A stretch of DNA of 64,000 bases, taken from Candidatus Zhuqueibacterota bacterium. Its GTDB lineage: Bacteria > Zhuqueibacterota > Zhuqueibacteria > Thermofontimicrobiales > Thermofontimicrobiaceae. A model generated the notes under the pieces. It saw nothing but the letters and a program-made list of their open reading frames with translations. It did no database searches and was not told where the DNA came from. Positions 1 to 64,000 of the stretch are shown here, one piece after another. The stretch is from positions 72,206-136,205 of the forward strand of contig JBMOPW010000045.1 of NCBI GenBank assembly GCA_049322915.1. Direction: 5' to 3'. Position numbers and translations under genes: made by a program. Position 1 is the stretch's first letter; the number at the start of each line of letters is the position of its first letter.

Positions 1-23
1 TGGGAGAGTAGGTCATTGCCGGG
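1..23 (+). rRNA. rrf: 3' end of a 5S rRNA gene (or a 5S-derived repeat), truncated by the window start
   Basis: TGGGAGAGTAGGTCATTGCCGGG matches the bacterial 5S 3' terminus (GGGAGAGUAGG...UGCCGG) and is followed directly by a terminator. Only 23 nt are visible. Confidence 0.65.
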
Positions 24-32
24 AATAATTAT

Positions 33-64
33 AAAAGCCTCACGTCTTCGGATGTGGGGCTTTT
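33..64 (+). terminator. Rho-independent terminator with cUUCGg tetraloop
   Basis: AAAAGCCTCACGTC-TTCG-GATGTGGGGCTTTT; identical copy at 148-179. Confidence 0.85.
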
Positions 65-399
65 GTATTTATGAATAGCCGGATGCTGTGAAAATACTGT
101 CCCGCAGCCGCGGGATGGGAGAGCAGGTCATTGCCGGGAATAATTATAAAAGCCTCACGTCTTCGGATGTGGGGCTTTTGTATTTATAAATTGCCGGATG
201 ATGCGATAATACTATGCGCCAGTGGCGCATCGAAATGAGAGTTATTAGCAATTAAACTTCAGTCCATTAAAATGGAGAGACTTTGTAATTTGTTCACTTC
301 ACAGACAACCACACACGAGTAATAATAAGCGCTAAGCAAATATATTGAATCCGGAAGTCCAGTCGTTAGATTTTTCCTTGACAGAAATCTAATAATTTC

Positions 400-428
400 T
401 TGACAATTAATTGAATTTTTTGTACTTT
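400..428 (+). promoter_or_regulatory. Putative sigma70 promoter
   Basis: TTGACA-N17-TACTTT upstream of the ATG at 510. Confidence 0.5.
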
Positions 429-509
429 GTGACAGGAAAATTAAAAAACCGAAACGCTTATACTCTGCCACAAATAAAAAAAAAACTCTGTCGTCAAAGG
501 AGGCTACTT

Positions 510-1475
510 ATGCAAAAGTCGTTGATGGTTTTTCCTGTTATCTGGCTCATTTTCTCTTTATCCGCCTGGGTACAATTGCCATCGAACATCGTAAAAGTGA
601 CGGCTGACGGCTACAGCTATCTGGGTGAAGAAGACACCATGAAACAAGCCAAAGAGCGCGCCATGAAAGATGCCGAGCGTAATGCCATCGAGCAGGGCAC
701 CGGCGTCTATTTGGAATCCTACAGCAAAGTCAACATGAATATGCTGGTCAAAGACGAAGTCAAAACATTGGCTGCTGGCTATCTCATGAACAAGAAAGTA
801 GTAATCGACCGGCTGGAATCAGAGCCGCCGCGCTATCACGTGCAGATCGAGGCCGAAGTTAAATGCGCAGATATGGATAAGCTGATTGCCGCCAGGAAGG
901 CAGAGGCACAACCTCAGCAAACAGCCTTGTCTGTAGAATTCGCCGTTGTAGCTGAACGAAAATTAGCCGATGGCAGTTGGGGCGAAGTACTGGTGAAAGA
1001 TGGCGGCCAGCTGAAAAGCTTCGACAAATTTCAAGTTCACCTTCAGCCCAATGATGATTGCTACCTCTATCTGCTGTTCTATGACTCTCAAGGCAAAGCG
1101 ACGCTGTTATTCCCCAGTGAAATCATGGGCATGAACAATTTTGTCAGGAAACGCGCCGACGTCCGTGCGCCAGGGAAAAACCTGTTTTATGAATTGGATA
1201 CGGCAACCGGCGTCGAGACTATTTACCTGATCGCTTCAGCTCACCCTATGCCTGACATCGATTGGCTGCTGGAGAAAATGGAACAAGCCGGCGCTGATTC
1301 GTTATGTGCTGCCACCCTGGAAAGAACCATTCACACCAGAGGGATCGGCCGCATCACCGAAGGTAGAAAAGCCGGTTTTTCATTGAGCGATGGCCAGCAG
1401 GTGGAAAAAGTGACCGAAGTGGTGACCGGTAAAGGCGCTGTGGTGCGGAAACTGAGCTTCACCCATTTGCCATAA
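510..1475 (+). CDS. Exported DUF4384-domain protein with N-terminal FlgT/LPP20-like domain
   Basis: AAGGAGG RBS before ATG 510; hydrophobic N-terminus; 'AKERAMKDAERNAIEQGTGVYLES' (FlgT_N-like); 'DCYLYLLFYDSQGKATLLFP...GVETIYLIAS' (DUF4384). Confidence 0.7.
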   Translation: MQKSLMVFPVIWLIFSLSAWVQLPSNIVKVTADGYSYLGEEDTMKQAKERAMKDAERNAIEQGTGVYLESYSKVNMNMLVKDEVKTLAAGYLMNKKVVIDRLESEPPRYHVQIEAEVKCADMDKLIAARKAEAQPQQTALSVEFAVVAERKLADGSWGEVLVKDGGQLKSFDKFQVHLQPNDDCYLYLLFYDSQGKATLLFPSEIMGMNNFVRKRADVRAPGKNLFYELDTATGVETIYLIASAHPMPDIDWLLEKMEQAGADSLCAATLERTIHTRGIGRITEGRKAGFSLSDGQQVEKVTEVVTGKGAVVRKLSFTHLP

Positions 1476-1582
1476 TGCAACAGGAACTCCATTGACACGA
1501 ATGAGCGGATTTCCGAAAACAGCTAAATTTACAAGGGGGTTGATTTTTTCAAACTTTATTCCGTTAGACTTCATCCCTTAAT

Positions 1583-1713
1583 CGGGGCTGTAGCAAAAGT
1601 CTCATTGTCATGTATTTAGTCCAGTTTGCAATAGCGAATTTATTCGCTCTATACAATATGCGGTTTTCGACGAATAAATTCGTCACTACAAGTTAGCTTT
1701 TAATACAACCCCG
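1583..1713. mobile_element. MITE-like element with imperfect terminal inverted repeats enclosing a REP-like palindrome doublet
   Basis: CGGGGCTGTAGCAAAAG ... CTTTTAATACAACCCCG; internal AGCGAATTTATTCGCT and GACGAATAAATTCGTC-ACTAC. Confidence 0.5.
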
Positions 1714-1830
1714 GAACATCTGTTCTGCCTCCTTTTAGGAGAGGCTTGGGGTGATGTCATTATTAGCAGTTATCAGACAGACACTGTAAGGTGATGTTAT
1801 TAAAATTACAAATCAGGGGAGACTGATTCC

Positions 1831-3669
1831 ATGAGAAAATGGTCGTTAGCTTTTTTCTTAATAGCGCTGATCCTGAGTGTGGCCACTGCCCAAACCCAAC
1901 GCGGCATCAAAAGCGTTACGGCTGGCAATGCGGCAGAGGAGAAGCGTTTTGCCCTGGTCATTGGGAATGGCGGCTATGCCGATTCGCCGCTGCGAAATCC
2001 GGTGAACGACGCCCGCGCTATGGCAACAACTCTGCGGCAACTGGGCTTCGATGTGATGAGCGGAGAAAACCTCACCCTGCGCCAGATGACGGAACAGATT
2101 CTGGCGTTCGGCAAAAAGATCAAAAACGGCGGCGTGGGTTTATTTTATTTTGCCGGCCACGGCGTGCAGGTGCAGGACCGCAATTATTTGATCCCCGTCG
2201 GCGCGCACATTGACAAAGAGCAGGACGTGGAATTCGAGGCGCTCCATGCCGGTCGGGTGCTGGCGGAGATGGAGGCGGCGGGCAACCGGCTCAACATTGT
2301 CATTTTAGACGCCTGCCGCGATAATCCCTTTGCCCGCTCCTTTCGCTCTGCGGTGCGCGGGCTGGCGCAAATGTCCGCCCCCAGCGGCAGCTTCATCGCT
2401 TACGCCACTGCGCCGGGACAGGTTGCCTCCGATGGTTCAGGAACCAATGGCTTGTACACACAGGAGTTGATCGGCGCCATGCAGCAGCCCGGCTTGAAAA
2501 TTGAGGACGTCTTCAAGCAGGTGCGAGCTGCGGTGATCCGGAAGAGCAACCATAAACAGATGCCCTGGGAATCGACGTCCATTGTCGAAGATTTTTACTT
2601 TGTCCGGCCCGGCGGTTATCAGCCGCCTCTGCCCGACATTGCTGCGCCTGCCGATAAAAAACTGGACCTGAGCCGCTACGAAACTGAAGCCAGCCGGCTC
2701 GCTGCCGTAAAAGCCCAATGGCAGCAATGGCAAACCGAAATGACCAGCAGTTACCAAAAAGCGCAACGGTTGGACAGCGACGTCAATCTGGCTGCCAATT
2801 CCAAGACGCAAATGTGGCAGGAGTTTCTAACCAGCTATACTGAAGATAACCCTTACAGCCAGGAGGACGAAGATCTGCGCAGCAAAGCCAACGGCAGAAA
2901 GTATTACTGGAGCAACTTCCAGCCGCCAAAGGCGAAACCCAGCAAGCCAGCCACCACTGCCGCTGGCATTGAATGGGTCTTTGTCCCCGGCGGCACCTTT
3001 GACATGGGCGATACCTTTGGCGAAGGAAATAGCGACGAATTGCCAGTGCATTCTGTAACTGTGTCCGATTTTTACATGAGCAAAACCGAAGTCACCGTGG
3101 CGCAGTACCGCGCCTTCTGCACTGCCACCAACCGCAGTATGCCTGATCCGCCAGGTTATGGCTGGCAAGACAACCATCCAATAGAAAATGTGAACTGGCA
3201 TGATGCAGTTGCCTATTGCGAATGGGCGGGCTGTCGCTTGCCAACCGAGGCGGAGTGGGAATACGCGGCGCGCGAAGGAGGGAAAAAGGTGCGCTTTGGC
3301 AACGGCAAGCAAGTGGCTATCGCTGCCGAGATAAATTTTCAAGCAAACTATAAGTATCCATATTCGATAACTGGTGTTTATCGCCAAGAGCCAACGCCAG
3401 TGGCGAGTTTTGCGCCCAACGCGCTGGGTTTGTACGACATGTCAGGCAATGTCTGGGAGTGTTGCAGCGATTGGTACGATGCGAATTATTATCAAAACAG
3501 AGTGTCAACTAATCCAAACGGACCTTCATATGGACAGGCCCGTGTGTCGCGCGGTGGTTCATGGTATTACAAAGCAGACGACTGCCGGGCTGCAAATCGC
3601 TGGTGGGATAATCCGGCTACCGGGAACTACAACCGCGGGTTTCGCGTCGTCCAGGGTTCACCGCAATAG
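1831..3669 (+). CDS. Secreted caspase-family (peptidase C14) protein with C-terminal FGE-sulfatase/CLec domain; probable DGR target
   Basis: Signal peptide; ALVIGNGGY, YFAGHG (catalytic His), ILDACR (catalytic Cys); RLPTEAEWEYAAR, GLYDMSGNVWE, RGGSW...GFR. Confidence 0.9.
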   Translation: MRKWSLAFFLIALILSVATAQTQRGIKSVTAGNAAEEKRFALVIGNGGYADSPLRNPVNDARAMATTLRQLGFDVMSGENLTLRQMTEQILAFGKKIKNGGVGLFYFAGHGVQVQDRNYLIPVGAHIDKEQDVEFEALHAGRVLAEMEAAGNRLNIVILDACRDNPFARSFRSAVRGLAQMSAPSGSFIAYATAPGQVASDGSGTNGLYTQELIGAMQQPGLKIEDVFKQVRAAVIRKSNHKQMPWESTSIVEDFYFVRPGGYQPPLPDIAAPADKKLDLSRYETEASRLAAVKAQWQQWQTEMTSSYQKAQRLDSDVNLAANSKTQMWQEFLTSYTEDNPYSQEDEDLRSKANGRKYYWSNFQPPKAKPSKPATTAAGIEWVFVPGGTFDMGDTFGEGNSDELPVHSVTVSDFYMSKTEVTVAQYRAFCTATNRSMPDPPGYGWQDNHPIENVNWHDAVAYCEWAGCRLPTEAEWEYAAREGGKKVRFGNGKQVAIAAEINFQANYKYPYSITGVYRQEPTPVASFAPNALGLYDMSGNVWECCSDWYDANYYQNRVSTNPNGPSYGQARVSRGGSWYYKADDCRAANRWWDNPATGNYNRGFRVVQGSPQ

Positions 3670-3708
3670 GATATATACTTTAGCTCTTTTAGTCTTTTAT
3701 GCTTTGGA
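3431..3708 (+). repeat. DGR-like variable region plus IMH-like tail, copy 1
   Basis: Colinear with 6412-6689 (offset 2981, no indels); 46 nt identical across the stop codon (3646-3691 = 6627-6672). Confidence 0.75.
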
Positions 3709-3752
3709 ATTATATAGCTGAACGCACGTCGCCACAGAGGAGAATGAATTTT

Positions 3753-6650
3753 ATGTCCCGAACTATCAAAGTATTCATCAGCAGTACCTATGAAGATTTA
3801 ATTGCCGAGCGGCAGGCTGTGGAAAAGGCAATAATGCGGCTGAATGAAACCATTCCCGTAGCAATGGAATTTTTTAGCAGTAGCCCGGATACACCGTACG
3901 ACATCTGCATGAAAAAGGTCGCGGACTCGGATATTTACGTCGGCATATTTGCTCATCGCTACGGTTTTATTCCTCCCGGTCAGGCGCAGTCGTTGACAGA
4001 GCTGGAGTATCGCCAGGCAATCAATTTACACAAACCACCGCTCATTTACTTTACGGCCACTGCTGAGGATGATACACCTAAAAAAAATACCGAAAAGGAT
4101 CCATCGCCGGAGCGTGATAAACTCATTGCCCTGAAAGATGAATTAAAAAATAAGCACACCATATCATTTTTTCATAATCCGGATGAACTGGCGACCCTGG
4201 TGATTGCCGATATTCACAACCAGGGGCTCATCAATATTCCTGACGATGTCATCGAATCCCCTTACGGTCTGCTGCGCATGTACCTGGAAGCAGTACGCGA
4301 TGAACACCGTTGGCTGTGGATTTTAGCCCAGAATCGTAAAGTGGTAATGAACACGCTCTATTTGCGGCTGCAACTGTCGCAACGGTTTCGCAGCCGGGAA
4401 TTGGAAACGGCCTTGGCCGAACTGCCGGAGAAGCAATGTGCGTCAGTGGGCAGGGAGGATAAGTCGGCTGCCATTCATGATCTGGATATTCATGAAGCGT
4501 TGCAGCGTTTTACCCAGGTCGTGATCATTGGCGATCCCGGTTGTGGCAAGACGACTTCGTTACGGCATTTGGCCTATGATCAGGCTTGCCGAAATCTGGA
4601 ACGTCTTCATCAGAATCAGGAGCCGGAACAATTACCGGTTTATATTCCGTTGGGGATTCATGGCAACGCCGATAAATCGCTGCGCGATTATGTGTGGGAC
4701 GTCGTACGCGCCTATGCCTTGCCCCTGTCGGTCGCCGAGAATATTGAGACACAGGTGATGGCCGGTCGGGCATTGCTGTTGATCGATGGTCTGGATGAAG
4801 TGCCCACTGAATCGCGACGACAGGTCATCAGAACGTTTGTAGGCCTTATGAACCGCTTTCCGGCGCATCCGCTTATCGTGACATCCCGGGTGATTGGATT
4901 TGAGCATTCGTTGCCGGCAACAGTCCTCGAAGTGTTGCCACTATCCCATTCGCTGATCGATCATTTTATCCACGGCTGGTTTAAAGCTATTAGCCGGGAG
5001 TCCGATGGCGATGCCTTGTATCGTCAAATCGTTTCACAGCCGGGTTTGCTGGAACTGGCTTACAATCCGTTTTTATTATCGCTGATCGCACTGATTTTTG
5101 AGCAGGGCAAACAATTGCCGGAACGGCGGGTCGATTTGTACAATCTCTGCGTGATGACGTTGCTGGAACTCTGGGATAAAGAGCGGAAGCTGCTCGACCG
5201 GAATCGCTATGATCGCACTATTAAAGAAGACCTGTTGATGGAATTAGCCCTGCATTTTTATGAAAAAGAGCCGTTGGCGCTATTGCCAATCGGGGAAGTT
5301 TTTAAAGCGGTCGGGACAATAGTCAATCGGCTCCAGCTCGCGTGTGATTCCAAAACCATCTTAACTGAAATCGAACAGAACAGCGGTCTGCTGCGGAAAT
5401 TTTCCTACCGGCATTATGCTTTTGCTCATCGCACTTTGTTTGAATATTTTGTCGCCCGGGCGCTGGTAGCCGAAATCGATGGAACGACCCGGCTGGTGGC
5501 TTTCTTTAAAAAACATAACAGCGACTCCCAATGGAGCGAGATTTTCCGGCTGGCAACCGGTTTGTTGCAGCAACCCACTGAATTTCTGAAGCTGGTATTC
5601 GATACTGATGCGACGCTCGGCGCCCGCTGTTATCTGGATGCCAACCCGGATGCTGTCGATCACGCGGTTATCCATAAGCGTTGGGCGCAGATTGACCGGG
5701 AGCAGCGGATTAAACTGGTACAGAGTGTGCGCGAGCGGCTGCCAAAACCACCGGCCGACCAAAAGGAAATCCAAAATGCGTTGGACTTTGTGACCTTTTT
5801 GTTCCGTGTGCCGGAAACTGATACTGAGGTATTATATCATTGTGATGAACTGTTACGCGCCATTGGTTCGGATGAAGCTATGCAACTCAGCCAGACCATG
5901 TTCAACCACTGGCCCAACGACCGCAAATATAACCTGGCCGAGTTGGAAAAAGATAAATTTTGGCAACAGGTTGAAATTGAAGCCGGTGAATTTAAGATGG
6001 GTAGTAATGAAGATGACGACGAAAAACCGATTCATCGGGTAACGGTCGCTTCGTTTCGGTTGGGCCAATTCCCGGTAACAGTGGGACAGTATCAGCGGTT
6101 CGACCCGGGCCACAAAGAACAATGGCGAAAGGAGTATGGAAAATTTTTTAAAGATGCCAATCAACCGGTGGTTGAAGTAACCTGGTTCGATGCCTACATT
6201 TTCTGTAAATGGACTGGCGGTCGTTTACCGACTGAGGCGGAGTGGGAATACGCCTGTCGCGCCGGCACAACAACGCCATTTAACACCGGCGAGAATTTGA
6301 CTACGGATCAGGCGAATTACGATGGCAATTATCCCTATAAAAAATTTCCTAAAGGTAAATATCTTGAAAAAACAACGCAGGTGGGCAGTTACACGCCTAA
6401 TGCCTGGGGCCTGTACGATATGCACGGCAATGTCTGGGAGTGGTGCAGCGATTGGTATGATGCGAATTATTACCAAAACAGCGTGTCAACTAATCCGAGG
6501 GGACCCTCATCTGGAGAAGCCCGTGTGTTGCGCGGCGGTTCGTGGAACTACTATGCATACTTCTGCCGTGCTTCCTATCGCATCTGGTACATTCCGTCGT
6601 TCAGGTACAGCAGCATCGGGTTTCGTGTCGTCCAGGGTTCACCGCAATAG
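3753..6650 (+). CDS. DUF4062-NACHT(STAND)-FGE-sulfatase/CLec protein (NLR-like); probable DGR target
   Basis: KVFISST...DIYVGIFAHRYG...TELEY (DUF4062); Walker A GDPGCGKTT, Walker B LLLIDGLDE, IVTSR, NPFLLSL, FAHRTLFEYF (NACHT); CLec motifs RLPTEAEWEYACRAG, GLYDMHGNVWEW. Start chosen by AGGAG RBS spacing (ORF track starts at 3699). Confidence 0.9.
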   Translation: MSRTIKVFISSTYEDLIAERQAVEKAIMRLNETIPVAMEFFSSSPDTPYDICMKKVADSDIYVGIFAHRYGFIPPGQAQSLTELEYRQAINLHKPPLIYFTATAEDDTPKKNTEKDPSPERDKLIALKDELKNKHTISFFHNPDELATLVIADIHNQGLINIPDDVIESPYGLLRMYLEAVRDEHRWLWILAQNRKVVMNTLYLRLQLSQRFRSRELETALAELPEKQCASVGREDKSAAIHDLDIHEALQRFTQVVIIGDPGCGKTTSLRHLAYDQACRNLERLHQNQEPEQLPVYIPLGIHGNADKSLRDYVWDVVRAYALPLSVAENIETQVMAGRALLLIDGLDEVPTESRRQVIRTFVGLMNRFPAHPLIVTSRVIGFEHSLPATVLEVLPLSHSLIDHFIHGWFKAISRESDGDALYRQIVSQPGLLELAYNPFLLSLIALIFEQGKQLPERRVDLYNLCVMTLLELWDKERKLLDRNRYDRTIKEDLLMELALHFYEKEPLALLPIGEVFKAVGTIVNRLQLACDSKTILTEIEQNSGLLRKFSYRHYAFAHRTLFEYFVARALVAEIDGTTRLVAFFKKHNSDSQWSEIFRLATGLLQQPTEFLKLVFDTDATLGARCYLDANPDAVDHAVIHKRWAQIDREQRIKLVQSVRERLPKPPADQKEIQNALDFVTFLFRVPETDTEVLYHCDELLRAIGSDEAMQLSQTMFNHWPNDRKYNLAELEKDKFWQQVEIEAGEFKMGSNEDDDEKPIHRVTVASFRLGQFPVTVGQYQRFDPGHKEQWRKEYGKFFKDANQPVVEVTWFDAYIFCKWTGGRLPTEAEWEYACRAGTTTPFNTGENLTTDQANYDGNYPYKKFPKGKYLEKTTQVGSYTPNAWGLYDMHGNVWEWCSDWYDANYYQNSVSTNPRGPSSGEARVLRGGSWNYYAYFCRASYRIWYIPSFRYSSIGFRVVQGSPQ

Positions 6651-6689
6651 GATATATACTTTAGCTCTTTTACTCTTTTACACTTTGGA
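6412..6689 (+). repeat. DGR-like variable region plus IMH-like tail, copy 2
   Basis: Between GGSW and GFR nearly all variable codons are NNC/NNT (AAC TAC TAT, TAC TTC, TAT, ATC, TAC ATT, TTC, TAC AGC AGC ATC). Confidence 0.8.
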
Positions 6690-6747
6690 GAAAAGAAATA
6701 ACAGGATAGGATAGAAGAAAAATAAAGAAGGGAGCTTTCGCGGGGGT

Positions 6748-6766
6748 CTGGGGGCGGAGCCCCCAG
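6748..6766. other. GC-rich hairpin with GGA trinucleotide loop downstream of the VR (candidate DGR target-recognition hairpin)
   Basis: CTGGGGGC-GGA-GCCCCCAG, perfect 8-bp stem. Confidence 0.6.
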
Positions 6767-6844
6767 CTTTTTCTTGAGGAATAAAATTATGGCCGAGAAA
6801 GAGACCATCGTTACTAAAATGAATGATCTGGTAATTTAGTAAAA

Positions 6845-6900
6845 TGGAGTGCGGCGCCTTCATGCGCCGCCCGTGTTTCGCATGAAGGCGAAACCCTCCA
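6845..6900. repeat. REP doublet (GGAG foot), copy 1
   Basis: TGGAGT-GCGGCGC-CTTCAT-GCGCCGC...GTTTCGC-ATGAAG-GCGAAAC-CCTCCA. Confidence 0.85.
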
Positions 6901-6908
6901 TTGAAAAT

Positions 6909-6969
6909 GTACGGCGCCTTCAAGCGCTGTGAATGTAAAATGTGTTTCGCATAAAGGCGAAACACTCCA
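6909..6969. repeat. REP doublet, copy 2 (degenerate)
   Basis: ACGGCGCCTTCAAGCGCTGT...GTGTTTCGCATAAAGGCGAAACACTCCA. Confidence 0.8.
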
Positions 6970-6985
6970 TGATAGCGGGAATACT

Positions 6986-7534
6986 ATGGGACTGATAATC
7001 AAAAAATATCGACACGCACCGGCTCACTGGTTCAGTGACGATTTTTATTATTTTTTCACGGGAGCGGTTTACCAAAAAAAGCGTTTGCTTTGCACAGCGC
7101 AAACCAAAGATATTTTTATCAACTGCCTGTTTCAATTCATTGAAAAATTCAAATGGGAATTATTGGAGTGGGTGGTCTTAGAAAACCATTATCATTTTTT
7201 GGCGAAGGTACATAAAAGTGAAGACATGCCGCGTTTGATCAATGTTCTCCATAAAACCAGCGCCTTTCACATCAAAAAGAAACTCAATTTGGCAGTGAAA
7301 CCGTTTTGGTATCAATATTGGGATCGCTGCCTTCGAGACGAATGGCACTTTTTCGAAACCGCAAATTATATTCTGTACAATCCGGTGAAACATGGTTATG
7401 TTGAAAATTTGAAAGATTATCCATTTTCAAGTTTTTCAATCCGGATAAGTCAGGAAGAAGCTGAGCTGCGGAAAAATTTTTTGCTGTATAAACCGCAAGC
7501 GATTCACTATTACGATGACATTGATGATTTTTAA
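6986..7534 (+). CDS. REP-associated tyrosine transposase (RAYT, Y1 HUH)
   Basis: YFFT, VVLENHYH (HUH), FWYQYWDRCLRD, YILYNPVKHG, YPFSS; flanked by REP doublets. Confidence 0.9.
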   Translation: MGLIIKKYRHAPAHWFSDDFYYFFTGAVYQKKRLLCTAQTKDIFINCLFQFIEKFKWELLEWVVLENHYHFLAKVHKSEDMPRLINVLHKTSAFHIKKKLNLAVKPFWYQYWDRCLRDEWHFFETANYILYNPVKHGYVENLKDYPFSSFSIRISQEEAELRKNFLLYKPQAIHYYDDIDDF

Positions 7535-7537
7535 GCG

Positions 7538-7592
7538 TGGAGTGCAGCGCCTTCATGCGCTGCCCGTGTTTCGCATAAAGGCGAAACACTCC
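7538..7592. repeat. REP doublet, copy 3
   Basis: TGGAGTGCAGCGCCTTCATGCGCTGCCCGTGTTTCGCATAAAGGCGAAACACTCC. Confidence 0.85.
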
Positions 7593-7676
7593 CCAAAACA
7601 AAGGCTTCATTTCGCAGGGAAAAACCAGGAAAGAAGTTTTAGAAAACAGCCGGGACTCCATGAAAAGGATATTTAG

Positions 7677-7836
7677 CCTGCATTATTCATAGTATTTTTA
7701 AAGAGGCTGGCTAACCTGAATGGTGCTCTTTTTAGAATGAACGTACAAAAACTGAGTTTCAAAATAGCTTAGTTTTTAGCTAATTGAAAATCTGAATGTT
7801 GACTCTAATGCTGAGCAAGTTCATGAATAATTCAGG
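7677..7836 (+). mobile_element. 160-bp MITE with 14-bp TIRs and TTAG target-site duplication, copy A
   Basis: TTAG|CCTGCATTATTCAT...ATGAATAATTCAGG|TTAG; inverted near-identical copy at 22449-22609. Confidence 0.9.
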
Positions 7837-7879
7837 TTAGAAAGATTCAAAATACATAAAAAACAGTGGTGGTGAAAAA

Positions 7880-8209
7880 ATGAAACGAAAGTCATTGGTT
7901 ATTAAAGATCCTGTCGTCAGCGAATACGTAAATCAATCCCGACAGCGATTAGGGGACAGATTAAAAAATATCTACCTCTTTGGATCACGCGCCCGGGGTG
8001 ATGCATGGGAAGGCTCTGATTACGATTACGCGCTGATCGTTGATGTTCGCGATCGTATTTTGGAAGATGCAATATTGGATGTTAGTACTTTGCTATTGGA
8101 TAAGTTTGAAGTGCTGGTGTCCACACAAATTTTTACCGAACAGGAGTGGGTCATTGAACATAATTTACCATTGGGCCAAAATATAATCAAAGAAGGAATC
8201 GCCCTGTAA
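7880..8209 (+). CDS. Minimal nucleotidyltransferase (MNT antitoxin)
   Basis: YLFGSRARGDAWEGSDYD (GS...DxD); stop overlaps the HEPN start. Confidence 0.9.
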   Translation: MKRKSLVIKDPVVSEYVNQSRQRLGDRLKNIYLFGSRARGDAWEGSDYDYALIVDVRDRILEDAILDVSTLLLDKFEVLVSTQIFTEQEWVIEHNLPLGQNIIKEGIAL

Positions 8210-8595
8210 TGAAAATTCCAGAAGACATTCAGGCAACGCTGGACGCTGCAGAAGAAAAGTTGCGCGCTGCAAAAGTTCTGTTAAATGCTGGACATTTTGC
8301 TGATGCTGCTTCTCGGGCTTATTATTGTGCTTTTTTTTCGATCAGCGCGGTATTGCTTTTAGAAGGCTTAACATTTTCGAGTCATGGGCAGGCAATTGGC
8401 GCGTTCAACCGGGAGTTTGTAAAGACGGGACTGTTTCCAAAACACTTTGGTCGCTGGCTTATCAAAATGCAAAATGATCGAGAAGCCGGTGATTATCGGA
8501 CGCACTCGCCGATTGGATATCAGATTGCTGCTGAGGATATTGCGATGGCAGAGGAAATTCAAAAATTGTGTCGTCAATTTCTTGAATCAGCTTAG
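8209..8595 (+). CDS. HEPN-domain protein (UPF0332-like)
   Basis: AASRAYY, SHGQAIGAF, REAGDY; coupled to MNT. Confidence 0.85.
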   Translation: MKIPEDIQATLDAAEEKLRAAKVLLNAGHFADAASRAYYCAFFSISAVLLLEGLTFSSHGQAIGAFNREFVKTGLFPKHFGRWLIKMQNDREAGDYRTHSPIGYQIAAEDIAMAEEIQKLCRQFLESA

Positions 8596-8633
8596 TTGAT
8601 TAATTAAGCCTTCAATCGAAAAAATAATCGCTT

Positions 8634-8684
8634 GTGTAGCGCTTTTATACACTGCATTGTTTCGCGTAAAGGCGAAACACTCCA
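8634..8684. repeat. REP doublet, copy 4 (left half degenerate)
   Basis: TGTTTCGCGTAAAGGCGAAACACTCCA. Confidence 0.7.
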
Positions 8685-8709
8685 CCTGGAATTTTTTGAA
8701 TGGAATGCT

Positions 8710-10188
8710 ATGTCAATTATGCTCGATGAAAAAAAGAAAACCTATCTGCTGATTTTTCTCATTACTCTGTTCCGCCTGATCTACATCAACCTTGTCCCGC
8801 TGGTGCCGCAGGAGGCGTACTACTGGAAATACGCGAAACATCCGGCGCTGAGCTATTTCGACCATCCGCCCATGGCCGCCTGGATGATTGCGCTGTTCAC
8901 CTGGATTGGCGGAGATTCCCTGTTTTTCATCAGGCTGGGGAGCGTCCTGTATTCCGCCGGACTCATGCTGCTCGTGCATCAAATCGCCTGGCGATTGTTC
9001 AGGGATGAAAAATTGGCTTTCTGGTCTGTGGCAGTCATCAACTGCACCGTGCTTTTTTCAATTGGCGCAACCGTCATCACGCCGGACGTGCCCCTGCTGT
9101 TCTTCTGGGCGCTGATGACATTCTCTCTGGTGCGGCTGATCGAATCGGACCATCCGGGCTGGTGGTACCTGGCCGGCGTCGCCCTGGGACTGGGGCTGTT
9201 GAGCAAATACTCGGCCATCCTGATTGTGCCGGGGATTTTCATCTTCCTTCTTCTCTCCCCGAAACATCGGCGCTGGCTGGCAACGGTGCATCCCTATGCG
9301 GCAGTGGTCGTGGCGCTCATCGTTTTCAGCCCGGTCGTCATCTGGAATTTCCAGCATGATTGGGCGTCGTTCATGTTTCAGTCGTCCGACCGGTTCGCTC
9401 AAATGAAGCGGCTTCGACTGGATTTCCTGTTTCAGCTCATCGGTTCCCAATTGGGCATGCTCACGCCCTACGTCTTTTTTTTGCTGGTGACCGGTTGGGC
9501 AGCGATTGGCGTTTGGAGCATCAAAGAAAAGAATCAGCCGTACAGCCTGCTGTTTTGGATTGCGCTGCCGGTCTATGCGGTTTTCACTCTCTCCAGCCTG
9601 CGAAGCCTGGTGAAGATGAACTGGCTGGCCCCGGCCTACGTCACCTCGGTGATCGCCGGACTGGTCTGGCTCAATGCAAATCGTTCCAGTATTTCGCGCT
9701 GGTTCGATAAATTATTTGTCCCGGGCATTGTCCTGGGATTGCTCATCGTCGTGTTCATGCATGTGGTGCCGATCATCCCGATTGCGCCGCTGAAGAAAGG
9801 GGACACCTGGTCCGGCTGGAAGGAACTGGGGCAGAGAATAGAAAGGCTGAAAACTGACAGGGGAGAGGATGTGTTTGTTTTCGGCCACGAATACAAAGCG
9901 CCCAGCGAAATCACCTATTACACCGCGAGCCATCTGCCCACGCACGCCGGAGAAATTTTCGGAGCCAATGGCCTGCAATACAATTACTGGACAGATACGG
10001 CGAAACTGATTGGCAGAGATGCCATCTTTGTCACCAGCGACGCCGACCGATTCACCAACTTCAAGAAATTAAATAAACATTTCGAATCCATCGCGCCGCT
10101 GGACACCCTGGAAATTGTGCATCGGAACCGCACCTATCGGGCGTTCTACTTCTACCTGTGCAGCGACTATAAAGGACCAAAACCATGA
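8710..10188 (+). CDS. ArnT/PMT_2-family (GT-C fold) membrane glycosyltransferase
   Basis: QEAYYW, SYFDHPP, TPDVPLL, LLSKY; many TM helices. Confidence 0.85.
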   Translation: MSIMLDEKKKTYLLIFLITLFRLIYINLVPLVPQEAYYWKYAKHPALSYFDHPPMAAWMIALFTWIGGDSLFFIRLGSVLYSAGLMLLVHQIAWRLFRDEKLAFWSVAVINCTVLFSIGATVITPDVPLLFFWALMTFSLVRLIESDHPGWWYLAGVALGLGLLSKYSAILIVPGIFIFLLLSPKHRRWLATVHPYAAVVVALIVFSPVVIWNFQHDWASFMFQSSDRFAQMKRLRLDFLFQLIGSQLGMLTPYVFFLLVTGWAAIGVWSIKEKNQPYSLLFWIALPVYAVFTLSSLRSLVKMNWLAPAYVTSVIAGLVWLNANRSSISRWFDKLFVPGIVLGLLIVVFMHVVPIIPIAPLKKGDTWSGWKELGQRIERLKTDRGEDVFVFGHEYKAPSEITYYTASHLPTHAGEIFGANGLQYNYWTDTAKLIGRDAIFVTSDADRFTNFKKLNKHFESIAPLDTLEIVHRNRTYRAFYFYLCSDYKGPKP

Positions 10189-10622
10189 CCATGATTTCCC
10201 ATTGCAGCCACTGGCTGAAAAAAAGGCCTGATCTCGTTCGATTCATCAAATTCGGCATTGTCGGCGGCAGCGGCGTGATTGTCAATCAGTTCTTTCTGTG
10301 GCTGTTCACCGAGAAGGTCGGATTTCATTATCTGGTGTCGAGCGTTCTGGCCATTTTTCTGGCCATGATCAGCAATTTCATCTGGAATGATTTATGGACC
10401 TGGCGGGATCGCGGAGCGCCCGGCATCAAGGCGTATTTCGTTCGACTGATCAAATTCTGCATCGTCAGTAGCATCGCCGGCTACATTGGGAATTTGGGCA
10501 TCCTGTGGATTCTGACGCACTTCTTTCACATTCATTATTTAATATCAAATCTTTTCGGAATCGCCGTTGGCACTGTTTTGAATTATTTTTTCAATAATAT
10601 CTGGACGTTCAAACGTCGCTGA
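10185..10622 (+). CDS. GtrA-family flippase-like protein
   Basis: RFIKFGIVG, NFIWNDLWTW, NYFFNNIWTF; 4 TM segments. Confidence 0.85.
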   Translation: MTMISHCSHWLKKRPDLVRFIKFGIVGGSGVIVNQFFLWLFTEKVGFHYLVSSVLAIFLAMISNFIWNDLWTWRDRGAPGIKAYFVRLIKFCIVSSIAGYIGNLGILWILTHFFHIHYLISNLFGIAVGTVLNYFFNNIWTFKRR

Positions 10623-10639
10623 GAATTTCTTTTCAGTGT

Positions 10640-10681
10640 AAAAAAAAGGCCTGAACTCATCAGAGTTACAGGCCTTTTTTT
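10640..10681. terminator. Bidirectional terminator between gtrA and nuoN
   Basis: A8-GGCCTG...CAGGCC-T run. Confidence 0.8.
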
Positions 10682-10704
10682 ATATCAACAATCGATGAGA
10701 AATT

Positions 10705-12222
10705 TCAGAAGAGCATTTCAGCCCACTGCAACGACCATCTCATCAGCGGCGCGGGAAGCACACCCAGAATTAAGACGAACAACGCGGACAGCCCTAACGA
10801 TGCCCAGACCGGGGCCAGGCCGGATGCGCCGATTTCCGTGAGTTCATTTTCAGGCTCTTTCATGTACATGACGATGAGGACATTGATGTAAAAATACAGG
10901 GCGACGAGGCTGAAGATCAGCGCGATAACCGCGGTCACGTACATTTTGCCTTCGAGAAGCTGCAGGAAGATTTGAACCTTGCCGACAAATCCGACTGCCG
11001 GCGGCAGGCCAGCCAACGAGAACATGGCAATGGTCATCATGGCTGCGGCGCCGGGATGTTTCCGCGCCACGCCCCGGAGATCGTCCAGGGTTTCGCAGTA
11101 GTGATCTTTATGGGTCAAATACACGAGCACGCCGAACGCGAGCATGTTCATGGCGATGTAGCCGATGCCGTAGAAAAGCACGGCCTGGGCGGCTTCGATT
11201 TTGTGGCTCATGGGAGCCAGCGCCAGCCCCATGTACCCGGCGTGGGCAATGGACGAATAGGCCAACATGCGCTTGACATTTTTCTGAACGATGGCGACCG
11301 AGTTGCCGTAGATGACGGTGATCAGCGCGAAAAATCCGAAAATGACAGTGAAGACGGAATCAAATGCATGGAACGAAATTTCAGCAGCGAATAATTTCAA
11401 AATCACGGCGAAGGCGGCCAGCTTCACACCCACGCTCATAAAAGCGGTGATCGGTGTGGCCGCGCCTTCGTAGACATCCGGCGTCCATGCGTGGAACGGC
11501 ACCATGGACACCTTGAAGGCCAGCCCGATGAAGAGGAAAATCAGTCCCAGCCCGGACAGGAGCGATTGAATAGTCACCTGTTCGAAGGACAGGTTTTTCA
11601 GGACATCAGTGATCACCAGACTGCCGGTCGCTCCATAGACGAAGGAAATACCCAGCAGCAGAAACCCGGACGAAAAGCCGCCTAGCAGCAGATATTTGAT
11701 AGCCGATTCCCCGGCGCGGGAATTAAATTTTTTCAGACCGACCAGGGCGTAAATGGGAAGCGACATCATTTCCAGCGCCAGAAAAAGGATGACAAAATTT
11801 TCAGCCGCAATGAGCGTCAGCGCGCCCAACAGGGAGAAAAGCAGCAGGATGTAGTAGTCCGTCGCCGGAATGACCTGGGCCAGCGTGTAGCGGGCGGACA
11901 TCAGCACTGCAAAAAGTCCGGCGCTTATGATGGCAATTTTGCCAATGTAGAGACCGCCGCCGGCGTTCAGCGAATTGTGCAGCAGAACAACCTGCTCGCC
12001 GGCCGTGCTTTTTCCATAAACGAGGAGCAGGATGGTCGCCAGGAACAGTCCGCTGCCGGCGATCCAGCTCGACTGAATGTTGCGGGAGTTGAGCCCGGGG
12101 GCGTTCCCGAACAGCGCAAAGATGGGCCGTTGCAGAGCGTCAGCGATGGTCATAATGACGATGAGCGCGATCAGACTAAATTCACCGATGAGAAAAACGG
12201 GTTGAAAAGAGATTTCGTTCAT
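10705..12222 (-). CDS. nuoN: NADH-quinone oxidoreductase subunit N
   Basis: FKVSMVPFHAWTPDVYEGA, KRMLAYSSIAHAGY; start moved to MNEISF. Confidence 0.95.
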   Translation of the reverse strand: MNEISFQPVFLIGEFSLIALIVIMTIADALQRPIFALFGNAPGLNSRNIQSSWIAGSGLFLATILLLVYGKSTAGEQVVLLHNSLNAGGGLYIGKIAIISAGLFAVLMSARYTLAQVIPATDYYILLLFSLLGALTLIAAENFVILFLALEMMSLPIYALVGLKKFNSRAGESAIKYLLLGGFSSGFLLLGISFVYGATGSLVITDVLKNLSFEQVTIQSLLSGLGLIFLFIGLAFKVSMVPFHAWTPDVYEGAATPITAFMSVGVKLAAFAVILKLFAAEISFHAFDSVFTVIFGFFALITVIYGNSVAIVQKNVKRMLAYSSIAHAGYMGLALAPMSHKIEAAQAVLFYGIGYIAMNMLAFGVLVYLTHKDHYCETLDDLRGVARKHPGAAAMMTIAMFSLAGLPPAVGFVGKVQIFLQLLEGKMYVTAVIALIFSLVALYFYINVLIVMYMKEPENELTEIGASGLAPVWASLGLSALFVLILGVLPAPLMRWSLQWAEMLF

Positions 12223-12400
12223 AAGAAGTCCAGAACTATTTAGGTGGTTAATAGAAAAGTATCGTAACTGCTCAATTTCCAGGTCAAAGGTTCCCGGTTC
12301 AGGGTTAAAAAAATATTCATTACAAAATATAAAAAACGAAATGATTCTAACCTTGAAGCCCGAACTCTGAACCAGCCAACCTGGATTGTTACAAGTATCG

Positions 12401-14023
12401 TTATTCGTGCCCGACCTGGTGTTCCGCAGGCTGTGGTTCTTCCTCGTGTTCAATTGGCTCAGCCTTTTTCACCAATTCCTGCTGCAAAATTTCAGGCTGA
12501 TACGCGGCGATATAGTGCTCGACCGAAGTGTGCATTTTATCCAGACAGGTTTTCGGGTAGAGGCCAATCCAGAATACCGCGATGATGAAGGGCAGTAAGA
12601 CAATCATTTCCCTGAAGCTCAAATCTTTCAGGTCTTTGTTCTTCTCATTTTTAAGCGGGCCGAAGAACACGCGCTGCACCATCCACAGCATGTAGTAAGC
12701 GCCAAGAATAACGCCGGATGTGGCAAAGACCATGAGAATGAGCCTGAACGTTTCGTGATTGATCGAGTAAAATGCCCACGCGCTTTTGAAGCTTCCCAAT
12801 AGGATGAGGAATTCGCCGACAAAACCATTGGTTCCCGGCAACGCCACGGATGACAGCGTGATGATCATAAAGGCGACGCTGAGCACCGGGATGCGATAGG
12901 CCAGTCCCCCAAAATCCGCAATTTCGCGGGTGTGGCGGCGTTCGTAAATCATGCCGACCAACAAGAAGAGTGCGCCGGTGGAAACGCCGTGATTGACCAT
13001 TTGCAGGATGGCGCCTTCAACCGCTTCCGGCGTCATGGCGAACAAGCCTAACATCACATAGCCCAGGTGGCTGATGGAAGAGTATGCGACCAGCTTCTTC
13101 AAATCGGATTGGGCTAAAGCCAAACACGCGCCATACACGATGCCAATCACCGCCAACAGTTGCATCAGCGGGGCTGCTTTCATGGCAGCGTCGCTGAATA
13201 GCGGAATGCCGAGCCTCACAAAACCGTACCCGCCCATTTTCAGCAAGACGCCGGCAAGTATGACGGAGCCGGCGGTCGGCGCTTCAACGTGCGCATCCGG
13301 CAGCCAAGTGTGAAACGGGAACATGGGCACTTTGATGGCGAATGCCAGCGCGAACGCAGCGAACAGCCAGAGCTGGGCTTCGGGCGAAATGTGCAGTTGC
13401 AGGATTTTGTCGAATTCGAATGTGAACGCGCCAAATTGATCTTTGGCCAGAATCGCCAGGTAAATGATGCCGGCCAGCATCATCAGAGAGCCGACGACAG
13501 TGAACAGCACAAACTTAACCGTTGCGTAAATGCGGCGCTGTCCGCCCCAGATGCCGATGAGGAAAAACATGGGGATAAGCATCAGTTCCCAGAAAATGTA
13601 AAAGATAAACAGGTTCAATGCAATGAGCGCGCCCAACATGGTCGTTTCAAGAAAGAGCAGCCAGATGTAATATTCTTTTTTTCTCTTTTGAATATATTTG
13701 TATGAGCTTAAAACTGTAAAGGGCATCATAATGGTAGTCAGCATGATGATGAGAATGGAAATTCCATCCACGCCAACGTGATAGTTCAACCCGAATTGCG
13801 GGATCCAGGCGATGTTTTCCACGAACTGGTAGCCTGCTGTTGCAGAATCAAAGCCGGCCAGCATGACGAAGGAAACGATCATGGCAATGGACGAGACAAT
13901 CAGCGCGATCCACCCGTATATTGAAGCAGCGCTCTTTTCCAGATACTCGTCTCTGCTCGGTATAAACATGATGAGGACGGCGCCGAGAGCTGGAATTAAA
14001 AGTATCCAAGATAGTATGCCCAT
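12401..14023 (-). CDS. nuoM: NADH-quinone oxidoreductase subunit M
   Basis: IKVPMFPFHTWLPDAHVEAPTAGS, LKMGGYG. Confidence 0.95.
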   Translation of the reverse strand: MGILSWILLIPALGAVLIMFIPSRDEYLEKSAASIYGWIALIVSSIAMIVSFVMLAGFDSATAGYQFVENIAWIPQFGLNYHVGVDGISILIIMLTTIMMPFTVLSSYKYIQKRKKEYYIWLLFLETTMLGALIALNLFIFYIFWELMLIPMFFLIGIWGGQRRIYATVKFVLFTVVGSLMMLAGIIYLAILAKDQFGAFTFEFDKILQLHISPEAQLWLFAAFALAFAIKVPMFPFHTWLPDAHVEAPTAGSVILAGVLLKMGGYGFVRLGIPLFSDAAMKAAPLMQLLAVIGIVYGACLALAQSDLKKLVAYSSISHLGYVMLGLFAMTPEAVEGAILQMVNHGVSTGALFLLVGMIYERRHTREIADFGGLAYRIPVLSVAFMIITLSSVALPGTNGFVGEFLILLGSFKSAWAFYSINHETFRLILMVFATSGVILGAYYMLWMVQRVFFGPLKNEKNKDLKDLSFREMIVLLPFIIAVFWIGLYPKTCLDKMHTSVEHYIAAYQPEILQQELVKKAEPIEHEEEPQPAEHQVGHE

Positions 14024-14127
14024 TAAAGACTCCAACCTTTTATAATCATTTGTTTGCGATGAGAAAATGACGCACTGTGCGGTTGTTGCCACACAGGATT
14101 TAAAATAATAACTTAATTATGTCTCCA

Positions 14128-16077
14128 TCAGAAAATATAGAGCGCAACAAATATCGCTAATGCTACTCCGAAAATCATGTAAAAACCATACACCTGAATA
14201 TTCCCGGTTTGAAGCCGGGAAAATAAATCGGACACTTTTCTCCAGCCCGAAGCAGAACCGTTGGCCGCACCGTCGATGATTCGCTTGTCGGAGATATTCA
14301 AAAACACATTGGTGGATAGCGTCTTGAGCGGCCGAACGATAATTTTATCATAGATTTCATCGACAAAATATTTATTCCAGAGAATTTTGACAACACCGGT
14401 ATACGTTGCCGGATCCGGCAAATCTTTCCTGATTTCGCGGAACAGGCTTCGGGCAAACACCCAGCCGATGATGGCGATGAGCAGCGAAAGTCCCATCAAC
14501 GAATATTCAAGCGCATGACTGTAATGCCCGACATGAACATGCCCGTATTTGGACACGGCAGGTTCGAGAAAATCATGGAAGAAATTCGGTATGACGCCCA
14601 ACGACAACAATTTCGGAATGCCAATCCAGCCGCCGACGAGAGATAGTCCGCCTAAAATCATCAATGGAACGGTCATGGTTTTGGGCGATTCGTGCAGGTG
14701 ATGTTCCTGCTCATGCGTGCCCCTGAATTTTCCGTGGAACGTGAGATACACAAGCCGGAACATGTAAAAAGATGTGCACAGCGCGGCAATGGCGCCGATG
14801 GCCCAGACGATTTTGCTGCCCTGATCTGAAGCGAAAACATTCCAGAGTATTTCATCCTTGCTGAAAAATCCGGCAAACGGAAAGATGCCGGCAATGGCCA
14901 GCGTTGCCAAAAGAAACGTGATGTATGTGGCCGGCATGTATTTTTTCAACCCGCCCATGAAACGAATGTCCTGTTCGCCGCCCATGGCGTGAATCACGCT
15001 GCCCGAGCCAAGGAACAGGCACGCTTTGAAGAAAGCGTGGGTCATCAAATGAAAGATGGCGATGACAAACGCGCCGGCCCCGGCAGCCATGAACATGAAT
15101 CCTAACTGGCTGACCGTGGAATAGGCAAGAACTTTTTTAATATCATTTTGAAATAGGGCGATTGTCGCGGAAAAGATGGCGGTTAGTGCGCCGACCCAGA
15201 GAACGACATTCATGGCCACCGGAGCGACGAGGAATAGACCGTGAAATCGCGCTACCATATACACGCCGGCAGTCACCATGGTTGCAGCGTGAATGAGCGC
15301 CGAGACAGGCGTGGGACCGGCCATGGCGTCCGGAAGCCACACGTACAGCGGAATCTGCGCGGATTTACCCGTAGCGCCGATGAAGAGACAAATGGCCGCC
15401 ACATTGGTCCAGAAGAAAGTCATGGAATTGTGATGGTGAAAGAATTGGTTCACTTCAGCAATGGTCAGCGAGCCGACGTTGGCGAAAATCAGGAACATGC
15501 CCAGCAGGAATCCGAAGTCGCCGATTCGGTTGACGATGAACGCCTTTTTCCCGGCAATGGCCTTCTCTTCTTCTTTGTACCAGAAACCGATGAGCAGGTA
15601 GCTGCACAGACCAACGCCTTCCCATCCGACAAACATGACCGGCATGGAGTCGCCCAAAATCAGGATGAGCATTGCAAATACGAAGAGATTCAAATAGGTG
15701 AAGCATCGCAGGCTGGATTCATCGCCGTGAATGTAGCCAATGGAATAAAAATGAATCACTGCACTGACGCCGGTCACCGTCAGCAGCATCACAGCGGAGA
15801 GGTGGTCGATGACAAAAGTCAGGCTGACGGCGAGTCCGCCGGAGATGACCCATTGGTACGGCGTGCAGGAAATCGATTCTAACCCGGCCATTTTCACGAA
15901 CACTGCATAGACAGACAGAATAAATGAAGCAGCCACCATGGTGAACGCCAGGTACCCGGCGAACTTTTCTCCCCAGACCTCTTTTTTGCGGAATGCATTG
16001 ACAGCAGTGACCGTGCCGTTCAGCACAGCTCCGATGATTGGTAATAGAATGATGATTAATATCAGGCTGTTCTCCAT
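14128..16077 (-). CDS. nuoL: NADH-quinone oxidoreductase subunit L
   Basis: GKSAQIPLYVWLPDAMAGPTPVSALIHAATMV. Confidence 0.97.
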   Translation of the reverse strand: MENSLILIIILLPIIGAVLNGTVTAVNAFRKKEVWGEKFAGYLAFTMVAASFILSVYAVFVKMAGLESISCTPYQWVISGGLAVSLTFVIDHLSAVMLLTVTGVSAVIHFYSIGYIHGDESSLRCFTYLNLFVFAMLILILGDSMPVMFVGWEGVGLCSYLLIGFWYKEEEKAIAGKKAFIVNRIGDFGFLLGMFLIFANVGSLTIAEVNQFFHHHNSMTFFWTNVAAICLFIGATGKSAQIPLYVWLPDAMAGPTPVSALIHAATMVTAGVYMVARFHGLFLVAPVAMNVVLWVGALTAIFSATIALFQNDIKKVLAYSTVSQLGFMFMAAGAGAFVIAIFHLMTHAFFKACLFLGSGSVIHAMGGEQDIRFMGGLKKYMPATYITFLLATLAIAGIFPFAGFFSKDEILWNVFASDQGSKIVWAIGAIAALCTSFYMFRLVYLTFHGKFRGTHEQEHHLHESPKTMTVPLMILGGLSLVGGWIGIPKLLSLGVIPNFFHDFLEPAVSKYGHVHVGHYSHALEYSLMGLSLLIAIIGWVFARSLFREIRKDLPDPATYTGVVKILWNKYFVDEIYDKIIVRPLKTLSTNVFLNISDKRIIDGAANGSASGWRKVSDLFSRLQTGNIQVYGFYMIFGVALAIFVALYIF

Positions 16078-16083
16078 AACCCG

Positions 16084-16416
16084 TTAGCCCCTTTCTTCGG
16101 AATATGTTTCCACGCCAATTGTGCCGGTTCGCTTAAAAAGCTGGACGATGATGGCAATGCCAATTGCGACTTCACACGCAGCGACCACAAAAATCATGAG
16201 CGATAAAATTTGTCCATCCAGATTTTGATGGATTCGCGAAAAATAGATCAGGCTCAAATTCACGGCATTGAGGATGAGCTCCACGCCCATCAGCATGTGA
16301 AGCAGCGTCCGTCGGAAGATGAACGTCAGCGTACCAATTGCAAAAAGCGCCATGACAACCGCGAGAGAAAAAATCCCTCCTGTTCCTAAAATGAAATCGT
16401 TAAGAGGATTATTCAT
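16084..16416 (-). CDS. nuoK: NADH-quinone oxidoreductase subunit K
   Basis: GVELILNAVNL, AACEVAIG. Confidence 0.93.
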   Translation of the reverse strand: MNNPLNDFILGTGGIFSLAVVMALFAIGTLTFIFRRTLLHMLMGVELILNAVNLSLIYFSRIHQNLDGQILSLMIFVVAACEVAIGIAIIVQLFKRTGTIGVETYSEERG

Positions 16417-16960
16417 TCTTACGACCTTTCCAATCCAATTGAACAATTGAAATGACTGCAACAATCGCCGCGAAAAGCACGGTTGAAACATATTCGAAGG
16501 CAAAGACATATTTCGTCAGCAGTGTGCTGGAGAATAACCAAATACTGCCAATGTCTTTGGGCGTCGCGGATGAGTCAGCAGCCGCGTTCAGTGCAGCAAA
16601 TGGCTGAGGCTGGCCGCTGACAGCGGCGTAGAGTTTGTAAATGAACAGGGCGACCAGCGCCGCAATGACCGGTCCGCCGATCCAGAAAAGCTTTGAATAG
16701 GATTGCAGATAGTCTTCGCTTTTCACATCGAGGAGCATGATGAAGTAAATGATGAGTACCATCACCGCGCCGGCGTAGATGATGACCTGAAACGCAGCAA
16801 TGCTGTGAGCCTGAAGAATGGCGTACATTCCGGCCAGCGCCAGCATCGAGGCCAACAGCCCCAGCGCGCTGCGAATGGGGTGCCGGGCAAAGAGCATCAC
16901 AACTCCACCGGCGATTGCAGTGATCCCAAAAACATAATACATCAGGATGTTGAAATCCAT
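16409..16960 (-). CDS. nuoJ: NADH-quinone oxidoreductase subunit J
   Basis: QVIIYAGAVMVL, FEYVS. Confidence 0.93.
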   Translation of the reverse strand: MDFNILMYYVFGITAIAGGVVMLFARHPIRSALGLLASMLALAGMYAILQAHSIAAFQVIIYAGAVMVLIIYFIMLLDVKSEDYLQSYSKLFWIGGPVIAALVALFIYKLYAAVSGQPQPFAALNAAADSSATPKDIGSIWLFSSTLLTKYVFAFEYVSTVLFAAIVAVISIVQLDWKGRKNE

Positions 16961-17001
16961 TTATGTTTCCTTTGAATAAATGATAATAGATGAATCGGTC
17001 T

Positions 17002-17316
17002 TTATGTCAAGTCCCATGGTTCTCGTTTCCTTTTCTTTTGAATATCCATGGCACCGTGGATGATTGCGACAATTTTTACGGCTTCATTCTGAAGTAAATA
17101 TACAATTCTATATTGGTGAAAGAAGATTTCTCTCAGGTTTTCATTTTCAAACTCAGGAACAATTCTTCCGCACGTAGGAAACGTTCTGATTTTTTCAATG
17201 GAATCGATTAGCTTATCAATAAAAATTATCGAGTAGAAGGGCGAACCTTTGCTAATATATGAATCAATTTCTTGCAGGTGATCCTTAGCTAACTCCGACC
17301 AGATGATTTCCGCCAT
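17002..17316 (-). CDS. RelE/ParE-family toxin
   Basis: IIWSELAKDHLQEI...FPTCGRIVPE...YRIVY...IVAIIHG. Confidence 0.88.
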   Translation of the reverse strand: MAEIIWSELAKDHLQEIDSYISKGSPFYSIIFIDKLIDSIEKIRTFPTCGRIVPEFENENLREIFFHQYRIVYLLQNEAVKIVAIIHGAMDIQKKRKREPWDLT

Positions 17317-17489
17317 CGTGATACCATATCTTTAATCTGGTGATGCGTGTATGTCCTGCCGGCTTCAATATCTTTCAACCCTTGATCTACTTGCTGTTTG
17401 AAATACAATTCAGCAATTATATCATCGAATGAGGAATCATCCGGCATTTTATTGATGAGGTGTAAAGCTTCTTCTTTTGGTCGTTTCAT
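17289..17489 (-). CDS. Putative antitoxin of the RelE/ParE pair
   Basis: 66-aa ORF overlapping the toxin start; 'LINKMPDDSSFDDI...GLKDIEAGRTYTH'. Confidence 0.75.
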   Translation of the reverse strand: MKRPKEEALHLINKMPDDSSFDDIIAELYFKQQVDQGLKDIEAGRTYTHHQIKDMVSRWRKSSGRS

Positions 17490-17523
17490 TTGATTTTTTT
17501 TCAAAGACAATAGTCGTTTAAAA

Positions 17524-18081
17524 TTACGGATTATACCCATGCACAACATCGTCGTTCACAACTTTATTCCAGTTCAACAAGGTCTCTTTGTCGTAGACCA
17601 TCTTGAAGCGATTGTAGCCAACGAGATGTTCTGTTGTGGCTAACATGCGAATCGCATCCACCGGACAGGCTTCCACGCAGAAGCCGCAGAAGATGCACCG
17701 GCTGAAATCGATCTCGAACACGCGAGGCCTTTTTTGAATAGTGGGATCATCCGATTCTTCCGCTTCAATGGTGATGCACAGGGCCGGGCACACAGTGGCG
17801 CACATTTTACAAGCCACGCAGCGCGGCGATCCATCGGTGCGCTGGACCAGGACGTGCCGGCCGCGATTGTAGGGAGAAAGGTCGGGCCTGTTTTCTTCCG
17901 GATAGAGAATGACAGCGCCGCCCTTACGGAAGGTCAACCACTTGAACAGGTTTCGGAAAAAATGTTTAGTGGTGATGAAAACGCCCCGTCCAATTTCTTT
18001 CACGTAAAGCTGATCGCCGAGGGTGCGCTTATGTCGATCCAGGTATTTCATATCCGGGAAATCTGGGAGTTGATAAGCCAT
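17524..18081 (-). CDS. nuoI: NADH-quinone oxidoreductase subunit I
   Basis: Two CxxCxxCxxxCP motifs; YPEE. Confidence 0.95.
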   Translation of the reverse strand: MAYQLPDFPDMKYLDRHKRTLGDQLYVKEIGRGVFITTKHFFRNLFKWLTFRKGGAVILYPEENRPDLSPYNRGRHVLVQRTDGSPRCVACKMCATVCPALCITIEAEESDDPTIQKRPRVFEIDFSRCIFCGFCVEACPVDAIRMLATTEHLVGYNRFKMVYDKETLLNWNKVVNDDVVHGYNP

Positions 18082-18082
18082 A

Positions 18083-19279
18083 TTAAAACCCTCCTAATGC
18101 GGCGATTATGATGGTGATAATCAGATTGACAATTGAAAGAGGCAGTAATATTTTCCATCCCAATTTCATGATCTGGTCGTATCGGAAGCGCGGCAGGCTC
18201 CAGCGGATTTGCTGCAGCAGCCAGGCGAAAAACAGCACCTTTGTGGTGAACGAGAACAATTCCAGGATGACAACACTGGCATGGGACAATTGCCAGTCGC
18301 CGCCCCAGGGCCAATGGAATCCATCGGCAGTCAGCCAGGGAACAGAATAACCGCCGAAGAACAACGTGGTCAGCATGATGGCGACGAAGACGATTTCGAT
18401 GAATTCGGCGAACATGAACAGCAGCATTTTGAAACCGGAATACTCGGTGAAATAGCCGGAAATGATCTCGGATTCGGCTTCTGGCAGATCGAATGGCATT
18501 CGCTTGTTTTCGGCCACGGCCGCGGCGATGAACAAAAAGAACGCCAGCGGTTGCAGCAAAATTCCCCATTTGGGCAGCCAACCCCAGGCCAGCGCTTGCT
18601 GCGCCTGGACCAGGTTCCAGATATCCACCTGCTGATAGATGAAAATGATGCCCAGCAGCGAAATGCCCATGCTAATTTCGTAGGAGATCATTTGCGACGC
18701 AGCGCGCAATCCGCCCATCATGGAAAATTTATTATTGGATGACCAGCCGGCCAGAATCGCCCCGAATATGTTTATTCCACCCACGGCAAAAATGAACAAC
18801 AAGCCGACGTTCAGATTGGCGACCTGCACCCGGAAACTGAAGTCCGGCAGATGAGTGGCGAAGTATTGCGGCAGCCAGGGAATCCAGTTGAGGTACCACG
18901 CCTGAAACAATTCTGCCGGTTTCACGATGCCGGCGAAAGGAACGACGGCGACGGATAATACCGCCGGCACAAAGGCGAAAAAGATGGCCAGATTGTACAG
19001 CAGCATGTCGTAGGCTTTGGGCTTGAAGTCCTCTTTGATGAGGCACTTGATAGCATCAGCCAGGTTGTTGATGAATCCCCACATCGCCAGCTTTCTTCCG
19101 CCGGGCAACGGAATGGCGGCCCGGTTGGCGCCGATCCGATCCTGAAGTTGTGCGGATTGCTTCCGCTCGGACCAGCTCATCACAGCGCCCATCATGAACA
19201 TGAACAAAAAGATACTGGTGGCGAGAATGAGATCGGTGATAAATTGAACGGTATTGATTCCTAAAAAACTTGATTCCAT
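18083..19279 (-). CDS. nuoH: NADH-quinone oxidoreductase subunit H
   Basis: ERK...QDRIG, LRAASQMISYE, PFDLPEAESE, LPRFRYDQ. Confidence 0.97.
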   Translation of the reverse strand: MESSFLGINTVQFITDLILATSIFLFMFMMGAVMSWSERKQSAQLQDRIGANRAAIPLPGGRKLAMWGFINNLADAIKCLIKEDFKPKAYDMLLYNLAIFFAFVPAVLSVAVVPFAGIVKPAELFQAWYLNWIPWLPQYFATHLPDFSFRVQVANLNVGLLFIFAVGGINIFGAILAGWSSNNKFSMMGGLRAASQMISYEISMGISLLGIIFIYQQVDIWNLVQAQQALAWGWLPKWGILLQPLAFFLFIAAAVAENKRMPFDLPEAESEIISGYFTEYSGFKMLLFMFAEFIEIVFVAIMLTTLFFGGYSVPWLTADGFHWPWGGDWQLSHASVVILELFSFTTKVLFFAWLLQQIRWSLPRFRYDQIMKLGWKILLPLSIVNLIITIIIAALGGF

Positions 19280-19329
19280 GCGGCTTGCCTCGTAAAAATT
19301 GCCACGATTAACGTTAGATTAATTGAATG

Positions 19330-20784
19330 TCATTTGAACGACGCCCGAACCTCCTGTACGGTTCGGCCAATCGGTTGAACTCCCAACTCTTTTAAAATGT
19401 CCACGAAAAAGGTGAGCTCATCATAATTATTTTCCCCTTGAATCGCTTTTCTGAATGCCTGAATACGGCCATCGCAGTTGGTGAATGAACCATGCTTTTC
19501 TGTGGAAAGCCTGCCGGCGATGGACCACTTGGCCTTTTCAGCGATCTGGTCGGAAATGGCGGAGAGCGAAATGATATTCAATCCAGCCAATTTTTCCACG
19601 GGCGCGTTTTGACCCCATACAAAAGCATGGGTGAAATCACTGAGAATGAGTTCGGAAATATCTTTCGCGCGCGGGAACAGGGACTTCACGCCTGCGGAAT
19701 TTGGAGTCTTATCCGCGGTGATGAGAAAACTATCCGCTTCGATCTCCCCGGTTGTTTGATGCCAGACGCGGTCCGCTTTGCTGAATACAGCAGCGATGCC
19801 CAGAGAGTCGGCGAGCTGTCCGGCCAGCGCCAGTTCCTCATTGGTCGCATAGGAGGAAAGGATGAATGCCAATTTATGAGCATTGCTTTTCATCTGCTGC
19901 GCAACCTCGGAGATGAACTTTTTATACTCGGCTGGTTTGTGATTGATCGAAATGCCGGTGTGGCGGTTTTTAATTGGCCGCGTGTAATATTCGCGCCCGA
20001 AATCGCACATCCAGGTGATGTTGACGTTCCTGTTTTCGCGGGGCAGAATGCGGTAAATGCGATTGTCTTTGGTCTGGATGGTGATGTTGCAGCCCCGCGA
20101 ACAGCCGGCGCAGATGGAATCGATGGAGGTTAAATTCCAGACGCGTTCTTTGAAACGGAATCGCGCGCTGGTCAATGCGCCCACCGGGCAGATATCGGTG
20201 ACGCAGAGGCTGTAGGGATCGTCGAAAGTGTCGCCCGGCGCGAGTGCGACATAGGTGCTGTCGCCGCGTTTTATCAGGCCGAGTTTGTTGGTCTTCGATA
20301 CTTCGCGTGAGAAACGAACGCAGCGCGAGCAGGCAATGCAGCGCTCGGCGTCGTAAATAATTTTATCGCTAAAGTGGTACAACTTCTCTTTGGCCACTTT
20401 GGTTTCGTTGAAGCGGGATTTATCCCCGGAGAACATCATGTACTGATCCTGGAGCATGCACTCGCCGGCTTTGTCGCAGATGGGGCAGTCCAGCGGGTGA
20501 TTGATGAGGATGAACTCCAGCATGGCTTTGCGCATCTGGATGATTTCCGGAGTGTTGGTGTAGACAATCATTCCCTCGGTGGCCGGCGTCATGCACGATG
20601 GCTGCGGCTTGGGATTTTTTTCGATCTTCACCAGACACATGCGGCAGTTGCCGCTTTTTGAAAGGTGTTTGTGGTAACAAAACCGGGGGATGTAAATATT
20701 ACTCTGTTCGCAAGCGTCGATGATGAGCGTCCCCTCCGGGACGGTTATTTTCTTGCCATCAACCGTAAAGGTAACTTCTTTCAT
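19330..20784 (-). CDS. nuoG: NADH-quinone oxidoreductase subunit G (short form, 484 aa)
   Basis: PRFCYH, CRMCLV, HPLDCPICDKAGEC, CIACSRC, CAGCSRGC. Confidence 0.9.
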   Translation of the reverse strand: MKEVTFTVDGKKITVPEGTLIIDACEQSNIYIPRFCYHKHLSKSGNCRMCLVKIEKNPKPQPSCMTPATEGMIVYTNTPEIIQMRKAMLEFILINHPLDCPICDKAGECMLQDQYMMFSGDKSRFNETKVAKEKLYHFSDKIIYDAERCIACSRCVRFSREVSKTNKLGLIKRGDSTYVALAPGDTFDDPYSLCVTDICPVGALTSARFRFKERVWNLTSIDSICAGCSRGCNITIQTKDNRIYRILPRENRNVNITWMCDFGREYYTRPIKNRHTGISINHKPAEYKKFISEVAQQMKSNAHKLAFILSSYATNEELALAGQLADSLGIAAVFSKADRVWHQTTGEIEADSFLITADKTPNSAGVKSLFPRAKDISELILSDFTHAFVWGQNAPVEKLAGLNIISLSAISDQIAEKAKWSIAGRLSTEKHGSFTNCDGRIQAFRKAIQGENNYDELTFFVDILKELGVQPIGRTVQEVRASFK

Positions 20785-20789
20785 AACTA

Positions 20790-22091
20790 TCAAGCCCTCT
20801 CCTGAAATCGGATAAATTTGCCGTGATAGGGACAACCGCCTTTTTTAATATGCTCTTCAAATTCAGCTCGAAATTTTTTGATGAAACTGTCGACCGGGCC
20901 GCAGGCCGCATCGCCCAGAGGACAGATGGTATGAAATCCAATATGTTTGGTGATGCTGGTCAGCAGATCGATGTCTTCCATTTTCCCCTGGCCGGCTTCG
21001 ATACGTTTGATGATTTTCAGCAGCCAGCCGGTACCTTCGCGGCACGGCGTGCATTGTCCGCAGGATTCGTGATGGTAGAAGTGCGCCAGCACCTCCAGCG
21101 TTTTCACCATGCAGGTGCCTTCGGCAATGACCATCACAGCGCCCGAACCCAGACTGGAGCCGGCTGCTGCAATGGATTCGTAATCGATAGTCATTTTTTC
21201 ACAATCTTCGGGCCGAAGCACCGGGGTGGATGACCCGCCCGGAATGACAGCTTTCAATTTTTTCCCGCCCAGTACGCCGCCGCATTCTTTATTCAAAAAT
21301 TCCATGAAAGGATAGCCCATTTCAACTTCGTAAACGCCGGGTTTGCGCACATGGCCGCTGACGGATAGCAGCTTGGTGCCGGACGATTTTTCTGTTCCAA
21401 TCGATTTATAGCGATCGCCGCCGTGCTCGATGATGTACGGCACAGCAGCCAATGTTTCGACGTTATTGATGATGGTCGGACAGCCATATAATCCTTCAAT
21501 GGCTGGAAATGGAGGCTTGTTTCGGGTCTGGCCTTTTTTCCCTTCGATGGAGTTCATCAGGCCTGTTTCGTCGCCAACCACATACGCCCCGGCGCCCTGA
21601 TGCACCGTGATATGGCATACGAAATTCGTGCCCTGCAATTTGCTGCCCAGGAAGCCAGCCTGATAGGCCTCTTCGACGGCGGCCTGAACGCGCCGGAGCG
21701 CAAAGCCATATTCGCCGCGAATGTAAATATAAGCGTGAGCGGCATTGATCGCGTAGGCGCTGAGAATCATCCCTTCGATGAGCATGTGGGGATTTTCTTC
21801 AAGAATGACGCGGTCTTTAAATGTGCCTGGTTCGCCTTCATCGCCATTGCAAATGAGGTAGACCGGTTTCGCGCCGGCTTTGGGAAGGAACGACCACTTG
21901 ATACCTGCCGGGAAGCCAGCGCCGCCGCGGCCACGAATGCCGCTGCGTTTCACCTGGTCCAGCACCTCTTCCGGCTTGTATTTTTTTAGAGCCATCATCA
22001 CCGTGGCGTAGCCATTGCGACTCCTGTAGCTGTTCAACGTGTGACTGGCGCCATCTCTTTCGTAGTTAAGAAGAATTTTCGTCTCAGCCAT
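20790..22091 (-). CDS. nuoF: NADH-quinone oxidoreductase subunit F
   Basis: GRGGAGFP, DEGEPGTFKD, ESCGQCTPCREG. Confidence 0.97.
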   Translation of the reverse strand: MAETKILLNYERDGASHTLNSYRSRNGYATVMMALKKYKPEEVLDQVKRSGIRGRGGAGFPAGIKWSFLPKAGAKPVYLICNGDEGEPGTFKDRVILEENPHMLIEGMILSAYAINAAHAYIYIRGEYGFALRRVQAAVEEAYQAGFLGSKLQGTNFVCHITVHQGAGAYVVGDETGLMNSIEGKKGQTRNKPPFPAIEGLYGCPTIINNVETLAAVPYIIEHGGDRYKSIGTEKSSGTKLLSVSGHVRKPGVYEVEMGYPFMEFLNKECGGVLGGKKLKAVIPGGSSTPVLRPEDCEKMTIDYESIAAAGSSLGSGAVMVIAEGTCMVKTLEVLAHFYHHESCGQCTPCREGTGWLLKIIKRIEAGQGKMEDIDLLTSITKHIGFHTICPLGDAACGPVDSFIKKFRAEFEEHIKKGGCPYHGKFIRFQERA

Positions 22092-22150
22092 GTTTATCTC
22101 ATTGAATTTAACCTGCTAACCGCTAATTACGCGAATTGTGCGAATTATTA

Positions 22151-22697
22151 CTATGCACCATTTACAAATCGTTTCCAAAACAAGGATTGTTGTCCGAAAT
22201 TTATCAAAACTCCAACTTTCTTTTTAGCAGCGATTAATGCATTGATAATTTGAGCTTCTTCATTGGGTCCGCATTGACTTAATGCTTTTATTTCTACAAT
22301 TATTTCATCATTGCATATAAAATCTGGAATATAATTTTTTTTTTAAAATGAAGCCCTTATAATTTATTGATAATTTAGGAAGTTCAATGTAGGGTATATT
22401 ATTTTCTTGAAATTCAATTGCCAAAGCTTCCTGGTAAACTGCTTCTAACCTGAATTATTCATGAACTTGCTCAGAATTTGAGTCAACATTCAGATTTTCA
22501 ATTAGCTAAAAGCTAAGCTATTTTGAAACTCAGTTTTTATACGTTTATTCTAAAAAGAGCACCATTCAGGTTAGCCAGCCTCCTTTAAAAATACTATGAA
22601 TAATGCAGGCTAAAAAACCTGAACCGAGAATTTTGTGGACTTCCATGGCAGCTCCAACAATTTTATACACTTCGTTTTTAAATATTAAATCAACCAT
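22151..22697 (-). pseudogene. GxxExxY protein pseudogene (MITE insertion plus +1 frameshift in an A10 tract)
   Basis: Manual translation: MVDLIFKNEVYKIVGAAMEVHKILGSGFL|EAVYQEALAIEF...ILKK(fs)NYIPDFICNDEIIVEIKA...EAQIINAL...GVLINFG; not in the ORF track. Confidence 0.9.
22449..22609 (-). mobile_element. 161-bp MITE, copy B, flanked by CTAA (=TTAG) duplication
   Basis: Reverse complement of 7677-7836 with few differences; excising it restores GGT TTT TTA GAA GCA GTT TAC. Confidence 0.92.
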
Positions 22698-22756
22698 GGC
22701 AATAGTGATTGGTATAAATGAATTTCAAAATTCGTGTCATTGGCGAAATTCGCGGT

Positions 22757-23272
22757 TCATTGATACACAGGAAATTCCTGTTGCTGCTGTTTGTGTTCCT
22801 TCCCGCTTCTGAAGTCGTCGAGGATCGAATCTATTTTCGCTTTATCCAGCAATTCATAGTAATTATCATCCACCTGCATCATCGGAGCGGTGCCGCAGGA
22901 ACCAAGGCATTCGGCCGTTTTGATCGTGAACATGCCATCCGGCGTGGTTTCCCCGACTTTGATGTGGAGCGTCTTGCATAAATAGTCGATGATGTCCTGG
23001 CTGCCCATAATGGCGCAGGTGATATTGTTGCACACTTCTAAAACGTACTTGCCTTCTTTTTCCTCAGTAAACATGGAATACCACGATCTCACTTCTTCCA
23101 CCCAGATCGGCGGAATATCCAGTTCGTTGGCGATCAAATAAACAGCCTCATCCGAGACAAATCCCTCACGCTTCTGAATCATCCACATTACCGGCAATGT
23201 CAGCGACCGCGAGTCAGGATAACGCGTTTTGAGATGAGCGATTTTCTTTTTTTCAGTGTCTGTGAATTCCAT
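22757..23272 (-). CDS. nuoE: NADH-quinone oxidoreductase subunit E
   Basis: VCNNITC...ECLGSCGTAP 2Fe-2S motif. Confidence 0.95.
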   Translation of the reverse strand: MEFTDTEKKKIAHLKTRYPDSRSLTLPVMWMIQKREGFVSDEAVYLIANELDIPPIWVEEVRSWYSMFTEEKEGKYVLEVCNNITCAIMGSQDIIDYLCKTLHIKVGETTPDGMFTIKTAECLGSCGTAPMMQVDDNYYELLDKAKIDSILDDFRSGKEHKQQQQEFPVYQ

Positions 23273-23320
23273 AGTTTTCCTTATTGCAACCAATTATCAA
23301 TGTTTTATCTGAATTTAAAT

Positions 23321-24574
23321 TTACCGGTCGCACTCCCCGCCGACCATGTTCACGGATCCGAAAATCGGGATAATATCCGCCAACTGGTGCCCGATGATAA
23401 TTTTGTCCAGCGCGCCCATGATGAGAAAGCTCGGGGCGCGAACGTGCAGACGATAGGCTGAGCCTGTACCATCGGATACAACGTAGTAACCCAGCTCGCC
23501 ATTGGCGCCTTCAACCGCGTGATAAATATTGCCCTTTGGCGGCTTCGGTCCGTCAATAATAATTTTAAAGTGATTGATCAATCCTTCGATGGAAGAATAC
23601 ACGTCGGCTTTGCCCGGCAAATGAGCCTGGAAATCTTCCGTATTGATGGGGCCGTCCGGAATTTTATCGATACATTGAAAACACATTTTCATGGATTCTT
23701 CGATTTCGCGATTGCGAACGTACCAGCGGTCGTAATTGTCGCCATATTTGCCCACCGGGACTTCCCAGTCGAGTTCGTTATATTTCAAATACGGCATGGT
23801 TCTGCGCACGTCGTACGCCACGCCGGTGGAGCGCAGGAACGGGCCGGTGATGCCGGCGTTGATGGCGTCTTCCTTGGTGATTTCACCAACGCCCTGGGTT
23901 CTGTCCAGGAATATCCTGTTTCGATCCATCAAGCCGTGAATGTCCTTCAGCAGCGGGATATTTTTTGTCAGAATTTCCTTGCAGCGGCCTAACCAGCCAT
24001 CCGGAATATCGCGGGCCAATCCGCCGATGCGGGCGTAGCTGTAGGTCTGCCGCGCTCCGGTGGCCCAGTTGAAATGTTCCCAGATGTCATCTCTGGCCTG
24101 CATGAAATAGAGGAACGGCGTCATGGCGCCGAGTTCGCTGCAAATGGCCGCCTGGCAGGTGTAATGATCGGTGATTCGGGACAGTTCTGAAAACAGCGTC
24201 CGCAGCCAGGCGCAGCGTTCGGTGATTTCAATGCCGAACAATTTTTCGATGGTCCCTGTGTAGCCGAAATTGTTGATGAATGCACTGACGTAATTCAGTC
24301 TGTCCGTGTATGGCAGAGCAGTATGATAGGTGTGATTTTCATTCATCTTTTCAAAGCCGCGATGCAGGAAGCCCGGCTCCACATCGATGTTCACGATGGT
24401 TTCGCCCACCAATTCCGCGATCATTTTGATTGTGCCGTGCATGGCCGGGTGCGATGGCCCTAAATTCACTTTCATCGGCGCATCAGCGGGACTTGCAATG
24501 GGGAGTTCGAGAATTTCTTTTCGCTTCTTGACTTCTTCAATTTTATATTTTGCAGGAATTTCTATCTCAGCCAT
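23321..24574 (-). CDS. nuoD: NADH-quinone oxidoreductase subunit D
   Basis: NLGPSHPAMHG, LHRGFEK, DRLNY, C-terminal GECDR. Confidence 0.96.
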   Translation of the reverse strand: MAEIEIPAKYKIEEVKKRKEILELPIASPADAPMKVNLGPSHPAMHGTIKMIAELVGETIVNIDVEPGFLHRGFEKMNENHTYHTALPYTDRLNYVSAFINNFGYTGTIEKLFGIEITERCAWLRTLFSELSRITDHYTCQAAICSELGAMTPFLYFMQARDDIWEHFNWATGARQTYSYARIGGLARDIPDGWLGRCKEILTKNIPLLKDIHGLMDRNRIFLDRTQGVGEITKEDAINAGITGPFLRSTGVAYDVRRTMPYLKYNELDWEVPVGKYGDNYDRWYVRNREIEESMKMCFQCIDKIPDGPINTEDFQAHLPGKADVYSSIEGLINHFKIIIDGPKPPKGNIYHAVEGANGELGYYVVSDGTGSAYRLHVRAPSFLIMGALDKIIIGHQLADIIPIFGSVNMVGGECDR

Positions 24575-25124
24575 TAGTGTGCTCCGGGTTTTGTAATGGG
24601 ATTCGTGGCTGTTCGCCCAGGGTGGGAAAATCTTTTCGTAACGGATGACCTTCAAATTCTTCGTACAGCAAAACGCGACGCAAATCAGGGTGATTGGTGA
24701 ATTTAATTCCAAACATATCGTACACTTCCCGTTCCAGGAAATGAGCTGCCTGCCACCAGGCATAACTGCTCAGCACTTCGGGGTGCTCACCGCTGCACCT
24801 GGTGATAACCCGCACCCGTTTATTCGCGGCCGTGGAATAGAAGTGATACACCACATCAAAACGCGCTTCCGAGTAAAGATCTTCTTCGCGGCCGGTCATG
24901 TTCGGGCGCTCGGCATAATCGCTGGTGAGATAATCAACCGCTGTCACATCCAGCAGCATGTCCATGGGATAGGCCGGATGTTGTTTGAAAAATTGAAAAA
25001 CCTGTTCCAGCACGTCGGCTGGGATGAGGAAATTGGGCTGATCAAATTGCTCAATATATTCTGCCTGTGGAAATGCCTGGAAAAAATCAGGGAGGTCGTC
25101 TTTTAATAACCAATAGTTAGCCAT
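24567..25124 (-). CDS. nuoC: NADH-quinone oxidoreductase subunit C
   Basis: EREVYDMFGI, HPDLRR, GHPLRKDFP. Confidence 0.96.
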   Translation of the reverse strand: MANYWLLKDDLPDFFQAFPQAEYIEQFDQPNFLIPADVLEQVFQFFKQHPAYPMDMLLDVTAVDYLTSDYAERPNMTGREEDLYSEARFDVVYHFYSTAANKRVRVITRCSGEHPEVLSSYAWWQAAHFLEREVYDMFGIKFTNHPDLRRVLLYEEFEGHPLRKDFPTLGEQPRIPLQNPEHTNG

Positions 25125-25135
25125 GTAACTACCTT

Positions 25136-25606
25136 CTATAAATATTGTTTAGATTTTCGTATTTTATCCTGAAGCGCCATGATCCCATCGAGGATCATTT
25201 CCGGCCGCGGCGGACACCCGGGGATGTACACATCCACGGGAATGATGCGGTCGCAGCCCTGCACCGTCGCGTAATTGCGGTAAAAGCCACCGCTGACTGC
25301 GCATGTGCCCACGGCAACCACATATTTGGGATCTGCCATCTGTTCCCAGACGCGTCGTAACACCGGCGCATTTTTGTGAGTAATTGTCCCCACAATCATG
25401 AGCATATCCGACTGGCGCGGCGAGTAGCGGGGCATGGCAGCGCCGAACCGGTCCGTGTCATAATGCGACGCGCTCACGGACATGAATTCCATGGCGCAGC
25501 AGGCCGTGCCAAAAACATACTGCCACAGCGAATAGCTTCGCGCCCATCCAATAAATTGATCCAGTCGGGTCGTGATAACATTGTTGGGTAAAGTATCGGT
25601 TGTCAT
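25136..25606 (-). CDS. nuoB: NADH-quinone oxidoreductase subunit B
   Basis: GTACCAME, SPRQSD, PGCPPRPE. Confidence 0.96.
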   Translation of the reverse strand: MTTDTLPNNVITTRLDQFIGWARSYSLWQYVFGTACCAMEFMSVSASHYDTDRFGAAMPRYSPRQSDMLMIVGTITHKNAPVLRRVWEQMADPKYVVAVGTCAVSGGFYRNYATVQGCDRIIPVDVYIPGCPPRPEMILDGIMALQDKIRKSKQYL

Positions 25607-25613
25607 GATCGAA

Positions 25614-25982
25614 CTACCTCCAATCCAGCGCTTTTCGTCGATATGCCCAGAGAAAGGCCAACACCAGGAAGAACAAAAAGATGAAAATTTCAATATAGGC
25701 GATTTGTCCAAGCGAGCGGCCAATGATTGCCCAGGGGTACAGCAGAATTCCTTCCAGATCGAACAGCACAAACAGCAGCGCCATCAGATAAAACCGAATG
25801 CTGACGCGACGATTGTTCTCTTCCAGCATGTCCGAGCCGCATTCAAACGGCGTCGACTTGGAAGGGAAATCCTGCCGATGCTTTGATTTGGGACCCAGAA
25901 GCTTGTTCAGCAATAAAATGATCCCGGTCGTGGCAGTGGCAATGACGATGAGGAGAAGGACTGGCATATATTGATCAGTCAT
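25614..25982 (-). CDS. nuoA: NADH-quinone oxidoreductase subunit A
   Basis: PFECG, FVLFDLE, YPWA. Confidence 0.95.
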   Translation of the reverse strand: MTDQYMPVLLLIVIATATTGIILLLNKLLGPKSKHRQDFPSKSTPFECGSDMLEENNRRVSIRFYLMALLFVLFDLEGILLYPWAIIGRSLGQIAYIEIFIFLFFLVLAFLWAYRRKALDWR

Positions 25983-26217
25983 TGTTGAGATTCTCCATAG
26001 TGAAATAATTGAATTGTATTAATATTGAGGGAATAAAATCGAAGCAAACAGTGTCGTTTTTGAAAAGAAGAAATTGTGATTCTCCAAGAGGAATTGGAGT
26101 CCATAATGGGTTTCCTCTCTCGATGCATCAGTTAAGCGACTAATAAATATAGAAGTTTTTAAATGAACTACATTTTGATGACGTAAAGCATCGTTCATTG
26201 GTGCATTTAAGGTTTTA

Positions 26218-26246
26218 AGTATATGAATAATAATTTAAAAAGTCAA
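26218..26246 (-). promoter_or_regulatory. Putative sigma70 promoter of the nuo operon
   Basis: Minus strand TTGACT-N17-TATACT. Confidence 0.6.
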
Positions 26247-26542
26247 GAAAAAAAATTTACTAATTAGCCAGAATCAGTTTCAGGCATAATTAAATTATAA
26301 AATTTTCCGCGGCGCTGAAACAACGCTCGCACTGCATTCCTGAGGTTATGGTTCCGGCCAATGATCCATTTTAATGCGAAATGACTTAATGAAAGTGACT
26401 GTGCCGGGACAGAAACGGGCAGGAATTGACCGGGCTCATCCTGCTTCACAGTGGCCTGAACCCGAGGTCGCTTCAATGGTGTTTGGGAGGTTGGCTATTT
26501 CCTCAAGCCGGTTTCAGGAACAGTCAAGAAAAATCTTTTTGC

Positions 26543-26571
26543 TTGACTTTTGACATTTGAATTATTAAAAT
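26543..26571 (+). promoter_or_regulatory. Putative sigma70 promoter of the HAD/glycoside hydrolase cluster
   Basis: TTGACT-N17-TAAAAT. Confidence 0.55.
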
Positions 26572-26713
26572 TCGATTGCTGTTCTTGCCACATTAAAATT
26601 CAACCCGGAATGACTTAACCAATCTCACATGAACATTACGTGTAACTGGCTTCTCAAATCGCGCCGCAATATGTTTGTCGAATGGCTTCTTTTTGAATTG
26701 GAAATTTCGCGCT

Positions 26714-27298
26714 ATGAAAAAAATTGAAGTGGATCGCAATGTGAAAGCGCTCATATTCGATTGCGACGGTACCCTGGCCGACACCATGCCCACGCACATG
26801 AAGGCCTGGGAGAGATCCCTGTCCGATTTTCATGGCCTTTTTAAGGAGCCATTTTTTGATTCCCTCAAGGGCATGGCGGATGAGGATATCATGGTCGAAT
26901 ACAACAAGCGATTTCATACTGCACTTGATCCGCGGCAGGTGGCGCAGCGCAAGGCGGACTATGTTTTGCAGGAACTGCCCGGGATACAACCTGTGAAGCC
27001 GGTTGTGGATGTGTTTTATCGATACCAGGGCGTCCTTCCCATGGCCGTGGTCTCCGGCGGGCGTCGAAATCTTGTCCTTCGCACGCTGGAGGCAATCCGG
27101 CTCGGGCGCTCCTTTGACGTGATTCTGACGGCAGATGATCCCTTCGCGCCCAAGCCAGCCCCTGATATTTTTTTCGAAGCAGCGCGAAGGCTCGGCGTGG
27201 CGCCGTCACTCTGTCAGGTGTTCGAAGATGGCGATGTCGGCTTGAACGCCGCTCGCGCCGCCGGCATGGTGACCACGGATATCCGATTGTTTTTATGA
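26714..27298 (+). CDS. HAD-family phosphatase (beta-PGM/YqaB-like)
   Basis: IFDCDGTL, KPAPDIF, VFED. Confidence 0.9.
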   Translation: MKKIEVDRNVKALIFDCDGTLADTMPTHMKAWERSLSDFHGLFKEPFFDSLKGMADEDIMVEYNKRFHTALDPRQVAQRKADYVLQELPGIQPVKPVVDVFYRYQGVLPMAVVSGGRRNLVLRTLEAIRLGRSFDVILTADDPFAPKPAPDIFFEAARRLGVAPSLCQVFEDGDVGLNAARAAGMVTTDIRLFL

Positions 27299-27457
27299 AA
27301 GACCAAACGACTTTGCCGACAGGGATTAGGCAGCTCTCACTGTCGAATGAGGTTACTTGCCGATTGAATTTACGGGAGGAAGAAATCCGGCGAATCGCCG
27401 GATAGGGCAGACGGGGTTCGAAAGAAACAGATGTCCATTTTGTGCACGGAGGTGTCC

Positions 27458-29869
27458 ATGGATTTTACATTCAAATTTATATGGATCCTATTTTCTTCGT
27501 TGCTCTTTCTCTCTTGCTCATCGTCGCAACAGGGCGATTATCCCATCCAGCCTGTCCCATTCACCCTGGTTCACATCAACGATCATTTCTGGCAGCCGCG
27601 CATGGAGACCAACCGCACGGTGACCATTCCCCATGCGTTCAAAAAATGCGAAGAGACCGGACGATTGGATAATTTCGCGATTGCCGGGGGGTTGAAAGAG
27701 GGCGAACATCGCGGCGATTTTCCCTTCGATGACACCGATATTTACAAAACCCTTGAGGGCGCTTCGTACGCGCTGATGCTTCATCCCGATCCCACACTGG
27801 AAGCCTACCTGGACAGTTTAATTTCCCTCATCGCTGCGGCGCAGGAAGATGACGGCTATTTGTACACAGCGCGGACCAATAAATCCGAGCGGCTGAAAAA
27901 CTGGATCGGCGAAGAGCGCTGGGTCAATATTCGGCGCAGTCATGAATTGTACAATTTGGGACATTTGTACGAAGCCGCCGCAGCCCATTACCAGGCTACC
28001 GGCAAGCGCAACCTGCTGGATATCGCTCTGAAGAATGCTGACCTCATCGATGCTACATTCGGGCCGGGAAAACGACAGATGCCGCCCGGCCATCAGGTCA
28101 TTGAAATGGGATTGGTCAAATTGTACCGCGTCACCGCCGAAAGGAAATTTTTGAATCTGGCCAAATTCTTCCTCGATGTGCGGGGCAAATCTCTGAACGG
28201 CCGCAAGCTGGATGGCGAATACAGTCAGGATCACAAACCGGTCATCGAGCAGGACGAGGCAGTGGGACATGCAGTGCGAGCCGCGTACATGTACTCCGGC
28301 ATGGCCGATGTGGCGGCTCTCACCGGGGACAAATTCTACATTCGCGCCATCGATCGGCTCTGGGAGAATGTCGTTGGCAAAAAGCTGTACCTGAATGGAG
28401 GCATCGGCGCGACCGGCTCCAATGAGGGCTTCAGTAAAAATTACGAGCTACCCAACATGAGCGCCTACAACGAAACCTGTGCGTCCATCGGAAATGTGTA
28501 TTGGAATCACCGCCAGTTTCTGCTTCATGGCCAGGCCAAATATATCGACGTGCTGGAACGCACGCTGTACAACGCATTGCTCTCCGGCGTCTCGCTGGAT
28601 GGAAAGCTCTTTTTCTATCCCAACGCCCTGGAATCGGTGGGGCAACATGTGCGAAGCCCGTGGTTCGGCTGCGCCTGCTGCCCGGGAAATGTCACCCGAT
28701 TCATTGCTTCGGTGCCAGGCTATGTCTATGCGCTGAAGGACAAGGCGCTCTACATCAACCTGTACGTTAGCAATGACGCCGAAATTCAACTGAATGATCT
28801 ATCTTTGAAAATTAAACAGGAAACCCGTTATCCCTGGGATGGGGATGTGAAGGTGATGGTTACGCCGGCGAAAAATGGAGAGAAGTTCGCGCTGGCTTTT
28901 CGCATCCCGGGCTGGGCCACACATGATGCCGTGCCGGGCGATTTGTATCGATTTATGGACAACCCGGACGAGTCGTTTGAGCTGGAAATAAACGGAGAGC
29001 CGTATTCCCCGAAAATGCAAGATGGATACGCCGTGGTCAATCGGGCGTGGAATTCGAACGATGAAGTTGAACTGCGCCTGCCCATGCCGGTACGAAGAAT
29101 CGTCGCGCACGATAGCGTCGCAGCGGATATCGGCCGTGTGGCGCTGCAGCGCGGGCCGTTGGTCTTCTGCGCAGAATGGCCGGACAATGCGGATGGCCAT
29201 GTTCGAAATCTGCTGCTGCCGGATGATGCGCCGCTGCGCGCGGAATTTGAGCCGGATCTGCTGCAGGGTGTGATGGTGATTCGGGGGAAGGCTATCGCCT
29301 TCGCGCAGGGAAATGAGCCGAAGCAGTTGGAAAAGACCGAACAGGATTTTATGGCCATTCCCTATTATGCATGGGCTCATCGGGGGCCGGGAGAAATGGC
29401 GGTCTGGCTGGCGCGCGAAGAATCGGCTGTGACGCCGGTGGGCCAGCCAACATTAGCCTCCACCAGCGCGGTGCACGCCTCCAACGGCGCAGACGTTCAA
29501 TCTGTCCATGATTTGCTGGAGCCGAAAAGCAGCATCGACCACGACGTGCCGTTCTTTCACTGGTGGCCTAAAAAGGGCACTATCGAATGGGTGCAATATG
29601 ACTTTTCAAAGCCGGAGGAGGTCTCCCAGGTTGAAGTCTATTGGTTCGATGATACCGGCCAGGGCGAATGTCGCGTGCCACAATTCTGGCGCATTCTGTA
29701 CCTGAGCGGGAAGGAATGGAAGCCTGTCTACACCACAGATGCGTACCGCGTGGACAAAGATCGCTATAATAAAGTCGTGTTTGAAACAGTGAAAACAAAA
29801 TCATTACGGCTGGAAATTCAGTCCCAGCCAGAGTTTGCCGGGGGAATTCATGAATGGAAAGTGAAGTGA
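27458..29869 (+). CDS. GH127 beta-L-arabinofuranosidase-like lipoprotein with C-terminal discoidin-like domain
   Basis: GGAGGT RBS; lipobox FLSC; HELY, GHAVRA, ETCA, CACCPGN. Confidence 0.9.
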   Translation: MDFTFKFIWILFSSLLFLSCSSSQQGDYPIQPVPFTLVHINDHFWQPRMETNRTVTIPHAFKKCEETGRLDNFAIAGGLKEGEHRGDFPFDDTDIYKTLEGASYALMLHPDPTLEAYLDSLISLIAAAQEDDGYLYTARTNKSERLKNWIGEERWVNIRRSHELYNLGHLYEAAAAHYQATGKRNLLDIALKNADLIDATFGPGKRQMPPGHQVIEMGLVKLYRVTAERKFLNLAKFFLDVRGKSLNGRKLDGEYSQDHKPVIEQDEAVGHAVRAAYMYSGMADVAALTGDKFYIRAIDRLWENVVGKKLYLNGGIGATGSNEGFSKNYELPNMSAYNETCASIGNVYWNHRQFLLHGQAKYIDVLERTLYNALLSGVSLDGKLFFYPNALESVGQHVRSPWFGCACCPGNVTRFIASVPGYVYALKDKALYINLYVSNDAEIQLNDLSLKIKQETRYPWDGDVKVMVTPAKNGEKFALAFRIPGWATHDAVPGDLYRFMDNPDESFELEINGEPYSPKMQDGYAVVNRAWNSNDEVELRLPMPVRRIVAHDSVAADIGRVALQRGPLVFCAEWPDNADGHVRNLLLPDDAPLRAEFEPDLLQGVMVIRGKAIAFAQGNEPKQLEKTEQDFMAIPYYAWAHRGPGEMAVWLAREESAVTPVGQPTLASTSAVHASNGADVQSVHDLLEPKSSIDHDVPFFHWWPKKGTIEWVQYDFSKPEEVSQVEVYWFDDTGQGECRVPQFWRILYLSGKEWKPVYTTDAYRVDKDRYNKVVFETVKTKSLRLEIQSQPEFAGGIHEWKVK

Positions 29870-30019
29870 TTCAGCATACGGCTGTGAATGGGATTGTTGT
29901 GATTCGTGCGTGACGCTCGGTTTCGTACGCCGGGCGGCGCGATTGAATTTTCACTCATAAAATGAAATAATTCACGGTGACAGCGGAATCAAGCCCGTAA
30001 TCATTAAGGAGGAATTCAC

Positions 30020-32395
30020 GTGTACCAAACACACGTTTCTAACAATCATCTATGGCGTGCATCCGGACTCATTGTGTTTCTCGCTTTTCTGCTCATACTA
30101 AATTGCAAGGTGAATAAAATGGAACATCAGCAATCTGCCATTTCGAATCAGGTGAAATTTGGGACGACCGCTCCCTGGAAACAATACACCTGGGCCGGAA
30201 AGGGTTTTTTTACAATGGCCGAGAACGGCCGGTCAGGGCAGCCCTGTCACGTCATTTCGTCGCAGGCTGGCGCAGATTATTCCTGGGGCATCGACGCGCC
30301 GGTGAAACCATTCTCGAAATACCGGCTTTCCGGCTGGATAAAAACCGATAGCGTGCAGGTGACTACCGGCAAAGGCGCATTGTTCAATCTGCATGGAATG
30401 AGCGGCGCGGCCACGCAACCGCTGATCGGCACCAACGATTGGACGGAAGTGCAGATGGAGTTCAATACTGAGAAAAACGACCTCATCCAGATTAATTGCC
30501 TGTTTGGAGGCTGGGGCCTGGCCACCGGCACAGCGTGGTTCGATGATGTGAAACTGGAACTGCTGGAGGCGTGTGAATTAAATCCGGCAGTGACCATCAA
30601 TGCTGAAAAAACCGGTCAGCCCATTTCCCGCTACATCTACGGCCAGTTCATCGAACATTTGGGACGCTGCATCTATGGCGGCATTTGGGCCGAAATGTTG
30701 GAAGACCGCAAATTCTTCTACGCGGTCGGCGATTCCCTGTCGCCGTGGCACGTGATCGGCGATAAGGATGCCGTGCGGATGATCGTTGAAAATCCCTTTG
30801 TCGGGGCGCATACCCCTGAAATCCGACTGCCCAGCGATGGCACGAAAATCGGGATCGGGCACGGCGCACTGGGATTGGAGAGCGGCAAAACATACATCGG
30901 ACGCATTGTGCTGGCCGGCGATCCAACAGCGGCGCCGATTAGTCTGAACCTGTTTTGGGGCGATGGAAAGATCAATCAGGGGACTTTTTTCATTGACAAA
31001 ATTGAATCGCAATTCACAACCCATACATTTGAATTCACGGCTGGTAAGGATACCGAGGATGGCCTGTTGCAGATATCGAGTCAGGGGAATGGGAAATTTC
31101 AGATCGGCGCCGTGTCGCTGATGCCGGCAGACCATGTGAACGGCTTTCGCCCGGATGTGCTGCAATTATTGAAGGAACTCAATTCGCCCATTTACCGCTG
31201 GCCCGGCGGGAATTTCGTCAGCGGCTACAACTGGAAAGACGGGATAGGCGATCCGGACCGGCGTCCGCCGCGCAAGAATCCTGCCTGGCTGGGCGTCGAG
31301 CACAATGATGTAGGTATTCATGAATTTATCGCGCTGTGCCGGGAAATCGGCACAGAACCATACGTCACGGTGAACACCGGTCTGGGTTCGGTGGAATTGG
31401 CCGCTGAGCAGGTGGAATATTGCAACGGCTCAACCGAAACTCCGATGGGAAAATGGCGAGCTCAAAACGGCAGCGAAGAATCTTTCAAAGTGAAATGGTG
31501 GGCGATTGGCAATGAAATGTACGGTCACTGGCAATTGGGCAATATGCCCATCGAACAGTATGTTCTGAAACACAACGCCACGGTCGAAGCCATGCGCGCC
31601 GTGGATCCCGGCATCATCGTGGTCGCTTCGGGCGTCGTTGGCCCATGGGACGAGAATCTGCTGGCCCATTGCGCGGATTACATGGATCACATCAGCGAGC
31701 ATTTCTACAATCAGGAAAGGCCGGGGCTGATGGCGCACATCGCCCAGCCGGCCAATGAGATTCGCCGAATCGCCGATGCAGAGCGGCATTATCGTCGGAC
31801 GATTCCGGCGCTCGCCGGCAAAGACATCAAAATTGTCATGGATGAATGGAATTACTGGTACGGCCCTTATATTTTTGGCGAATTGGGGACCCGCTATTAT
31901 CTGAAAGATGGGCTGGGCATTGCGGCCGGACTGCATGAGTACTACCGCAACAGCGACATCTACATCATGGCCAATTACGCGCAGACAGTGAATGTGATTG
32001 GCTGCATCAAAACCACTAAAACCCGCGCCGCGTTTGAATCCACCGGCCTGGTGTTGAATTTGTACCGCCGCCATTTTGGGGATATCCCTATTGAAATCAG
32101 TGGCTCGCCGGAACCGCTGGATATCGTCGCCGCCTGGACTTCCGACAAACGTTCGGTGACCATTGCAGCAGTGAATCCGACGAAGCAGACCTATGAGCTT
32201 CCGCTGACTGTGACAGGCGTTTCGCTCGAGGATGTGGGGACTGTCTGGCAAATCGCGGGGACAGACCCGCAGGCGTTCAATGATCCCGGCAAAGCGCCGG
32301 CAATCATCATCGAAGAGAAGTCCATTAAAAACTATGCGCACCGGTTATCCATCCCCGCGTTGAGCGCTTCGGTATTCAAATTTGATGTGCGCTGA
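30020..32395 (+). CDS. GH51 alpha-L-arabinofuranosidase with N-terminal carbohydrate-binding-like domain
   Basis: GQFIEHLGRCIYGG, RWPGGNF, WAIGNE, DEWN, AQTVNVI. Confidence 0.92.
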   Translation: MYQTHVSNNHLWRASGLIVFLAFLLILNCKVNKMEHQQSAISNQVKFGTTAPWKQYTWAGKGFFTMAENGRSGQPCHVISSQAGADYSWGIDAPVKPFSKYRLSGWIKTDSVQVTTGKGALFNLHGMSGAATQPLIGTNDWTEVQMEFNTEKNDLIQINCLFGGWGLATGTAWFDDVKLELLEACELNPAVTINAEKTGQPISRYIYGQFIEHLGRCIYGGIWAEMLEDRKFFYAVGDSLSPWHVIGDKDAVRMIVENPFVGAHTPEIRLPSDGTKIGIGHGALGLESGKTYIGRIVLAGDPTAAPISLNLFWGDGKINQGTFFIDKIESQFTTHTFEFTAGKDTEDGLLQISSQGNGKFQIGAVSLMPADHVNGFRPDVLQLLKELNSPIYRWPGGNFVSGYNWKDGIGDPDRRPPRKNPAWLGVEHNDVGIHEFIALCREIGTEPYVTVNTGLGSVELAAEQVEYCNGSTETPMGKWRAQNGSEESFKVKWWAIGNEMYGHWQLGNMPIEQYVLKHNATVEAMRAVDPGIIVVASGVVGPWDENLLAHCADYMDHISEHFYNQERPGLMAHIAQPANEIRRIADAERHYRRTIPALAGKDIKIVMDEWNYWYGPYIFGELGTRYYLKDGLGIAAGLHEYYRNSDIYIMANYAQTVNVIGCIKTTKTRAAFESTGLVLNLYRRHFGDIPIEISGSPEPLDIVAAWTSDKRSVTIAAVNPTKQTYELPLTVTGVSLEDVGTVWQIAGTDPQAFNDPGKAPAIIIEEKSIKNYAHRLSIPALSASVFKFDVR

Positions 32396-32448
32396 TTGTG
32401 TGCGTTTTGAACGGTGCACTATCCATAGAAAGTGAAGGAGGGTTTGCT

Positions 32449-33825
32449 ATGTCGAAACATAATTCAAACAGTCACAGCGATTTCAGCCGCCGCGATTTTC
32501 TGGTTCTCGGCGCTGCCGGTGGACTTGGCGCGACGCTGGTCGGCAGCGGTCTGCTGAGCTGCTCCGGCGAGCCGCGGAAGATGTCCACGTCGCCCGGCCT
32601 GCCCCTGATTTCGCCCATTGAAACGGTGCGCGTTGGTTTTGTGGGCGTGGGCATGCAAGGCTCCAGCCATGTGCAGAATTTCCTGAACATCGAAGGCGTT
32701 CAGATCAAGGCTATTTGCGACATCATCGAAGAAAAGGTCGCTCGCATGCAGAAATGGGTGGTCGATGCCGGCCAGCCGAAACCGACCGGTTATTCGCGCG
32801 GTGAATTTGATTTTAAGCGGATGTGCCAGGAAGAAGACCTGGATCTGGTCTTCACTGCGACGCCCTGGGACTGGCATGTGCCCGTGTGCCTTGCGGCCAT
32901 GGAAAATGGAAAACACGCGGCCACTGAAGTCCCGGCAGCGGTCACAATCGAAGAATGCTGGCAGTTGGTCGAGACTGCGGAGAAACAACTGAAGCATTGC
33001 GTGATGATGGAGAACTGCAATTATGGCCGCGCCGAAATGCTCATTTTGAACATGGTACGACAGGGAATTTTCGGTGAATTGATTCACGGGGAATGCGGCT
33101 ATAATCATGATTTGCGCAATTTCAAGTTGGGCGGTCTGTACGAAGGCGACTGGCGCGTTCAGCATTCCATCAAACGCAACGGCAACCTGTATCCCACGCA
33201 CGGATTGGGGCCGGTGGCGCAGTGCATGAATGTCAACCGCGGCGATCAGTTCGAATACCTCGTCTCGATGAGCAGCAATTCGCGCGGATTGCAGTTATAC
33301 GCTGCCGAGAAATTGGGTCAGGAACATAAGTACACCAGGCAAAAATACGCCCTCGGGGACGTGAATGTCAGTCTCATAAAGACCGTGCATGGGCTGATCA
33401 TCACATTGTACCATGACACAAATTTGCCGCGGCCGTATACGCGGATCAATCTGGTTCAGGGCACCAGAGGCATCACTCAGGGTTATCCCGATCAAATTCA
33501 CATCGAAGGCCGCAGCCCGGCGCATCAATGGGAGCCGCTGGAAAATTACCGCGCGGAATTCGATCATCCGCTGTGGAAGAATATTGGAGAAAAAGCAGCC
33601 GGCGCCGGCCATGGCGGCATGGATTATCTGGAGGATTACCGGCTCGTGCAGGCGTTGCGTACCGGCGCGCCCACAGATATGGATGTGTACGATGCGGCTG
33701 CGCTGAGTTGTGTCTCGGAACTGTCCGAACGGTCTGTGGCGAATAAAAGTCGCCCGGTTGATTTCCCTGATTTCACACGGGGAATGTGGAAGACGCGCGA
33801 GCCTCTGGGCATCATCGGCGAATGA
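32449..33825 (+). CDS. GH109 (Gfo/Idh/MocA-fold) NAD-dependent glycosidase with Tat signal
   Basis: SRRDFL Tat motif; TPWDWH, MENCNY, YPTHGLGP, GHGGMD. Confidence 0.9.
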   Translation: MSKHNSNSHSDFSRRDFLVLGAAGGLGATLVGSGLLSCSGEPRKMSTSPGLPLISPIETVRVGFVGVGMQGSSHVQNFLNIEGVQIKAICDIIEEKVARMQKWVVDAGQPKPTGYSRGEFDFKRMCQEEDLDLVFTATPWDWHVPVCLAAMENGKHAATEVPAAVTIEECWQLVETAEKQLKHCVMMENCNYGRAEMLILNMVRQGIFGELIHGECGYNHDLRNFKLGGLYEGDWRVQHSIKRNGNLYPTHGLGPVAQCMNVNRGDQFEYLVSMSSNSRGLQLYAAEKLGQEHKYTRQKYALGDVNVSLIKTVHGLIITLYHDTNLPRPYTRINLVQGTRGITQGYPDQIHIEGRSPAHQWEPLENYRAEFDHPLWKNIGEKAAGAGHGGMDYLEDYRLVQALRTGAPTDMDVYDAAALSCVSELSERSVANKSRPVDFPDFTRGMWKTREPLGIIGE

Positions 33826-34565
33826 GATTGGCGATGGCGTTCAGAGTAATCTGCCTGGGCTGTCTTTTGATGATGCTCGGTTTCTGCGATAACAGCCGTG
33901 ACGCGAAAACGACGGCCGGCAGTCCTGCGACGTCCCTTCCGGAACCCGGCGTGATTCTGGAATTCTCCGTCGTCGTCGATAGGGATGTGTACGAATACAC
34001 GAACTACGGCGAGCCTCCCCAGATGGCGTTCTGGCTGGAACGACCGGAGACCGGCGACATTCGGACGGTCTGGGTCAGCCATCGCACTGGCCGGCGGCAA
34101 TGGAAAGGCAAGGTGGAGTGCCCTGTCGCGCTGCCATTCTGGGAGAGCCGGCACGCGCTGGAAAAAAGCAATTTCAGGGAACGCCATCTGCTGCAGCGAC
34201 TGCTGGACGCAATTACCGGGGCAACGCCACAAGGCGGTGTGTTTTCTGTGAAAACGACTGCGCCAGAGAATAGCCACTGGGACTATTTCATCGAGGTCAA
34301 TCTGTCCGGCGATTTCAACGCCGCTTTCCCATCGCAGCGCGACAACGGCGAGCCTGACCACGAAGGCAATGGTCAGCCATCCCTGATTTTCAAAGGAAGA
34401 ATGGAAGCAACGCCTGGCGTCTCCCATGCGCCGGAATTGATCGGACGCACCGACCAGTGGGTGGCGATCGATTCCATCATCACGGATATGGCCGGAATCA
34501 CCAGCGCCAGAAAGATACTCAGGAATATTCAGGTGAACTGCATCTCGCCGACTGCCAATGAATGA
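33822..34565 (+). CDS. Exported hypothetical protein (DUF2271-like)
   Basis: ATGA overlap with GH109 stop; PPQMAFWLE...RTVWVS...LDAITGAT. Confidence 0.55.
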   Translation: MRLAMAFRVICLGCLLMMLGFCDNSRDAKTTAGSPATSLPEPGVILEFSVVVDRDVYEYTNYGEPPQMAFWLERPETGDIRTVWVSHRTGRRQWKGKVECPVALPFWESRHALEKSNFRERHLLQRLLDAITGATPQGGVFSVKTTAPENSHWDYFIEVNLSGDFNAAFPSQRDNGEPDHEGNGQPSLIFKGRMEATPGVSHAPELIGRTDQWVAIDSIITDMAGITSARKILRNIQVNCISPTANE

Positions 34566-34598
34566 CGAAAATTTCAGTGATCGAAGAAGAGGAACTCC

Positions 34599-35675
34599 AT
34601 GCCAGATCGGATTAAGGTGTCTGCCCCGGGACGAATTTGTCTGTTCGGCGAGCATCAGGACTATTTACATCTGCCAGTTATCCCCAGCGCGATTTCGCTG
34701 CGGATTTCCATTGAGGGCGCGCATCGCGAGGATGCCGAGGTCGTCATTCACCTGCCGGATGTGGGCGAAGAGGAATCGTTCTCGCTGCGGGGCCCTATTC
34801 GCTACGTGAAGGAGCGGGACTATTTTCGAAGCGCGGCGAACGTGCTGCTTCGGGAAAATTTTTCCTTCTCCCGTGGATTCGATTGTCGGGTCACCGGCAA
34901 CATCCCGATCAATGCGGGTACATCCAGTTCATCCGCGTTGATTGTCGCATGGATTGGTTTTCTGACGCGGATGTCCGATCAGGCTAATACATTGCCGGCT
35001 GTGGAGATCGCCCGATTGGCGCATCGCGCTGAAGTGCTGGAATTCAACGAACCGGGCGGGATGATGGATCATTTTTCCACGTCGCTCGGCAGCACAATTT
35101 TTCTCGACTTTGAGCCCAAAACGCAGCACACGTTTTTGAGCGCACCGCTCAAAACATTTGTTCTGGGCAACTCGCTGGAACCGAAGGATACCAAAGGAAT
35201 TCTGGCGCGGGTGAAAAATCAGGTTCTGGCAGCAACGGAGCGACTGACAGCGAAGTTCCCCGGGTTCCACCTTCGTCGCACTTCGATGGAGGAATTAGAT
35301 CGTTTTGCCGGAGACATCACTTCCGACCAGCGTGAGTTACTGCAGGCGACGTTGCAGAATTACGCCATCACCCTCGAAGCGAAACAGGCCTTGCAGCGCG
35401 AACCGCTGGATCATGCGAACGTGGGGCGTCTGCTCAATGCTCATCAGCAAATTTTGCGGGATGTCCTTCGAATCTCCACCCGGAAAATTGATCGGATGAT
35501 CGACGCGGCGCTGAACGCCGGCGCGTATGGCGCGAAAATCAATGGATCAGGCGGCGGCGGTTGCATGTTTGCCTATGCGCCGGAACATCCTGAGGCGGTC
35601 ATCGAGGCGATTGAACGGGCTGGTGGCAAAGGACATCTCATTGAAATCGATCAGGGGATTCGCTACGATTTCTGA
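34599..35675 (+). CDS. GHMP-family sugar kinase (galactokinase-like)
   Basis: APGRICLFGEHQDY, PINAGTSSSSA, GAKINGSGGGG. Confidence 0.9.
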   Translation: MPDRIKVSAPGRICLFGEHQDYLHLPVIPSAISLRISIEGAHREDAEVVIHLPDVGEEESFSLRGPIRYVKERDYFRSAANVLLRENFSFSRGFDCRVTGNIPINAGTSSSSALIVAWIGFLTRMSDQANTLPAVEIARLAHRAEVLEFNEPGGMMDHFSTSLGSTIFLDFEPKTQHTFLSAPLKTFVLGNSLEPKDTKGILARVKNQVLAATERLTAKFPGFHLRRTSMEELDRFAGDITSDQRELLQATLQNYAITLEAKQALQREPLDHANVGRLLNAHQQILRDVLRISTRKIDRMIDAALNAGAYGAKINGSGGGGCMFAYAPEHPEAVIEAIERAGGKGHLIEIDQGIRYDF

Positions 35676-35717
35676 TGCCGGCGCCGTCAACTTGTCCCGA
35701 AGAATCTGGAGCCATTT

Positions 35718-36335
35718 TCAAAAAAATGGATTGGATGCTTTTTCCTGCTTCACTGTGGTCGATGGACCATGCCCCGGGTAAATCTCTGTCTCCGGGGGCA
35801 GCGTGAAAATTTTATTTTCTACTGAATCGATCAATGTCTGATGATTCCCGCCTGGAAAATCAGTCCGTCCCACTGATCCTTCAAAAATGAGATCCCCGAC
35901 AAACAGCTTATTCCCGACAAAAAAAGTGATGCTTCCGGGTGAATGCCCCGGCGTATGCAGCACCGTGATGTTCAATTCGCCCAGGGGAATTTTTTCATTA
36001 TCCTCGACAAAACGATCCGGCTGCAATTTCCCCGGGTCTGGCAAGCCGAACATGAGCGCTTGTGCAGAGAGTCCACGCAGTAAAAATTGATCATCTTTAT
36101 GCATGAGAAAAAGCGCATTGGTCTTGTCTTTCACGCGATTCAAATGTGCCAGATGATCGATGTGCCCATGAGTCAATAAAATATATTTCAACTCGATGTT
36201 GTTATCTTTTAACGCGTTGAAAATGATCTCACAATTTTCCCCCGGGTCGATCACCGCACCGACGCCGGTTTTTTCACACCCAATGATATAGCAATTCACT
36301 CCAAGTGGTCCAGCGATTATTTTTTTTAAAACCAT
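35718..36335 (-). CDS. MBL-fold metallo-hydrolase (glyoxalase II-like)
   Basis: THGHIDH, TPGHSPG, GDLIF, PGHG. Confidence 0.92.
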   Translation of the reverse strand: MVLKKIIAGPLGVNCYIIGCEKTGVGAVIDPGENCEIIFNALKDNNIELKYILLTHGHIDHLAHLNRVKDKTNALFLMHKDDQFLLRGLSAQALMFGLPDPGKLQPDRFVEDNEKIPLGELNITVLHTPGHSPGSITFFVGNKLFVGDLIFEGSVGRTDFPGGNHQTLIDSVENKIFTLPPETEIYPGHGPSTTVKQEKASNPFF

Positions 36336-36697
36336 ACCAGATCTCCATCCCTTTCAACTGATATACTTTTCAATAGTTACAGGAACAACCACCCATTTTT
36401 GGCGCATTATTGTAGCAATTTTCTTTCTGATTTGCAAGCGCTATTTGAATATTTTTTATGGATGGCCGGGATCGAAGCATGAAAATCAGGAAATTTTAAC
36501 CTGCTCCAGGAAAAAATATCCCGTTTCAAATCGGCCCGGAAATGATTCTCCCCTGTCAGTCATGCTGGTCGATTCATTGATCGAAGTGGGGTCGTCGTAA
36601 TATTCTTTTATAATTATGGGAATTAGCTCATGAAAAAAAATCGATGGTTGATCATGAAAAAGCCACGGTCGGGTCGGGATTTGATGTTGGAGTCGAC

Positions 36698-36713
36698 TGG
36701 CATACAAGTTGCA
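36698..36713 (+). promoter_or_regulatory. Putative sigma54 (-24/-12) promoter
   Basis: TGGCATACAAGTTGCA: GG-N10-GC spacing, near-consensus. Confidence 0.65.
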
Positions 36714-36768
36714 AAATTAAGATCAAATCCCAGGACGAAAATCTTTAACCTCTTGAAAATAAAGAGAG

Positions 36769-37092
36769 ATGAAAAAGCGTCTCAGGGAAAAGATATTGAA
36801 TAAACAGGAAATTAATTCCCGATTGATTGGATGGATGACAATGCCTGACATGGTTGAACGCAGAACCGATTTAACGTTGAGGAAGGAAGGTGATGAATCC
36901 CCGCTGAAACAGGCGACTGCATCGTTCATTCGAGAAATTGCCAGGTTGGAAGGCCGGATTATAAATGCCTGCGCCGCCACTGATGAAATGGCGACACAGG
37001 ACATCGCTAATATCCTGGTGATGCTGGAACGATTGGATATTCATTATTGCCAGATGCTGCAATTGCAACTGGCTATGCACGAGAGAAATTGA
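36769..37092 (+). CDS. Hypothetical helical protein upstream of fliA
   Basis: 107-aa ORF co-oriented with fliA; start uncertain. Confidence 0.45.
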   Translation: MKKRLREKILNKQEINSRLIGWMTMPDMVERRTDLTLRKEGDESPLKQATASFIREIARLEGRIINACAATDEMATQDIANILVMLERLDIHYCQMLQLQLAMHERN

Positions 37093-37249
37093 AAAAGTGT
37101 TTCATTGAGTCCGATGCGCTGAACGGCGCTCATGATGGATGTGAAGAAATCAGGATGATGATCAGGACAGATTTGATATGACAATGATTGGTTAAAAAAT
37201 GTTTAGGGAACATGTTAACATGTGAGATGAATGATTAGGGAGAAAAGCC

Positions 37250-38014
37250 ATGCAGTTGGATATCAAGGGAATATGGAAATCTTATGCATTAACGAAAAAT
37301 CCGGAAATCAAGGAAAAACTTTTGGTGCACTATCTGCCGATTGTGAAGTATGTCGCCAGCCGAATGCTGATGACATTGCCGTCGTCGGTGGAGTATGATG
37401 ATTTGGTGAGCTCCGGGCTTCTTGGCTTGATTGGCTCGGTCGATCGGTTCGATCCGGAGCAGGGAGTTAAGTTTGAAACGTATGTCCTGCCTCGAATCAA
37501 GGGCGCGATTTTGGATGAACTGAGGACACTGGATTGGGCGCCGCGTTCGCTGAGGTCAAAGGCAAGATCGATGGAACGGACGATTGTTGAATTGGAACGG
37601 GAATTATGCCGGTCCGTCTCGGATATCGAGGTGGCCGATCGCATGGATATCACTGATCAGGAATTCAGCAGCCTCCAGCGCGATATAACAACGGCCTCCC
37701 TGCTCTCATTGGATGGCTCTTTGCGCGAAGATACTGAAAATGGCACCTGCATGTACGATGTGGTGGAAAATCCAATGGCAGAAAGTCCTCTGTCGATCAT
37801 TGAAAATGAGGAGTTGAAAGAATTGATGGTAGAGGTCATTAACGAGATGCCGGAACAGGAACGATTGGTCATTGCGCTGTATTATTATGAAGAACTCACT
37901 CTGCGGGAAATTGGAAATGTCATGGAAATAACCGAATCACGCGTTTCACAAATACACACAAAAGCAATTGGCAATTTAAAGACGAAGCTGATGGACGAAG
38001 TGGTATCGTCATAG
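37250..38014 (+). CDS. fliA: FliA/WhiG-family sigma factor (sigma28)
   Basis: RIKGAILDELRTLDWAPRS, YYYEELTLREIG, ESRVSQIH. Confidence 0.93.
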   Translation: MQLDIKGIWKSYALTKNPEIKEKLLVHYLPIVKYVASRMLMTLPSSVEYDDLVSSGLLGLIGSVDRFDPEQGVKFETYVLPRIKGAILDELRTLDWAPRSLRSKARSMERTIVELERELCRSVSDIEVADRMDITDQEFSSLQRDITTASLLSLDGSLREDTENGTCMYDVVENPMAESPLSIIENEELKELMVEVINEMPEQERLVIALYYYEELTLREIGNVMEITESRVSQIHTKAIGNLKTKLMDEVVSS

Positions 38015-38050
38015 CCCATCGCCTGTACACGGATTAAACGAATAGATATC

Positions 38051-38124
38051 AAAGCCCAATTTTATTATCTTCGGAACGGGATGTCTCTGGCTGACTATGG
38101 TTAAAATAATAAGATTGGGCTTTT
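38051..38124. terminator. Long inverted repeat between convergent genes
   Basis: AAAGCCCAATTTTATTAT...ATAATAAGATTGGGCTTTT. Confidence 0.55.
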
Positions 38125-38175
38125 CTTTTTGTCCCCGGTACTTCTTCTCTCTCGGCCTCGTCCACACGGAGCCAG

Positions 38176-39276
38176 TTAATACCTCACAATTTTTACCTTC
38201 TTTTTCAACTGTTCATAATTGATTTTTGACTGGGTGAACTCATCCAATGTTTTTTTCTGAATTCTCATAACGCTCTTTGTGTAGTTTTTATTCATGAACG
38301 TGTTGTGCAAATTCAAAGCCACTTCCAGCCATTCATCCTGCTTCAGGTTCCGCAGCGTGTGACCATAGTTTGAAATAATGTGAATCAGTTTATCTTCCAC
38401 CTTGTAAAGGTTTTCTTCAGCCAGGTCGGGGTTGGGTATTTTGTCTTCAAATGTGACTGACGGAGCGCCATCTTTGTACAGCGAGCGAAGATACATCTGA
38501 ACGCTCTGCGTGGCCGGGCTTAAATCCGTGATGAAAATCGCGCCGTAACCCTGAAAATAAATTCCCCTTACATCGCCGGAAGTGAGGAGAGCGACGTTTT
38601 TATTCCGGTGCTCCAGCGATGTCTGGATGACATTGGACATGATTGAAATATCCTCGTCCACTGAATTTATTTCATCAAAATTAATCTGATTTATGAAGCT
38701 CTCCGCGGTCAATTTTTCCTGGGTGCGATCCAGAATATCTTTCATCGACACCGATGCAATGAGTTGCCGGAATTGCTCGTCCGAGCCATCGACGTCAGCG
38801 CGATACCAGGTTGAAAAATGCCCATTGAAGTCCACAATGAGGGTAATTTTTTCCTGGGGTGGCAGTTCTTTGAAAGCGAATGCCCATTCCGAATAGAAAC
38901 GGACAATGCGCTCTTTTAACGTTTTAATCTCCTCTTCGTGGGACTTCGGCGTTGCGCTGCCATCGTTCAGAATGTACACTCCTTTCGTAACCGCCTCTGT
39001 CTTTCCTTCTTTGGTCAGCGTCAATACTCGCGTATCGAGAGAGGAATAGCCCACATTGAAAATAATTCCATAATCCTTGAGATAGTATCCTTTCGAATTG
39101 CTGCTCCAGAAATTGAAATTTCCCCTGCCCGGGGTGATAATTTTATCCAGCACAGTTTCCATGATTTCAATGTTTTCCAATAGCGACTCCTCTGCGTGCT
39201 GCGCCATTCCCGGGGTGAGCGCCACAAAGAAGATCACAGAGAAAAGTGAAAATTTTTTCAGTAAATTGAAGACCAT
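38176..39276 (-). CDS. Exported hypothetical protein with two internal homologous halves
   Basis: AGGAGG RBS, signal peptide; last gene of the ECF unit. Confidence 0.7.
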   Translation of the reverse strand: MVFNLLKKFSLFSVIFFVALTPGMAQHAEESLLENIEIMETVLDKIITPGRGNFNFWSSNSKGYYLKDYGIIFNVGYSSLDTRVLTLTKEGKTEAVTKGVYILNDGSATPKSHEEEIKTLKERIVRFYSEWAFAFKELPPQEKITLIVDFNGHFSTWYRADVDGSDEQFRQLIASVSMKDILDRTQEKLTAESFINQINFDEINSVDEDISIMSNVIQTSLEHRNKNVALLTSGDVRGIYFQGYGAIFITDLSPATQSVQMYLRSLYKDGAPSVTFEDKIPNPDLAEENLYKVEDKLIHIISNYGHTLRNLKQDEWLEVALNLHNTFMNKNYTKSVMRIQKKTLDEFTQSKINYEQLKKKVKIVRY

Positions 39277-39292
39277 TTTTATCCTCCTATTT

Positions 39293-39973
39293 TCACTTTC
39301 TGTTTTGAGCGTTGATTTGTCGGATCCACTCATTTAAAGAATGCTCCGTACTTCGGATTTTCTGCGAGGTAGTCTTTTCGATATTATCCAGGCCGGCGCC
39401 CAGAATTTGCAAATCATTATAGCGTCGCTGTTCCAGATTCTGGTTGAACTGGGCCAGCGTGGTATTCCATTCGGTTTTCTGCCGGGCTTCGCTCTGCTGG
39501 ATGAGACTGTTCACCAGATAATAATTTTGCTTTTGAAATTCCTCGACCCACTCCTTGCTTGGAACGGCTGCCTGAGCCGGCTGCTGCTGAGGCTGAGAGA
39601 ACAAACTCATGCTGATTGAAAATTCACCGCTCTTGTATGAAATTTTCGTATTGGCAATTGCCATGAGCAAGAACACGGTGGCAAAGCCAAATGCAAAACC
39701 ATACGCCAGCTTTTTAGGACTGGGCCAGAACGAAGCCCAACCTTTTCTGAAGTTTTCGAACCAGGTCGATGTCCGGGGATTCAGGGTGACGTTGAAATCC
39801 GGTTCGATATCTTCCCATTTCTGAAGTATGTGGGACGTACTTTTCAGCATGTCCATTTCCTGTCGACATGCGTCGCAATGGGAGAGATGTGCTTCAACAA
39901 TCTTTCGATCCTCATCGGATATCTCTTCATAAAGAAAATCTAACATGAAGGGTCGAATGTCTTCACACTTCAT
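39293..39973 (-). CDS. Zinc-finger (ZAS) anti-sigma factor
   Basis: HLSHCDAC (HxxxCxxC) plus one TM helix. Confidence 0.88.
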   Translation of the reverse strand: MKCEDIRPFMLDFLYEEISDEDRKIVEAHLSHCDACRQEMDMLKSTSHILQKWEDIEPDFNVTLNPRTSTWFENFRKGWASFWPSPKKLAYGFAFGFATVFLLMAIANTKISYKSGEFSISMSLFSQPQQQPAQAAVPSKEWVEEFQKQNYYLVNSLIQQSEARQKTEWNTTLAQFNQNLEQRRYNDLQILGAGLDNIEKTTSQKIRSTEHSLNEWIRQINAQNRK

Positions 39974-40568
39974 AATTAAGCACCTCCTCATTTATGTGCC
40001 ATTGTTCAAATATTTTTCTCAATCCGTTAAGTCCGTAGTACATGCGGGACTTGATGGTGTTGATCGGCTGATTCAAGGCCTCTGCAATTTCCTTGAATTT
40101 CAAGCCCTGGTATTCCTTCATGATGATAACAATGCGTTGGTCCTCAGGCAATTGCTGCAACGCCTTCTGGATAATTTGTCCAATTTGTTTTTTGTTCATT
40201 GCTGCATCCGGTTGATACATGTCAGATTCCTGCAACTGATCCGGAATCCGATGGCCATTTTCTTCAGAATTTTCATGGAGCATATCGATAGATACGAAAT
40301 CCCGGCTGCTCAACCGTTTCAACTCATCCTTGCACAGGTTGGCGGCGATTTGATATATCCATGACGAGAATCGGTTCGGATCCCGAAGTTTTTTTAAATT
40401 TTTATAGACGCGAATGAAAGTTTTTTGAGTGATGTCACGGGCCAGTTCTTTGTCATTCAAGTAACGATAGGCGAAATTATAGATCGGTTTTTCCCACTGC
40501 CAGACGAGCGTATTGAATAACGAACCATCTCCTTCGATGATCTGGCTGATCAATTGTGCATCGGTCAT
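39963..40568 (-). CDS. ECF sigma factor
   Basis: DITQKTFIRVY, FSSWIYQIAAN, EIAEAL...TIKSRM. Confidence 0.93.
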   Translation of the reverse strand: MTDAQLISQIIEGDGSLFNTLVWQWEKPIYNFAYRYLNDKELARDITQKTFIRVYKNLKKLRDPNRFSSWIYQIAANLCKDELKRLSSRDFVSIDMLHENSEENGHRIPDQLQESDMYQPDAAMNKKQIGQIIQKALQQLPEDQRIVIIMKEYQGLKFKEIAEALNQPINTIKSRMYYGLNGLRKIFEQWHINEEVLNYEV

Positions 40569-40704
40569 AAGTCCTCATAACCATTAGAATTCTCAATGTC
40601 TACTGTTAAGACAGCCACTGCCCGCGAAAAGTTTTACTGATAGGTTGTAATTTTAGTTTCATCACGAGGCGATTTGGCGGCGGTTGGTCGAGACGCGTTG
40701 AAAT

Positions 40705-40737
40705 AAAAAAAGCTGCCCTTTTGATAGGCAGCTTTTT
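40705..40737 (-). terminator. Rho-independent terminator
   Basis: AAAAAAGCTGCC...GGCAGCTTTTT. Confidence 0.7.
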
Positions 40738-40794
40738 AATTCTGAAATTTCAGATCGTTCCGGGAGCAGACTCCCGAAGTAGTTCAATCCTGAG

Positions 40795-41766
40795 CTACTT
40801 CATGAACATCATTTTCAAAGTGGAAATTTGATCCTGAGCCACGAGACGGCAGAAATAAATACCCGAGCCCACGACGATACCGCTGTTATCGCGGCCATCC
40901 CAGGTTGCGGAATACTGCCCTGCGGTTTGCTTGCCAATGAACAGCGTGCGCACCAACTCGCCGAGTGAGTTGTAGATGTTCAATTGGACATCGGTCACCC
41001 CGACCAGCCCATTTCCAATTTTGTAGTTAATGGTTGTTTCCGGATTGAATGGATTGGGATAATTCTTTTCCAGCATAAACTCTGCGGGAGCAGCGATCAC
41101 CACCATTTTTTCACTTGAAATTTCGAACGAACCATCCTGGTCGATTTGTCGCAGGCGGTAGTAATAGGTTCCCGAGGTCACGTTGCCATCGGAGAAATTG
41201 TAACGCTGCGGCGCCGCCGTGGTGCCGTTGCCAGGGACAAAACCAATTTTATCGTATTCGTGGGTTTGGCTTTTTCGCTGAATTTCAAAACCAAAATTGT
41301 TGGACTCCGTCGCTGTCGACCATGTCAAATTAACTTTTCCGTCATTGGCGGCTGCATCGAAGGAAACAAGTTCCACCGGGACGATAAATTCCAAATGAAG
41401 AGCTGACGCGCCATCGCTGCCGGCGGAAGTCAATGTCACTTCCGCGGTGCCGGTTTCTCCATTGGCAGTATTGGTCACATCCACCTGCAGAACATCGCCA
41501 ACCTGCCACGCAGTTGGGAAATCGCCGCATGCGACATTCCACCAACCGCCGGAATAATCACTGCCGGTTGAATTATGTGTCTGAGTCTCATTGGGTCGCC
41601 CTTTGATAAACGCAATAAATGTGATGTCATTGTTGCCTGGCGTACTTCCATTGGAATTAAAAATTTGGCCGTAAGCCGTATGCTCTGTGCCAGCGACAGC
41701 CGGTTCCAGTTGCAGTCCAATCGCCAAAACCAGCAGTGCTGTAAACATCATGAAAAAATTTTTCAT
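40795..41766 (-). CDS. Small secreted protein with PVEL linker and FlgD-Ig/T9SS-like C-terminal domain
   Basis: AGGAGG RBS; signal peptide; VPVELVSF, YYYRLRQIDQDG, NYPNPFNPET. Confidence 0.85.
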   Translation of the reverse strand: MKNFFMMFTALLVLAIGLQLEPAVAGTEHTAYGQIFNSNGSTPGNNDITFIAFIKGRPNETQTHNSTGSDYSGGWWNVACGDFPTAWQVGDVLQVDVTNTANGETGTAEVTLTSAGSDGASALHLEFIVPVELVSFDAAANDGKVNLTWSTATESNNFGFEIQRKSQTHEYDKIGFVPGNGTTAAPQRYNFSDGNVTSGTYYYRLRQIDQDGSFEISSEKMVVIAAPAEFMLEKNYPNPFNPETTINYKIGNGLVGVTDVQLNIYNSLGELVRTLFIGKQTAGQYSATWDGRDNSGIVVGSGIYFCRLVAQDQISTLKMMFMK

Positions 41767-41812
41767 GCAAACCTCCTGATAATATGTTCTCGTTATTAGT
41801 GTTATTTTCAAT

Positions 41813-44800
41813 TTATTTTGAAAGTATGAGCTTCATCGATTTTTGGAAATTGCCCGATTTCATTTTGCAGAAATAGACGCCCGAACTGACCAGCCGTCCG
41901 AAATTATCCTGACCATTCCAGGTGACCTGATGATAGCCGGCGCCCTGATTTTCGTCGGCCAGCGTTCGAACCAATCGGCCAGAAATATCATAAATCTGCA
42001 CCGTGACAAATGCAGCCTGGGGCAGACCATAGCTGATCTTCGTCTCGGGATTGAACGGATTGGGATAGTTCTGCAGCAGGTTGAATTCTTTGGGCAGCGC
42101 GCTCAGATTCACGCCGGCCACGCGGGTGGCGCCCGTCAATTGAATGGACCCTGCATCGTCCGAACCATCGCTGCTCAGCACAACCACAGCCGAACCGTAC
42201 AAACCATTCTCTTCATTGGTCAATGTCACAATCAGACTATCGCCAATGTTCCAGTTCTCGGCGAAATTGCTCACGCCGACGTACCAGTAATTTTTGTCAA
42301 TGCCAACGCCGACATGACCCGTGGTCAGCACTTGCCCGGGTCGACTGGAAATCCAGGCGCGCAGCGTCAGTTTTTCAACATCGGGGTGCTGAATCTGTCC
42401 GAAGACGGTGTGCGGAATATTGCCGCCAGCCAGCGATTTGTCAGGCCTGAACCCTGCTCCCTGAACCTGTGGCGCAGAGGCAAGTAGTTCGCCTTCGCCG
42501 TAATCGGGCCAGGTTGTCGGGGCTGTGATGCTGATGGAGTAGGGATAACCAGCCCGCACGGCAAAATTATTGAATGGCAATCCCACCACATGGCCCAGCG
42601 TTCCCTGACCAGCCGCGTCCCACAAATAGACGTCGGTGCAGTTGGGAATGTTCACGCCCAACTGGTCGGCGGTGGTCAGTACCGCTTTGGCCAATGGCAC
42701 GCCGATGCGGTTGATGTCCGTGCCGCTGGTAGTGACCAGATTGAAGCTGACATTGTCGTACGAGCCAGCCACAGTCCAGACAGTATCTTTGGTCACGCTG
42801 ACAGAATAGGCATACCCGGGTTGAACCGCGAAATTATTGAACGGAAGCCCTTTGACATGGCCGACCGTGCCCTGACCGCTGGCGTCCCACCAGTAGACAT
42901 CGGAGCAATAGGGAATGGCCTGCGCCAGGTTTTCGGCAGTGGTGATGGATCGACGCGTGTCCGCGGTGTTCATGATCACGACGATGCGGTTAATATCAGT
43001 GCCGCTTGTGGTGACCAACTGGTAGTCGAATTCGCCAGCCACGCTGGAGGGCGCATATTCCCTCGCGGAAACAGCAGTGACCCGATAGAAATAATTGGTC
43101 GCGACATCGCCGACGACATCGGCGCCATTGCCGGTATCGGTCCATTGAATGCCGGCAGTGCCAGCGTCTTCATCGGTGATGTTCGCCGCAATGCGATTGG
43201 TTCCGGCAGCGACATCCGGGACGAAATCGAATGTGGTACCGCGGTACACATTGTAGGTCGGAATGCCGTCGGATTCGGTCCATTCGAGCAGGACGTCATC
43301 GCTCACAACTGAGGCGCGAAGGTCGGAAATCCCGCCAAAATCAGGCACGACCACCTTGCCCCAGCCGTAGATATTATCGCGCCCGGCCGGTCCGAGGTCG
43401 ACGGTACAGGAAGAATACAGATAATTTTTAACATCGTCACTGGTATACGCCGGGAATCGCGACTGAATCAAGGCGCATACTCCGGCAGTGTATGGAGAAG
43501 AGAGTGACGTTCCCTGCCAGTAACCAAATGCGAAGCTATTGCAGCTATCAGGCGCTGACACATCCGGTTTCAGCGTGCCATTGGTCGTCGGCCCCTGGCC
43601 GCTGAAATACTCCTGGGGTCCGGCCTCGTACGAATCGCGGGCAATCGCGCCAACTGTAACCACTTCCGCCAGCGAGCCCGGATCAGTGACGCTGCTTTCG
43701 ACAACGTGATAGCTCAGTCCGAGGGCCGCGAAAATTGTAAAATCGACATTTACCGTCGCAGAGTATTTATGAACCGCGATTGCATAGCGACCGTCCACCT
43801 CAAGATTCACGTGATAGAGAGATTCAGTCGGTTCTTGCTCCCCGGTTTGTCTCGTCTTTGAACTGGCAGCCACTTCCCAGGTCGAAGAGGAAGAATTCCA
43901 TTTGTACAAATATAAATCATAATCCTGAGAAGTCGTCGGGTAATCATCCCAGTTCATCCAAATCTGAAAGTAATAGAATCTCGGCAGGAGCCAGACATAG
44001 CCAGGTTCCGGGCCGAATGCATTGATCTTCCCGCCGGCGCCAGTGAAGTCGTGATAATTATCCACTGTTGGCGTGAATACCGCCCGATAATGGTCCTCGG
44101 CATGATTCCCTGATGAATTGACCCACGTGATGCCGCTCGCGATAGCCTCGGCAACGATATCGCACGCAGGGCCCGTGCCATCGTAGTAGGATTGCAAAAA
44201 CCAGCTCATGGAGTGATTCACAATTTGAACGCCATTTGCGATACAGGCGTCCTTTGCATTTTCAAGGTCGGTCAGATCATCAATTTTATACAGATAAAAT
44301 TGGGCATGAGGAACAATATCGTAAACAGCCTCAGCCACAGCGGTCCCATGTTCGGTATCTGTTTGCAGCCCTGAACCGGAAAAATCCTGGCTGGTGTAGG
44401 TCGCTGGAATATCGCCGTTGCTCTGGGCGTCGGTTAATTTTTCAAAACCGCCGTCAATGATGGCGACTTTGACTCCGGCGCCCTGATACCCTTCTGCCTG
44501 CCAGGTATCGGCATTCATCAGCGCGATGCCTTCGCTCTGGATGGCGTCAGGAACGGGTTTAACCTGCTCTTTCACCATACCGATCCGCGCCAATTTTTCT
44601 GCAAAATTTTCCAGGCGGGCGATGGGCACCAGCACTCGCATCGAATGGCGGGCTCTTGCCTGAACCACAGCCTGCACCTGACCAAAATCTTGTCCGTCGA
44701 AGACTTCCGTTGTCTTTCCAGCTTTGGGCATGAGCGTCACCACGACTTTATCTCCCTGCACCTTGATGTTTGCCCGGTCGGCATAAGTGCGGTAGTCCTG

Positions 44801-44995
44801 GTTTTGCTGAAAGGTATCTACAAGCTTTTTCAAAGCCGGGGGTAAAATAGATCGGTCCGTATTGCTTTCAATGCTCGTTACGTTCTTGATCTGAAAACTA
44901 TCCATTCTGCCCACTTTCAAATTTTGGGCAAAAATAAAATTTACAATCATGAAACTCAACATTGGTATAAAAAAATTCGTCACCCTTTGATGCAT
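41813..44995 (-). CDS. Secreted S8 (subtilisin-like) serine peptidase with modular C-terminus
   Basis: AIIDGG (Asp), EHGTAVA (His), NSSGN, GTSLSSP (Ser); NYPNPFNPET C-terminal domain. Confidence 0.9.
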   Translation of the reverse strand: MHQRVTNFFIPMLSFMIVNFIFAQNLKVGRMDSFQIKNVTSIESNTDRSILPPALKKLVDTFQQNQDYRTYADRANIKVQGDKVVVTLMPKAGKTTEVFDGQDFGQVQAVVQARARHSMRVLVPIARLENFAEKLARIGMVKEQVKPVPDAIQSEGIALMNADTWQAEGYQGAGVKVAIIDGGFEKLTDAQSNGDIPATYTSQDFSGSGLQTDTEHGTAVAEAVYDIVPHAQFYLYKIDDLTDLENAKDACIANGVQIVNHSMSWFLQSYYDGTGPACDIVAEAIASGITWVNSSGNHAEDHYRAVFTPTVDNYHDFTGAGGKINAFGPEPGYVWLLPRFYYFQIWMNWDDYPTTSQDYDLYLYKWNSSSSTWEVAASSKTRQTGEQEPTESLYHVNLEVDGRYAIAVHKYSATVNVDFTIFAALGLSYHVVESSVTDPGSLAEVVTVGAIARDSYEAGPQEYFSGQGPTTNGTLKPDVSAPDSCNSFAFGYWQGTSLSSPYTAGVCALIQSRFPAYTSDDVKNYLYSSCTVDLGPAGRDNIYGWGKVVVPDFGGISDLRASVVSDDVLLEWTESDGIPTYNVYRGTTFDFVPDVAAGTNRIAANITDEDAGTAGIQWTDTGNGADVVGDVATNYFYRVTAVSAREYAPSSVAGEFDYQLVTTSGTDINRIVVIMNTADTRRSITTAENLAQAIPYCSDVYWWDASGQGTVGHVKGLPFNNFAVQPGYAYSVSVTKDTVWTVAGSYDNVSFNLVTTSGTDINRIGVPLAKAVLTTADQLGVNIPNCTDVYLWDAAGQGTLGHVVGLPFNNFAVRAGYPYSISITAPTTWPDYGEGELLASAPQVQGAGFRPDKSLAGGNIPHTVFGQIQHPDVEKLTLRAWISSRPGQVLTTGHVGVGIDKNYWYVGVSNFAENWNIGDSLIVTLTNEENGLYGSAVVVLSSDGSDDAGSIQLTGATRVAGVNLSALPKEFNLLQNYPNPFNPETKISYGLPQAAFVTVQIYDISGRLVRTLADENQGAGYHQVTWNGQDNFGRLVSSGVYFCKMKSGNFQKSMKLILSK
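41826..43324 (-). repeat. ~1.5-kb direct repeat, copy 1 (shared C-terminal cassette)
   Basis: Colinear with 45366-46864 (offset 3540); 42321-42829 appears identical by eye. Confidence 0.95.
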
Positions 44996-45352
44996 ATTTT
45001 CCTCCGAGTTGTGGACGGTATGAACTGCTCCAGGTCGTTTCCATGAATTAGGTCATTTGGAGGATGGAGCCAGTCACATCGACCGTGCGCGTCTGAATGG
45101 TTCAATTCATAACAGGAAAAATTACCGGCAAATATTAATAAATGCTGAAATAAAAATTGCTATTATTTAACTAAATGACTGAGGACAGATTCAAAAAACC
45201 GACCCGATAAGAAATGCTCGTTCGTGGAAATTCTGCCTTACTATTTTTGAATTAAAAAGGCAGGCCCGGTACAGGGCACTGCCTTATCGTGTCGAAAAAA
45301 CTTTTCCTCACAAGGTCATGTCGACTTACTTTTCGTCAACATTCCCTTTCGA

Positions 45353-48300
45353 TCATTTGGCAAAAATGAGCTTCATCGATTTTTGGAAATTGCCCGATTT
45401 CATTTTGCAGAAATAGACGCCCGAACTGACCAGCCGTCCGAAATTATCCTGACCATTCCAGGTGACCTGGTGATAGCCGGCGCCCTGATTTTCGTCGGCC
45501 AGCGTTCGAACCAATCGGCCCGAAATATCATAAATCTGAACCGTGACAAATGCAGTCTGGGGCAGACCATAGCTGATCTTCGTCTCGGGATTGAACGGAT
45601 TGGGATAGTTCTGCAGCAGGTTGAATTCTTTGGGCAGCTCGCTCAGATTCACGCCAGCCACGCGGGTGGCGCCGGTCAATTGAATGGACCCTGCATCGTC
45701 CGAACCATCGCTGCTCAGCACAACCACAGCCGAACCGTACAAACCATTCTCTTCATCGGTCAATGTCACAATCAGACTATCGCCAATGTTCCAGTTCGCG
45801 GCGAAATTGCTCACGCCGACGTACCAGTAATTTTTGTCAATGCCAACGCCGACTTGACCTGTGGTCAGCACTTGCCCGGGTCGACTGGAAATCCAGGCGC
45901 GCAGCGTCAGTTTTTCAACATCGGGGTGCTGAATCTGTCCGAAGACGGTGTGCGGAATATTGCCGCCAGCCAGCGATTTGTCAGGCCTGAACCCTGCTCC
46001 CTGAACCTGTGGCGCAGAGGCAAGTAGTTCGCCTTCGCCGTAATCGGGCCAGGTTGTCGGGGCTGTGATGCTGATGGAGTAGGGATAACCAGCCCGCACG
46101 GCAAAATTATTGAATGGCAATCCCACCACATGGCCCAGCGTTCCCTGACCAGCCGCGTCCCACAAATAGACGTCGGTGCAGTTGGGAATGTTCACGCCCA
46201 ACTGGTCGGCGGTGGTCAGTACCGCTTTGGCCAATGGCACGCCGATGCGGTTGATGTCCGTGCCGCTGGTAGTGACCAGATTGAAGCTGACATTGTCGTA
46301 CGAGCCAGCCACAGTCCAGACAGTATCTTTGGTCACGCTGACAGAATAGGCATACCCGGGTTGAACCGCAAAATTATTGAACGGCAGCCCTTTGACATGG
46401 CCGACCGTGCCCTGACCGCTGGCGTCCCACCAGTAAACATCGGAGCAATAGGGAATGGCCTGCGCCAGGTTTTCGGCAGTGGCGATGGATCGGCGCGTGT
46501 CCGCGGTGTTCATGATCAAAACGATGCGGTTGATATCGGTGCCGCTTGTGGTGACCAACTGGTAGTCGAATTCGCCTGCCACGTTGGAGGGTTCAAATTC
46601 TTCGCCGGAGACGGCTGTGACTTTGTAGAAGTAGTTCGTAGCGACATCGCCGACGACATTGGCGCCATTGCCGGTATCGGTCCATTGAATGCCGGCCGTG
46701 CCAGCGTCTTCATCGGTGATGTTCGCCGCAATGCGATTGGTTCCGGCAGCGACATCCGGGACGAAATCGAATGTGGTACCGCGGTACACATTGTAGGTGG
46801 TGATTCCTTCGGCAGCGCTCCATTCCAGTAAAATATTCTCTGTCATATTGGATGCGCGAAGGTCCGTGATGCTGACACCGACTTTGGTGAAATTAGCTGT
46901 CACGGTCTCATTGGAATTCATTGTGACTGTGGTCTCATCGTCATTGGCATCAGCGACATTCCCTGACCAGTTTTGAAATTCATAACCGGGATTCGCTGTG
47001 GCATTTATATCGACGATGGTTCCTGCGTCATAAGGATGGTCTCCGGGAGTTGGCGCAGTGGTTCCGCCCGCAACCGGATTGGCAACCATTGTAAGCGTGT
47101 AGACGATCTGCGAAATGGTGAACACAGCGTCGCTCTGATCCGCTGGCGTGCCGTCGGTGTCCGATACTTTCACGAGACATGTCGCTGACGGCGCATTGGG
47201 AATTGTCCAGTCGAACGAGCCGTCGTCCGTTGTCGAAGCAGTGACATCGGCCCAGTTAGCGCCGTTGTCCGTGCTGTATTCGATGTGCACGTTGCCACTG
47301 GTTTTATTCGAAGTCCAGGTGATGGCATGGCTGGAACCGACTTCCCAGTCTTCTGCGCCATTGGGCGCGGTGACGGTGATGAACGGCGTCTGCGAAATAG
47401 TGAAAACTGCGTCGCTCTGATCCGTGGGCGTGCCGTCGGTGTCCGATACTTTCACGAGACAATTTGCCGATGGCGCATTGGGAATTGTCCAGTCAAAGGA
47501 GCCATCGTCGGTTGTGGACGCAGTGACGTCAGCCCAGTTAGAGCCGCTGTCGGTGCTGTATTCGATGTGCACTGTGCCGCTGGTACTTTCTGACGTCCAG
47601 GTGATGGATTGACTGGTCCCGACTTCCCAGTCTTCTGCGCCATTCGGTGCGGTCACGGTTATTGATGCTACTTCTGATATTGTGAACGTTGCATCACTCT
47701 CGTCTGATGGATCGCTATCCGTGTCAGTCACGCGCACGAGGCAGAGGGTCGATGGCGCATTGGGCACCGTCCAGGTATAGCTGCCGTCGTCCGTTGTTGA
47801 AGCTACAACGTCAGCCCAGTTGGAGCCGTTGTCCGTGCTGTATTCGATGTGCACCGTGCCGCTGGTTTCATCGGAACTCCATGTAATATCGTGACTGCTG
47901 CCAATCTGCCAGTCTTCGCCACCGTTGGGCGAAGTCACTGCAATGCTCTCGCCGCCAGCGGCTTCGGTGATGGTCAGAATTTGATCGACCGCAACATTGG
48001 TCAGAGTCTGAATAATACCGGACGGCCACTCCACTTTTATTTCACTGATGGTCGTTGCATTACCCAAACCGAAGTGCGCTTGAAGGCTATTGTGACTTGC
48101 GTAGCCTGTCTCAGTATTGATATCGCGCAACTGCCAGACTACGGAAGAGTTGATCGTGGCTTTCACTTTCACTTTGGCGCCGATGCCTGCTTTGTTGGAA
48201 ACAGTGCCGGCGCAATTGATGGTGATCCAGTGGTTGGTGTTGCCCAAATTGGGGCTGTTGTTTTCGTAGAGCATGTTAGCGCCGTAACGAGAGGTTACCA

Positions 48301-49474
48301 TGTCTAAAAATCCATCGTTGTTGTAATCGGCAAAGGCGACACCGTACACAAATGTGGAATCAGTGGCCCCACTGGTTGTGTTCGAAGAGAATGTGCCATC
48401 GCCATTATTGATGTACAAATAGCTGGAAGCGGTCGTCGGATCGCCAACGGATCCCACAAACATATCCAGATCCCCGTCGTTATCAACGTCGCCCCAGGCG
48501 CTGCCCGTGGAGAATGCTAAATCTGTAACGATTGGCCCGGCTGTTGTATTTCGTGTGAATGTACCATCGCCATTATTCTGGTACAGGAAATTGGCTTCGG
48601 GTGCTGACTCTGATTCCCCATAATTGGTGAAATACAGGTCCATATCGCCGTCATTATCGTAATCGCCCCAGCTACATGCCTGTGTGTCGCCTTCATCAAA
48701 AATATCCAGCTTGGTGAAAACAGCGCCACCATCGTTTCGCCACAAAAAATTGTTGGGCCCACTGCCACCGGCGACGGCAAGATCGATATCACCATCATCA
48801 TCAAAATCGGTCCAACTGGAGCTGCCGATGAATGTTGCTCCGGCGGCGCCAACAATATCTGCACTGGTGATTTTCGTGAAGGTTTTATTTCCGTTGTTTT
48901 GATAGAGGGAGTTATTCTGTTTAGCCCACCAGCCGTTATGAACATAGAGGTCGATATATCCATCATTATTATAATCACCCCAGGCGCAGGTTGCTGAAAA
49001 TTCAGCATCTGTTACAGGGGGCCCGGCTGTGAGATTCTTCGTGAAGGATTCGTCCCCATTATTTTCGTACAGGAAATTCTGCCGCTGCAAATCAAAGGGA
49101 TTCCCCGTATTGGTGGTCACATACAGGTCCAGGTCGTTGTCATTGTCAAAATCGCCCCAGGCGCATCCGCCGGAAGTGAACTGATCCGTGACAATAGCCC
49201 CGGTGGTAATTTTCTCAAAACTGCCGTTCCCGAGGTTTTTGAACAGAAAGTTCACCTGTTTGGCTTGTTCTTCCCCGTTGGTAATGTACAGGTCCTGAAA
49301 CCCATCCTTGTTATAGTCGCCCCAGGCGATTGCTTTTGATGAGCCATCCACAGGTCCGAACGGCTTTTTTTCGATGAAAAGACTTTGCGCGTGGACGATT
49401 GATGCGAATGACAATAATACCACGACCAGCAAAATCAATTGTAACTTTGGTAAATGAAGACTTCTCATTTTCAT
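45353..49474 (-). CDS. Large secreted FG-GAP/ASPIC-UnbV (CRTAC1-like) protein with Ig-like repeats and the shared C-terminal cassette
   Basis: Seven (W/F)xD(Y/F/V)xxDGxxD-type repeats; NKAGIGAKVKV...AHFGLG...VEWPSG; three TxPNGxEDW repeats; InlB-B-like repeat. Confidence 0.9.
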   Translation of the reverse strand: MKMRSLHLPKLQLILLVVVLLSFASIVHAQSLFIEKKPFGPVDGSSKAIAWGDYNKDGFQDLYITNGEEQAKQVNFLFKNLGNGSFEKITTGAIVTDQFTSGGCAWGDFDNDNDLDLYVTTNTGNPFDLQRQNFLYENNGDESFTKNLTAGPPVTDAEFSATCAWGDYNNDGYIDLYVHNGWWAKQNNSLYQNNGNKTFTKITSADIVGAAGATFIGSSSWTDFDDDGDIDLAVAGGSGPNNFLWRNDGGAVFTKLDIFDEGDTQACSWGDYDNDGDMDLYFTNYGESESAPEANFLYQNNGDGTFTRNTTAGPIVTDLAFSTGSAWGDVDNDGDLDMFVGSVGDPTTASSYLYINNGDGTFSSNTTSGATDSTFVYGVAFADYNNDGFLDMVTSRYGANMLYENNSPNLGNTNHWITINCAGTVSNKAGIGAKVKVKATINSSVVWQLRDINTETGYASHNSLQAHFGLGNATTISEIKVEWPSGIIQTLTNVAVDQILTITEAAGGESIAVTSPNGGEDWQIGSSHDITWSSDETSGTVHIEYSTDNGSNWADVVASTTDDGSYTWTVPNAPSTLCLVRVTDTDSDPSDESDATFTISEVASITVTAPNGAEDWEVGTSQSITWTSESTSGTVHIEYSTDSGSNWADVTASTTDDGSFDWTIPNAPSANCLVKVSDTDGTPTDQSDAVFTISQTPFITVTAPNGAEDWEVGSSHAITWTSNKTSGNVHIEYSTDNGANWADVTASTTDDGSFDWTIPNAPSATCLVKVSDTDGTPADQSDAVFTISQIVYTLTMVANPVAGGTTAPTPGDHPYDAGTIVDINATANPGYEFQNWSGNVADANDDETTVTMNSNETVTANFTKVGVSITDLRASNMTENILLEWSAAEGITTYNVYRGTTFDFVPDVAAGTNRIAANITDEDAGTAGIQWTDTGNGANVVGDVATNYFYKVTAVSGEEFEPSNVAGEFDYQLVTTSGTDINRIVLIMNTADTRRSIATAENLAQAIPYCSDVYWWDASGQGTVGHVKGLPFNNFAVQPGYAYSVSVTKDTVWTVAGSYDNVSFNLVTTSGTDINRIGVPLAKAVLTTADQLGVNIPNCTDVYLWDAAGQGTLGHVVGLPFNNFAVRAGYPYSISITAPTTWPDYGEGELLASAPQVQGAGFRPDKSLAGGNIPHTVFGQIQHPDVEKLTLRAWISSRPGQVLTTGQVGVGIDKNYWYVGVSNFAANWNIGDSLIVTLTDEENGLYGSAVVVLSSDGSDDAGSIQLTGATRVAGVNLSELPKEFNLLQNYPNPFNPETKISYGLPQTAFVTVQIYDISGRLVRTLADENQGAGYHQVTWNGQDNFGRLVSSGVYFCKMKSGNFQKSMKLIFAK
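45366..46864 (-). repeat. ~1.5-kb direct repeat, copy 2
   Basis: See 41826-43324. Confidence 0.95.
47105..47945 (-). repeat. Three intragenic ~276-nt tandem repeats (~92-aa Ig-like modules)
   Basis: ITVTAPNGAEDWEVG...HIEYSTD.G.NWADVTASTTDDGSFDWTIPNAPS..CLVKVSDTD. Confidence 0.9.
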
Positions 49475-50108
49475 GTCCCTTTCATGACAATTAAGTGAGG
49501 TGAGTTATCGATCTGGGCCGTTCATCGCTATCAGGACGCTGGCAATACGTTTTCATGTGTCGTACTTCAGACACAACAAAATAGCCAGAGTCCGCGTCAG
49601 GCGAAATGAACAAGAATATGCCGATCGACGATTTCTGAGCCAGAAGGTCGCCGGCAGAAATTCAACACCTACATCACAGAACCTGGCAGGGCACTCAAGG
49701 GGATTCTGAATGCGACCGCTATGGGATGCGAGCGAGGTGGTCAACTGCCTGACTTGTCCCGATGGTCGGCCAGTCATTAAATTCTATGCATTGTTATTCT
49801 CTCAGCGATTAAATCAGCTTTTTCTATTATCCGAAAATGAGGTAATACAAATCCGGGGAAAACTAACTTTGTGTAACAATTGTAATACCTCCAAAGCAGT
49901 ATCATTCCGTAAAATTTAGAAATGTATTTGAGAAATTTTTTACTAATTGGCTGCTAATTGAGGGGTGGAAAATCATATCTACTCAATGGGAGCGGAGCGT
50001 GAGAGACGGGGTGATGTCGATTGTCCGTTCGATGGCTTTTGCCGGGTGAAAATATTATTGGATGAAATGGAGGATGTCATAGTGTTGGAAAATGCACGCG
50101 AACGCCTG

Positions 50109-50143
50109 TCGCAAAGTTAGCGCCGGCTGCACTAACTTTGCGA
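50109..50143. repeat. Isolated palindrome (REP-like or terminator)
   Basis: TCGCAAAGTTAG-N11-CTAACTTTGCGA. Confidence 0.55.
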
Positions 50144-50204
50144 GCGTCGAGTTGTGAAGGTCCTCGATAAAAGCGAGGTCAATATTCAGTAATTTTTTGG
50201 GAAA

Positions 50205-51254
50205 TCAGGGGAATTTTATCTCGATGCCAAATCGGGGCTTGCCCCTGAGTTTCAGTTTGAACGGATCCACATCGCGGGCGACGGCATCGCCGATCTGATA
50301 GCCTGAATCAAGCGCCTGTGCGAATTCCAGGCTGTAGCCCACGAAGAGATGCAGGTCAATGAAGTCCAGCGGTATGCCGGCGCCGATGGCCAAAATCGGC
50401 TCGATGGTCTGCGAAATGCGCAGACCGCCGGACAGATGAAACGAAGTCGCCATTGTTTTGGCTTTTGTATCGACCGCTTTGAAATGGTAGTTGAATACGC
50501 CGAACGAAGCCAGATCGCCCTTGGGCTTGGGGCGAACCACAATCGTGCCGCTATCAATGATGAAATCCACGTCGTTGACGCTGGTGATCGCGGTTGCAAT
50601 GCCATAGCTCCATCTTTCGAGCGACGTGTTATCAAATGTCGCTTTGGCCAAAAACCTGTCGTCGTAGAAATCTTTTTTCACGATGACGGAGATATCGCAA
50701 TTCTTGTGGAATGTCTTTGGGACTTCATATTTTCGAATATCCAGCCATGTCGTGTATTGGCTTTCTGTCTGGATTTTCAGGCCTGAAAAGATAGGGAAGA
50801 GGGAGATGAAGTTGATTAAATTCTCCTCAAAATAGGACGACTTCCGCGTGACCACGGTGGATAGATAGGACTCTTTCAATTGATCCCGCGAAATGAAAAT
50901 GTAGTACAGCGAGTCTGCGCCCAGCCCGTAGAGGCGCGTGTCGTGAAAATGAGAATCCCCGTGAATCATTCCAATCGGTGATTCCGACGGTGTGAAATTC
51001 GCCACCACGATGTAGTAGTTATTTTTCTTGAGCTGAAATCCGGATAGTTCAATCAGTTTTTTCAGACTATCCGAAGCCCACTCGGTGTACCCGTCGCGAT
51101 AAAATCGCCAGGCTTTGCCAAACAGATCCTGAGAATCATCGACGATGAACGGAGAGTTATTAACCGGCCGGGGGACCAGGATCATCTGATCCTGGGAGAA
51201 AGACAGATGACTCACGAGAAAAAGGATGACCAGAATAAAGTGACGTTTTTTCAT
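50205..51254 (-). CDS. Exported hypothetical protein, possibly with outer-membrane beta-strands at the C-terminus
   Basis: Signal peptide; amphipathic strands; ends FGIEIKFP. Confidence 0.7.
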   Translation of the reverse strand: MKKRHFILVILFLVSHLSFSQDQMILVPRPVNNSPFIVDDSQDLFGKAWRFYRDGYTEWASDSLKKLIELSGFQLKKNNYYIVVANFTPSESPIGMIHGDSHFHDTRLYGLGADSLYYIFISRDQLKESYLSTVVTRKSSYFEENLINFISLFPIFSGLKIQTESQYTTWLDIRKYEVPKTFHKNCDISVIVKKDFYDDRFLAKATFDNTSLERWSYGIATAITSVNDVDFIIDSGTIVVRPKPKGDLASFGVFNYHFKAVDTKAKTMATSFHLSGGLRISQTIEPILAIGAGIPLDFIDLHLFVGYSLEFAQALDSGYQIGDAVARDVDPFKLKLRGKPRFGIEIKFP

Positions 51255-51774
51255 TTTTGAGCCCTCATGTTATTATGGTGTTCAGGAACAGTATTTGAAA
51301 TATATAGTGAAAGCGTTTCCGGCAATGGGCGGGTACTTTTGAATCAGCCCGGACAATTCACTCGCCCGAACGGGCGCGGCTATTTTCTGCGATGAAAAAA
51401 AGTTCAGCAGATGACGAAAAGGGGATTTGCGCACCATTCGAATTGCAATACGCCAGACCAGACATGCTTCACTCGACTTCAATGTGTCGGTAATGTGTCC
51501 TATTTTACTATAATCTCATTAAAATTGCAAGATAATATTTCAGCTCTCTGAAAATAATTGTAACTGATTCGTCATTTAAAGTATCCAAAGATTGCCGACC
51601 GATCGTTCGGGATATTCATCCCAAACATTGCGGCTGTTCCGGGACATACGTCGCAGGCATTACACTTGCTGGATGTGTGTCCAGCAAGGGCAGGAAATAG
51701 TATTTCAGTACTTCATTCCCCCAAAAAAAAATTTCAAACAATTGAAACAAATTCAATTTTACATCGTTTCATCG

Positions 51775-51791
51775 AATGACTTTCGGTCATT
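51775..51791. promoter_or_regulatory. Candidate TetR operator
   Basis: AATGAC-TTTCG-GTCATT palindrome 57 nt upstream of the TetR gene. Confidence 0.55.
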
Positions 51792-51848
51792 TTATTGATG
51801 AATATCAATTGAATTAAAATTAATTTAATACATTTATAGAGGACAATC

Positions 51849-52496
51849 ATGGGAATAACGGAGCGGAAGGAACGAGAAAAAGAACAGCGATACAACGACA
51901 TTGTTGATGCGGCTGAGCGCGTATTTTTCAGCAAAGGCCGGCATCTGGCAACGATGGATGATGTCGCTAAAGAAGCTGAATTAAGCAAAGGCACGCTTTA
52001 TTTATATTTTAAAAATAAAGAAGATTTGTATCTGGCGATCAATTTGCGGGGTTTCAAAATTCTTCGGGAAAAGTTCGAACGGGCGGCTGCCACCGAAGAA
52101 ATTGGTCTCAAAAAAACGAAAGCCATTGGTCAAGCGTATTATCAATTTTATTCAGAATATCCCAAGTATTTTGAAGCACTCATCTATTTTGAATCCCATG
52201 ATATGACGTTACAGGATGAAAGTAGCATTGCCGCGACTTGTGCAGAAGAAGGTCATAACGCGCTGGAAATTCTGATCGATGCGCTGAAGACTGGAATTGC
52301 CGATGGCTCAATCCGCCCGGATATCGATCCGGTTCATACTGCAATTATTCTCTGGGGCCAATCTTCCGGCATTATCCAATTGCTTTCATTGAAAGGGGAG
52401 CATCTGAGTAAGCTTCATAAAATTACTTTATCGGAAATAATGGAAGACTTTTATGGGCTGATTTATTACTCTCTTAAAATCAATAGCGTTCAGTAA
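51849..52496 (+). CDS. TetR/AcrR-family regulator
   Basis: TMDDVAKEAELSKGTLYLYFKNKEDL. Confidence 0.95.
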   Translation: MGITERKEREKEQRYNDIVDAAERVFFSKGRHLATMDDVAKEAELSKGTLYLYFKNKEDLYLAINLRGFKILREKFERAAATEEIGLKKTKAIGQAYYQFYSEYPKYFEALIYFESHDMTLQDESSIAATCAEEGHNALEILIDALKTGIADGSIRPDIDPVHTAIILWGQSSGIIQLLSLKGEHLSKLHKITLSEIMEDFYGLIYYSLKINSVQ

Positions 52497-52544
52497 AACA
52501 TACACAAGAATCAATGTTTCTTAAATCCAATAAGGAGAAATAAA

Positions 52545-53894
52545 ATGCAGCAGTTTCGATTCATATTTTTTTTCCTTTGCTTTACATCAATTTCGATAGC
52601 TCAGGAGGATATCCTGGAAAAATATGTCCAGCAAGGTCTGTCCAACAATTTGGCGTTGAAGCAAAAGCAATTTTCCTTTGAGCAAAGCATGGAAGCGCTG
52701 AAACAAGCGCGCGGCTTGTTTCTGCCGACAGTCAATATTGAAGCGCGTTATTCCCGATCCGGTGGTGGTCGAGTGATTGAAATACCGATTGGCGATTTGA
52801 TGAATCCGGTTTATGGTTCATTGAATCAGTTGATTGGTCAGCCGGTTTTTCCAACGGATTTGCCCAATGAACGGATTCCCTTTTTGCGGGAAAAAGAACA
52901 CGACACCAAAATTCGGGTGATACAACCGCTGTTCCAGGCGCCGATTTATTATAATTATAAAATTCAATCCGATCTGAAGCAGATCGAGTCCGCTGCTGTG
53001 GGAATTTACAAACAACAGTTAACTGAAGATATTCAAACCGCTTATTTCACCTATCTCAAGGCGCATCATGTTGTCGATCTCTTCCAGAAGACGCTGGCAT
53101 TGGTCAATGAAAATTTGAGAGTCAGCGAAAAATTAGTTCAGAATAGCCAGGCCACCGAGGATATTGTTTTTCGGGCACGGGCTGAACGCAGCGCTGTCGA
53201 GCAAAATTTACTTGATGCCGGGAAGAATGAAAAAATCGCCGCCGCCTATTTCAACTTCTTACTCAATCAACCATTGGATACACCGATTGTTATCATCGAC
53301 GATTCCTGGCAGCCGCGGGAAAGCCAGTTTACGCTGGAGGAGGCGCAAACAGCGGCGTTAGCAAATCGGCTCGAATTCCGGCAGTTAACCAGCGCCATCG
53401 GAGCAGCAGATAATACGGTCAGATTGAATACCGGATCATTTTTACCGGGAATTTCCGGTGTGTTCGATTATGGCTTTCAGGGCGAGGAATATCAATTCAC
53501 CGAAAAAGATGACTACTGGATGGCGTCGCTCGTCCTGCAATGGAACCTGTTTCATGGTTTTCAGGACAAATCGAAAATCACCAGCGCGCGCCTGGAACGA
53601 AATAAAATAACGGCCCAGTTGGACGAACTGACCAATCAAATCAAATTGCAGGTTCAGGACGCATTCGATAATTTGACGGTTGCACGGCAGGCAATTGTGA
53701 GCGCCAATGAACGGTTAGCCAGCGCCCGGAATTCATTTCGAATCGTCACCAGGAAATATGAGCAAGGCATGGCGCCTCAGATCGAATATCTGGATGCCCG
53801 AACTACGTACACGAACGCGGAAGTCAATTACATCATTTCCAAATTTGATTATTTCATAAAATACGCACACCTGGAACGGGTTGTGGCGCGGTGA
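52545..53894 (+). CDS. TolC-family outer membrane efflux protein
   Basis: Signal peptide; two OEP-like halves; context with MFP and RND. Confidence 0.9.
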   Translation: MQQFRFIFFFLCFTSISIAQEDILEKYVQQGLSNNLALKQKQFSFEQSMEALKQARGLFLPTVNIEARYSRSGGGRVIEIPIGDLMNPVYGSLNQLIGQPVFPTDLPNERIPFLREKEHDTKIRVIQPLFQAPIYYNYKIQSDLKQIESAAVGIYKQQLTEDIQTAYFTYLKAHHVVDLFQKTLALVNENLRVSEKLVQNSQATEDIVFRARAERSAVEQNLLDAGKNEKIAAAYFNFLLNQPLDTPIVIIDDSWQPRESQFTLEEAQTAALANRLEFRQLTSAIGAADNTVRLNTGSFLPGISGVFDYGFQGEEYQFTEKDDYWMASLVLQWNLFHGFQDKSKITSARLERNKITAQLDELTNQIKLQVQDAFDNLTVARQAIVSANERLASARNSFRIVTRKYEQGMAPQIEYLDARTTYTNAEVNYIISKFDYFIKYAHLERVVAR

Positions 53895-53963
53895 ATATGC
53901 AATTCATGAATGGCATCTACTAAAATAAAAATTCGATACTCTATCGCTTACAAGGAGAAACAA

Positions 53964-55007
53964 ATGAACATCAGAAAATATGGCTTTTTATTCTTTGCAG
54001 TTATAGCGATCACTGTTTTGAATTGTCAATCAAAAAAAGATGAGACTATTAACGCGAAAGTCATTAACGTCAGAACAGCGGTCGTAACCAAAACCGAATT
54101 GTCTATTCCCATTCATACCAGTGGGATCGTTACGGCAAATGAGGAAATGAAATTAGCATTCAAGACCGGTGGTATCATTGCTAAAATTTTTGTTGACGAT
54201 GGCGCTACAGTGAAAATGGGCGATATTCTGGCGACATTGAATCTGACTGAAATAAAAGCCCAGGTCAATCAGGCGAAAGACGGCTACGACAAAGCGGAGC
54301 GCGACTTCAAGCGGGTAAAAAATCTTTTCGCTGACAGCGTGGCCACTCTGGAGCAATTGCAGAACAGCGAGACAGCCCGCAACGTCGCCCGATCCAATTG
54401 GGAGATAGCTGAATTCAATCTGAAACATTCTCAAATTATTGCACCGGCTGGCGGCGTTATCCTGAAACGATTTGCCGAGGAAAACGAACTGATCAGTCCG
54501 GGCTACCCGGTTTTCCTGTTTGGCGCTAATCAGAGGAACTGGAAAATCCGCGCCGGGCTTGCGGATCGCGATATTGTAAAAATTAAGATGAATGACTCGG
54601 CAGCAGTGGCCCTGGATGCACATCCGGGACAGGCATTTTCAGCCAGCGTATCCAAAATTGGCGAAGCAGCCAATCCGATGAACGGCACGTATGAAATTGA
54701 ACTATTGCTGAATCATACCGATCAACGACTGGCTTCCGGGTTTGTCGCTAAAATTGACATTTTCCCAAACGCCAAACAAGCGTTGTACCTCATTCCCATT
54801 GAGGCATTGAATGAAGCTGAAGGCAATGGCGGTTGCATTTACACCATTGACGCGGCGGATAATACCGCTCAAAAGATTCCGGTGACGGTGGTTCATGTAT
54901 TTGATAATGTCGCTGCCGCTGCCATTGGGGCGGAAAATTTAACCAAAGTAATCACCTTCGGATCAGAATATTTGACCGATGGTTGTGTTGTCAACGAAGT
55001 TAAATAA
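53964..55007 (+). CDS. RND efflux periplasmic adaptor (MFP)
   Basis: AAGGAG RBS; lipobox-like VLNC; FKTGGII..IFVDDG, IIAPAGGVI. Confidence 0.9.
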   Translation: MNIRKYGFLFFAVIAITVLNCQSKKDETINAKVINVRTAVVTKTELSIPIHTSGIVTANEEMKLAFKTGGIIAKIFVDDGATVKMGDILATLNLTEIKAQVNQAKDGYDKAERDFKRVKNLFADSVATLEQLQNSETARNVARSNWEIAEFNLKHSQIIAPAGGVILKRFAEENELISPGYPVFLFGANQRNWKIRAGLADRDIVKIKMNDSAAVALDAHPGQAFSASVSKIGEAANPMNGTYEIELLLNHTDQRLASGFVAKIDIFPNAKQALYLIPIEALNEAEGNGGCIYTIDAADNTAQKIPVTVVHVFDNVAAAAIGAENLTKVITFGSEYLTDGCVVNEVK

Positions 55008-55094
55008 ACCAGTGAGTATCCATTCAAATCCTTTCAAAGATTTAGAACCTTTGAACGGGTACCAAAGCCGAAATATAAATGAAGGAAAAAACCA

Positions 55095-58000
55095 ATGCGA
55101 TTGCCCCAATTTGCTATACAGAATCATCAGTTTTCAATGATCATCATTATATTGCTTATCCTCTCCGGGATCGTATCATTTCTGACCATGCCCCGCTCGG
55201 AAGATCCCACCGTCACGCCGCCGGGGACGAGTGTTATCGTGATCTTTCCCGGTGCGAATCCGGTGGATCTGGAGGAACTGGTCATTGATCCTATTGAAGA
55301 GGTGATTAATGAACTTGAAGATATTAAAGAATTAGTCTCCAGCGCGGAAGATGGGCTGGCAGTGATCAACGTCGAATTCAATGTTGGCAGCGATGCCGAT
55401 GACAAATATGCGGATGTCGTCCAGAAGGTCAACAGTATCCGAAACAATTTACCGGCAGAAATTCTCCAATTGGACATGATCAAGTGGTCAATCTCTGATG
55501 TAAAAATTTTGCAGACGGCTTTAATTTCGGAGTCTGCGTCATATCGCGCGCTGGAAAAGGAAGCGGATCGATTGAAAAAACAACTGGAGCGCGTGCCGGG
55601 AGTGAAGAAAATTGAAATTGGCGCGTTGCCCCGGCAGCAGGTGCTGATTGCAGTGGATTTAGAGCGGCTGGCGCAGGTTCATATTCCGTTGAATCGAATT
55701 ATTGGCGCGATTCAAACGAATAACTTAAATATTCCGGGTGGCAATATCGATATTGGCAATAAGCGATTCAACATCCAAACCAGCGGTTCTTACAGTTCCC
55801 TGGATGAGATCAGAAATACCGTCATCGACGCATCGGGGCAGAATCTGCTCTATTTGAAGGACCTGGCGACTGTTTCCTATTCGTATGAAGATCAACAGTA
55901 CCGGGCGCGCTTCAATGGGAAACGCGCTATTTTTCTCACTGCCAATCAAAAGGATGGCACCAATATTTATCAGGTGATGGGCGGCATTAAAACCGAACTG
56001 GACAAATTTGCCCGCACGTTACCAGCCACAATGACCATCGAAAATGTTTTTGATCAGTCGCAAAGCGTATCCTACCGCTTGAATGGCTTTTTCAGCAATC
56101 TGCTACAAGGCTTGATTCTGGTCGGCGTTGTGATGCTGCTGGCGGTGAACATCCGCGCTGCCATTATTGTCATGTTGGCAATTCCGGTTTCGATTCTGAT
56201 GGGCGTGACCTTTATCGATTTCAGCGGCTACGGCTTGCAGCAGATGACCATTGCCGGACTGGTGATTGCATTGGGAATGCTGGTGGATAACGCCATCGTC
56301 GTCACCGATAATGTGACGCGTTTCATGAAAATGGGCTATTCCAAAACCGAGGCAGCTATCCAGGGCACGCAACAGGTTGGTTGGGCGGTGACCAGTTCGA
56401 CGATAACAACCGTCCTGGCGTTTGTGCCGATGATGATGATGCAGAATGTGACCGGCGATTTCATTCGCAGTATGCCGTTGATCGTTGTTTACACGCTTTT
56501 TGCATCATTGTTTGTTTCACTGACCCAAACTCCCTATCTGGCCAGCAAATTTATCAACGTTGCCAATGGCGACCGTGAGAGTCGTTTCCGCCGGATGATA
56601 AACTGGTTCATCGAAACGAAGTACCGAAAAACATTGGCCTATGCCCTGGAGCACCCCAGGCTAATTCTTGTGACAGCCTTAATCGTATTTTTTCTGAGCC
56701 TCTCTCTCTTTCCTTTTATCGGCGTCAGTTTTTTTCCAAAAGCCGAAAAACCGCAATTGCTCATTAATATTGAATTGCCGGAAGGTACCAGTCTGGACCG
56801 AACCGATGAAATCGCCCAAAAAGTGGAGTCAGTCATTGCCGCACGGAAGGATATAAAACTTTATGCCGCCAATGTCGGCAAAGGGAATCCGCGAATTTAT
56901 TATAATGTTATCGCCCGGCATGAGAAAAGTAATTATGCTCAGATTTTTGTTGAATTAATAAAGAATGATTTAGCCCTGCAATCCCAGGTGGTTGCTGAAC
57001 TGCGTCAGGAATTTTCAACTTACGCCGGTGTTGCCATCGAGGTCAAAGAATTTGAACAGGGGCCGCCGGTTGAGGCGCCAATCGCCATCCGTTTATTGGG
57101 TGAAAATCTGGAAGTTCTGAAAGCCACTTCCAGAGATATTGAAGATATCATTCATGGGACTGAAGGAACTGTGAATATTTACAATCCGCTCAAAACCACC
57201 AAGGCCGATCTTCACGTGAAAATTAACAAAGCCAAGGCCGGATTGCTGGGAATTCCGCTCGCTGAAATCGACCGCACGGTGAGAGCGGCAATCAATGGCT
57301 TAACAGTGTCTAAATTTCGGGATGACGAAGGCAAAGAATATGATATTGTAATTCGGATGCCTATCGACAATAAACCAACAATAAAAGAATTCGATAGAAT
57401 TTTCGTGACATCGGTGACCGGCGCTCAAATTCCGTTGAAACAGGTTGCGGCGATTGAATTTCAATCCACGCCTATCTCTATCAATCATTATAAACTGGAA
57501 CGAAGTGTCACCATCACCGCGGATGTGATTTCCGGTTATTCTGTTAATGATGTAACAATGGACATTCTTGGTCAATTAGAAAAATACCAATTCCCGAAAG
57601 GCTATCGCTATTATGCCGGCGGTGAGTTGGAAAGCCGTGAGGAGTCGTTCGGTGGCATGATGCAGGCAATCATTATCGCCATGGTTGGAATCATGGCGGT
57701 GCTGGTGTTGCAGTTCCGATCCTATTCCCAGCCGCTCATCGTATTTTCGACTATTCCATTGGCGATCATCGGATCTCTGGTGGCGCTGTTCATCACCGGC
57801 AATAATTTTTCATTCACCGCCTTTGTTGGACTGACCAGCTTGATTGGCATCGTGGTCAACAACGCCATCATTTTAGTGGATTTTGCCAATCAGCTCCGGG
57901 CCGAAGGGAAAGATGTCGTTACCGCGCTCAAAGAAACCGGCGAACTTCGGTTTACACCAATCATTCTCACATCAGGGACAACAGTTGGCGGATTATTGCC

Positions 58001-58148
58001 GCTGACCTTACGAGGCGGCACCATGTGGGCGCCGATGGGCTGGACCATCATCGGCGGATTGACCATGTCAACGATTTTGACCCTGGTCATTGTGCCGGTG
58101 CTCTATAAAGTTTTCACCAAAGAAATAGGTCATAGCGGAAAGGCGTAA
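55095..58148 (+). CDS. RND efflux permease (AcrB/AcrD/AcrF family)
   Basis: 1017 aa; GMLVDNAIVV, GIVVNNAIILVD, RFTPIILT. Confidence 0.95.
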   Translation: MRLPQFAIQNHQFSMIIIILLILSGIVSFLTMPRSEDPTVTPPGTSVIVIFPGANPVDLEELVIDPIEEVINELEDIKELVSSAEDGLAVINVEFNVGSDADDKYADVVQKVNSIRNNLPAEILQLDMIKWSISDVKILQTALISESASYRALEKEADRLKKQLERVPGVKKIEIGALPRQQVLIAVDLERLAQVHIPLNRIIGAIQTNNLNIPGGNIDIGNKRFNIQTSGSYSSLDEIRNTVIDASGQNLLYLKDLATVSYSYEDQQYRARFNGKRAIFLTANQKDGTNIYQVMGGIKTELDKFARTLPATMTIENVFDQSQSVSYRLNGFFSNLLQGLILVGVVMLLAVNIRAAIIVMLAIPVSILMGVTFIDFSGYGLQQMTIAGLVIALGMLVDNAIVVTDNVTRFMKMGYSKTEAAIQGTQQVGWAVTSSTITTVLAFVPMMMMQNVTGDFIRSMPLIVVYTLFASLFVSLTQTPYLASKFINVANGDRESRFRRMINWFIETKYRKTLAYALEHPRLILVTALIVFFLSLSLFPFIGVSFFPKAEKPQLLINIELPEGTSLDRTDEIAQKVESVIAARKDIKLYAANVGKGNPRIYYNVIARHEKSNYAQIFVELIKNDLALQSQVVAELRQEFSTYAGVAIEVKEFEQGPPVEAPIAIRLLGENLEVLKATSRDIEDIIHGTEGTVNIYNPLKTTKADLHVKINKAKAGLLGIPLAEIDRTVRAAINGLTVSKFRDDEGKEYDIVIRMPIDNKPTIKEFDRIFVTSVTGAQIPLKQVAAIEFQSTPISINHYKLERSVTITADVISGYSVNDVTMDILGQLEKYQFPKGYRYYAGGELESREESFGGMMQAIIIAMVGIMAVLVLQFRSYSQPLIVFSTIPLAIIGSLVALFITGNNFSFTAFVGLTSLIGIVVNNAIILVDFANQLRAEGKDVVTALKETGELRFTPIILTSGTTVGGLLPLTLRGGTMWAPMGWTIIGGLTMSTILTLVIVPVLYKVFTKEIGHSGKA

Positions 58149-58220
58149 CCATTCAGGTTGAAATAAGAAAGACGTCGCACGACACTTTTATTAACCCAAG
58201 TCATTATTCCGAACAGAGAT

Positions 58221-58261
58221 TCCAGCGCGCCCTGGCCTTGAAAAAAACCAGGCGCGCTGGA
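58221..58261 (+). terminator. Hairpin downstream of the RND operon
   Basis: TCCAGCGCGCCCTGG...CCAGGCGCGCTGGA. Confidence 0.55.
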
Positions 58262-58348
58262 TCTGAAACAATTTTTCAGTATTGCCGTTTGACAGACCAA
58301 TCACATGGGATTTGAAAAATCAATCAGACCAGCACAAAGGAATCCGAT

Positions 58349-59905
58349 ATGGCAAAACGATTATCCCCGGAATGGGCTGCGATTCTCCTGCTTGCGCTTT
58401 TCAAATTTTTATTACATGTCCTGTTACCGGCAAATTACGAATTGCATCGGGACACCTATCTCTACCTGGCTCAGGGCGCGCATCTGGATTGGAGTTTTCT
58501 CTCGGTGCCGCCAGTGACAGCGATGCTCGGAAATATCGCCCGGTTCTTCCTGGGCGATTCGGCATTCGCTGTTCAATTTTTTCCGGCGCTGGCCGGAGCG
58601 CTTTCCGTGGTCGTCGTCGGGATGATCATCAGGAGCCTGTCCGGAAAAATCTGGGCCATTGTATTAGGTTGCTCCGCGTTCATTCTCTCGGTGGCATTTT
58701 TACGAAGCAATGCCCTGTTCCAGCCGGTCGCATTCGACGAATTCTTCTGGCTGCTCTCCACCTATTTCATGGTGAAAATGCTTCAAACCCAACACCCGAA
58801 ATTCTGGATTCACCTGGGAATTACCTGGGGATTCGCGATACTGACCAAATACAATATTGGGTTTCTGATTTTCGCATTTGACCTCTCACTGCTCCTGACC
58901 AAAGACAGGAAATTGTTCCTCTCGAAATATTTTCTTTATGGGACGCTGCTGGCCAGCATCATCGTTCTGCCCAATTTGATCTGGCAATTTAACCACAATT
59001 TTCCTGTTGTCTATCACATGTCCCGGCTCCGGGCAGAACAGCTCGTGCATGTCCAGGCAGCCGATTTTTTAATGGCCCAGGTATTGATGAATATATCCAG
59101 TCTGTTCGTCTGGGTTTTTGGCGTAATTTTTCTTCTGTTCCTCCGGGAGGGAAAGAAATTTCGCGTGATGGGATTTACCTTTCTGGCAGTCATCTTGGTC
59201 TATCTCGTTCTCAAAGGAAAAGCGTATTACGCACTCGGAATTTATCCCATGCTGTTCGCCTTTGGCGGCTTTGCTTTTGAAAAATACTGCGTCGGTCGCC
59301 GGCATCTGCTGCGCCCCATCGTTTTGGTCGTGATGTTTTTCATGAGCCTGGCGCTGCTTCCGTTCAGCCTGCCGATTCTGCCGCTTGATAGCATGGTGGC
59401 GTACGGGGAGAAGGCGAAACAATTTGGCGGTGAGGGCGCCTTGCGCTGGGAGGATGGTCGCGTTTATCCGCTGCCCCAGGATTATGCGGACATGACCGGC
59501 TGGAAAGAACTGGGTGATATAGTCATCAATACCTATCAGAGCCTGAGTGATTCTGAAAAAGCCAGTTGTGCGATTTACGCTGAAAATTATGGGCAGGCCG
59601 GCGCTATTGTCTATTTCAGTCGATTTGATAACCTGCCCGAGCCGATCAGTTTTGAAGAGAGCTTCCTGTTCTGGGCGCCGGATAGCGCGGATTTCGAAAC
59701 GCTCATTTACGTGAATGACGATACCTCTGAAATCGTAAGGTATTTCGCATCAGTGGAACTGGCCGGACGAATTACTGATCCGTACGCCAGGGAGAGTGGG
59801 TTACCTGTCTGGCTGTGCAGAACGCCGCGCAATGGATTTGCAGATTTCTACGCGCAGAGGGTTAGGCAGGTCAAAGATCAATTTCGAAGAAAGTCCGGGG
59901 CTTGA
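58349..59905 (+). CDS. ArnT/PMT_2-family membrane glycosyltransferase
   Basis: HRDTYLY, VPP, LTKY, PNLIWQ, KAYY, NYGQAGA. Confidence 0.82.
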   Translation: MAKRLSPEWAAILLLALFKFLLHVLLPANYELHRDTYLYLAQGAHLDWSFLSVPPVTAMLGNIARFFLGDSAFAVQFFPALAGALSVVVVGMIIRSLSGKIWAIVLGCSAFILSVAFLRSNALFQPVAFDEFFWLLSTYFMVKMLQTQHPKFWIHLGITWGFAILTKYNIGFLIFAFDLSLLLTKDRKLFLSKYFLYGTLLASIIVLPNLIWQFNHNFPVVYHMSRLRAEQLVHVQAADFLMAQVLMNISSLFVWVFGVIFLLFLREGKKFRVMGFTFLAVILVYLVLKGKAYYALGIYPMLFAFGGFAFEKYCVGRRHLLRPIVLVVMFFMSLALLPFSLPILPLDSMVAYGEKAKQFGGEGALRWEDGRVYPLPQDYADMTGWKELGDIVINTYQSLSDSEKASCAIYAENYGQAGAIVYFSRFDNLPEPISFEESFLFWAPDSADFETLIYVNDDTSEIVRYFASVELAGRITDPYARESGLPVWLCRTPRNGFADFYAQRVRQVKDQFRRKSGA

Positions 59906-60096
59906 GAAATGGGACGCAGCCCGGCAAGTCGCGGGCAGAATTGGCAGGTTGAAAACCGAAATCACCCGGTGAATCCGAGCCTTCGGACGCGCTGAATTCT
60001 TTGCATTGGCGTGTACTCTGCCTCGGGCGTCAGCGGCTGGCAGGCAAATTTTTCCCGCTGACCAAAGGGGCTGTCATCGGTGAACGGATGCAGCGC

Positions 60097-60849
60097 TCAA
60101 TACTTCCCCACCGTGGCTAAATAAATCGCGAATTCTTCTTTGCCATCGACGCCGATGATCTGGTTGACAGCGTTGTCATCGAACGCTGCCACAGCGCAAC
60201 AGCCAATTCCCAGCGCTTCGCTGGTCAGATAGAGGTTCTGGCAGACATGGCCGGCGTCGAGGTAAATATAACGAAACGCCCGTTGCTGGTACTTCCAGAG
60301 ACTCCGTTGAATAATGGCAGTCCAGATGAATGACACGGCGCAGGTTACAAAGATACCCTGTCCCAGACAGGCCTCGGCAATGCGCTGTGGCAGGTCCGCG
60401 CCTTCCTGCACCAAGACCAGTTTATGCTCAAAGGGTAAATACCGGTAGAGCCCCGACAGTTGATCCTGCACTTGATTGAGTATCAGGTACGTTTCCAGCG
60501 GATGTCTTGCCCCGGCCGAAGGCGAGGTGCGATAGGAGTAGCCATAGCCCGATTCAATGACGCCCTGGGTTCCCCAGAGCAAGGCAGCCAATTCTTTGAG
60601 CGTGAGCGGTTCCCTGGAATAGCTGCGCCGTGAGCGGCGCTTCATCAAAAGGGTGAAAAAATTGTCCGCTGCGGCAGGAATGAACTCGTCAGCGCCGGGC
60701 AACCTCACCGTGGACTGGGACGAGAAGTATGGCTTTTTGTCCGATGGCACCGGCAGTCCCTGACTCATCTCACTGGGTGAGAAAAAATAATTGTATTTGG
60801 TAAATTCCTGGAAATATTCTCCGATATGAATTATCTGTGATTTCTCCAT
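60097..60849 (-). CDS. SagB/ThcOx-family (nitroreductase-fold) dehydrogenase
   Basis: RRSRRSY, RTSPSAGARHPLETY, LDAGHVCQN. Confidence 0.9.
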   Translation of the reverse strand: MEKSQIIHIGEYFQEFTKYNYFFSPSEMSQGLPVPSDKKPYFSSQSTVRLPGADEFIPAAADNFFTLLMKRRSRRSYSREPLTLKELAALLWGTQGVIESGYGYSYRTSPSAGARHPLETYLILNQVQDQLSGLYRYLPFEHKLVLVQEGADLPQRIAEACLGQGIFVTCAVSFIWTAIIQRSLWKYQQRAFRYIYLDAGHVCQNLYLTSEALGIGCCAVAAFDDNAVNQIIGVDGKEEFAIYLATVGKY

Positions 60850-61040
60850 CGATTCTCTCCCTCGCGGATACGTCTCCCGGCGTGAATTCAGTATTAACAA
60901 TGAATTTGATGTGGTTCGAAAAATCCAATCCTCGTGCGACCGCCAAACCTGACGCCAATTTCCCCATAATAAAAAGCGGCTGGCTCATTCTGATGAAAGC
61001 GCCAACCGCTGTGTAAATCATTATGGATGAATGCCGTCAA

Positions 61041-63716
<2,676 letters not shown>

Positions 63717-63780
63717 CAATACTTCTCCCTAACTTTGTTAAATTTGTCACACGTAGTTTATAAGACCTAACGTGAGCGAT

Positions 63781-63910
63781 TAGCCCACAGCTATCAGCCA
63801 TCAGCGGCAAGGTTTCAGCCATTTGGTGAGCTGAACGCTAGACGCAAGACGCAAGACGCTAGAAGCCAAAAGATAGAAGCCAAAAGCCAATAGCTAAATG
63901 CCAAACGCTA
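63781..63910. repeat. Degenerate heptamer array with inverted arms upstream of ppdK
   Basis: TAGCCCA CAGCTAT CAGCCAT CAGCGGC ... 11 consecutive 7-mers GCTGAAC GCTAGAC GCAAGAC GCAAGAC GCTAGAA GCCAAAA GATAGAA GCCAAAA GCCAATA GCTAAAT GCCAAAC. Confidence 0.8.
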
Positions 63911-64000
63911 ATCACTTCAATCAGGTCAGAGTTATTTTAGAATTTTTGAATCACACTCAGTTTTAATTTTCACATGACGGCTGCCGTTCAATCAGGCGCT

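Follow-up and report, generated by a model that had tools for sequence, protein, structure and literature searches.

The C-terminal variable regions of two tandem genes of Candidatus Zhuqueibacterota bacterium are probably orphaned, frozen targets of a DGR cassette that once adjoined them and is now lost. The genes lie in a 64,000-nt stretch of contig C45 (G000:C45:72206-136205, hereafter the window), in an assembly that is 96.3% complete and comprises 45 contigs. The features of the locus are given in Table 1. The evidence for this history is of several kinds. The two variable regions (VR1 and VR2) carry an adenine-biased pattern of differences typed against template repeats (TRs) of relatives, they also differ at sites where those TRs never have adenine, the assembly lacks a TR that fits them, and a short remnant of an avd gene stands directly downstream of the second gene.

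Table 1. Features of the tandem locus, with positions in the window
Feature	Position	Strand	Evidence
DUF4384 protein, upstream context	411..1475	+	Pfam DUF4384, 5.2e-13
Gene 1: signal-peptide-like hydrophobic N-terminus, Peptidase_C14 (caspase-like), C-terminal FGE-sulfatase/CLec	1831..3669	+	Pfam, PADLOC, translation
Shared block, copy 1 (5' flank, VR1, stop codon, non-coding tail)	3431..3708	+	alignment
VR1, TR-homologous variable region of gene 1 (RGGSW...GFRVVQ)	3550..3654	+	TR comparison
Conserved non-coding tail motif, copy 1 (TACTTTAGCTCTTTTA-G-TCTTTTA)	3676..3700	+	comparison
Gene 2: DUF4062, NACHT, C-terminal FGE-sulfatase/CLec	3744..6650	+	Pfam, PADLOC, NCBIfam, translation
Shared block, copy 2	6412..6689	+	alignment
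VR2, variable region of gene 2	6531..6635	+	TR comparison
Conserved non-coding tail motif, copy 2	6657..6681	+	also present downstream of VRs in three other genera of the family
GC hairpin, 8-bp stem, 3-nt loop, then T-run	6748..6766	+	folding, comparison
avd 5' stub, 16 codons MAEKETIVTKMNDLVI then stop	6789..6839	+	homologous to bAvd gene starts in G009, G010 and G011
REP-RAYT-REP element, tyrosine transposase ORF 6929/6986-7534	6846..7592	+	Y1_Tnp (Pfam); NF047646, 100.9 bits vs cut-off 80

Domain organisation of the two genes

The two ORFs follow each other on the + strand, at 1831-3669 and 3699-6650. A preliminary description of this DNA had read them as a caspase-CLec gene and a DUF4062-NACHT-CLec gene in tandem, and the Pfam profiles agree on the domains of both. 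Gene 1 matches Peptidase_C14 over the full profile (1.9e-43) and FGE-sulfatase (9.3e-60), and is also a match to the PADLOC 'caspase' model (1.3e-12). Its translation contains the motifs GHG and DACR, which we take to be the His/Cys catalytic dyad of Peptidase_C14. The longest ORF of gene 2 begins at 3699, and translation more likely starts at the ATG at 3744, which has GAGGAG ahead of it. This gene matches DUF4062 (7e-23), NACHT (1.4e-12), FGE-sulfatase (1.9e-61), and also nSTAND3. It has the layout of a NACHT NTPase with an N-terminal DUF4062 effector and a C-terminal FGE-sulfatase sensor on either side, with the Walker A motif GDPGCGKT and the Walker B motif LLLIDGLDE. It is a match to PADLOC PDC-S60 (4.2e-11) and scores 41 bits against NCBIfam EruA, far under the cut-off of 1000. 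The FGE-sulfatase match ends at most 5 residues from the C-terminus in both proteins.

Both ORFs are intact, and the GHG/DACR and Walker A/B motifs are kept. The DUF4384 protein encoded upstream is a possible partner of the caspase gene. When orthologues of either gene were sought in a genome of the same genus, only domain-level matches were obtained, none of them above 49% identity in the FGE domain.

The shared block and its adenine-site signature

The 3' ends of the two genes belong to a common block. We re-found the indel-free alignment reported previously, by comparing 3381-3760 with 6362-6741, and the 46 identical bases spanning the stop codon, which are 3646-3691 in copy 1. The copies are 82% identical over 278 nt (E ~1e-75), and the similarity is gone past 3708. 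Differences are unevenly spread along the block: 16 of 119 positions in the 5' flank (3431-3549), 31 of 105 in the VR (3550-3654), and 3 of 54 in the stop codon and tail (3655-3708). Non-synonymous codon differences amount to 16/35 in the VR vs 7/40 in the 5' flank. The ten codon pairs that had been listed as differing at positions 1-2 are all present. Absent from that list are ten differences at third codon positions (GGT/GGC, TCA/TCG, TAT/AAC, AAA/TAT, CGG/CGT, GCA/TCC, TGG/ATC, GAT/TAC, GCT/TCG, and CGC/CGT), i.e. the third positions of VR1 and VR2 differ in 10 of 35 codons.

To place these differences relative to templated adenines, we classed sites as always-A or never-A from the 5 distinct full-length TRs in the related family. 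The two VRs disagree at 18/30 always-A sites vs 9/63 never-A sites (Fisher p=1.4e-5), in a test that rests on the TRs of relatives and not on the true cognate TR. With the TR of the same-genus genome alone as the reference, the differences affect 19/34 A sites vs 12/71 non-A sites (p=8e-5). The scaffold RGGSW...CR...R...P...GFR is common to the window VRs and to genuine VRs and TRs. The interpretation of these segments as DGR variable regions, made initially from the letters of the window, is borne out by this enrichment and by their position at the C-terminus of FGE/CLec domains. Hence, as far as sequence comparison can tell, the assignment of VR1 and VR2 to the DGR type is well supported.

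The differences are enriched at adenine-templated sites, yet they are not confined to them. The divergence at never-A sites (14%) is close to that of the 5' flank (13%). The variable codons of VR1 include AAA (Lys) and TGG (Trp), which cannot arise from AAY by adenine mutagenesis. In VR2, every variable codon can be derived from AAY/AGG templates. A single drift-free TR for both VRs would need adenines at third positions where all TRs of the family have C or T, resulting in AAA codons that can mutate to stop codons.

Search for a cognate template and for variation in samples

The preliminary description found neither an RT nor a TR in the window, and this stands: the only two RVT_1 matches of the genome are on C34 and C16, and the window has no TR. 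It also proposed that BLASTN would reveal an A-rich non-coding copy near an RT/avd gene elsewhere. This expectation failed in the 96.3%-complete assembly. With blastn at word size 7 over the whole assembly, the VRs matched only themselves and no cognate TR was found. A further scan, run on both strands, was adenine-tolerant and accepted as many as 30 non-A mismatches per 125 nt; it too returned only the two VRs. The TRs of C14 and C16 in this genome, and that of the same-genus genome (G001), have 12-31 non-A mismatches per 105 nt with the window VRs. Since the assembly is 96.3% complete and split in 45 contigs, the portion it lacks might contain a TR.

We extended the search to public collections with an IUPAC pattern of the invariant VR positions, which retrieved 11 metagenome and 4 genome stretches. 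TR-like sequences are present at 7 of 14 public loci and at L028 and L090 (duplicates of L089 and L087), giving 6 distinct sequences, one of which is shared with the same-genus TR. None of them agrees with the window VRs at non-A sites, in collections that may omit this or near genomes. The template reconstructed in the preliminary description proved to be closely similar to this real TR family, members of which occur in the same-genus genome and among public contigs.

Contigs of three runs were placed on 3300-6800. Each VR is represented by one Logan contig of the likely source sample, at a depth of ~70 and with 0 other letters. Such contigs drop rare variants, and low-level diversification is therefore still compatible with this result. 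The organism is absent from the other two runs (X2 and X3), whose matches were limited to short conserved FGE motifs of different organisms.

The DGRs of the same genome as a control

The whole-genome search identified two genuine DGR systems, on C16 and C14. The C16 system has the order VR, Avd, TR, RT. Its Avd matches bAvd (1.6e-23) and NF033474 (108.6 bits), and its RT is a 357-aa RVT_1 protein. This is the sole DGR-type RT of the genome, and it stands beside a non-cognate TR, unlinked to the window VRs. The other RT of the genome is an RT-TPR-AEP fusion beside Cas6. On C14, a TR separates two NACHT-FGE-sulfatase genes, and neither an RT nor an avd adjoins it. A Y1 transposase lies downstream, as at the window locus.

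Homing from one TR resets the VRs that it serves at all non-A sites. The C16 TR and its own VR have 13 differences at A sites and 0/72 at non-A sites. The C14 TR differs from its two VRs at 14 and 14 A sites, with 0/76 non-A differences in each case. The two C14 VRs are thus identical to each other at all 76 non-A sites, and their 5' flanks differ at 30/120 positions. The window pair is without homogenisation of this type, considering its never-A sites, its third codon positions, and its 5' flank as given above. Otherwise, the C16 and C14 systems resemble the window locus: they have the same scaffold, FGE-sulfatase targets that include NACHT fusions, and paired VRs that share a nearly identical non-coding tail. 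The distinction is that their VRs differ from the TR at adenines only, whereas those in the window lack a TR and diverge from each other at never-A sites. Since the C14 TR lacks an RT and nevertheless has perfect VRs, and since a DGR RT with an Avd is encoded at C16, the use of an RT in trans is plausible in this genome.

A remnant of avd and a mobile element downstream of gene 2

The region 3' of gene 2 contains, in this order, the tail, the GC hairpin with its T-run, a 16-codon ORF, a palindromic repeat that directly abuts it, and a REP-associated tyrosine transposase. The hairpin is found after VR2 only, ~100 nt downstream, and is terminator-like in appearance; it may act as a terminator or be of the kind associated with DGRs. 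Folding of the VR1 tail gave no structure (z=+1.8). The 3' end of the window VRs is GC-richer than the matching 3' end of the TRs in the related family.

The 16-codon ORF is homologous to the start of avd genes. In a tblastn search with the Avd of G009, 15 of 15 residues aligned at 93% identity, and this was the sole such match in the genome. The stub aligns with the avd starts of G010:C63, G011:C571, and G009:C13, and the G010 homologue matches bAvd at 3.7e-10. There is no intact avd at the window locus, where these 16 codons are all that remains, and a search across the genome for a further Avd of this type returned none. A weak bAvd match on C20 was rejected, as it falls in an unrelated gene that encodes a four-helix bundle and belongs to a transporter operon.

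The similarity to the avd genes of relatives stops where the REP-RAYT-REP element starts. Three palindromic REP cores, at 6873, 6942, and 7566, flank the RAYT and are the only copies in the genome. The element takes up the position in which the rest of avd and the TR (and RT) would be expected. From this position only, we infer that it may have caused the deletion.

Eroded cassettes in related genomes

The order VR, tail, GC hairpin, avd is found in the related genomes G009, G010, and G011. The hairpin is kept in G009, G011, and G013, with a reported position just 5' of avd (which is absent in G013). The avd gene is cut at ~65 aa in G009, at ~60 aa in G010, and at ~40 aa in G011. Considering the avd stub 3' of gene 2 together with this order in relatives, we conclude that a cassette was once adjacent to the window VRs, in cis, and has since been removed.

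Templates of the corresponding family exist in relatives. The same-genus genome carries an A-rich non-coding TR behind a C-terminal remnant of avd (G001:C115), without RT and without VR. This TR shares 70-75% identity with the window VRs and is similar to the reconstruction of the preliminary description. Avd-TR units without an adjoining RT also occur in the same-genus genome. The same TR family is present in public contigs and in G010, where the TR lies ~800 nt beyond avd and is split by a palindromic insert. The VR of G010 has 15 non-A mismatches in 78 nt with its own TR. In the genome studied here, C18 has another eroded cassette, with an avd cut at ~33 aa by palindromic repeat arrays. By these comparisons, cassette erosion is common in this lineage. 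Since an aconitase gene lies 3' of the eroded cassette in G009 and G011, its orthologue was also inspected; it is on C11, downstream of RNase HII and a YraN-like gene, and no DGR remnant accompanies it.

Alternative explanations

The preliminary description held that the VRs are now acted upon in trans by a DGR located elsewhere. In its most specific form, this would mean that both are active targets diversified by the C16 RT, and that their cognate TR, alone or together with avd, lies in the unassembled 4% or on an unbinned contig. We regard this as unlikely, even if several observations are in its favour: a DGR RT with Avd is available at C16, the C14 TR fits two VRs at 0 non-A mismatches in spite of having no adjoining RT or avd, Avd-TR units lacking an RT occur in the same genus, and neither VR gene is disrupted or has lost the conserved 3' tail. 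Against it, no TR was found in the assembly, the local avd is a 16-codon stub adjoining gene 2, and the contigs at depth ~70 show no variants, which is a weak test. The VRs also differ at 9/63 never-A sites, as opposed to 0/76 in C14. One TR therefore cannot currently serve both, and two missing TRs are needed. Taken together, these results do not uphold current trans action. A related proposal, which we consider somewhat less probable still, is that the C16 RT would serve dispersed RT-less TRs in trans, including an unassembled one for at least VR2, so that the sensors would still be rewritten and the recurrent truncation of avd across this family would reflect a streamlined TR-only satellite architecture rather than decay. 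The idea that the window VRs are served by the TRs of C16 or C14 themselves is effectively refuted: these are the sole TRs of the genome and have the same broad CLec type of VR, but both have >30 non-A mismatches in 125 nt (24-31 of the 72-76 non-A sites over 105 nt), and their 3' ends, in the IMH region, are unrelated.

The pair might also have arisen without any DGR, by ordinary duplication or gene conversion of the 3' block, after which the binding site came under positive selection. Part of this account is sound. The block reaches ~120 nt upstream and ~55 nt downstream of the TR-homologous part, an extent that homing cannot explain, and a duplication or conversion therefore did occur; the third-position differences inside the VR fit as well. 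As a complete explanation it is nonetheless very improbable, since it leaves aside that the differences are enriched at the adenines of a real TR family, that an avd remnant lies directly downstream of gene 2, that related genomes have the VR-tail-hairpin-avd arrangement with TRs of that family, and that AAY/AGG suffices to derive all the variable codons of VR2. Orphaned VRs of a cassette lost from the locus remain our favoured explanation, and we hold it to be likely.

A possible history of the locus

Under the loss of an adjacent cassette, the DGR, with avd, TR, and probably RT, would once have been located directly downstream of gene 2. In its active phase, error-prone reverse transcription of the TR adenines would have rewritten the C-terminal ligand-binding face of the FGE/CLec domains. 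At some point the block containing the VR and the tail was presumably copied from one gene to the other. VR1, which has no downstream hairpin, may never have been a homing target after this copy. Homing would then have ceased, and both VRs would have drifted by ordinary substitution, while the rest of avd, the TR, and probably the RT would have been lost where the REP/RAYT element now sits. The present products of the two genes are probably sensors of fixed specificity, a function suggested by their domain families only. On the same basis, gene 1 might encode a secreted or periplasmic caspase-like protease, and gene 2 a cytoplasmic NLR-like STAND ATPase with a DUF4062 effector.

Discussion

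The prototype of these systems is the Mtd DGR of the Bordetella phage BPP-1 (described in PMC7159879), in which a TR directs adenine-specific mutagenesis of a VR at the C-terminus of a CLec fold, with Avd as accessory protein. The window locus shares with it the CLec C-terminal VR, the traces of adenine mutagenesis and of Avd, and a VR 3' end that is GC-richer than the TR 3' end of the related family (IMH-like). It differs in being cellular, in that its targets would be intracellular or periplasmic signalling proteins, and in that its cassette is gone.

The closest described systems are in multicellular bacteria, where DGR-diversified NACHT/STAND-CLec 'antigen sensor' loci were reported, such as DGR 3, DGR 6, and degenerate loci of Thiohalocapsa PB-PSB1 (Dore et al. 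2024, PMC10907252). As they are presented there, these loci resemble ours in having tandem targets, a central STAND NTPase, a C-terminal FGE/CLec VR, and associated peptidase effectors. Some of them are without RT, TR, or accessory genes, and transposons and MITE-like repeats remodel the loci (PMC10907252). In that account, activity in trans was judged by a perfect match at non-adenine sites (PMC10907252). The window locus differs from PB-PSB1, as far as that description goes, since it has no TR fitting at non-adenine sites, no population variation in contigs, and an avd reduced to a 16-codon stub. Relative to the same description, its caspase (Peptidase_C14) is fused directly to the CLec domain and its NACHT target has an N-terminal DUF4062.

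The individual components have also been noted in other contexts. FGS domains linked to DGRs were mentioned in relation to conflict systems (PMC7159879), and the association of Peptidase_C14 with FGE-sulfatase was listed in 33 bacterial metacaspase sequences (4.9%) (Asplund-Samuelsson et al. 2012, PMC3501461). At least in the part of the latter survey that deals with these proteins, the FGE domain is treated as an enzyme and no link to DGRs is made, whereas the corresponding domain in the window bears a DGR-type VR.

These results have a bearing on genome scans, as adenine-biased differences between paralogous VRs do not prove that a DGR is currently active. The discriminating test is the identity at non-adenine sites, either to a TR or between VRs served by the same one, for which C14 provides a positive control in the same genome. 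Earlier work has described CLec sensors that are diversified by DGRs and carried by STAND NTPases and peptidases as putative bacterial systems resembling adaptive immunity, and this locus adds the pair formed by a caspase-CLec and a DUF4062-NACHT-CLec. Its main value is to offer what appears to be a clear example of such a system after the loss of its diversifier, with a frozen VR pair, an avd stub, drift at non-adenine sites, and a mobile element in the place of the cassette.

A template repeat without an adjacent reverse transcriptase

We identified a template repeat (TR) on contig C14 of the genome studied that is flanked by two NACHT-FGE-sulfatase genes and adjoined by neither a reverse transcriptase (RT) nor an avd gene. 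It differs from each of their two variable regions (VRs) at 14 adenine sites and at no other position. This TR is a candidate for use in trans by the RT of contig C16, the only one of the diversity-generating retroelement (DGR) type in the assembly. The second target is split by one TAG stop into ORFs of 541 and 187 aa, and a Y1 transposase lies 3' of it. The RT on contig C34 does not belong to a DGR. It forms part of an RT-GIIM-TPR-AEP (TOTE primase) fusion, at least 771 aa long, adjoined by a Cas6-like gene.

Features described in this section (G000, genome studied; G001, same genus; C, contig; L, locus cut from a genome)
Feature	Position	Locus	Strand
TR and two NACHT-FGE-sulfatase genes	G000:C14:576570-579560	L040 5570-8560	
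Conserved stretch 3' of TR		L028 1374-1500; L090, minus strand	
Tail motif TACTTTRGCTCTTTTACTCTTTTAC	window 3676-3700 and 6657-6681	L021, L022, L090	
Eroded DGR cassette	G000:C18:7564-8527	L059 600-1900	minus
VR-like sequence 3' of avd	G001:C153:4735-4839	L050	
RT-GIIM-TPR-AEP fusion	G000:C34:429473-433078	L018	
Nucleotidyltransferase-HEPN pair	window 7880-8595		
DUF4384 protein	window 411-1475		

An eroded cassette and a possible former TR

Contig C18 carries a further eroded DGR cassette of the same genome, in which avd, lying after the gene for an FGE-sulfatase protein of 1060 aa, is cut off after about 33 aa by a palindromic-repeat array. On G001:C153, the sequence at the expected TR site behind avd is VR-like, not adenine-rich, and may be an overwritten or decayed TR.

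Neighbours of the window genes

Just 3' of the REP/RAYT element lies an MNT-like nucleotidyltransferase and HEPN gene pair, probably a toxin-antitoxin module. The gene immediately 5' of the caspase-CLec gene encodes a DUF4384 protein whose N-terminus is hydrophobic, a possible partner of the caspase.

Conserved non-coding sequences

About 120 nt 3' of their TRs are kept between G001:C115 and contig C63 of G010, a relative in the same family. Neither has an RT after it, and the stretch may be a DGR spacer RNA region retained without its RT. Immediately 3' of the VR-gene stop codon, TACTTTRGCTCTTTTACTCTTTTAC, which contains an 8-nt tandem repeat, is common to four genera of the family; VRs of the C14 type have a separate conserved tail of their own (G000:C14 and G010:C65). 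No fold was predicted for the VR-gene tail motifs. Both kinds of tail may act as target-recognition or RNA elements.

Follow-up and report, generated by a model that had tools for sequence, protein, structure and literature searches.

A DUF4062-NACHT-lectin gene with a DGR-type variable end beside the remnant of a bAvd-type retroelement in a Candidatus Zhuqueibacterota bacterium

In the 64,000 nucleotides of Candidatus Zhuqueibacterota bacterium analysed here (GCA_049322915.1 JBMOPW010000045.1:72206-136205, hereafter the window), the gene at 3753-6650 encodes what we consider to be, with good probability, an intact cytoplasmic NLR-like NADase sensor, the tip of which was once written by a diversity-generating retroelement (DGR) whose destruction has left the specificity fixed. 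By analogy, a ligand would bind the C-terminal FGE-type lectin domain at a surface formed by the variable region (VR), binding would free the NACHT NTPase for oligomerisation, and the oligomer would gather the N-terminal DUF4062/NIR TIR-like domains, which might then hydrolyse NAD+ via the second Glu of a TELEY motif and halt the growth of the infected cell; the NADase activity, the triggering of oligomerisation by a ligand and the immune role are all inferred from relatives. A bAvd-type DGR would have written the sensor tip, with the exported caspase-lectin gene next door as its other target, and from this neighbour the NACHT gene may have gained its bAvd-type 3′ cassette through recombination. 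The Avd-RT-TR element would have stood just downstream before it was destroyed, with a RAYT/REP insertion cutting Avd to 16 codons. Both sensors would now be fixed in specificity, because this element is destroyed and no template or matching RT is left in the assembly.

The gene and its domains are located as follows:

3753 to 6650, plus strand: gene of the 965-aa DUF4062(NIR)-NACHT-FGE/CLec protein (ORF list, translation, Pfam), intact, stop codon TAG at 6648-6650
3768 to 4019, plus strand: DUF4062/NIR domain, predicted TIR-like NADase effector (PF13271, E 7e-23; TELEY at 3996-4010)
4515 to 4985, plus strand: NACHT NTPase domain (PF05729; Walker A at 4530-4556, Walker B at 4773-4799)
5967 to 6632, plus strand: FGE-sulfatase-type C-type-lectin domain, predicted sensor, non-catalytic (PF03781, E 1.9e-61; TvpA match)

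An ORF without interruption spans 3699-6650 on the plus strand, and the ATG at 3753, with GGAG on its 5′ side, yields 965 aa, equal to the length of the database entry for the protein (P0005). Pfam matches were obtained for DUF4062 (PF13271, residues 24-107, 81.1 bits, cut-off 24.7, E 7e-23), NACHT (PF05729, residues 273-429, 48.2 bits, cut-off 26.7, E 1.4e-12) and FGE-sulfatase (PF03781, residues 757-978, 208.4 bits, cut-off 23.3, E 1.9e-61), where the residues follow the numbering of P0001, counted from 3699, while all motif positions in this text follow the 965-aa numbering. The domain order is therefore that of effector, NTPase and sensor, and the tripartite layout that a preliminary description of this DNA had proposed, pending HMM confirmation of the domains, is borne out by all three profiles above their cut-offs. 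The same description had reported intact Walker motifs, which hold, and a cytoplasmic protein without signal peptide. Walker A (GDPGCGKTT, residues 260-268, nt 4530-4556) and Walker B (LLLIDGLDE, residues 341-349, nt 4773-4799) are intact, with G260, G263, G265, K266 and D345 invariant in a 29-sequence alignment. The N-terminus is without a hydrophobic stretch (Kyte-Doolittle), and the sole window of at least 1.6, at residues 431-450, lies within the NTPase module, in its conserved NPFLLSLIALIF helix; since the only hydrophobic window falls inside this module and none is N-terminal, a cytoplasmic location is plausible.

The DUF4062 domain matches the solved KpSwz chain 10wc_A (E 1.4e-8, residues 4-92) and the human TEP1 chain 11gz_A (E 4.4e-5), and a TIR-like fold is predicted from this homology to solved DUF4062 chains; a single-sequence structure model of residues 1-216 had a mean pLDDT of 36.7 and was unused for fold search. 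The TELEY motif, noted earlier as retained, occupies residues 82-86 (nt 3996-4010). In the motif (T-x-L-E-Y/C) it is the second Glu that is conserved, being kept in 15 of the 16 homologs viewed, compared with 11 of 16 for the first. This second Glu (E85) falls opposite the Ala of TEKAF in the alignment with 10wc_A, which the available text of the KpSwz preprint describes as an E97A construct (10.64898/2026.05.01.722283), and E85 is the family-conserved and probably catalytic residue. According to the same text, KpSwz hydrolyses NAD+ and requires E97, while the available text on PsAvs2 (DUF4062-STAND-TPR) describes NAD+ depletion and a loss of defence upon E108Q (10.64898/2026.09.04.749371). 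The earlier proposal of a TIR/NDT-like, NAD-directed effector thus finds experimental support in these relatives.

It is improbable, in our estimation, that the NACHT protein has a role other than NAD-depleting immune sensing and acts instead in signalling, as a decoy or as an effector with another activity. Such a role would fit the scores of the protein, none of which reaches the cut-off of a named defence family among the PADLOC and NCBIfam models: the PADLOC Avs2 model gave 14.2 bits (E 0.0015, below threshold), PDC-S60 gave 39.7 bits on the NTPase part only, and NCBIfam EruA gave 41.2 bits against a cut-off of 1000. It would also fit the neighbourhood, which is no classic defence island, and the discussion in the available text of Kaur 2020 (PMC7159879) of FGS domains as 'neutralising' binders and of inactive enzyme domains as decoys. 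Against it stand the predicted catalytic Glu and both Walker motifs, intact and conserved, and three 2026 preprints on DUF4062 NADase effector activity and Glu-dependent defence, in the available text of which the DUF4062 proteins are all NADases and the bacterial ones all defensive. Scans with Rfam (1-14000) and for tRNAs (1-20000) returned no match.

The lectin domain matches the Treponema denticola DGR variable protein TvpA (2y3c) with an E of 1.2e-25. A catalytic FGE was considered and rejected: where the FGE of S. coelicolor (6muj/2q17) reads LCHDSYC, with two Cys that we take to be the catalytic pair, the NACHT protein reads NYYAYFC, and the lectin domain is predicted to be non-catalytic because the first Cys of the pair is a Tyr, which lies inside the VR. 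The variable ends of the NACHT gene and of its upstream neighbour are the following:

6543 to 6620, plus strand: VR core of the NACHT gene, 26 codons (28 differences from the sister VR; ortholog divergence)
6621 to 6693, plus strand: constant IMH-like tail with a conserved post-stop motif (CTTTAGCTCTTTTACTCTTTTAC.CTTTGG), from alignments, common to 3640-3712
1831 to 3669, plus strand: gene of a 612-aa exported protein with caspase (Peptidase_C14) and FGE/CLec domains (Pfam), the putative sister target
3562 to 3712, plus strand: 3′ end of the caspase gene, with the VR core at 3562-3639 and the constant tail at 3640-3712, from the repeat alignment

A direct repeat (3379-3678 against 6360-6659, 78%) covers the closing ~330 nt of the two genes, and it consists of a well-kept 5′ part, a core of ~78 nt with 28 differences and a near-identical tail that extends to ~45 nt past the stop. 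The core differences fall at codon positions 1, 2 and 3 in 14, 7 and 7 cases, respectively. The VR string WNYYAYFCRASYRIWYIPSFRYSSI corresponds to residues 931-955 (nt 6543-6617); Y, F, S and I account for 15 of these 25 residues, in agreement with the richness in Tyr/Phe/Ser/Ile described previously. Among six orthologs, the mean pairwise identity of the VR is 0.41, the lowest of all segments, against 0.65-0.84 in the others, while the scaffold residues RGGSW..A..CR.A.R....P..R....GFR are conserved. Of the hypervariable sensor proposed in the preliminary description, the DGR-type VR anatomy and the lowest ortholog identity are seen, and hypervariability itself we only infer.

Comparison with the templates of relatives revealed that the differences between the two VRs are enriched where the TRs of G010:C65 and G030 carry adenine, with an odds ratio of about 5 (p about 2e-4), and that the NACHT VR mismatches the relic TR of G010:C63 at 14 of 26 A sites and 12 of 65 non-A sites; these templates are heterologous, and the figures show an enrichment but fall short of the exclusive placement at A that marks a genuine TR/VR pair. 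Genuine DGRs on homologous NACHT/KAP-lectin targets in relatives have their mismatches at TR adenines in 18/18, 18/18 and 14/14 cases. The variable codons coincide with AAC/AAT codons in the relatives' templates. The resemblance of the sensor end to a DGR-type variable region, putatively rewritten by a DGR in former times, is more than chance.

The caspase protein matches Peptidase_C14 (E 1.9e-43) and FGE-sulfatase (E 9.3e-60), and it has a signal-peptide-like hydrophobic N-terminus and the dyad motifs GHG and DACR, with the His at residue 109 and the Cys at residue 160. Its status as a sister target was absent from the preliminary description. Together with an MNT/HEPN pair (Pfam), this caspase-lectin gene is the exception in the neighbourhood described above. 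The 3′ end of the NACHT gene is a mosaic: the N-part of the FGE domain shares 50/129 residues with the neighbour and 90-98 of 127-130 with orthologs, the pre-VR part shares 45/62 and 39-42 of 61-62, and the tail 10/10 and 4/8, respectively, the close orthologs all carrying a GFRLVFVP tail.

Downstream of the NACHT gene, three further features were located:

6748 to 6776, plus strand: terminator-like hairpin (CTGGGGGC-GGA-GCCCCCAG) with a T run, 3′ of the NACHT gene
6789 to 6839, plus strand: remnant of a bAvd accessory gene, 16 codons (MAEKETIVTKMNDLVI) and then a stop (translation, homology to G010:C63)
6845 to 7592, plus strand: REP-associated tyrosine transposase (RAYT) gene (6929-7534) with 55-nt REP-like repeats (6845-6899 and 7538-7592), terminating the Avd remnant

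The stub and the start of the bAvd-like gene in G010:C63 are identical at 41/47 nt and 14/15 aa (tblastn E 1.5e-5), and the latter gene matches Pfam bAvd with an E of 3.7e-10. The RAYT, present in one copy in the genome, scored 100.9 bits with the NCBIfam model REP_Tyr_transpos (cut-off 80). A near-identical hairpin is located 5′ of the Avd gene in G009:C13 and 3′ of the targets in the metagenome loci L131/L132, while DNA folding of 6615-6790 gave nothing besides the terminator (z -0.48) and no hairpin after the VR. Apart from the 16-codon stub, no RT or Avd remnant was found in 6600-9000. A third copy of the repeat, as a TR would form, was absent from the window and from the assembly even at word size 7, the assembly being a metagenome bin, 96% complete, so that a cassette on an unbinned contig may have been missed. 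No intact Avd of the window's bAvd type was detected in G000, and RVT_1 matches genome-wide number only two, one in the C16 DGR and the other in the C34 RT. The latter was discarded as a DGR RT, being an RT-TPR-AEP(TOTE) primase fusion adjoining Cas6. The TRs of C16, the genome's only complete DGR, and of C14, a TR-only locus, were rejected as cognate templates because their constant tails differ. In view of these observations, the DGR-retargetable specificity proposed earlier is unsupported as a present-day property: there is no cognate TR in the window or assembly, the C16 and C14 tails do not match, and Avd amounts to 16 codons. The earlier proposal of ligand-triggered NAD depletion with retargetable specificity is upheld in its NAD-directed effector, through the experiments on relatives and the kept Glu, and not in its retargeting today.

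The same tail type was found in G010:C63, G018:C53, G013:C35, G011:C571, G005:C455, G105:C83 and L131/L132. Truncated or isolated Avd genes with this tail type, and no RT in the fetched flanks, were observed in G010:C63, G018:C53, G009:C13 and G011:C571, and the cassette is decayed in 5/5 readable loci, window included. Both G073:C177, which keeps Avd, RT and TR, and G010:C63, which keeps a TR remnant, share the tail and the post-stop motif. It is very improbable that the 3′ end was never linked to a DGR, gene conversion having partly homogenised the neighbouring lectin domains while the cores diverged by ordinary selection. The absence of the cognate TR, which places adenine specificity beyond direct demonstration, and the 7/28 differences at third codon positions would fit such an origin, against which stand the bAvd stub, located exactly at the position of the lineage's accessory gene, the tail and motif in common with G073:C177 and G010:C63, the variable codons that are AAC/AAT in relatives' templates, and the scaffold residues conserved among orthologs.

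Searches with these markers beyond the relatives were also carried out. The exact 26-nt tail pattern had 0 matches in metagenome contigs, and a degenerate tail pattern had one match in viral contigs, in a giant-virus MAG, which was taken as chance. The post-stop motif scan returned three loci, two of them FGE targets that carry this tail type and hairpin but are orphans, without Avd or RT, and the third a motif match only. A protein scan of genome contigs produced 609 matches, nearly all from the FGE motif WEWCSDWY and uninformative on orthologs. In G001, of the same genus, the contig stops 700 nt beyond the PMT_2 gene, leaving the locus outside the readable sequence.

A formerly written and now fixed sensor has a competitor in continued diversification in trans, by an Avd-RT-TR on an unassembled or unbinned contig or in a structural variant carried by part of the population, which we regard as unlikely. 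The completeness of the bin, only 96%, leaves room for it, and the C14 locus of the same genome comprises a TR whose mismatches to each of two VRs all fall at adenines (15/15 and 15/15), with no RT nearby; the RT is therefore either missing from the assembly, where it could act in trans, or very recently lost, and the argument from absence is weakened. Moreover, both window genes are intact, their tails are near-identical over about 95 nt, as expected after recent homing, and the available text of Doré 2024 (PMC10907252) reports trans diversification as well as loci whose DGR looks incomplete while intact structural variants occur in the same population. Opposed to these points are the lack of any TR-like sequence at word size 7, of an intact Avd of the lineage in G000 and of more than 16 codons of the local Avd, as well as the decayed cassettes with the same tail type in four relatives. 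The two VRs also differ at three non-A proxy-template sites (27-nt stretch 5′ of the VR core) and seven times at third codon positions, and ordinary drift since the last homing is therefore suggested.

In the population data, contigs of run X1, probably the source sample, cover 3000-3675 and 3646-6656, both VRs included, without a single difference, and are interrupted at the tail common to the two genes; as rare variants are lost in contigs, this invariance carries little weight. X2 and X3 gave conserved FGE fragments only. Variants listed at 6413-6440 were rejected, as they belong to FGE genes of other organisms.

Beyond the fixed sensor that we favour, a more speculative course of events, which we hold to be rather doubtful, is a cycle in which an HRDC-type tail (GFRLVFVP) was exchanged for the neighbour's bAvd-type tail, both genes were diversified from one template, and the retroelement was then lost. 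A cytoplasmic and an exported sensor under one template might in that case have sampled the same binding-site repertoire inside and outside the cell, and the loss might have been repeated, in 5/5 readable loci of the bacterial family and in C14 and C7 of the genome. If this is true, immune-type sensors would seem to employ DGRs in episodes and not permanently. In any case, the decayed cassettes caution that a VR-like end does not equal ongoing hypermutation, and they hint that sensors are often left frozen after retroelement loss.

Both the diversification of NACHT-lectin sensors by DGRs and the decay of such systems through transposons have been described before (Doré 2024, PMC10907252; for the idea, Kaur 2020, PMC7159879), as far as the available text of both goes. 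The 'putative antigen sensors' of Doré 2024, STAND NTPase/C-type-lectin proteins diversified by clade 5D DGRs in Thiohalocapsa PB-PSB1 and other multicellular bacteria, are described there with a central NACHT/STAND and a C-terminal FGE-type lectin with a VR, like the protein of the window. Their loci likewise have usually two adjacent targets, N-terminal effectors such as TIR or peptidase, and cytoplasmic and exported targets together; transposons and MITE-like elements degrade DGR components, and VR-bearing lectin ends move between genes by recombination. The window differs from them in its host phylum, in its bAvd-type and now lost retroelement, and in its DUF4062/NIR effector, which goes unmentioned in the main text of Doré 2024 (PMC10907252).

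TvpA (PDB 2y3c), presumably a surface lipoprotein, shares the FGE-type C-type-lectin fold and the VR at the C-terminus, and it is without NACHT and effector domains. PsAvs2, in the available text (10.64898/2026.09.04.749371), combines an N-terminal DUF4062/NIR with a conserved Glu, a STAND NTPase and a C-terminal sensor, and couples sensing to NAD+ depletion; its sensor is a TPR array recognising phage terminase, whereas the window protein has a lectin fold with a DGR-type VR and a NACHT NTPase. The Swarozyc protein KpSwz (PDB 10wc/11cq/11cv) has a homologous DUF4062 NADase that needs its motif Glu E97, but contains no NTPase, the phage portal binding the AUX domain directly and fibre-like assemblies being formed, as given in the available text (10.64898/2026.05.01.722283). 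The NACHT protein joins two lines of work, the NAD+-destroying DUF4062/NIR effector of 2026 and the proposed DGR-diversified NLR-like 'antigen sensors' of 2020-2024, one natural protein uniting, on a single NACHT scaffold, a lectin sensor of DGR type with a predicted NIR effector. It offers a single-gene test case for whether a lectin VR can gate a STAND NADase, and the close orthologs, whose VRs differ, provide a natural set of specificity variants ready for use. DUF4062 directly N-terminal to NACHT is also described for the eukaryotic TEP1, NWD1, NWD2 and NPHP3 in the available text of the KpSwz preprint (10.64898/2026.05.01.722283), where, unlike in the window, the C-termini are of WD40/TPR type, without a lectin sensor or retroelement.

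The NACHT gene, read from a start at 3753, encodes 965 aa, which is the length of P0005, the database entry for the very same protein. The preliminary description had claimed a DUF4062, NACHT and lectin protein with intact Walker A/B and a retained TELEY motif, and the HMM search in Pfam matched all three domains while the motifs were recovered by motif search, as listed below (P0001 is counted from 3699; motifs and VR follow the 965-aa numbering).

3699-6650, forward strand: open reading frame of the NACHT gene (ORF listing)
P0001 residues 24-107, forward strand: DUF4062 (Pfam, E 7e-23)
P0001 residues 273-429, forward strand: NACHT domain (Pfam, E 1.4e-12)
P0001 residues 757-978, forward strand: FGE-sulfatase domain (Pfam, E 1.9e-61)
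Residues 82-86: TELEY motif
Residues 260-268: Walker A, GDPGCGKTT
Residues 341-349: Walker B, LLLIDGLDE
Residues 931-955: VR string as first quoted

The proposed lack of a signal peptide is plausible, with no hydrophobic segment detected at the N-terminus by the hydropathy scan, and the sole hydrophobic window of the protein (431-450) is a conserved NTPase-module helix. The DUF4062-NACHT-FGE architecture is not rare, as PF13271, PF05729 and PF03781 were combined in 13 among the 120 homologs listed, the window's own entry included. Judged from its sequence, the gene encodes a real and intact NIR-NACHT-lectin NLR-like protein, with a sensor tip of DGR origin.

Three 2026 preprints report DUF4062 as a TIR-like NADase in phage defence. 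In KpSwz (Swarozyc), E97 is required and the phage portal is the activator (10.64898/2026.05.01.722283), and PsAvs2, in which DUF4062 is combined with STAND and TPR parts, depletes NAD+ and is no longer defensive as an E108Q mutant, its preprint also describing NIR domains in other NLR-like proteins (10.64898/2026.09.04.749371); the Evangelion systems are described as having a common core with other DUF4062 NADases. In sequence, the window DUF4062 matched 10wc_A, the solved chain of KpSwz, at E 1.4e-8 and the human protein TEP1 at E 4.4e-5. Since TELEY aligns with TEKAF of 10wc_A, the structure of which is an E97A construct (10.64898/2026.05.01.722283), the second E of TELEY most likely corresponds to the catalytic residue. 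This second Glu is kept in 9/10 aligned orthologs and in 6/6 more distant DUF4062 homologs, where the motif takes the forms TELEY, TIDEY, TWLEC, TRLEC and THLEY, while the first position is Glu in 9/10 aligned orthologs and in just 2/6 of the distant homologs. An NAD-directed effector, as first suggested, would thus extend to the window protein by homology to the NADases of the preprints, with the conserved Glu kept.

The lectin domain is similar to TvpA, a variable protein diversified by a DGR (2y3c, E 1.2e-25). The first Cys of the FGE 'LCHDSYC' pair is absent from it, so its reading as an enzyme (FGE) was rejected and the domain is a putative binder. Comparison of six orthologs with 70-76% identity revealed a mean pairwise identity of 0.41 in the VR vs 0.65-0.84 in all other segments, with the scaffold residues invariant; the VR scaffold reads CCCGTGTGTTGCGCGGCGGTTCGTGG ... 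GGGTTTCG.GTCGTCCAGG. Of the "probably hypervariable" sensor, the standing of the VR as the least conserved segment is upheld. The contigs of the one run that contains the locus, in which rare variants are invisible, gave 0 differences over both VRs; these contigs end at the tail common to both genes.

The second VR belongs to the neighbouring target gene.

1831-3669, forward strand: caspase-lectin gene, 612 aa, directly upstream of the NACHT gene (Pfam, motifs)

Its product has a signal-peptide-like N-terminus, a Peptidase_C14 domain (Pfam, 1.9e-43) with GHG at 109 and DACR at 160, and its own FGE-type lectin domain (Pfam, 9.3e-60). The final ~330 nt of both genes form a direct repeat (3379-3678 vs 6360-6659, 78%) composed of a well-conserved 5′ zone, a 78-nt core with 28 differences (14/7/7 at codon positions 1/2/3), and a tail that is near-identical across the stop codon and ~45 nt further, which reads as the anatomy of two VRs of one DGR. 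The lectin N-part of the NACHT protein (739-868) is identical to the caspase neighbour at 50/129 residues vs 90-98 of 127-130 to orthologs, the pre-VR (869-930) at 45/62 vs 39-42 of 61-62, and the tail at 10/10 vs 4/8. With the N-part ortholog-like and the pre-VR and tail neighbour-like, the 3′ ~290 nt of the NACHT gene therefore derive from, or were homogenised with, the cassette of the caspase neighbour. Through this exchange, a kind of recombination proposed by Doré 2024 (PMC10907252), the HRDC-type DGR formerly serving the NACHT gene would have given way to one of bAvd type.

Beyond these two copies, the 3′ repeat was not found again in the 64-kb window, and neither a megablast-like search nor one with a word size of 7 recovered it elsewhere in the assembly (6.25 Mb, 96% complete). 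RVT_1 matches occur at two places only, on contigs C16 and C34. C16 carries a complete DGR (FGE target, bAvd, TR and RT, with 15/16 mismatches at A), the TR and tail of which are unlike those of the window, and it was rejected as the cognate template. The RT of C34 (429473-433078, L004) was rejected as a DGR RT, being fused to TPR repeats and to a primase domain of the archaeo-eukaryotic type found in the TOTE conflict system (PF22548, 2.9e-45) and adjoining a Cas6 gene. A further TR lies on contig C14 (L099 3576-10316), arranged as follows.

3576-6827: NACHT-FGE target 1
7127-7259: TR
7359-9557: NACHT-FGE target 2, interrupted by an in-frame TAG
Then: IS200-like Y1 transposase

Both VRs of C14 deviate from the TR at adenines only (15/15 and 15/15), no RT or HRDC gene was found at this locus, and its TR was rejected as the template for the window VRs because the tail differs. 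On contig C7 (209745-210620), an FGE-domain gene precedes what is left of a DGR-type RT, an N-terminal stub of ~40 codons (MQPLKTYKNLFDKITSFENL...) that is cut by repeated REP/MITE-like units right before a gene for glutaminyl-tRNA synthetase; the genome has here its third decayed DGR.

Downstream of the NACHT gene, the following features were identified.

6748-6766: terminator-like hairpin, 3′ of the NACHT gene and 5′ of the Avd stub
6789-6839, forward strand: Avd stub (ATG...TAG), ~140 nt past the NACHT stop, encoding MAEKETIVTKMNDLVI
6845-7592: single-copy RAYT gene between REP-like 55-nt repeats (6845-6899 and 7538-7592)

The stub agrees at 41/47 nt and 14/15 aa (tblastn E 1.5e-5) with the beginning of a gene from a related genome (G010:C63), which scores as bAvd-like in Pfam (3.7e-10) and is likewise placed after a same-tail target. 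The stub ends where the first 55-nt repeat starts (6845), and this repeat has just 4 matches across the assembly. No RT or additional Avd remnant was detectable in 6600-9000, and no intact Avd of the same lineage was found in the genome. The "DGR-retargetable specificity" proposed at first was therefore not supported for this genome, with no cognate TR found and the adjacent bAvd reduced to a stub; in the assembly, the NACHT gene is an orphaned DGR target, and its sensor is probably frozen. Y1 transposases also lie directly 3′ of DGR-type targets at C14 and, in G009:C17, at the corresponding syntenic position, which suggests that the site downstream of VRs is a preferred landing site for such transposases.

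Intact DGRs on homologous targets exist in relatives. G030:C16 carries a TR, a NACHT-FGE target, HRDC and RT with 14/14 mismatches at A, its target having 39% identity to the window protein overall and a much better conserved C-terminal half, and G010:C65 carries FGE, HRDC, RT, TR and KAP-FGE with mismatches at A of 18/18 and 18/18. The GFRLVFVP tail of both DGRs recurs in every close ortholog of the NACHT protein. The window tail type, GFRVVQ..., was matched through the tail in five other genomes of the phylum sample (G010, G013, G005, G011 and G105), and any match to the tail query was obtained in 31/167 genomes; G158 and G162, both unpublished, are counted in this tally and in the Avd tally, and neither genome underlies any of the claims. 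The same-lineage Avd is truncated or isolated at G010:C63, G018:C53, G009:C13 and G011:C571, with no RT in the fetched flank. G010:C63 retains a TR remnant cut at the 3′ end, the NACHT and FGE parts are split at G018:C53, and the G009:C13 locus starts at the contig start with its target gene outside the view. Counting the window, decay was seen at 5/5 loci with readable DNA past the same-lineage Avd, these kin being non-independent and their breakpoints different. At two JGI metagenome loci (L131/L132), this tail type and the hairpin occur with neither Avd nor RT, and the only cassette of the lineage seen intact, with tail, bAvd, RT and TR, is that of the distant relative G073:C177.

When templates of G010:C65 or G030 were used, the two window VRs differed at 18/35 A columns vs 16/95 non-A columns (p 2e-4). 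Against the relic TR of G010:C63, mismatches were found at 14/26 A and 12/65 non-A sites for the NACHT VR (p 0.0016), and at 13/26 A and 17/65 non-A sites for the caspase VR (p 0.047). These results are enrichments with heterologous templates and not proof, and the non-A differences and seven third-position differences fit drift since the last homing.

DGR-diversified STAND/NACHT-lectin sensors, paired targets, and TIR and peptidase effectors were already reported by Doré 2024 (PMC10907252), along with trans diversification, incomplete loci and transposon degradation of DGRs, and Kaur 2020 (PMC7159879) anticipated these concepts. The term "DUF4062" is absent from the main texts of both papers, formylglycine, retroelement, lectin and DGR do not appear in those of the three DUF4062 preprints, and full-text literature searches on DUF4062 and PF13271 returned no DGR paper among the matches.

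A T-rich motif after the stop, CTTT.GCTCTTTTAC.CTTTTAC.CTTTGG, with repeated TCTTTTA-like units, was observed at 3662-3708 and 6643-6689 and after every VR of the bAvd-type lineage (also L111, L097, L129 and L131/L132), being kept between phylum-level relatives; it may act as a signal for homing, or as the promoter or leader of Avd. G013:C35 (L112 3666-8813) encodes a 612-aa TIR_2-FGE protein with the tail type of the window targets, adjoining an Eco57I/N6-methylase-type restriction-modification gene, and the contig ends ~550 nt past the VR. The PMT_2 glycosyltransferase and GtrA genes of the window (8632-10622) are syntenic in the family (vs G010:C65, G009:C17 and G001:C59), and upstream of them is a slot that varies in content between genomes in the manner of a hotspot: G010 has a DGR of HRDC type, complete and with KAP-FGE, G009 has an FGE target with an IS200-like gene, and the window has the orphaned pair. 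Overlapping nucleotidyltransferase (Polbeta/NTP_transf_2) and HEPN genes at 7880-8595 form an MNT/HepT-type toxin-antitoxin-like pair, the NTase of which matches the PADLOC candidate PDC-S09 (2.9e-16). The interval 411-1475, 5′ of the caspase gene, encodes a DUF4384 protein that has a hydrophobic segment at its N-terminus, and two tandem 112-nt repeats, 89% identical, lie at the window start (1-227).
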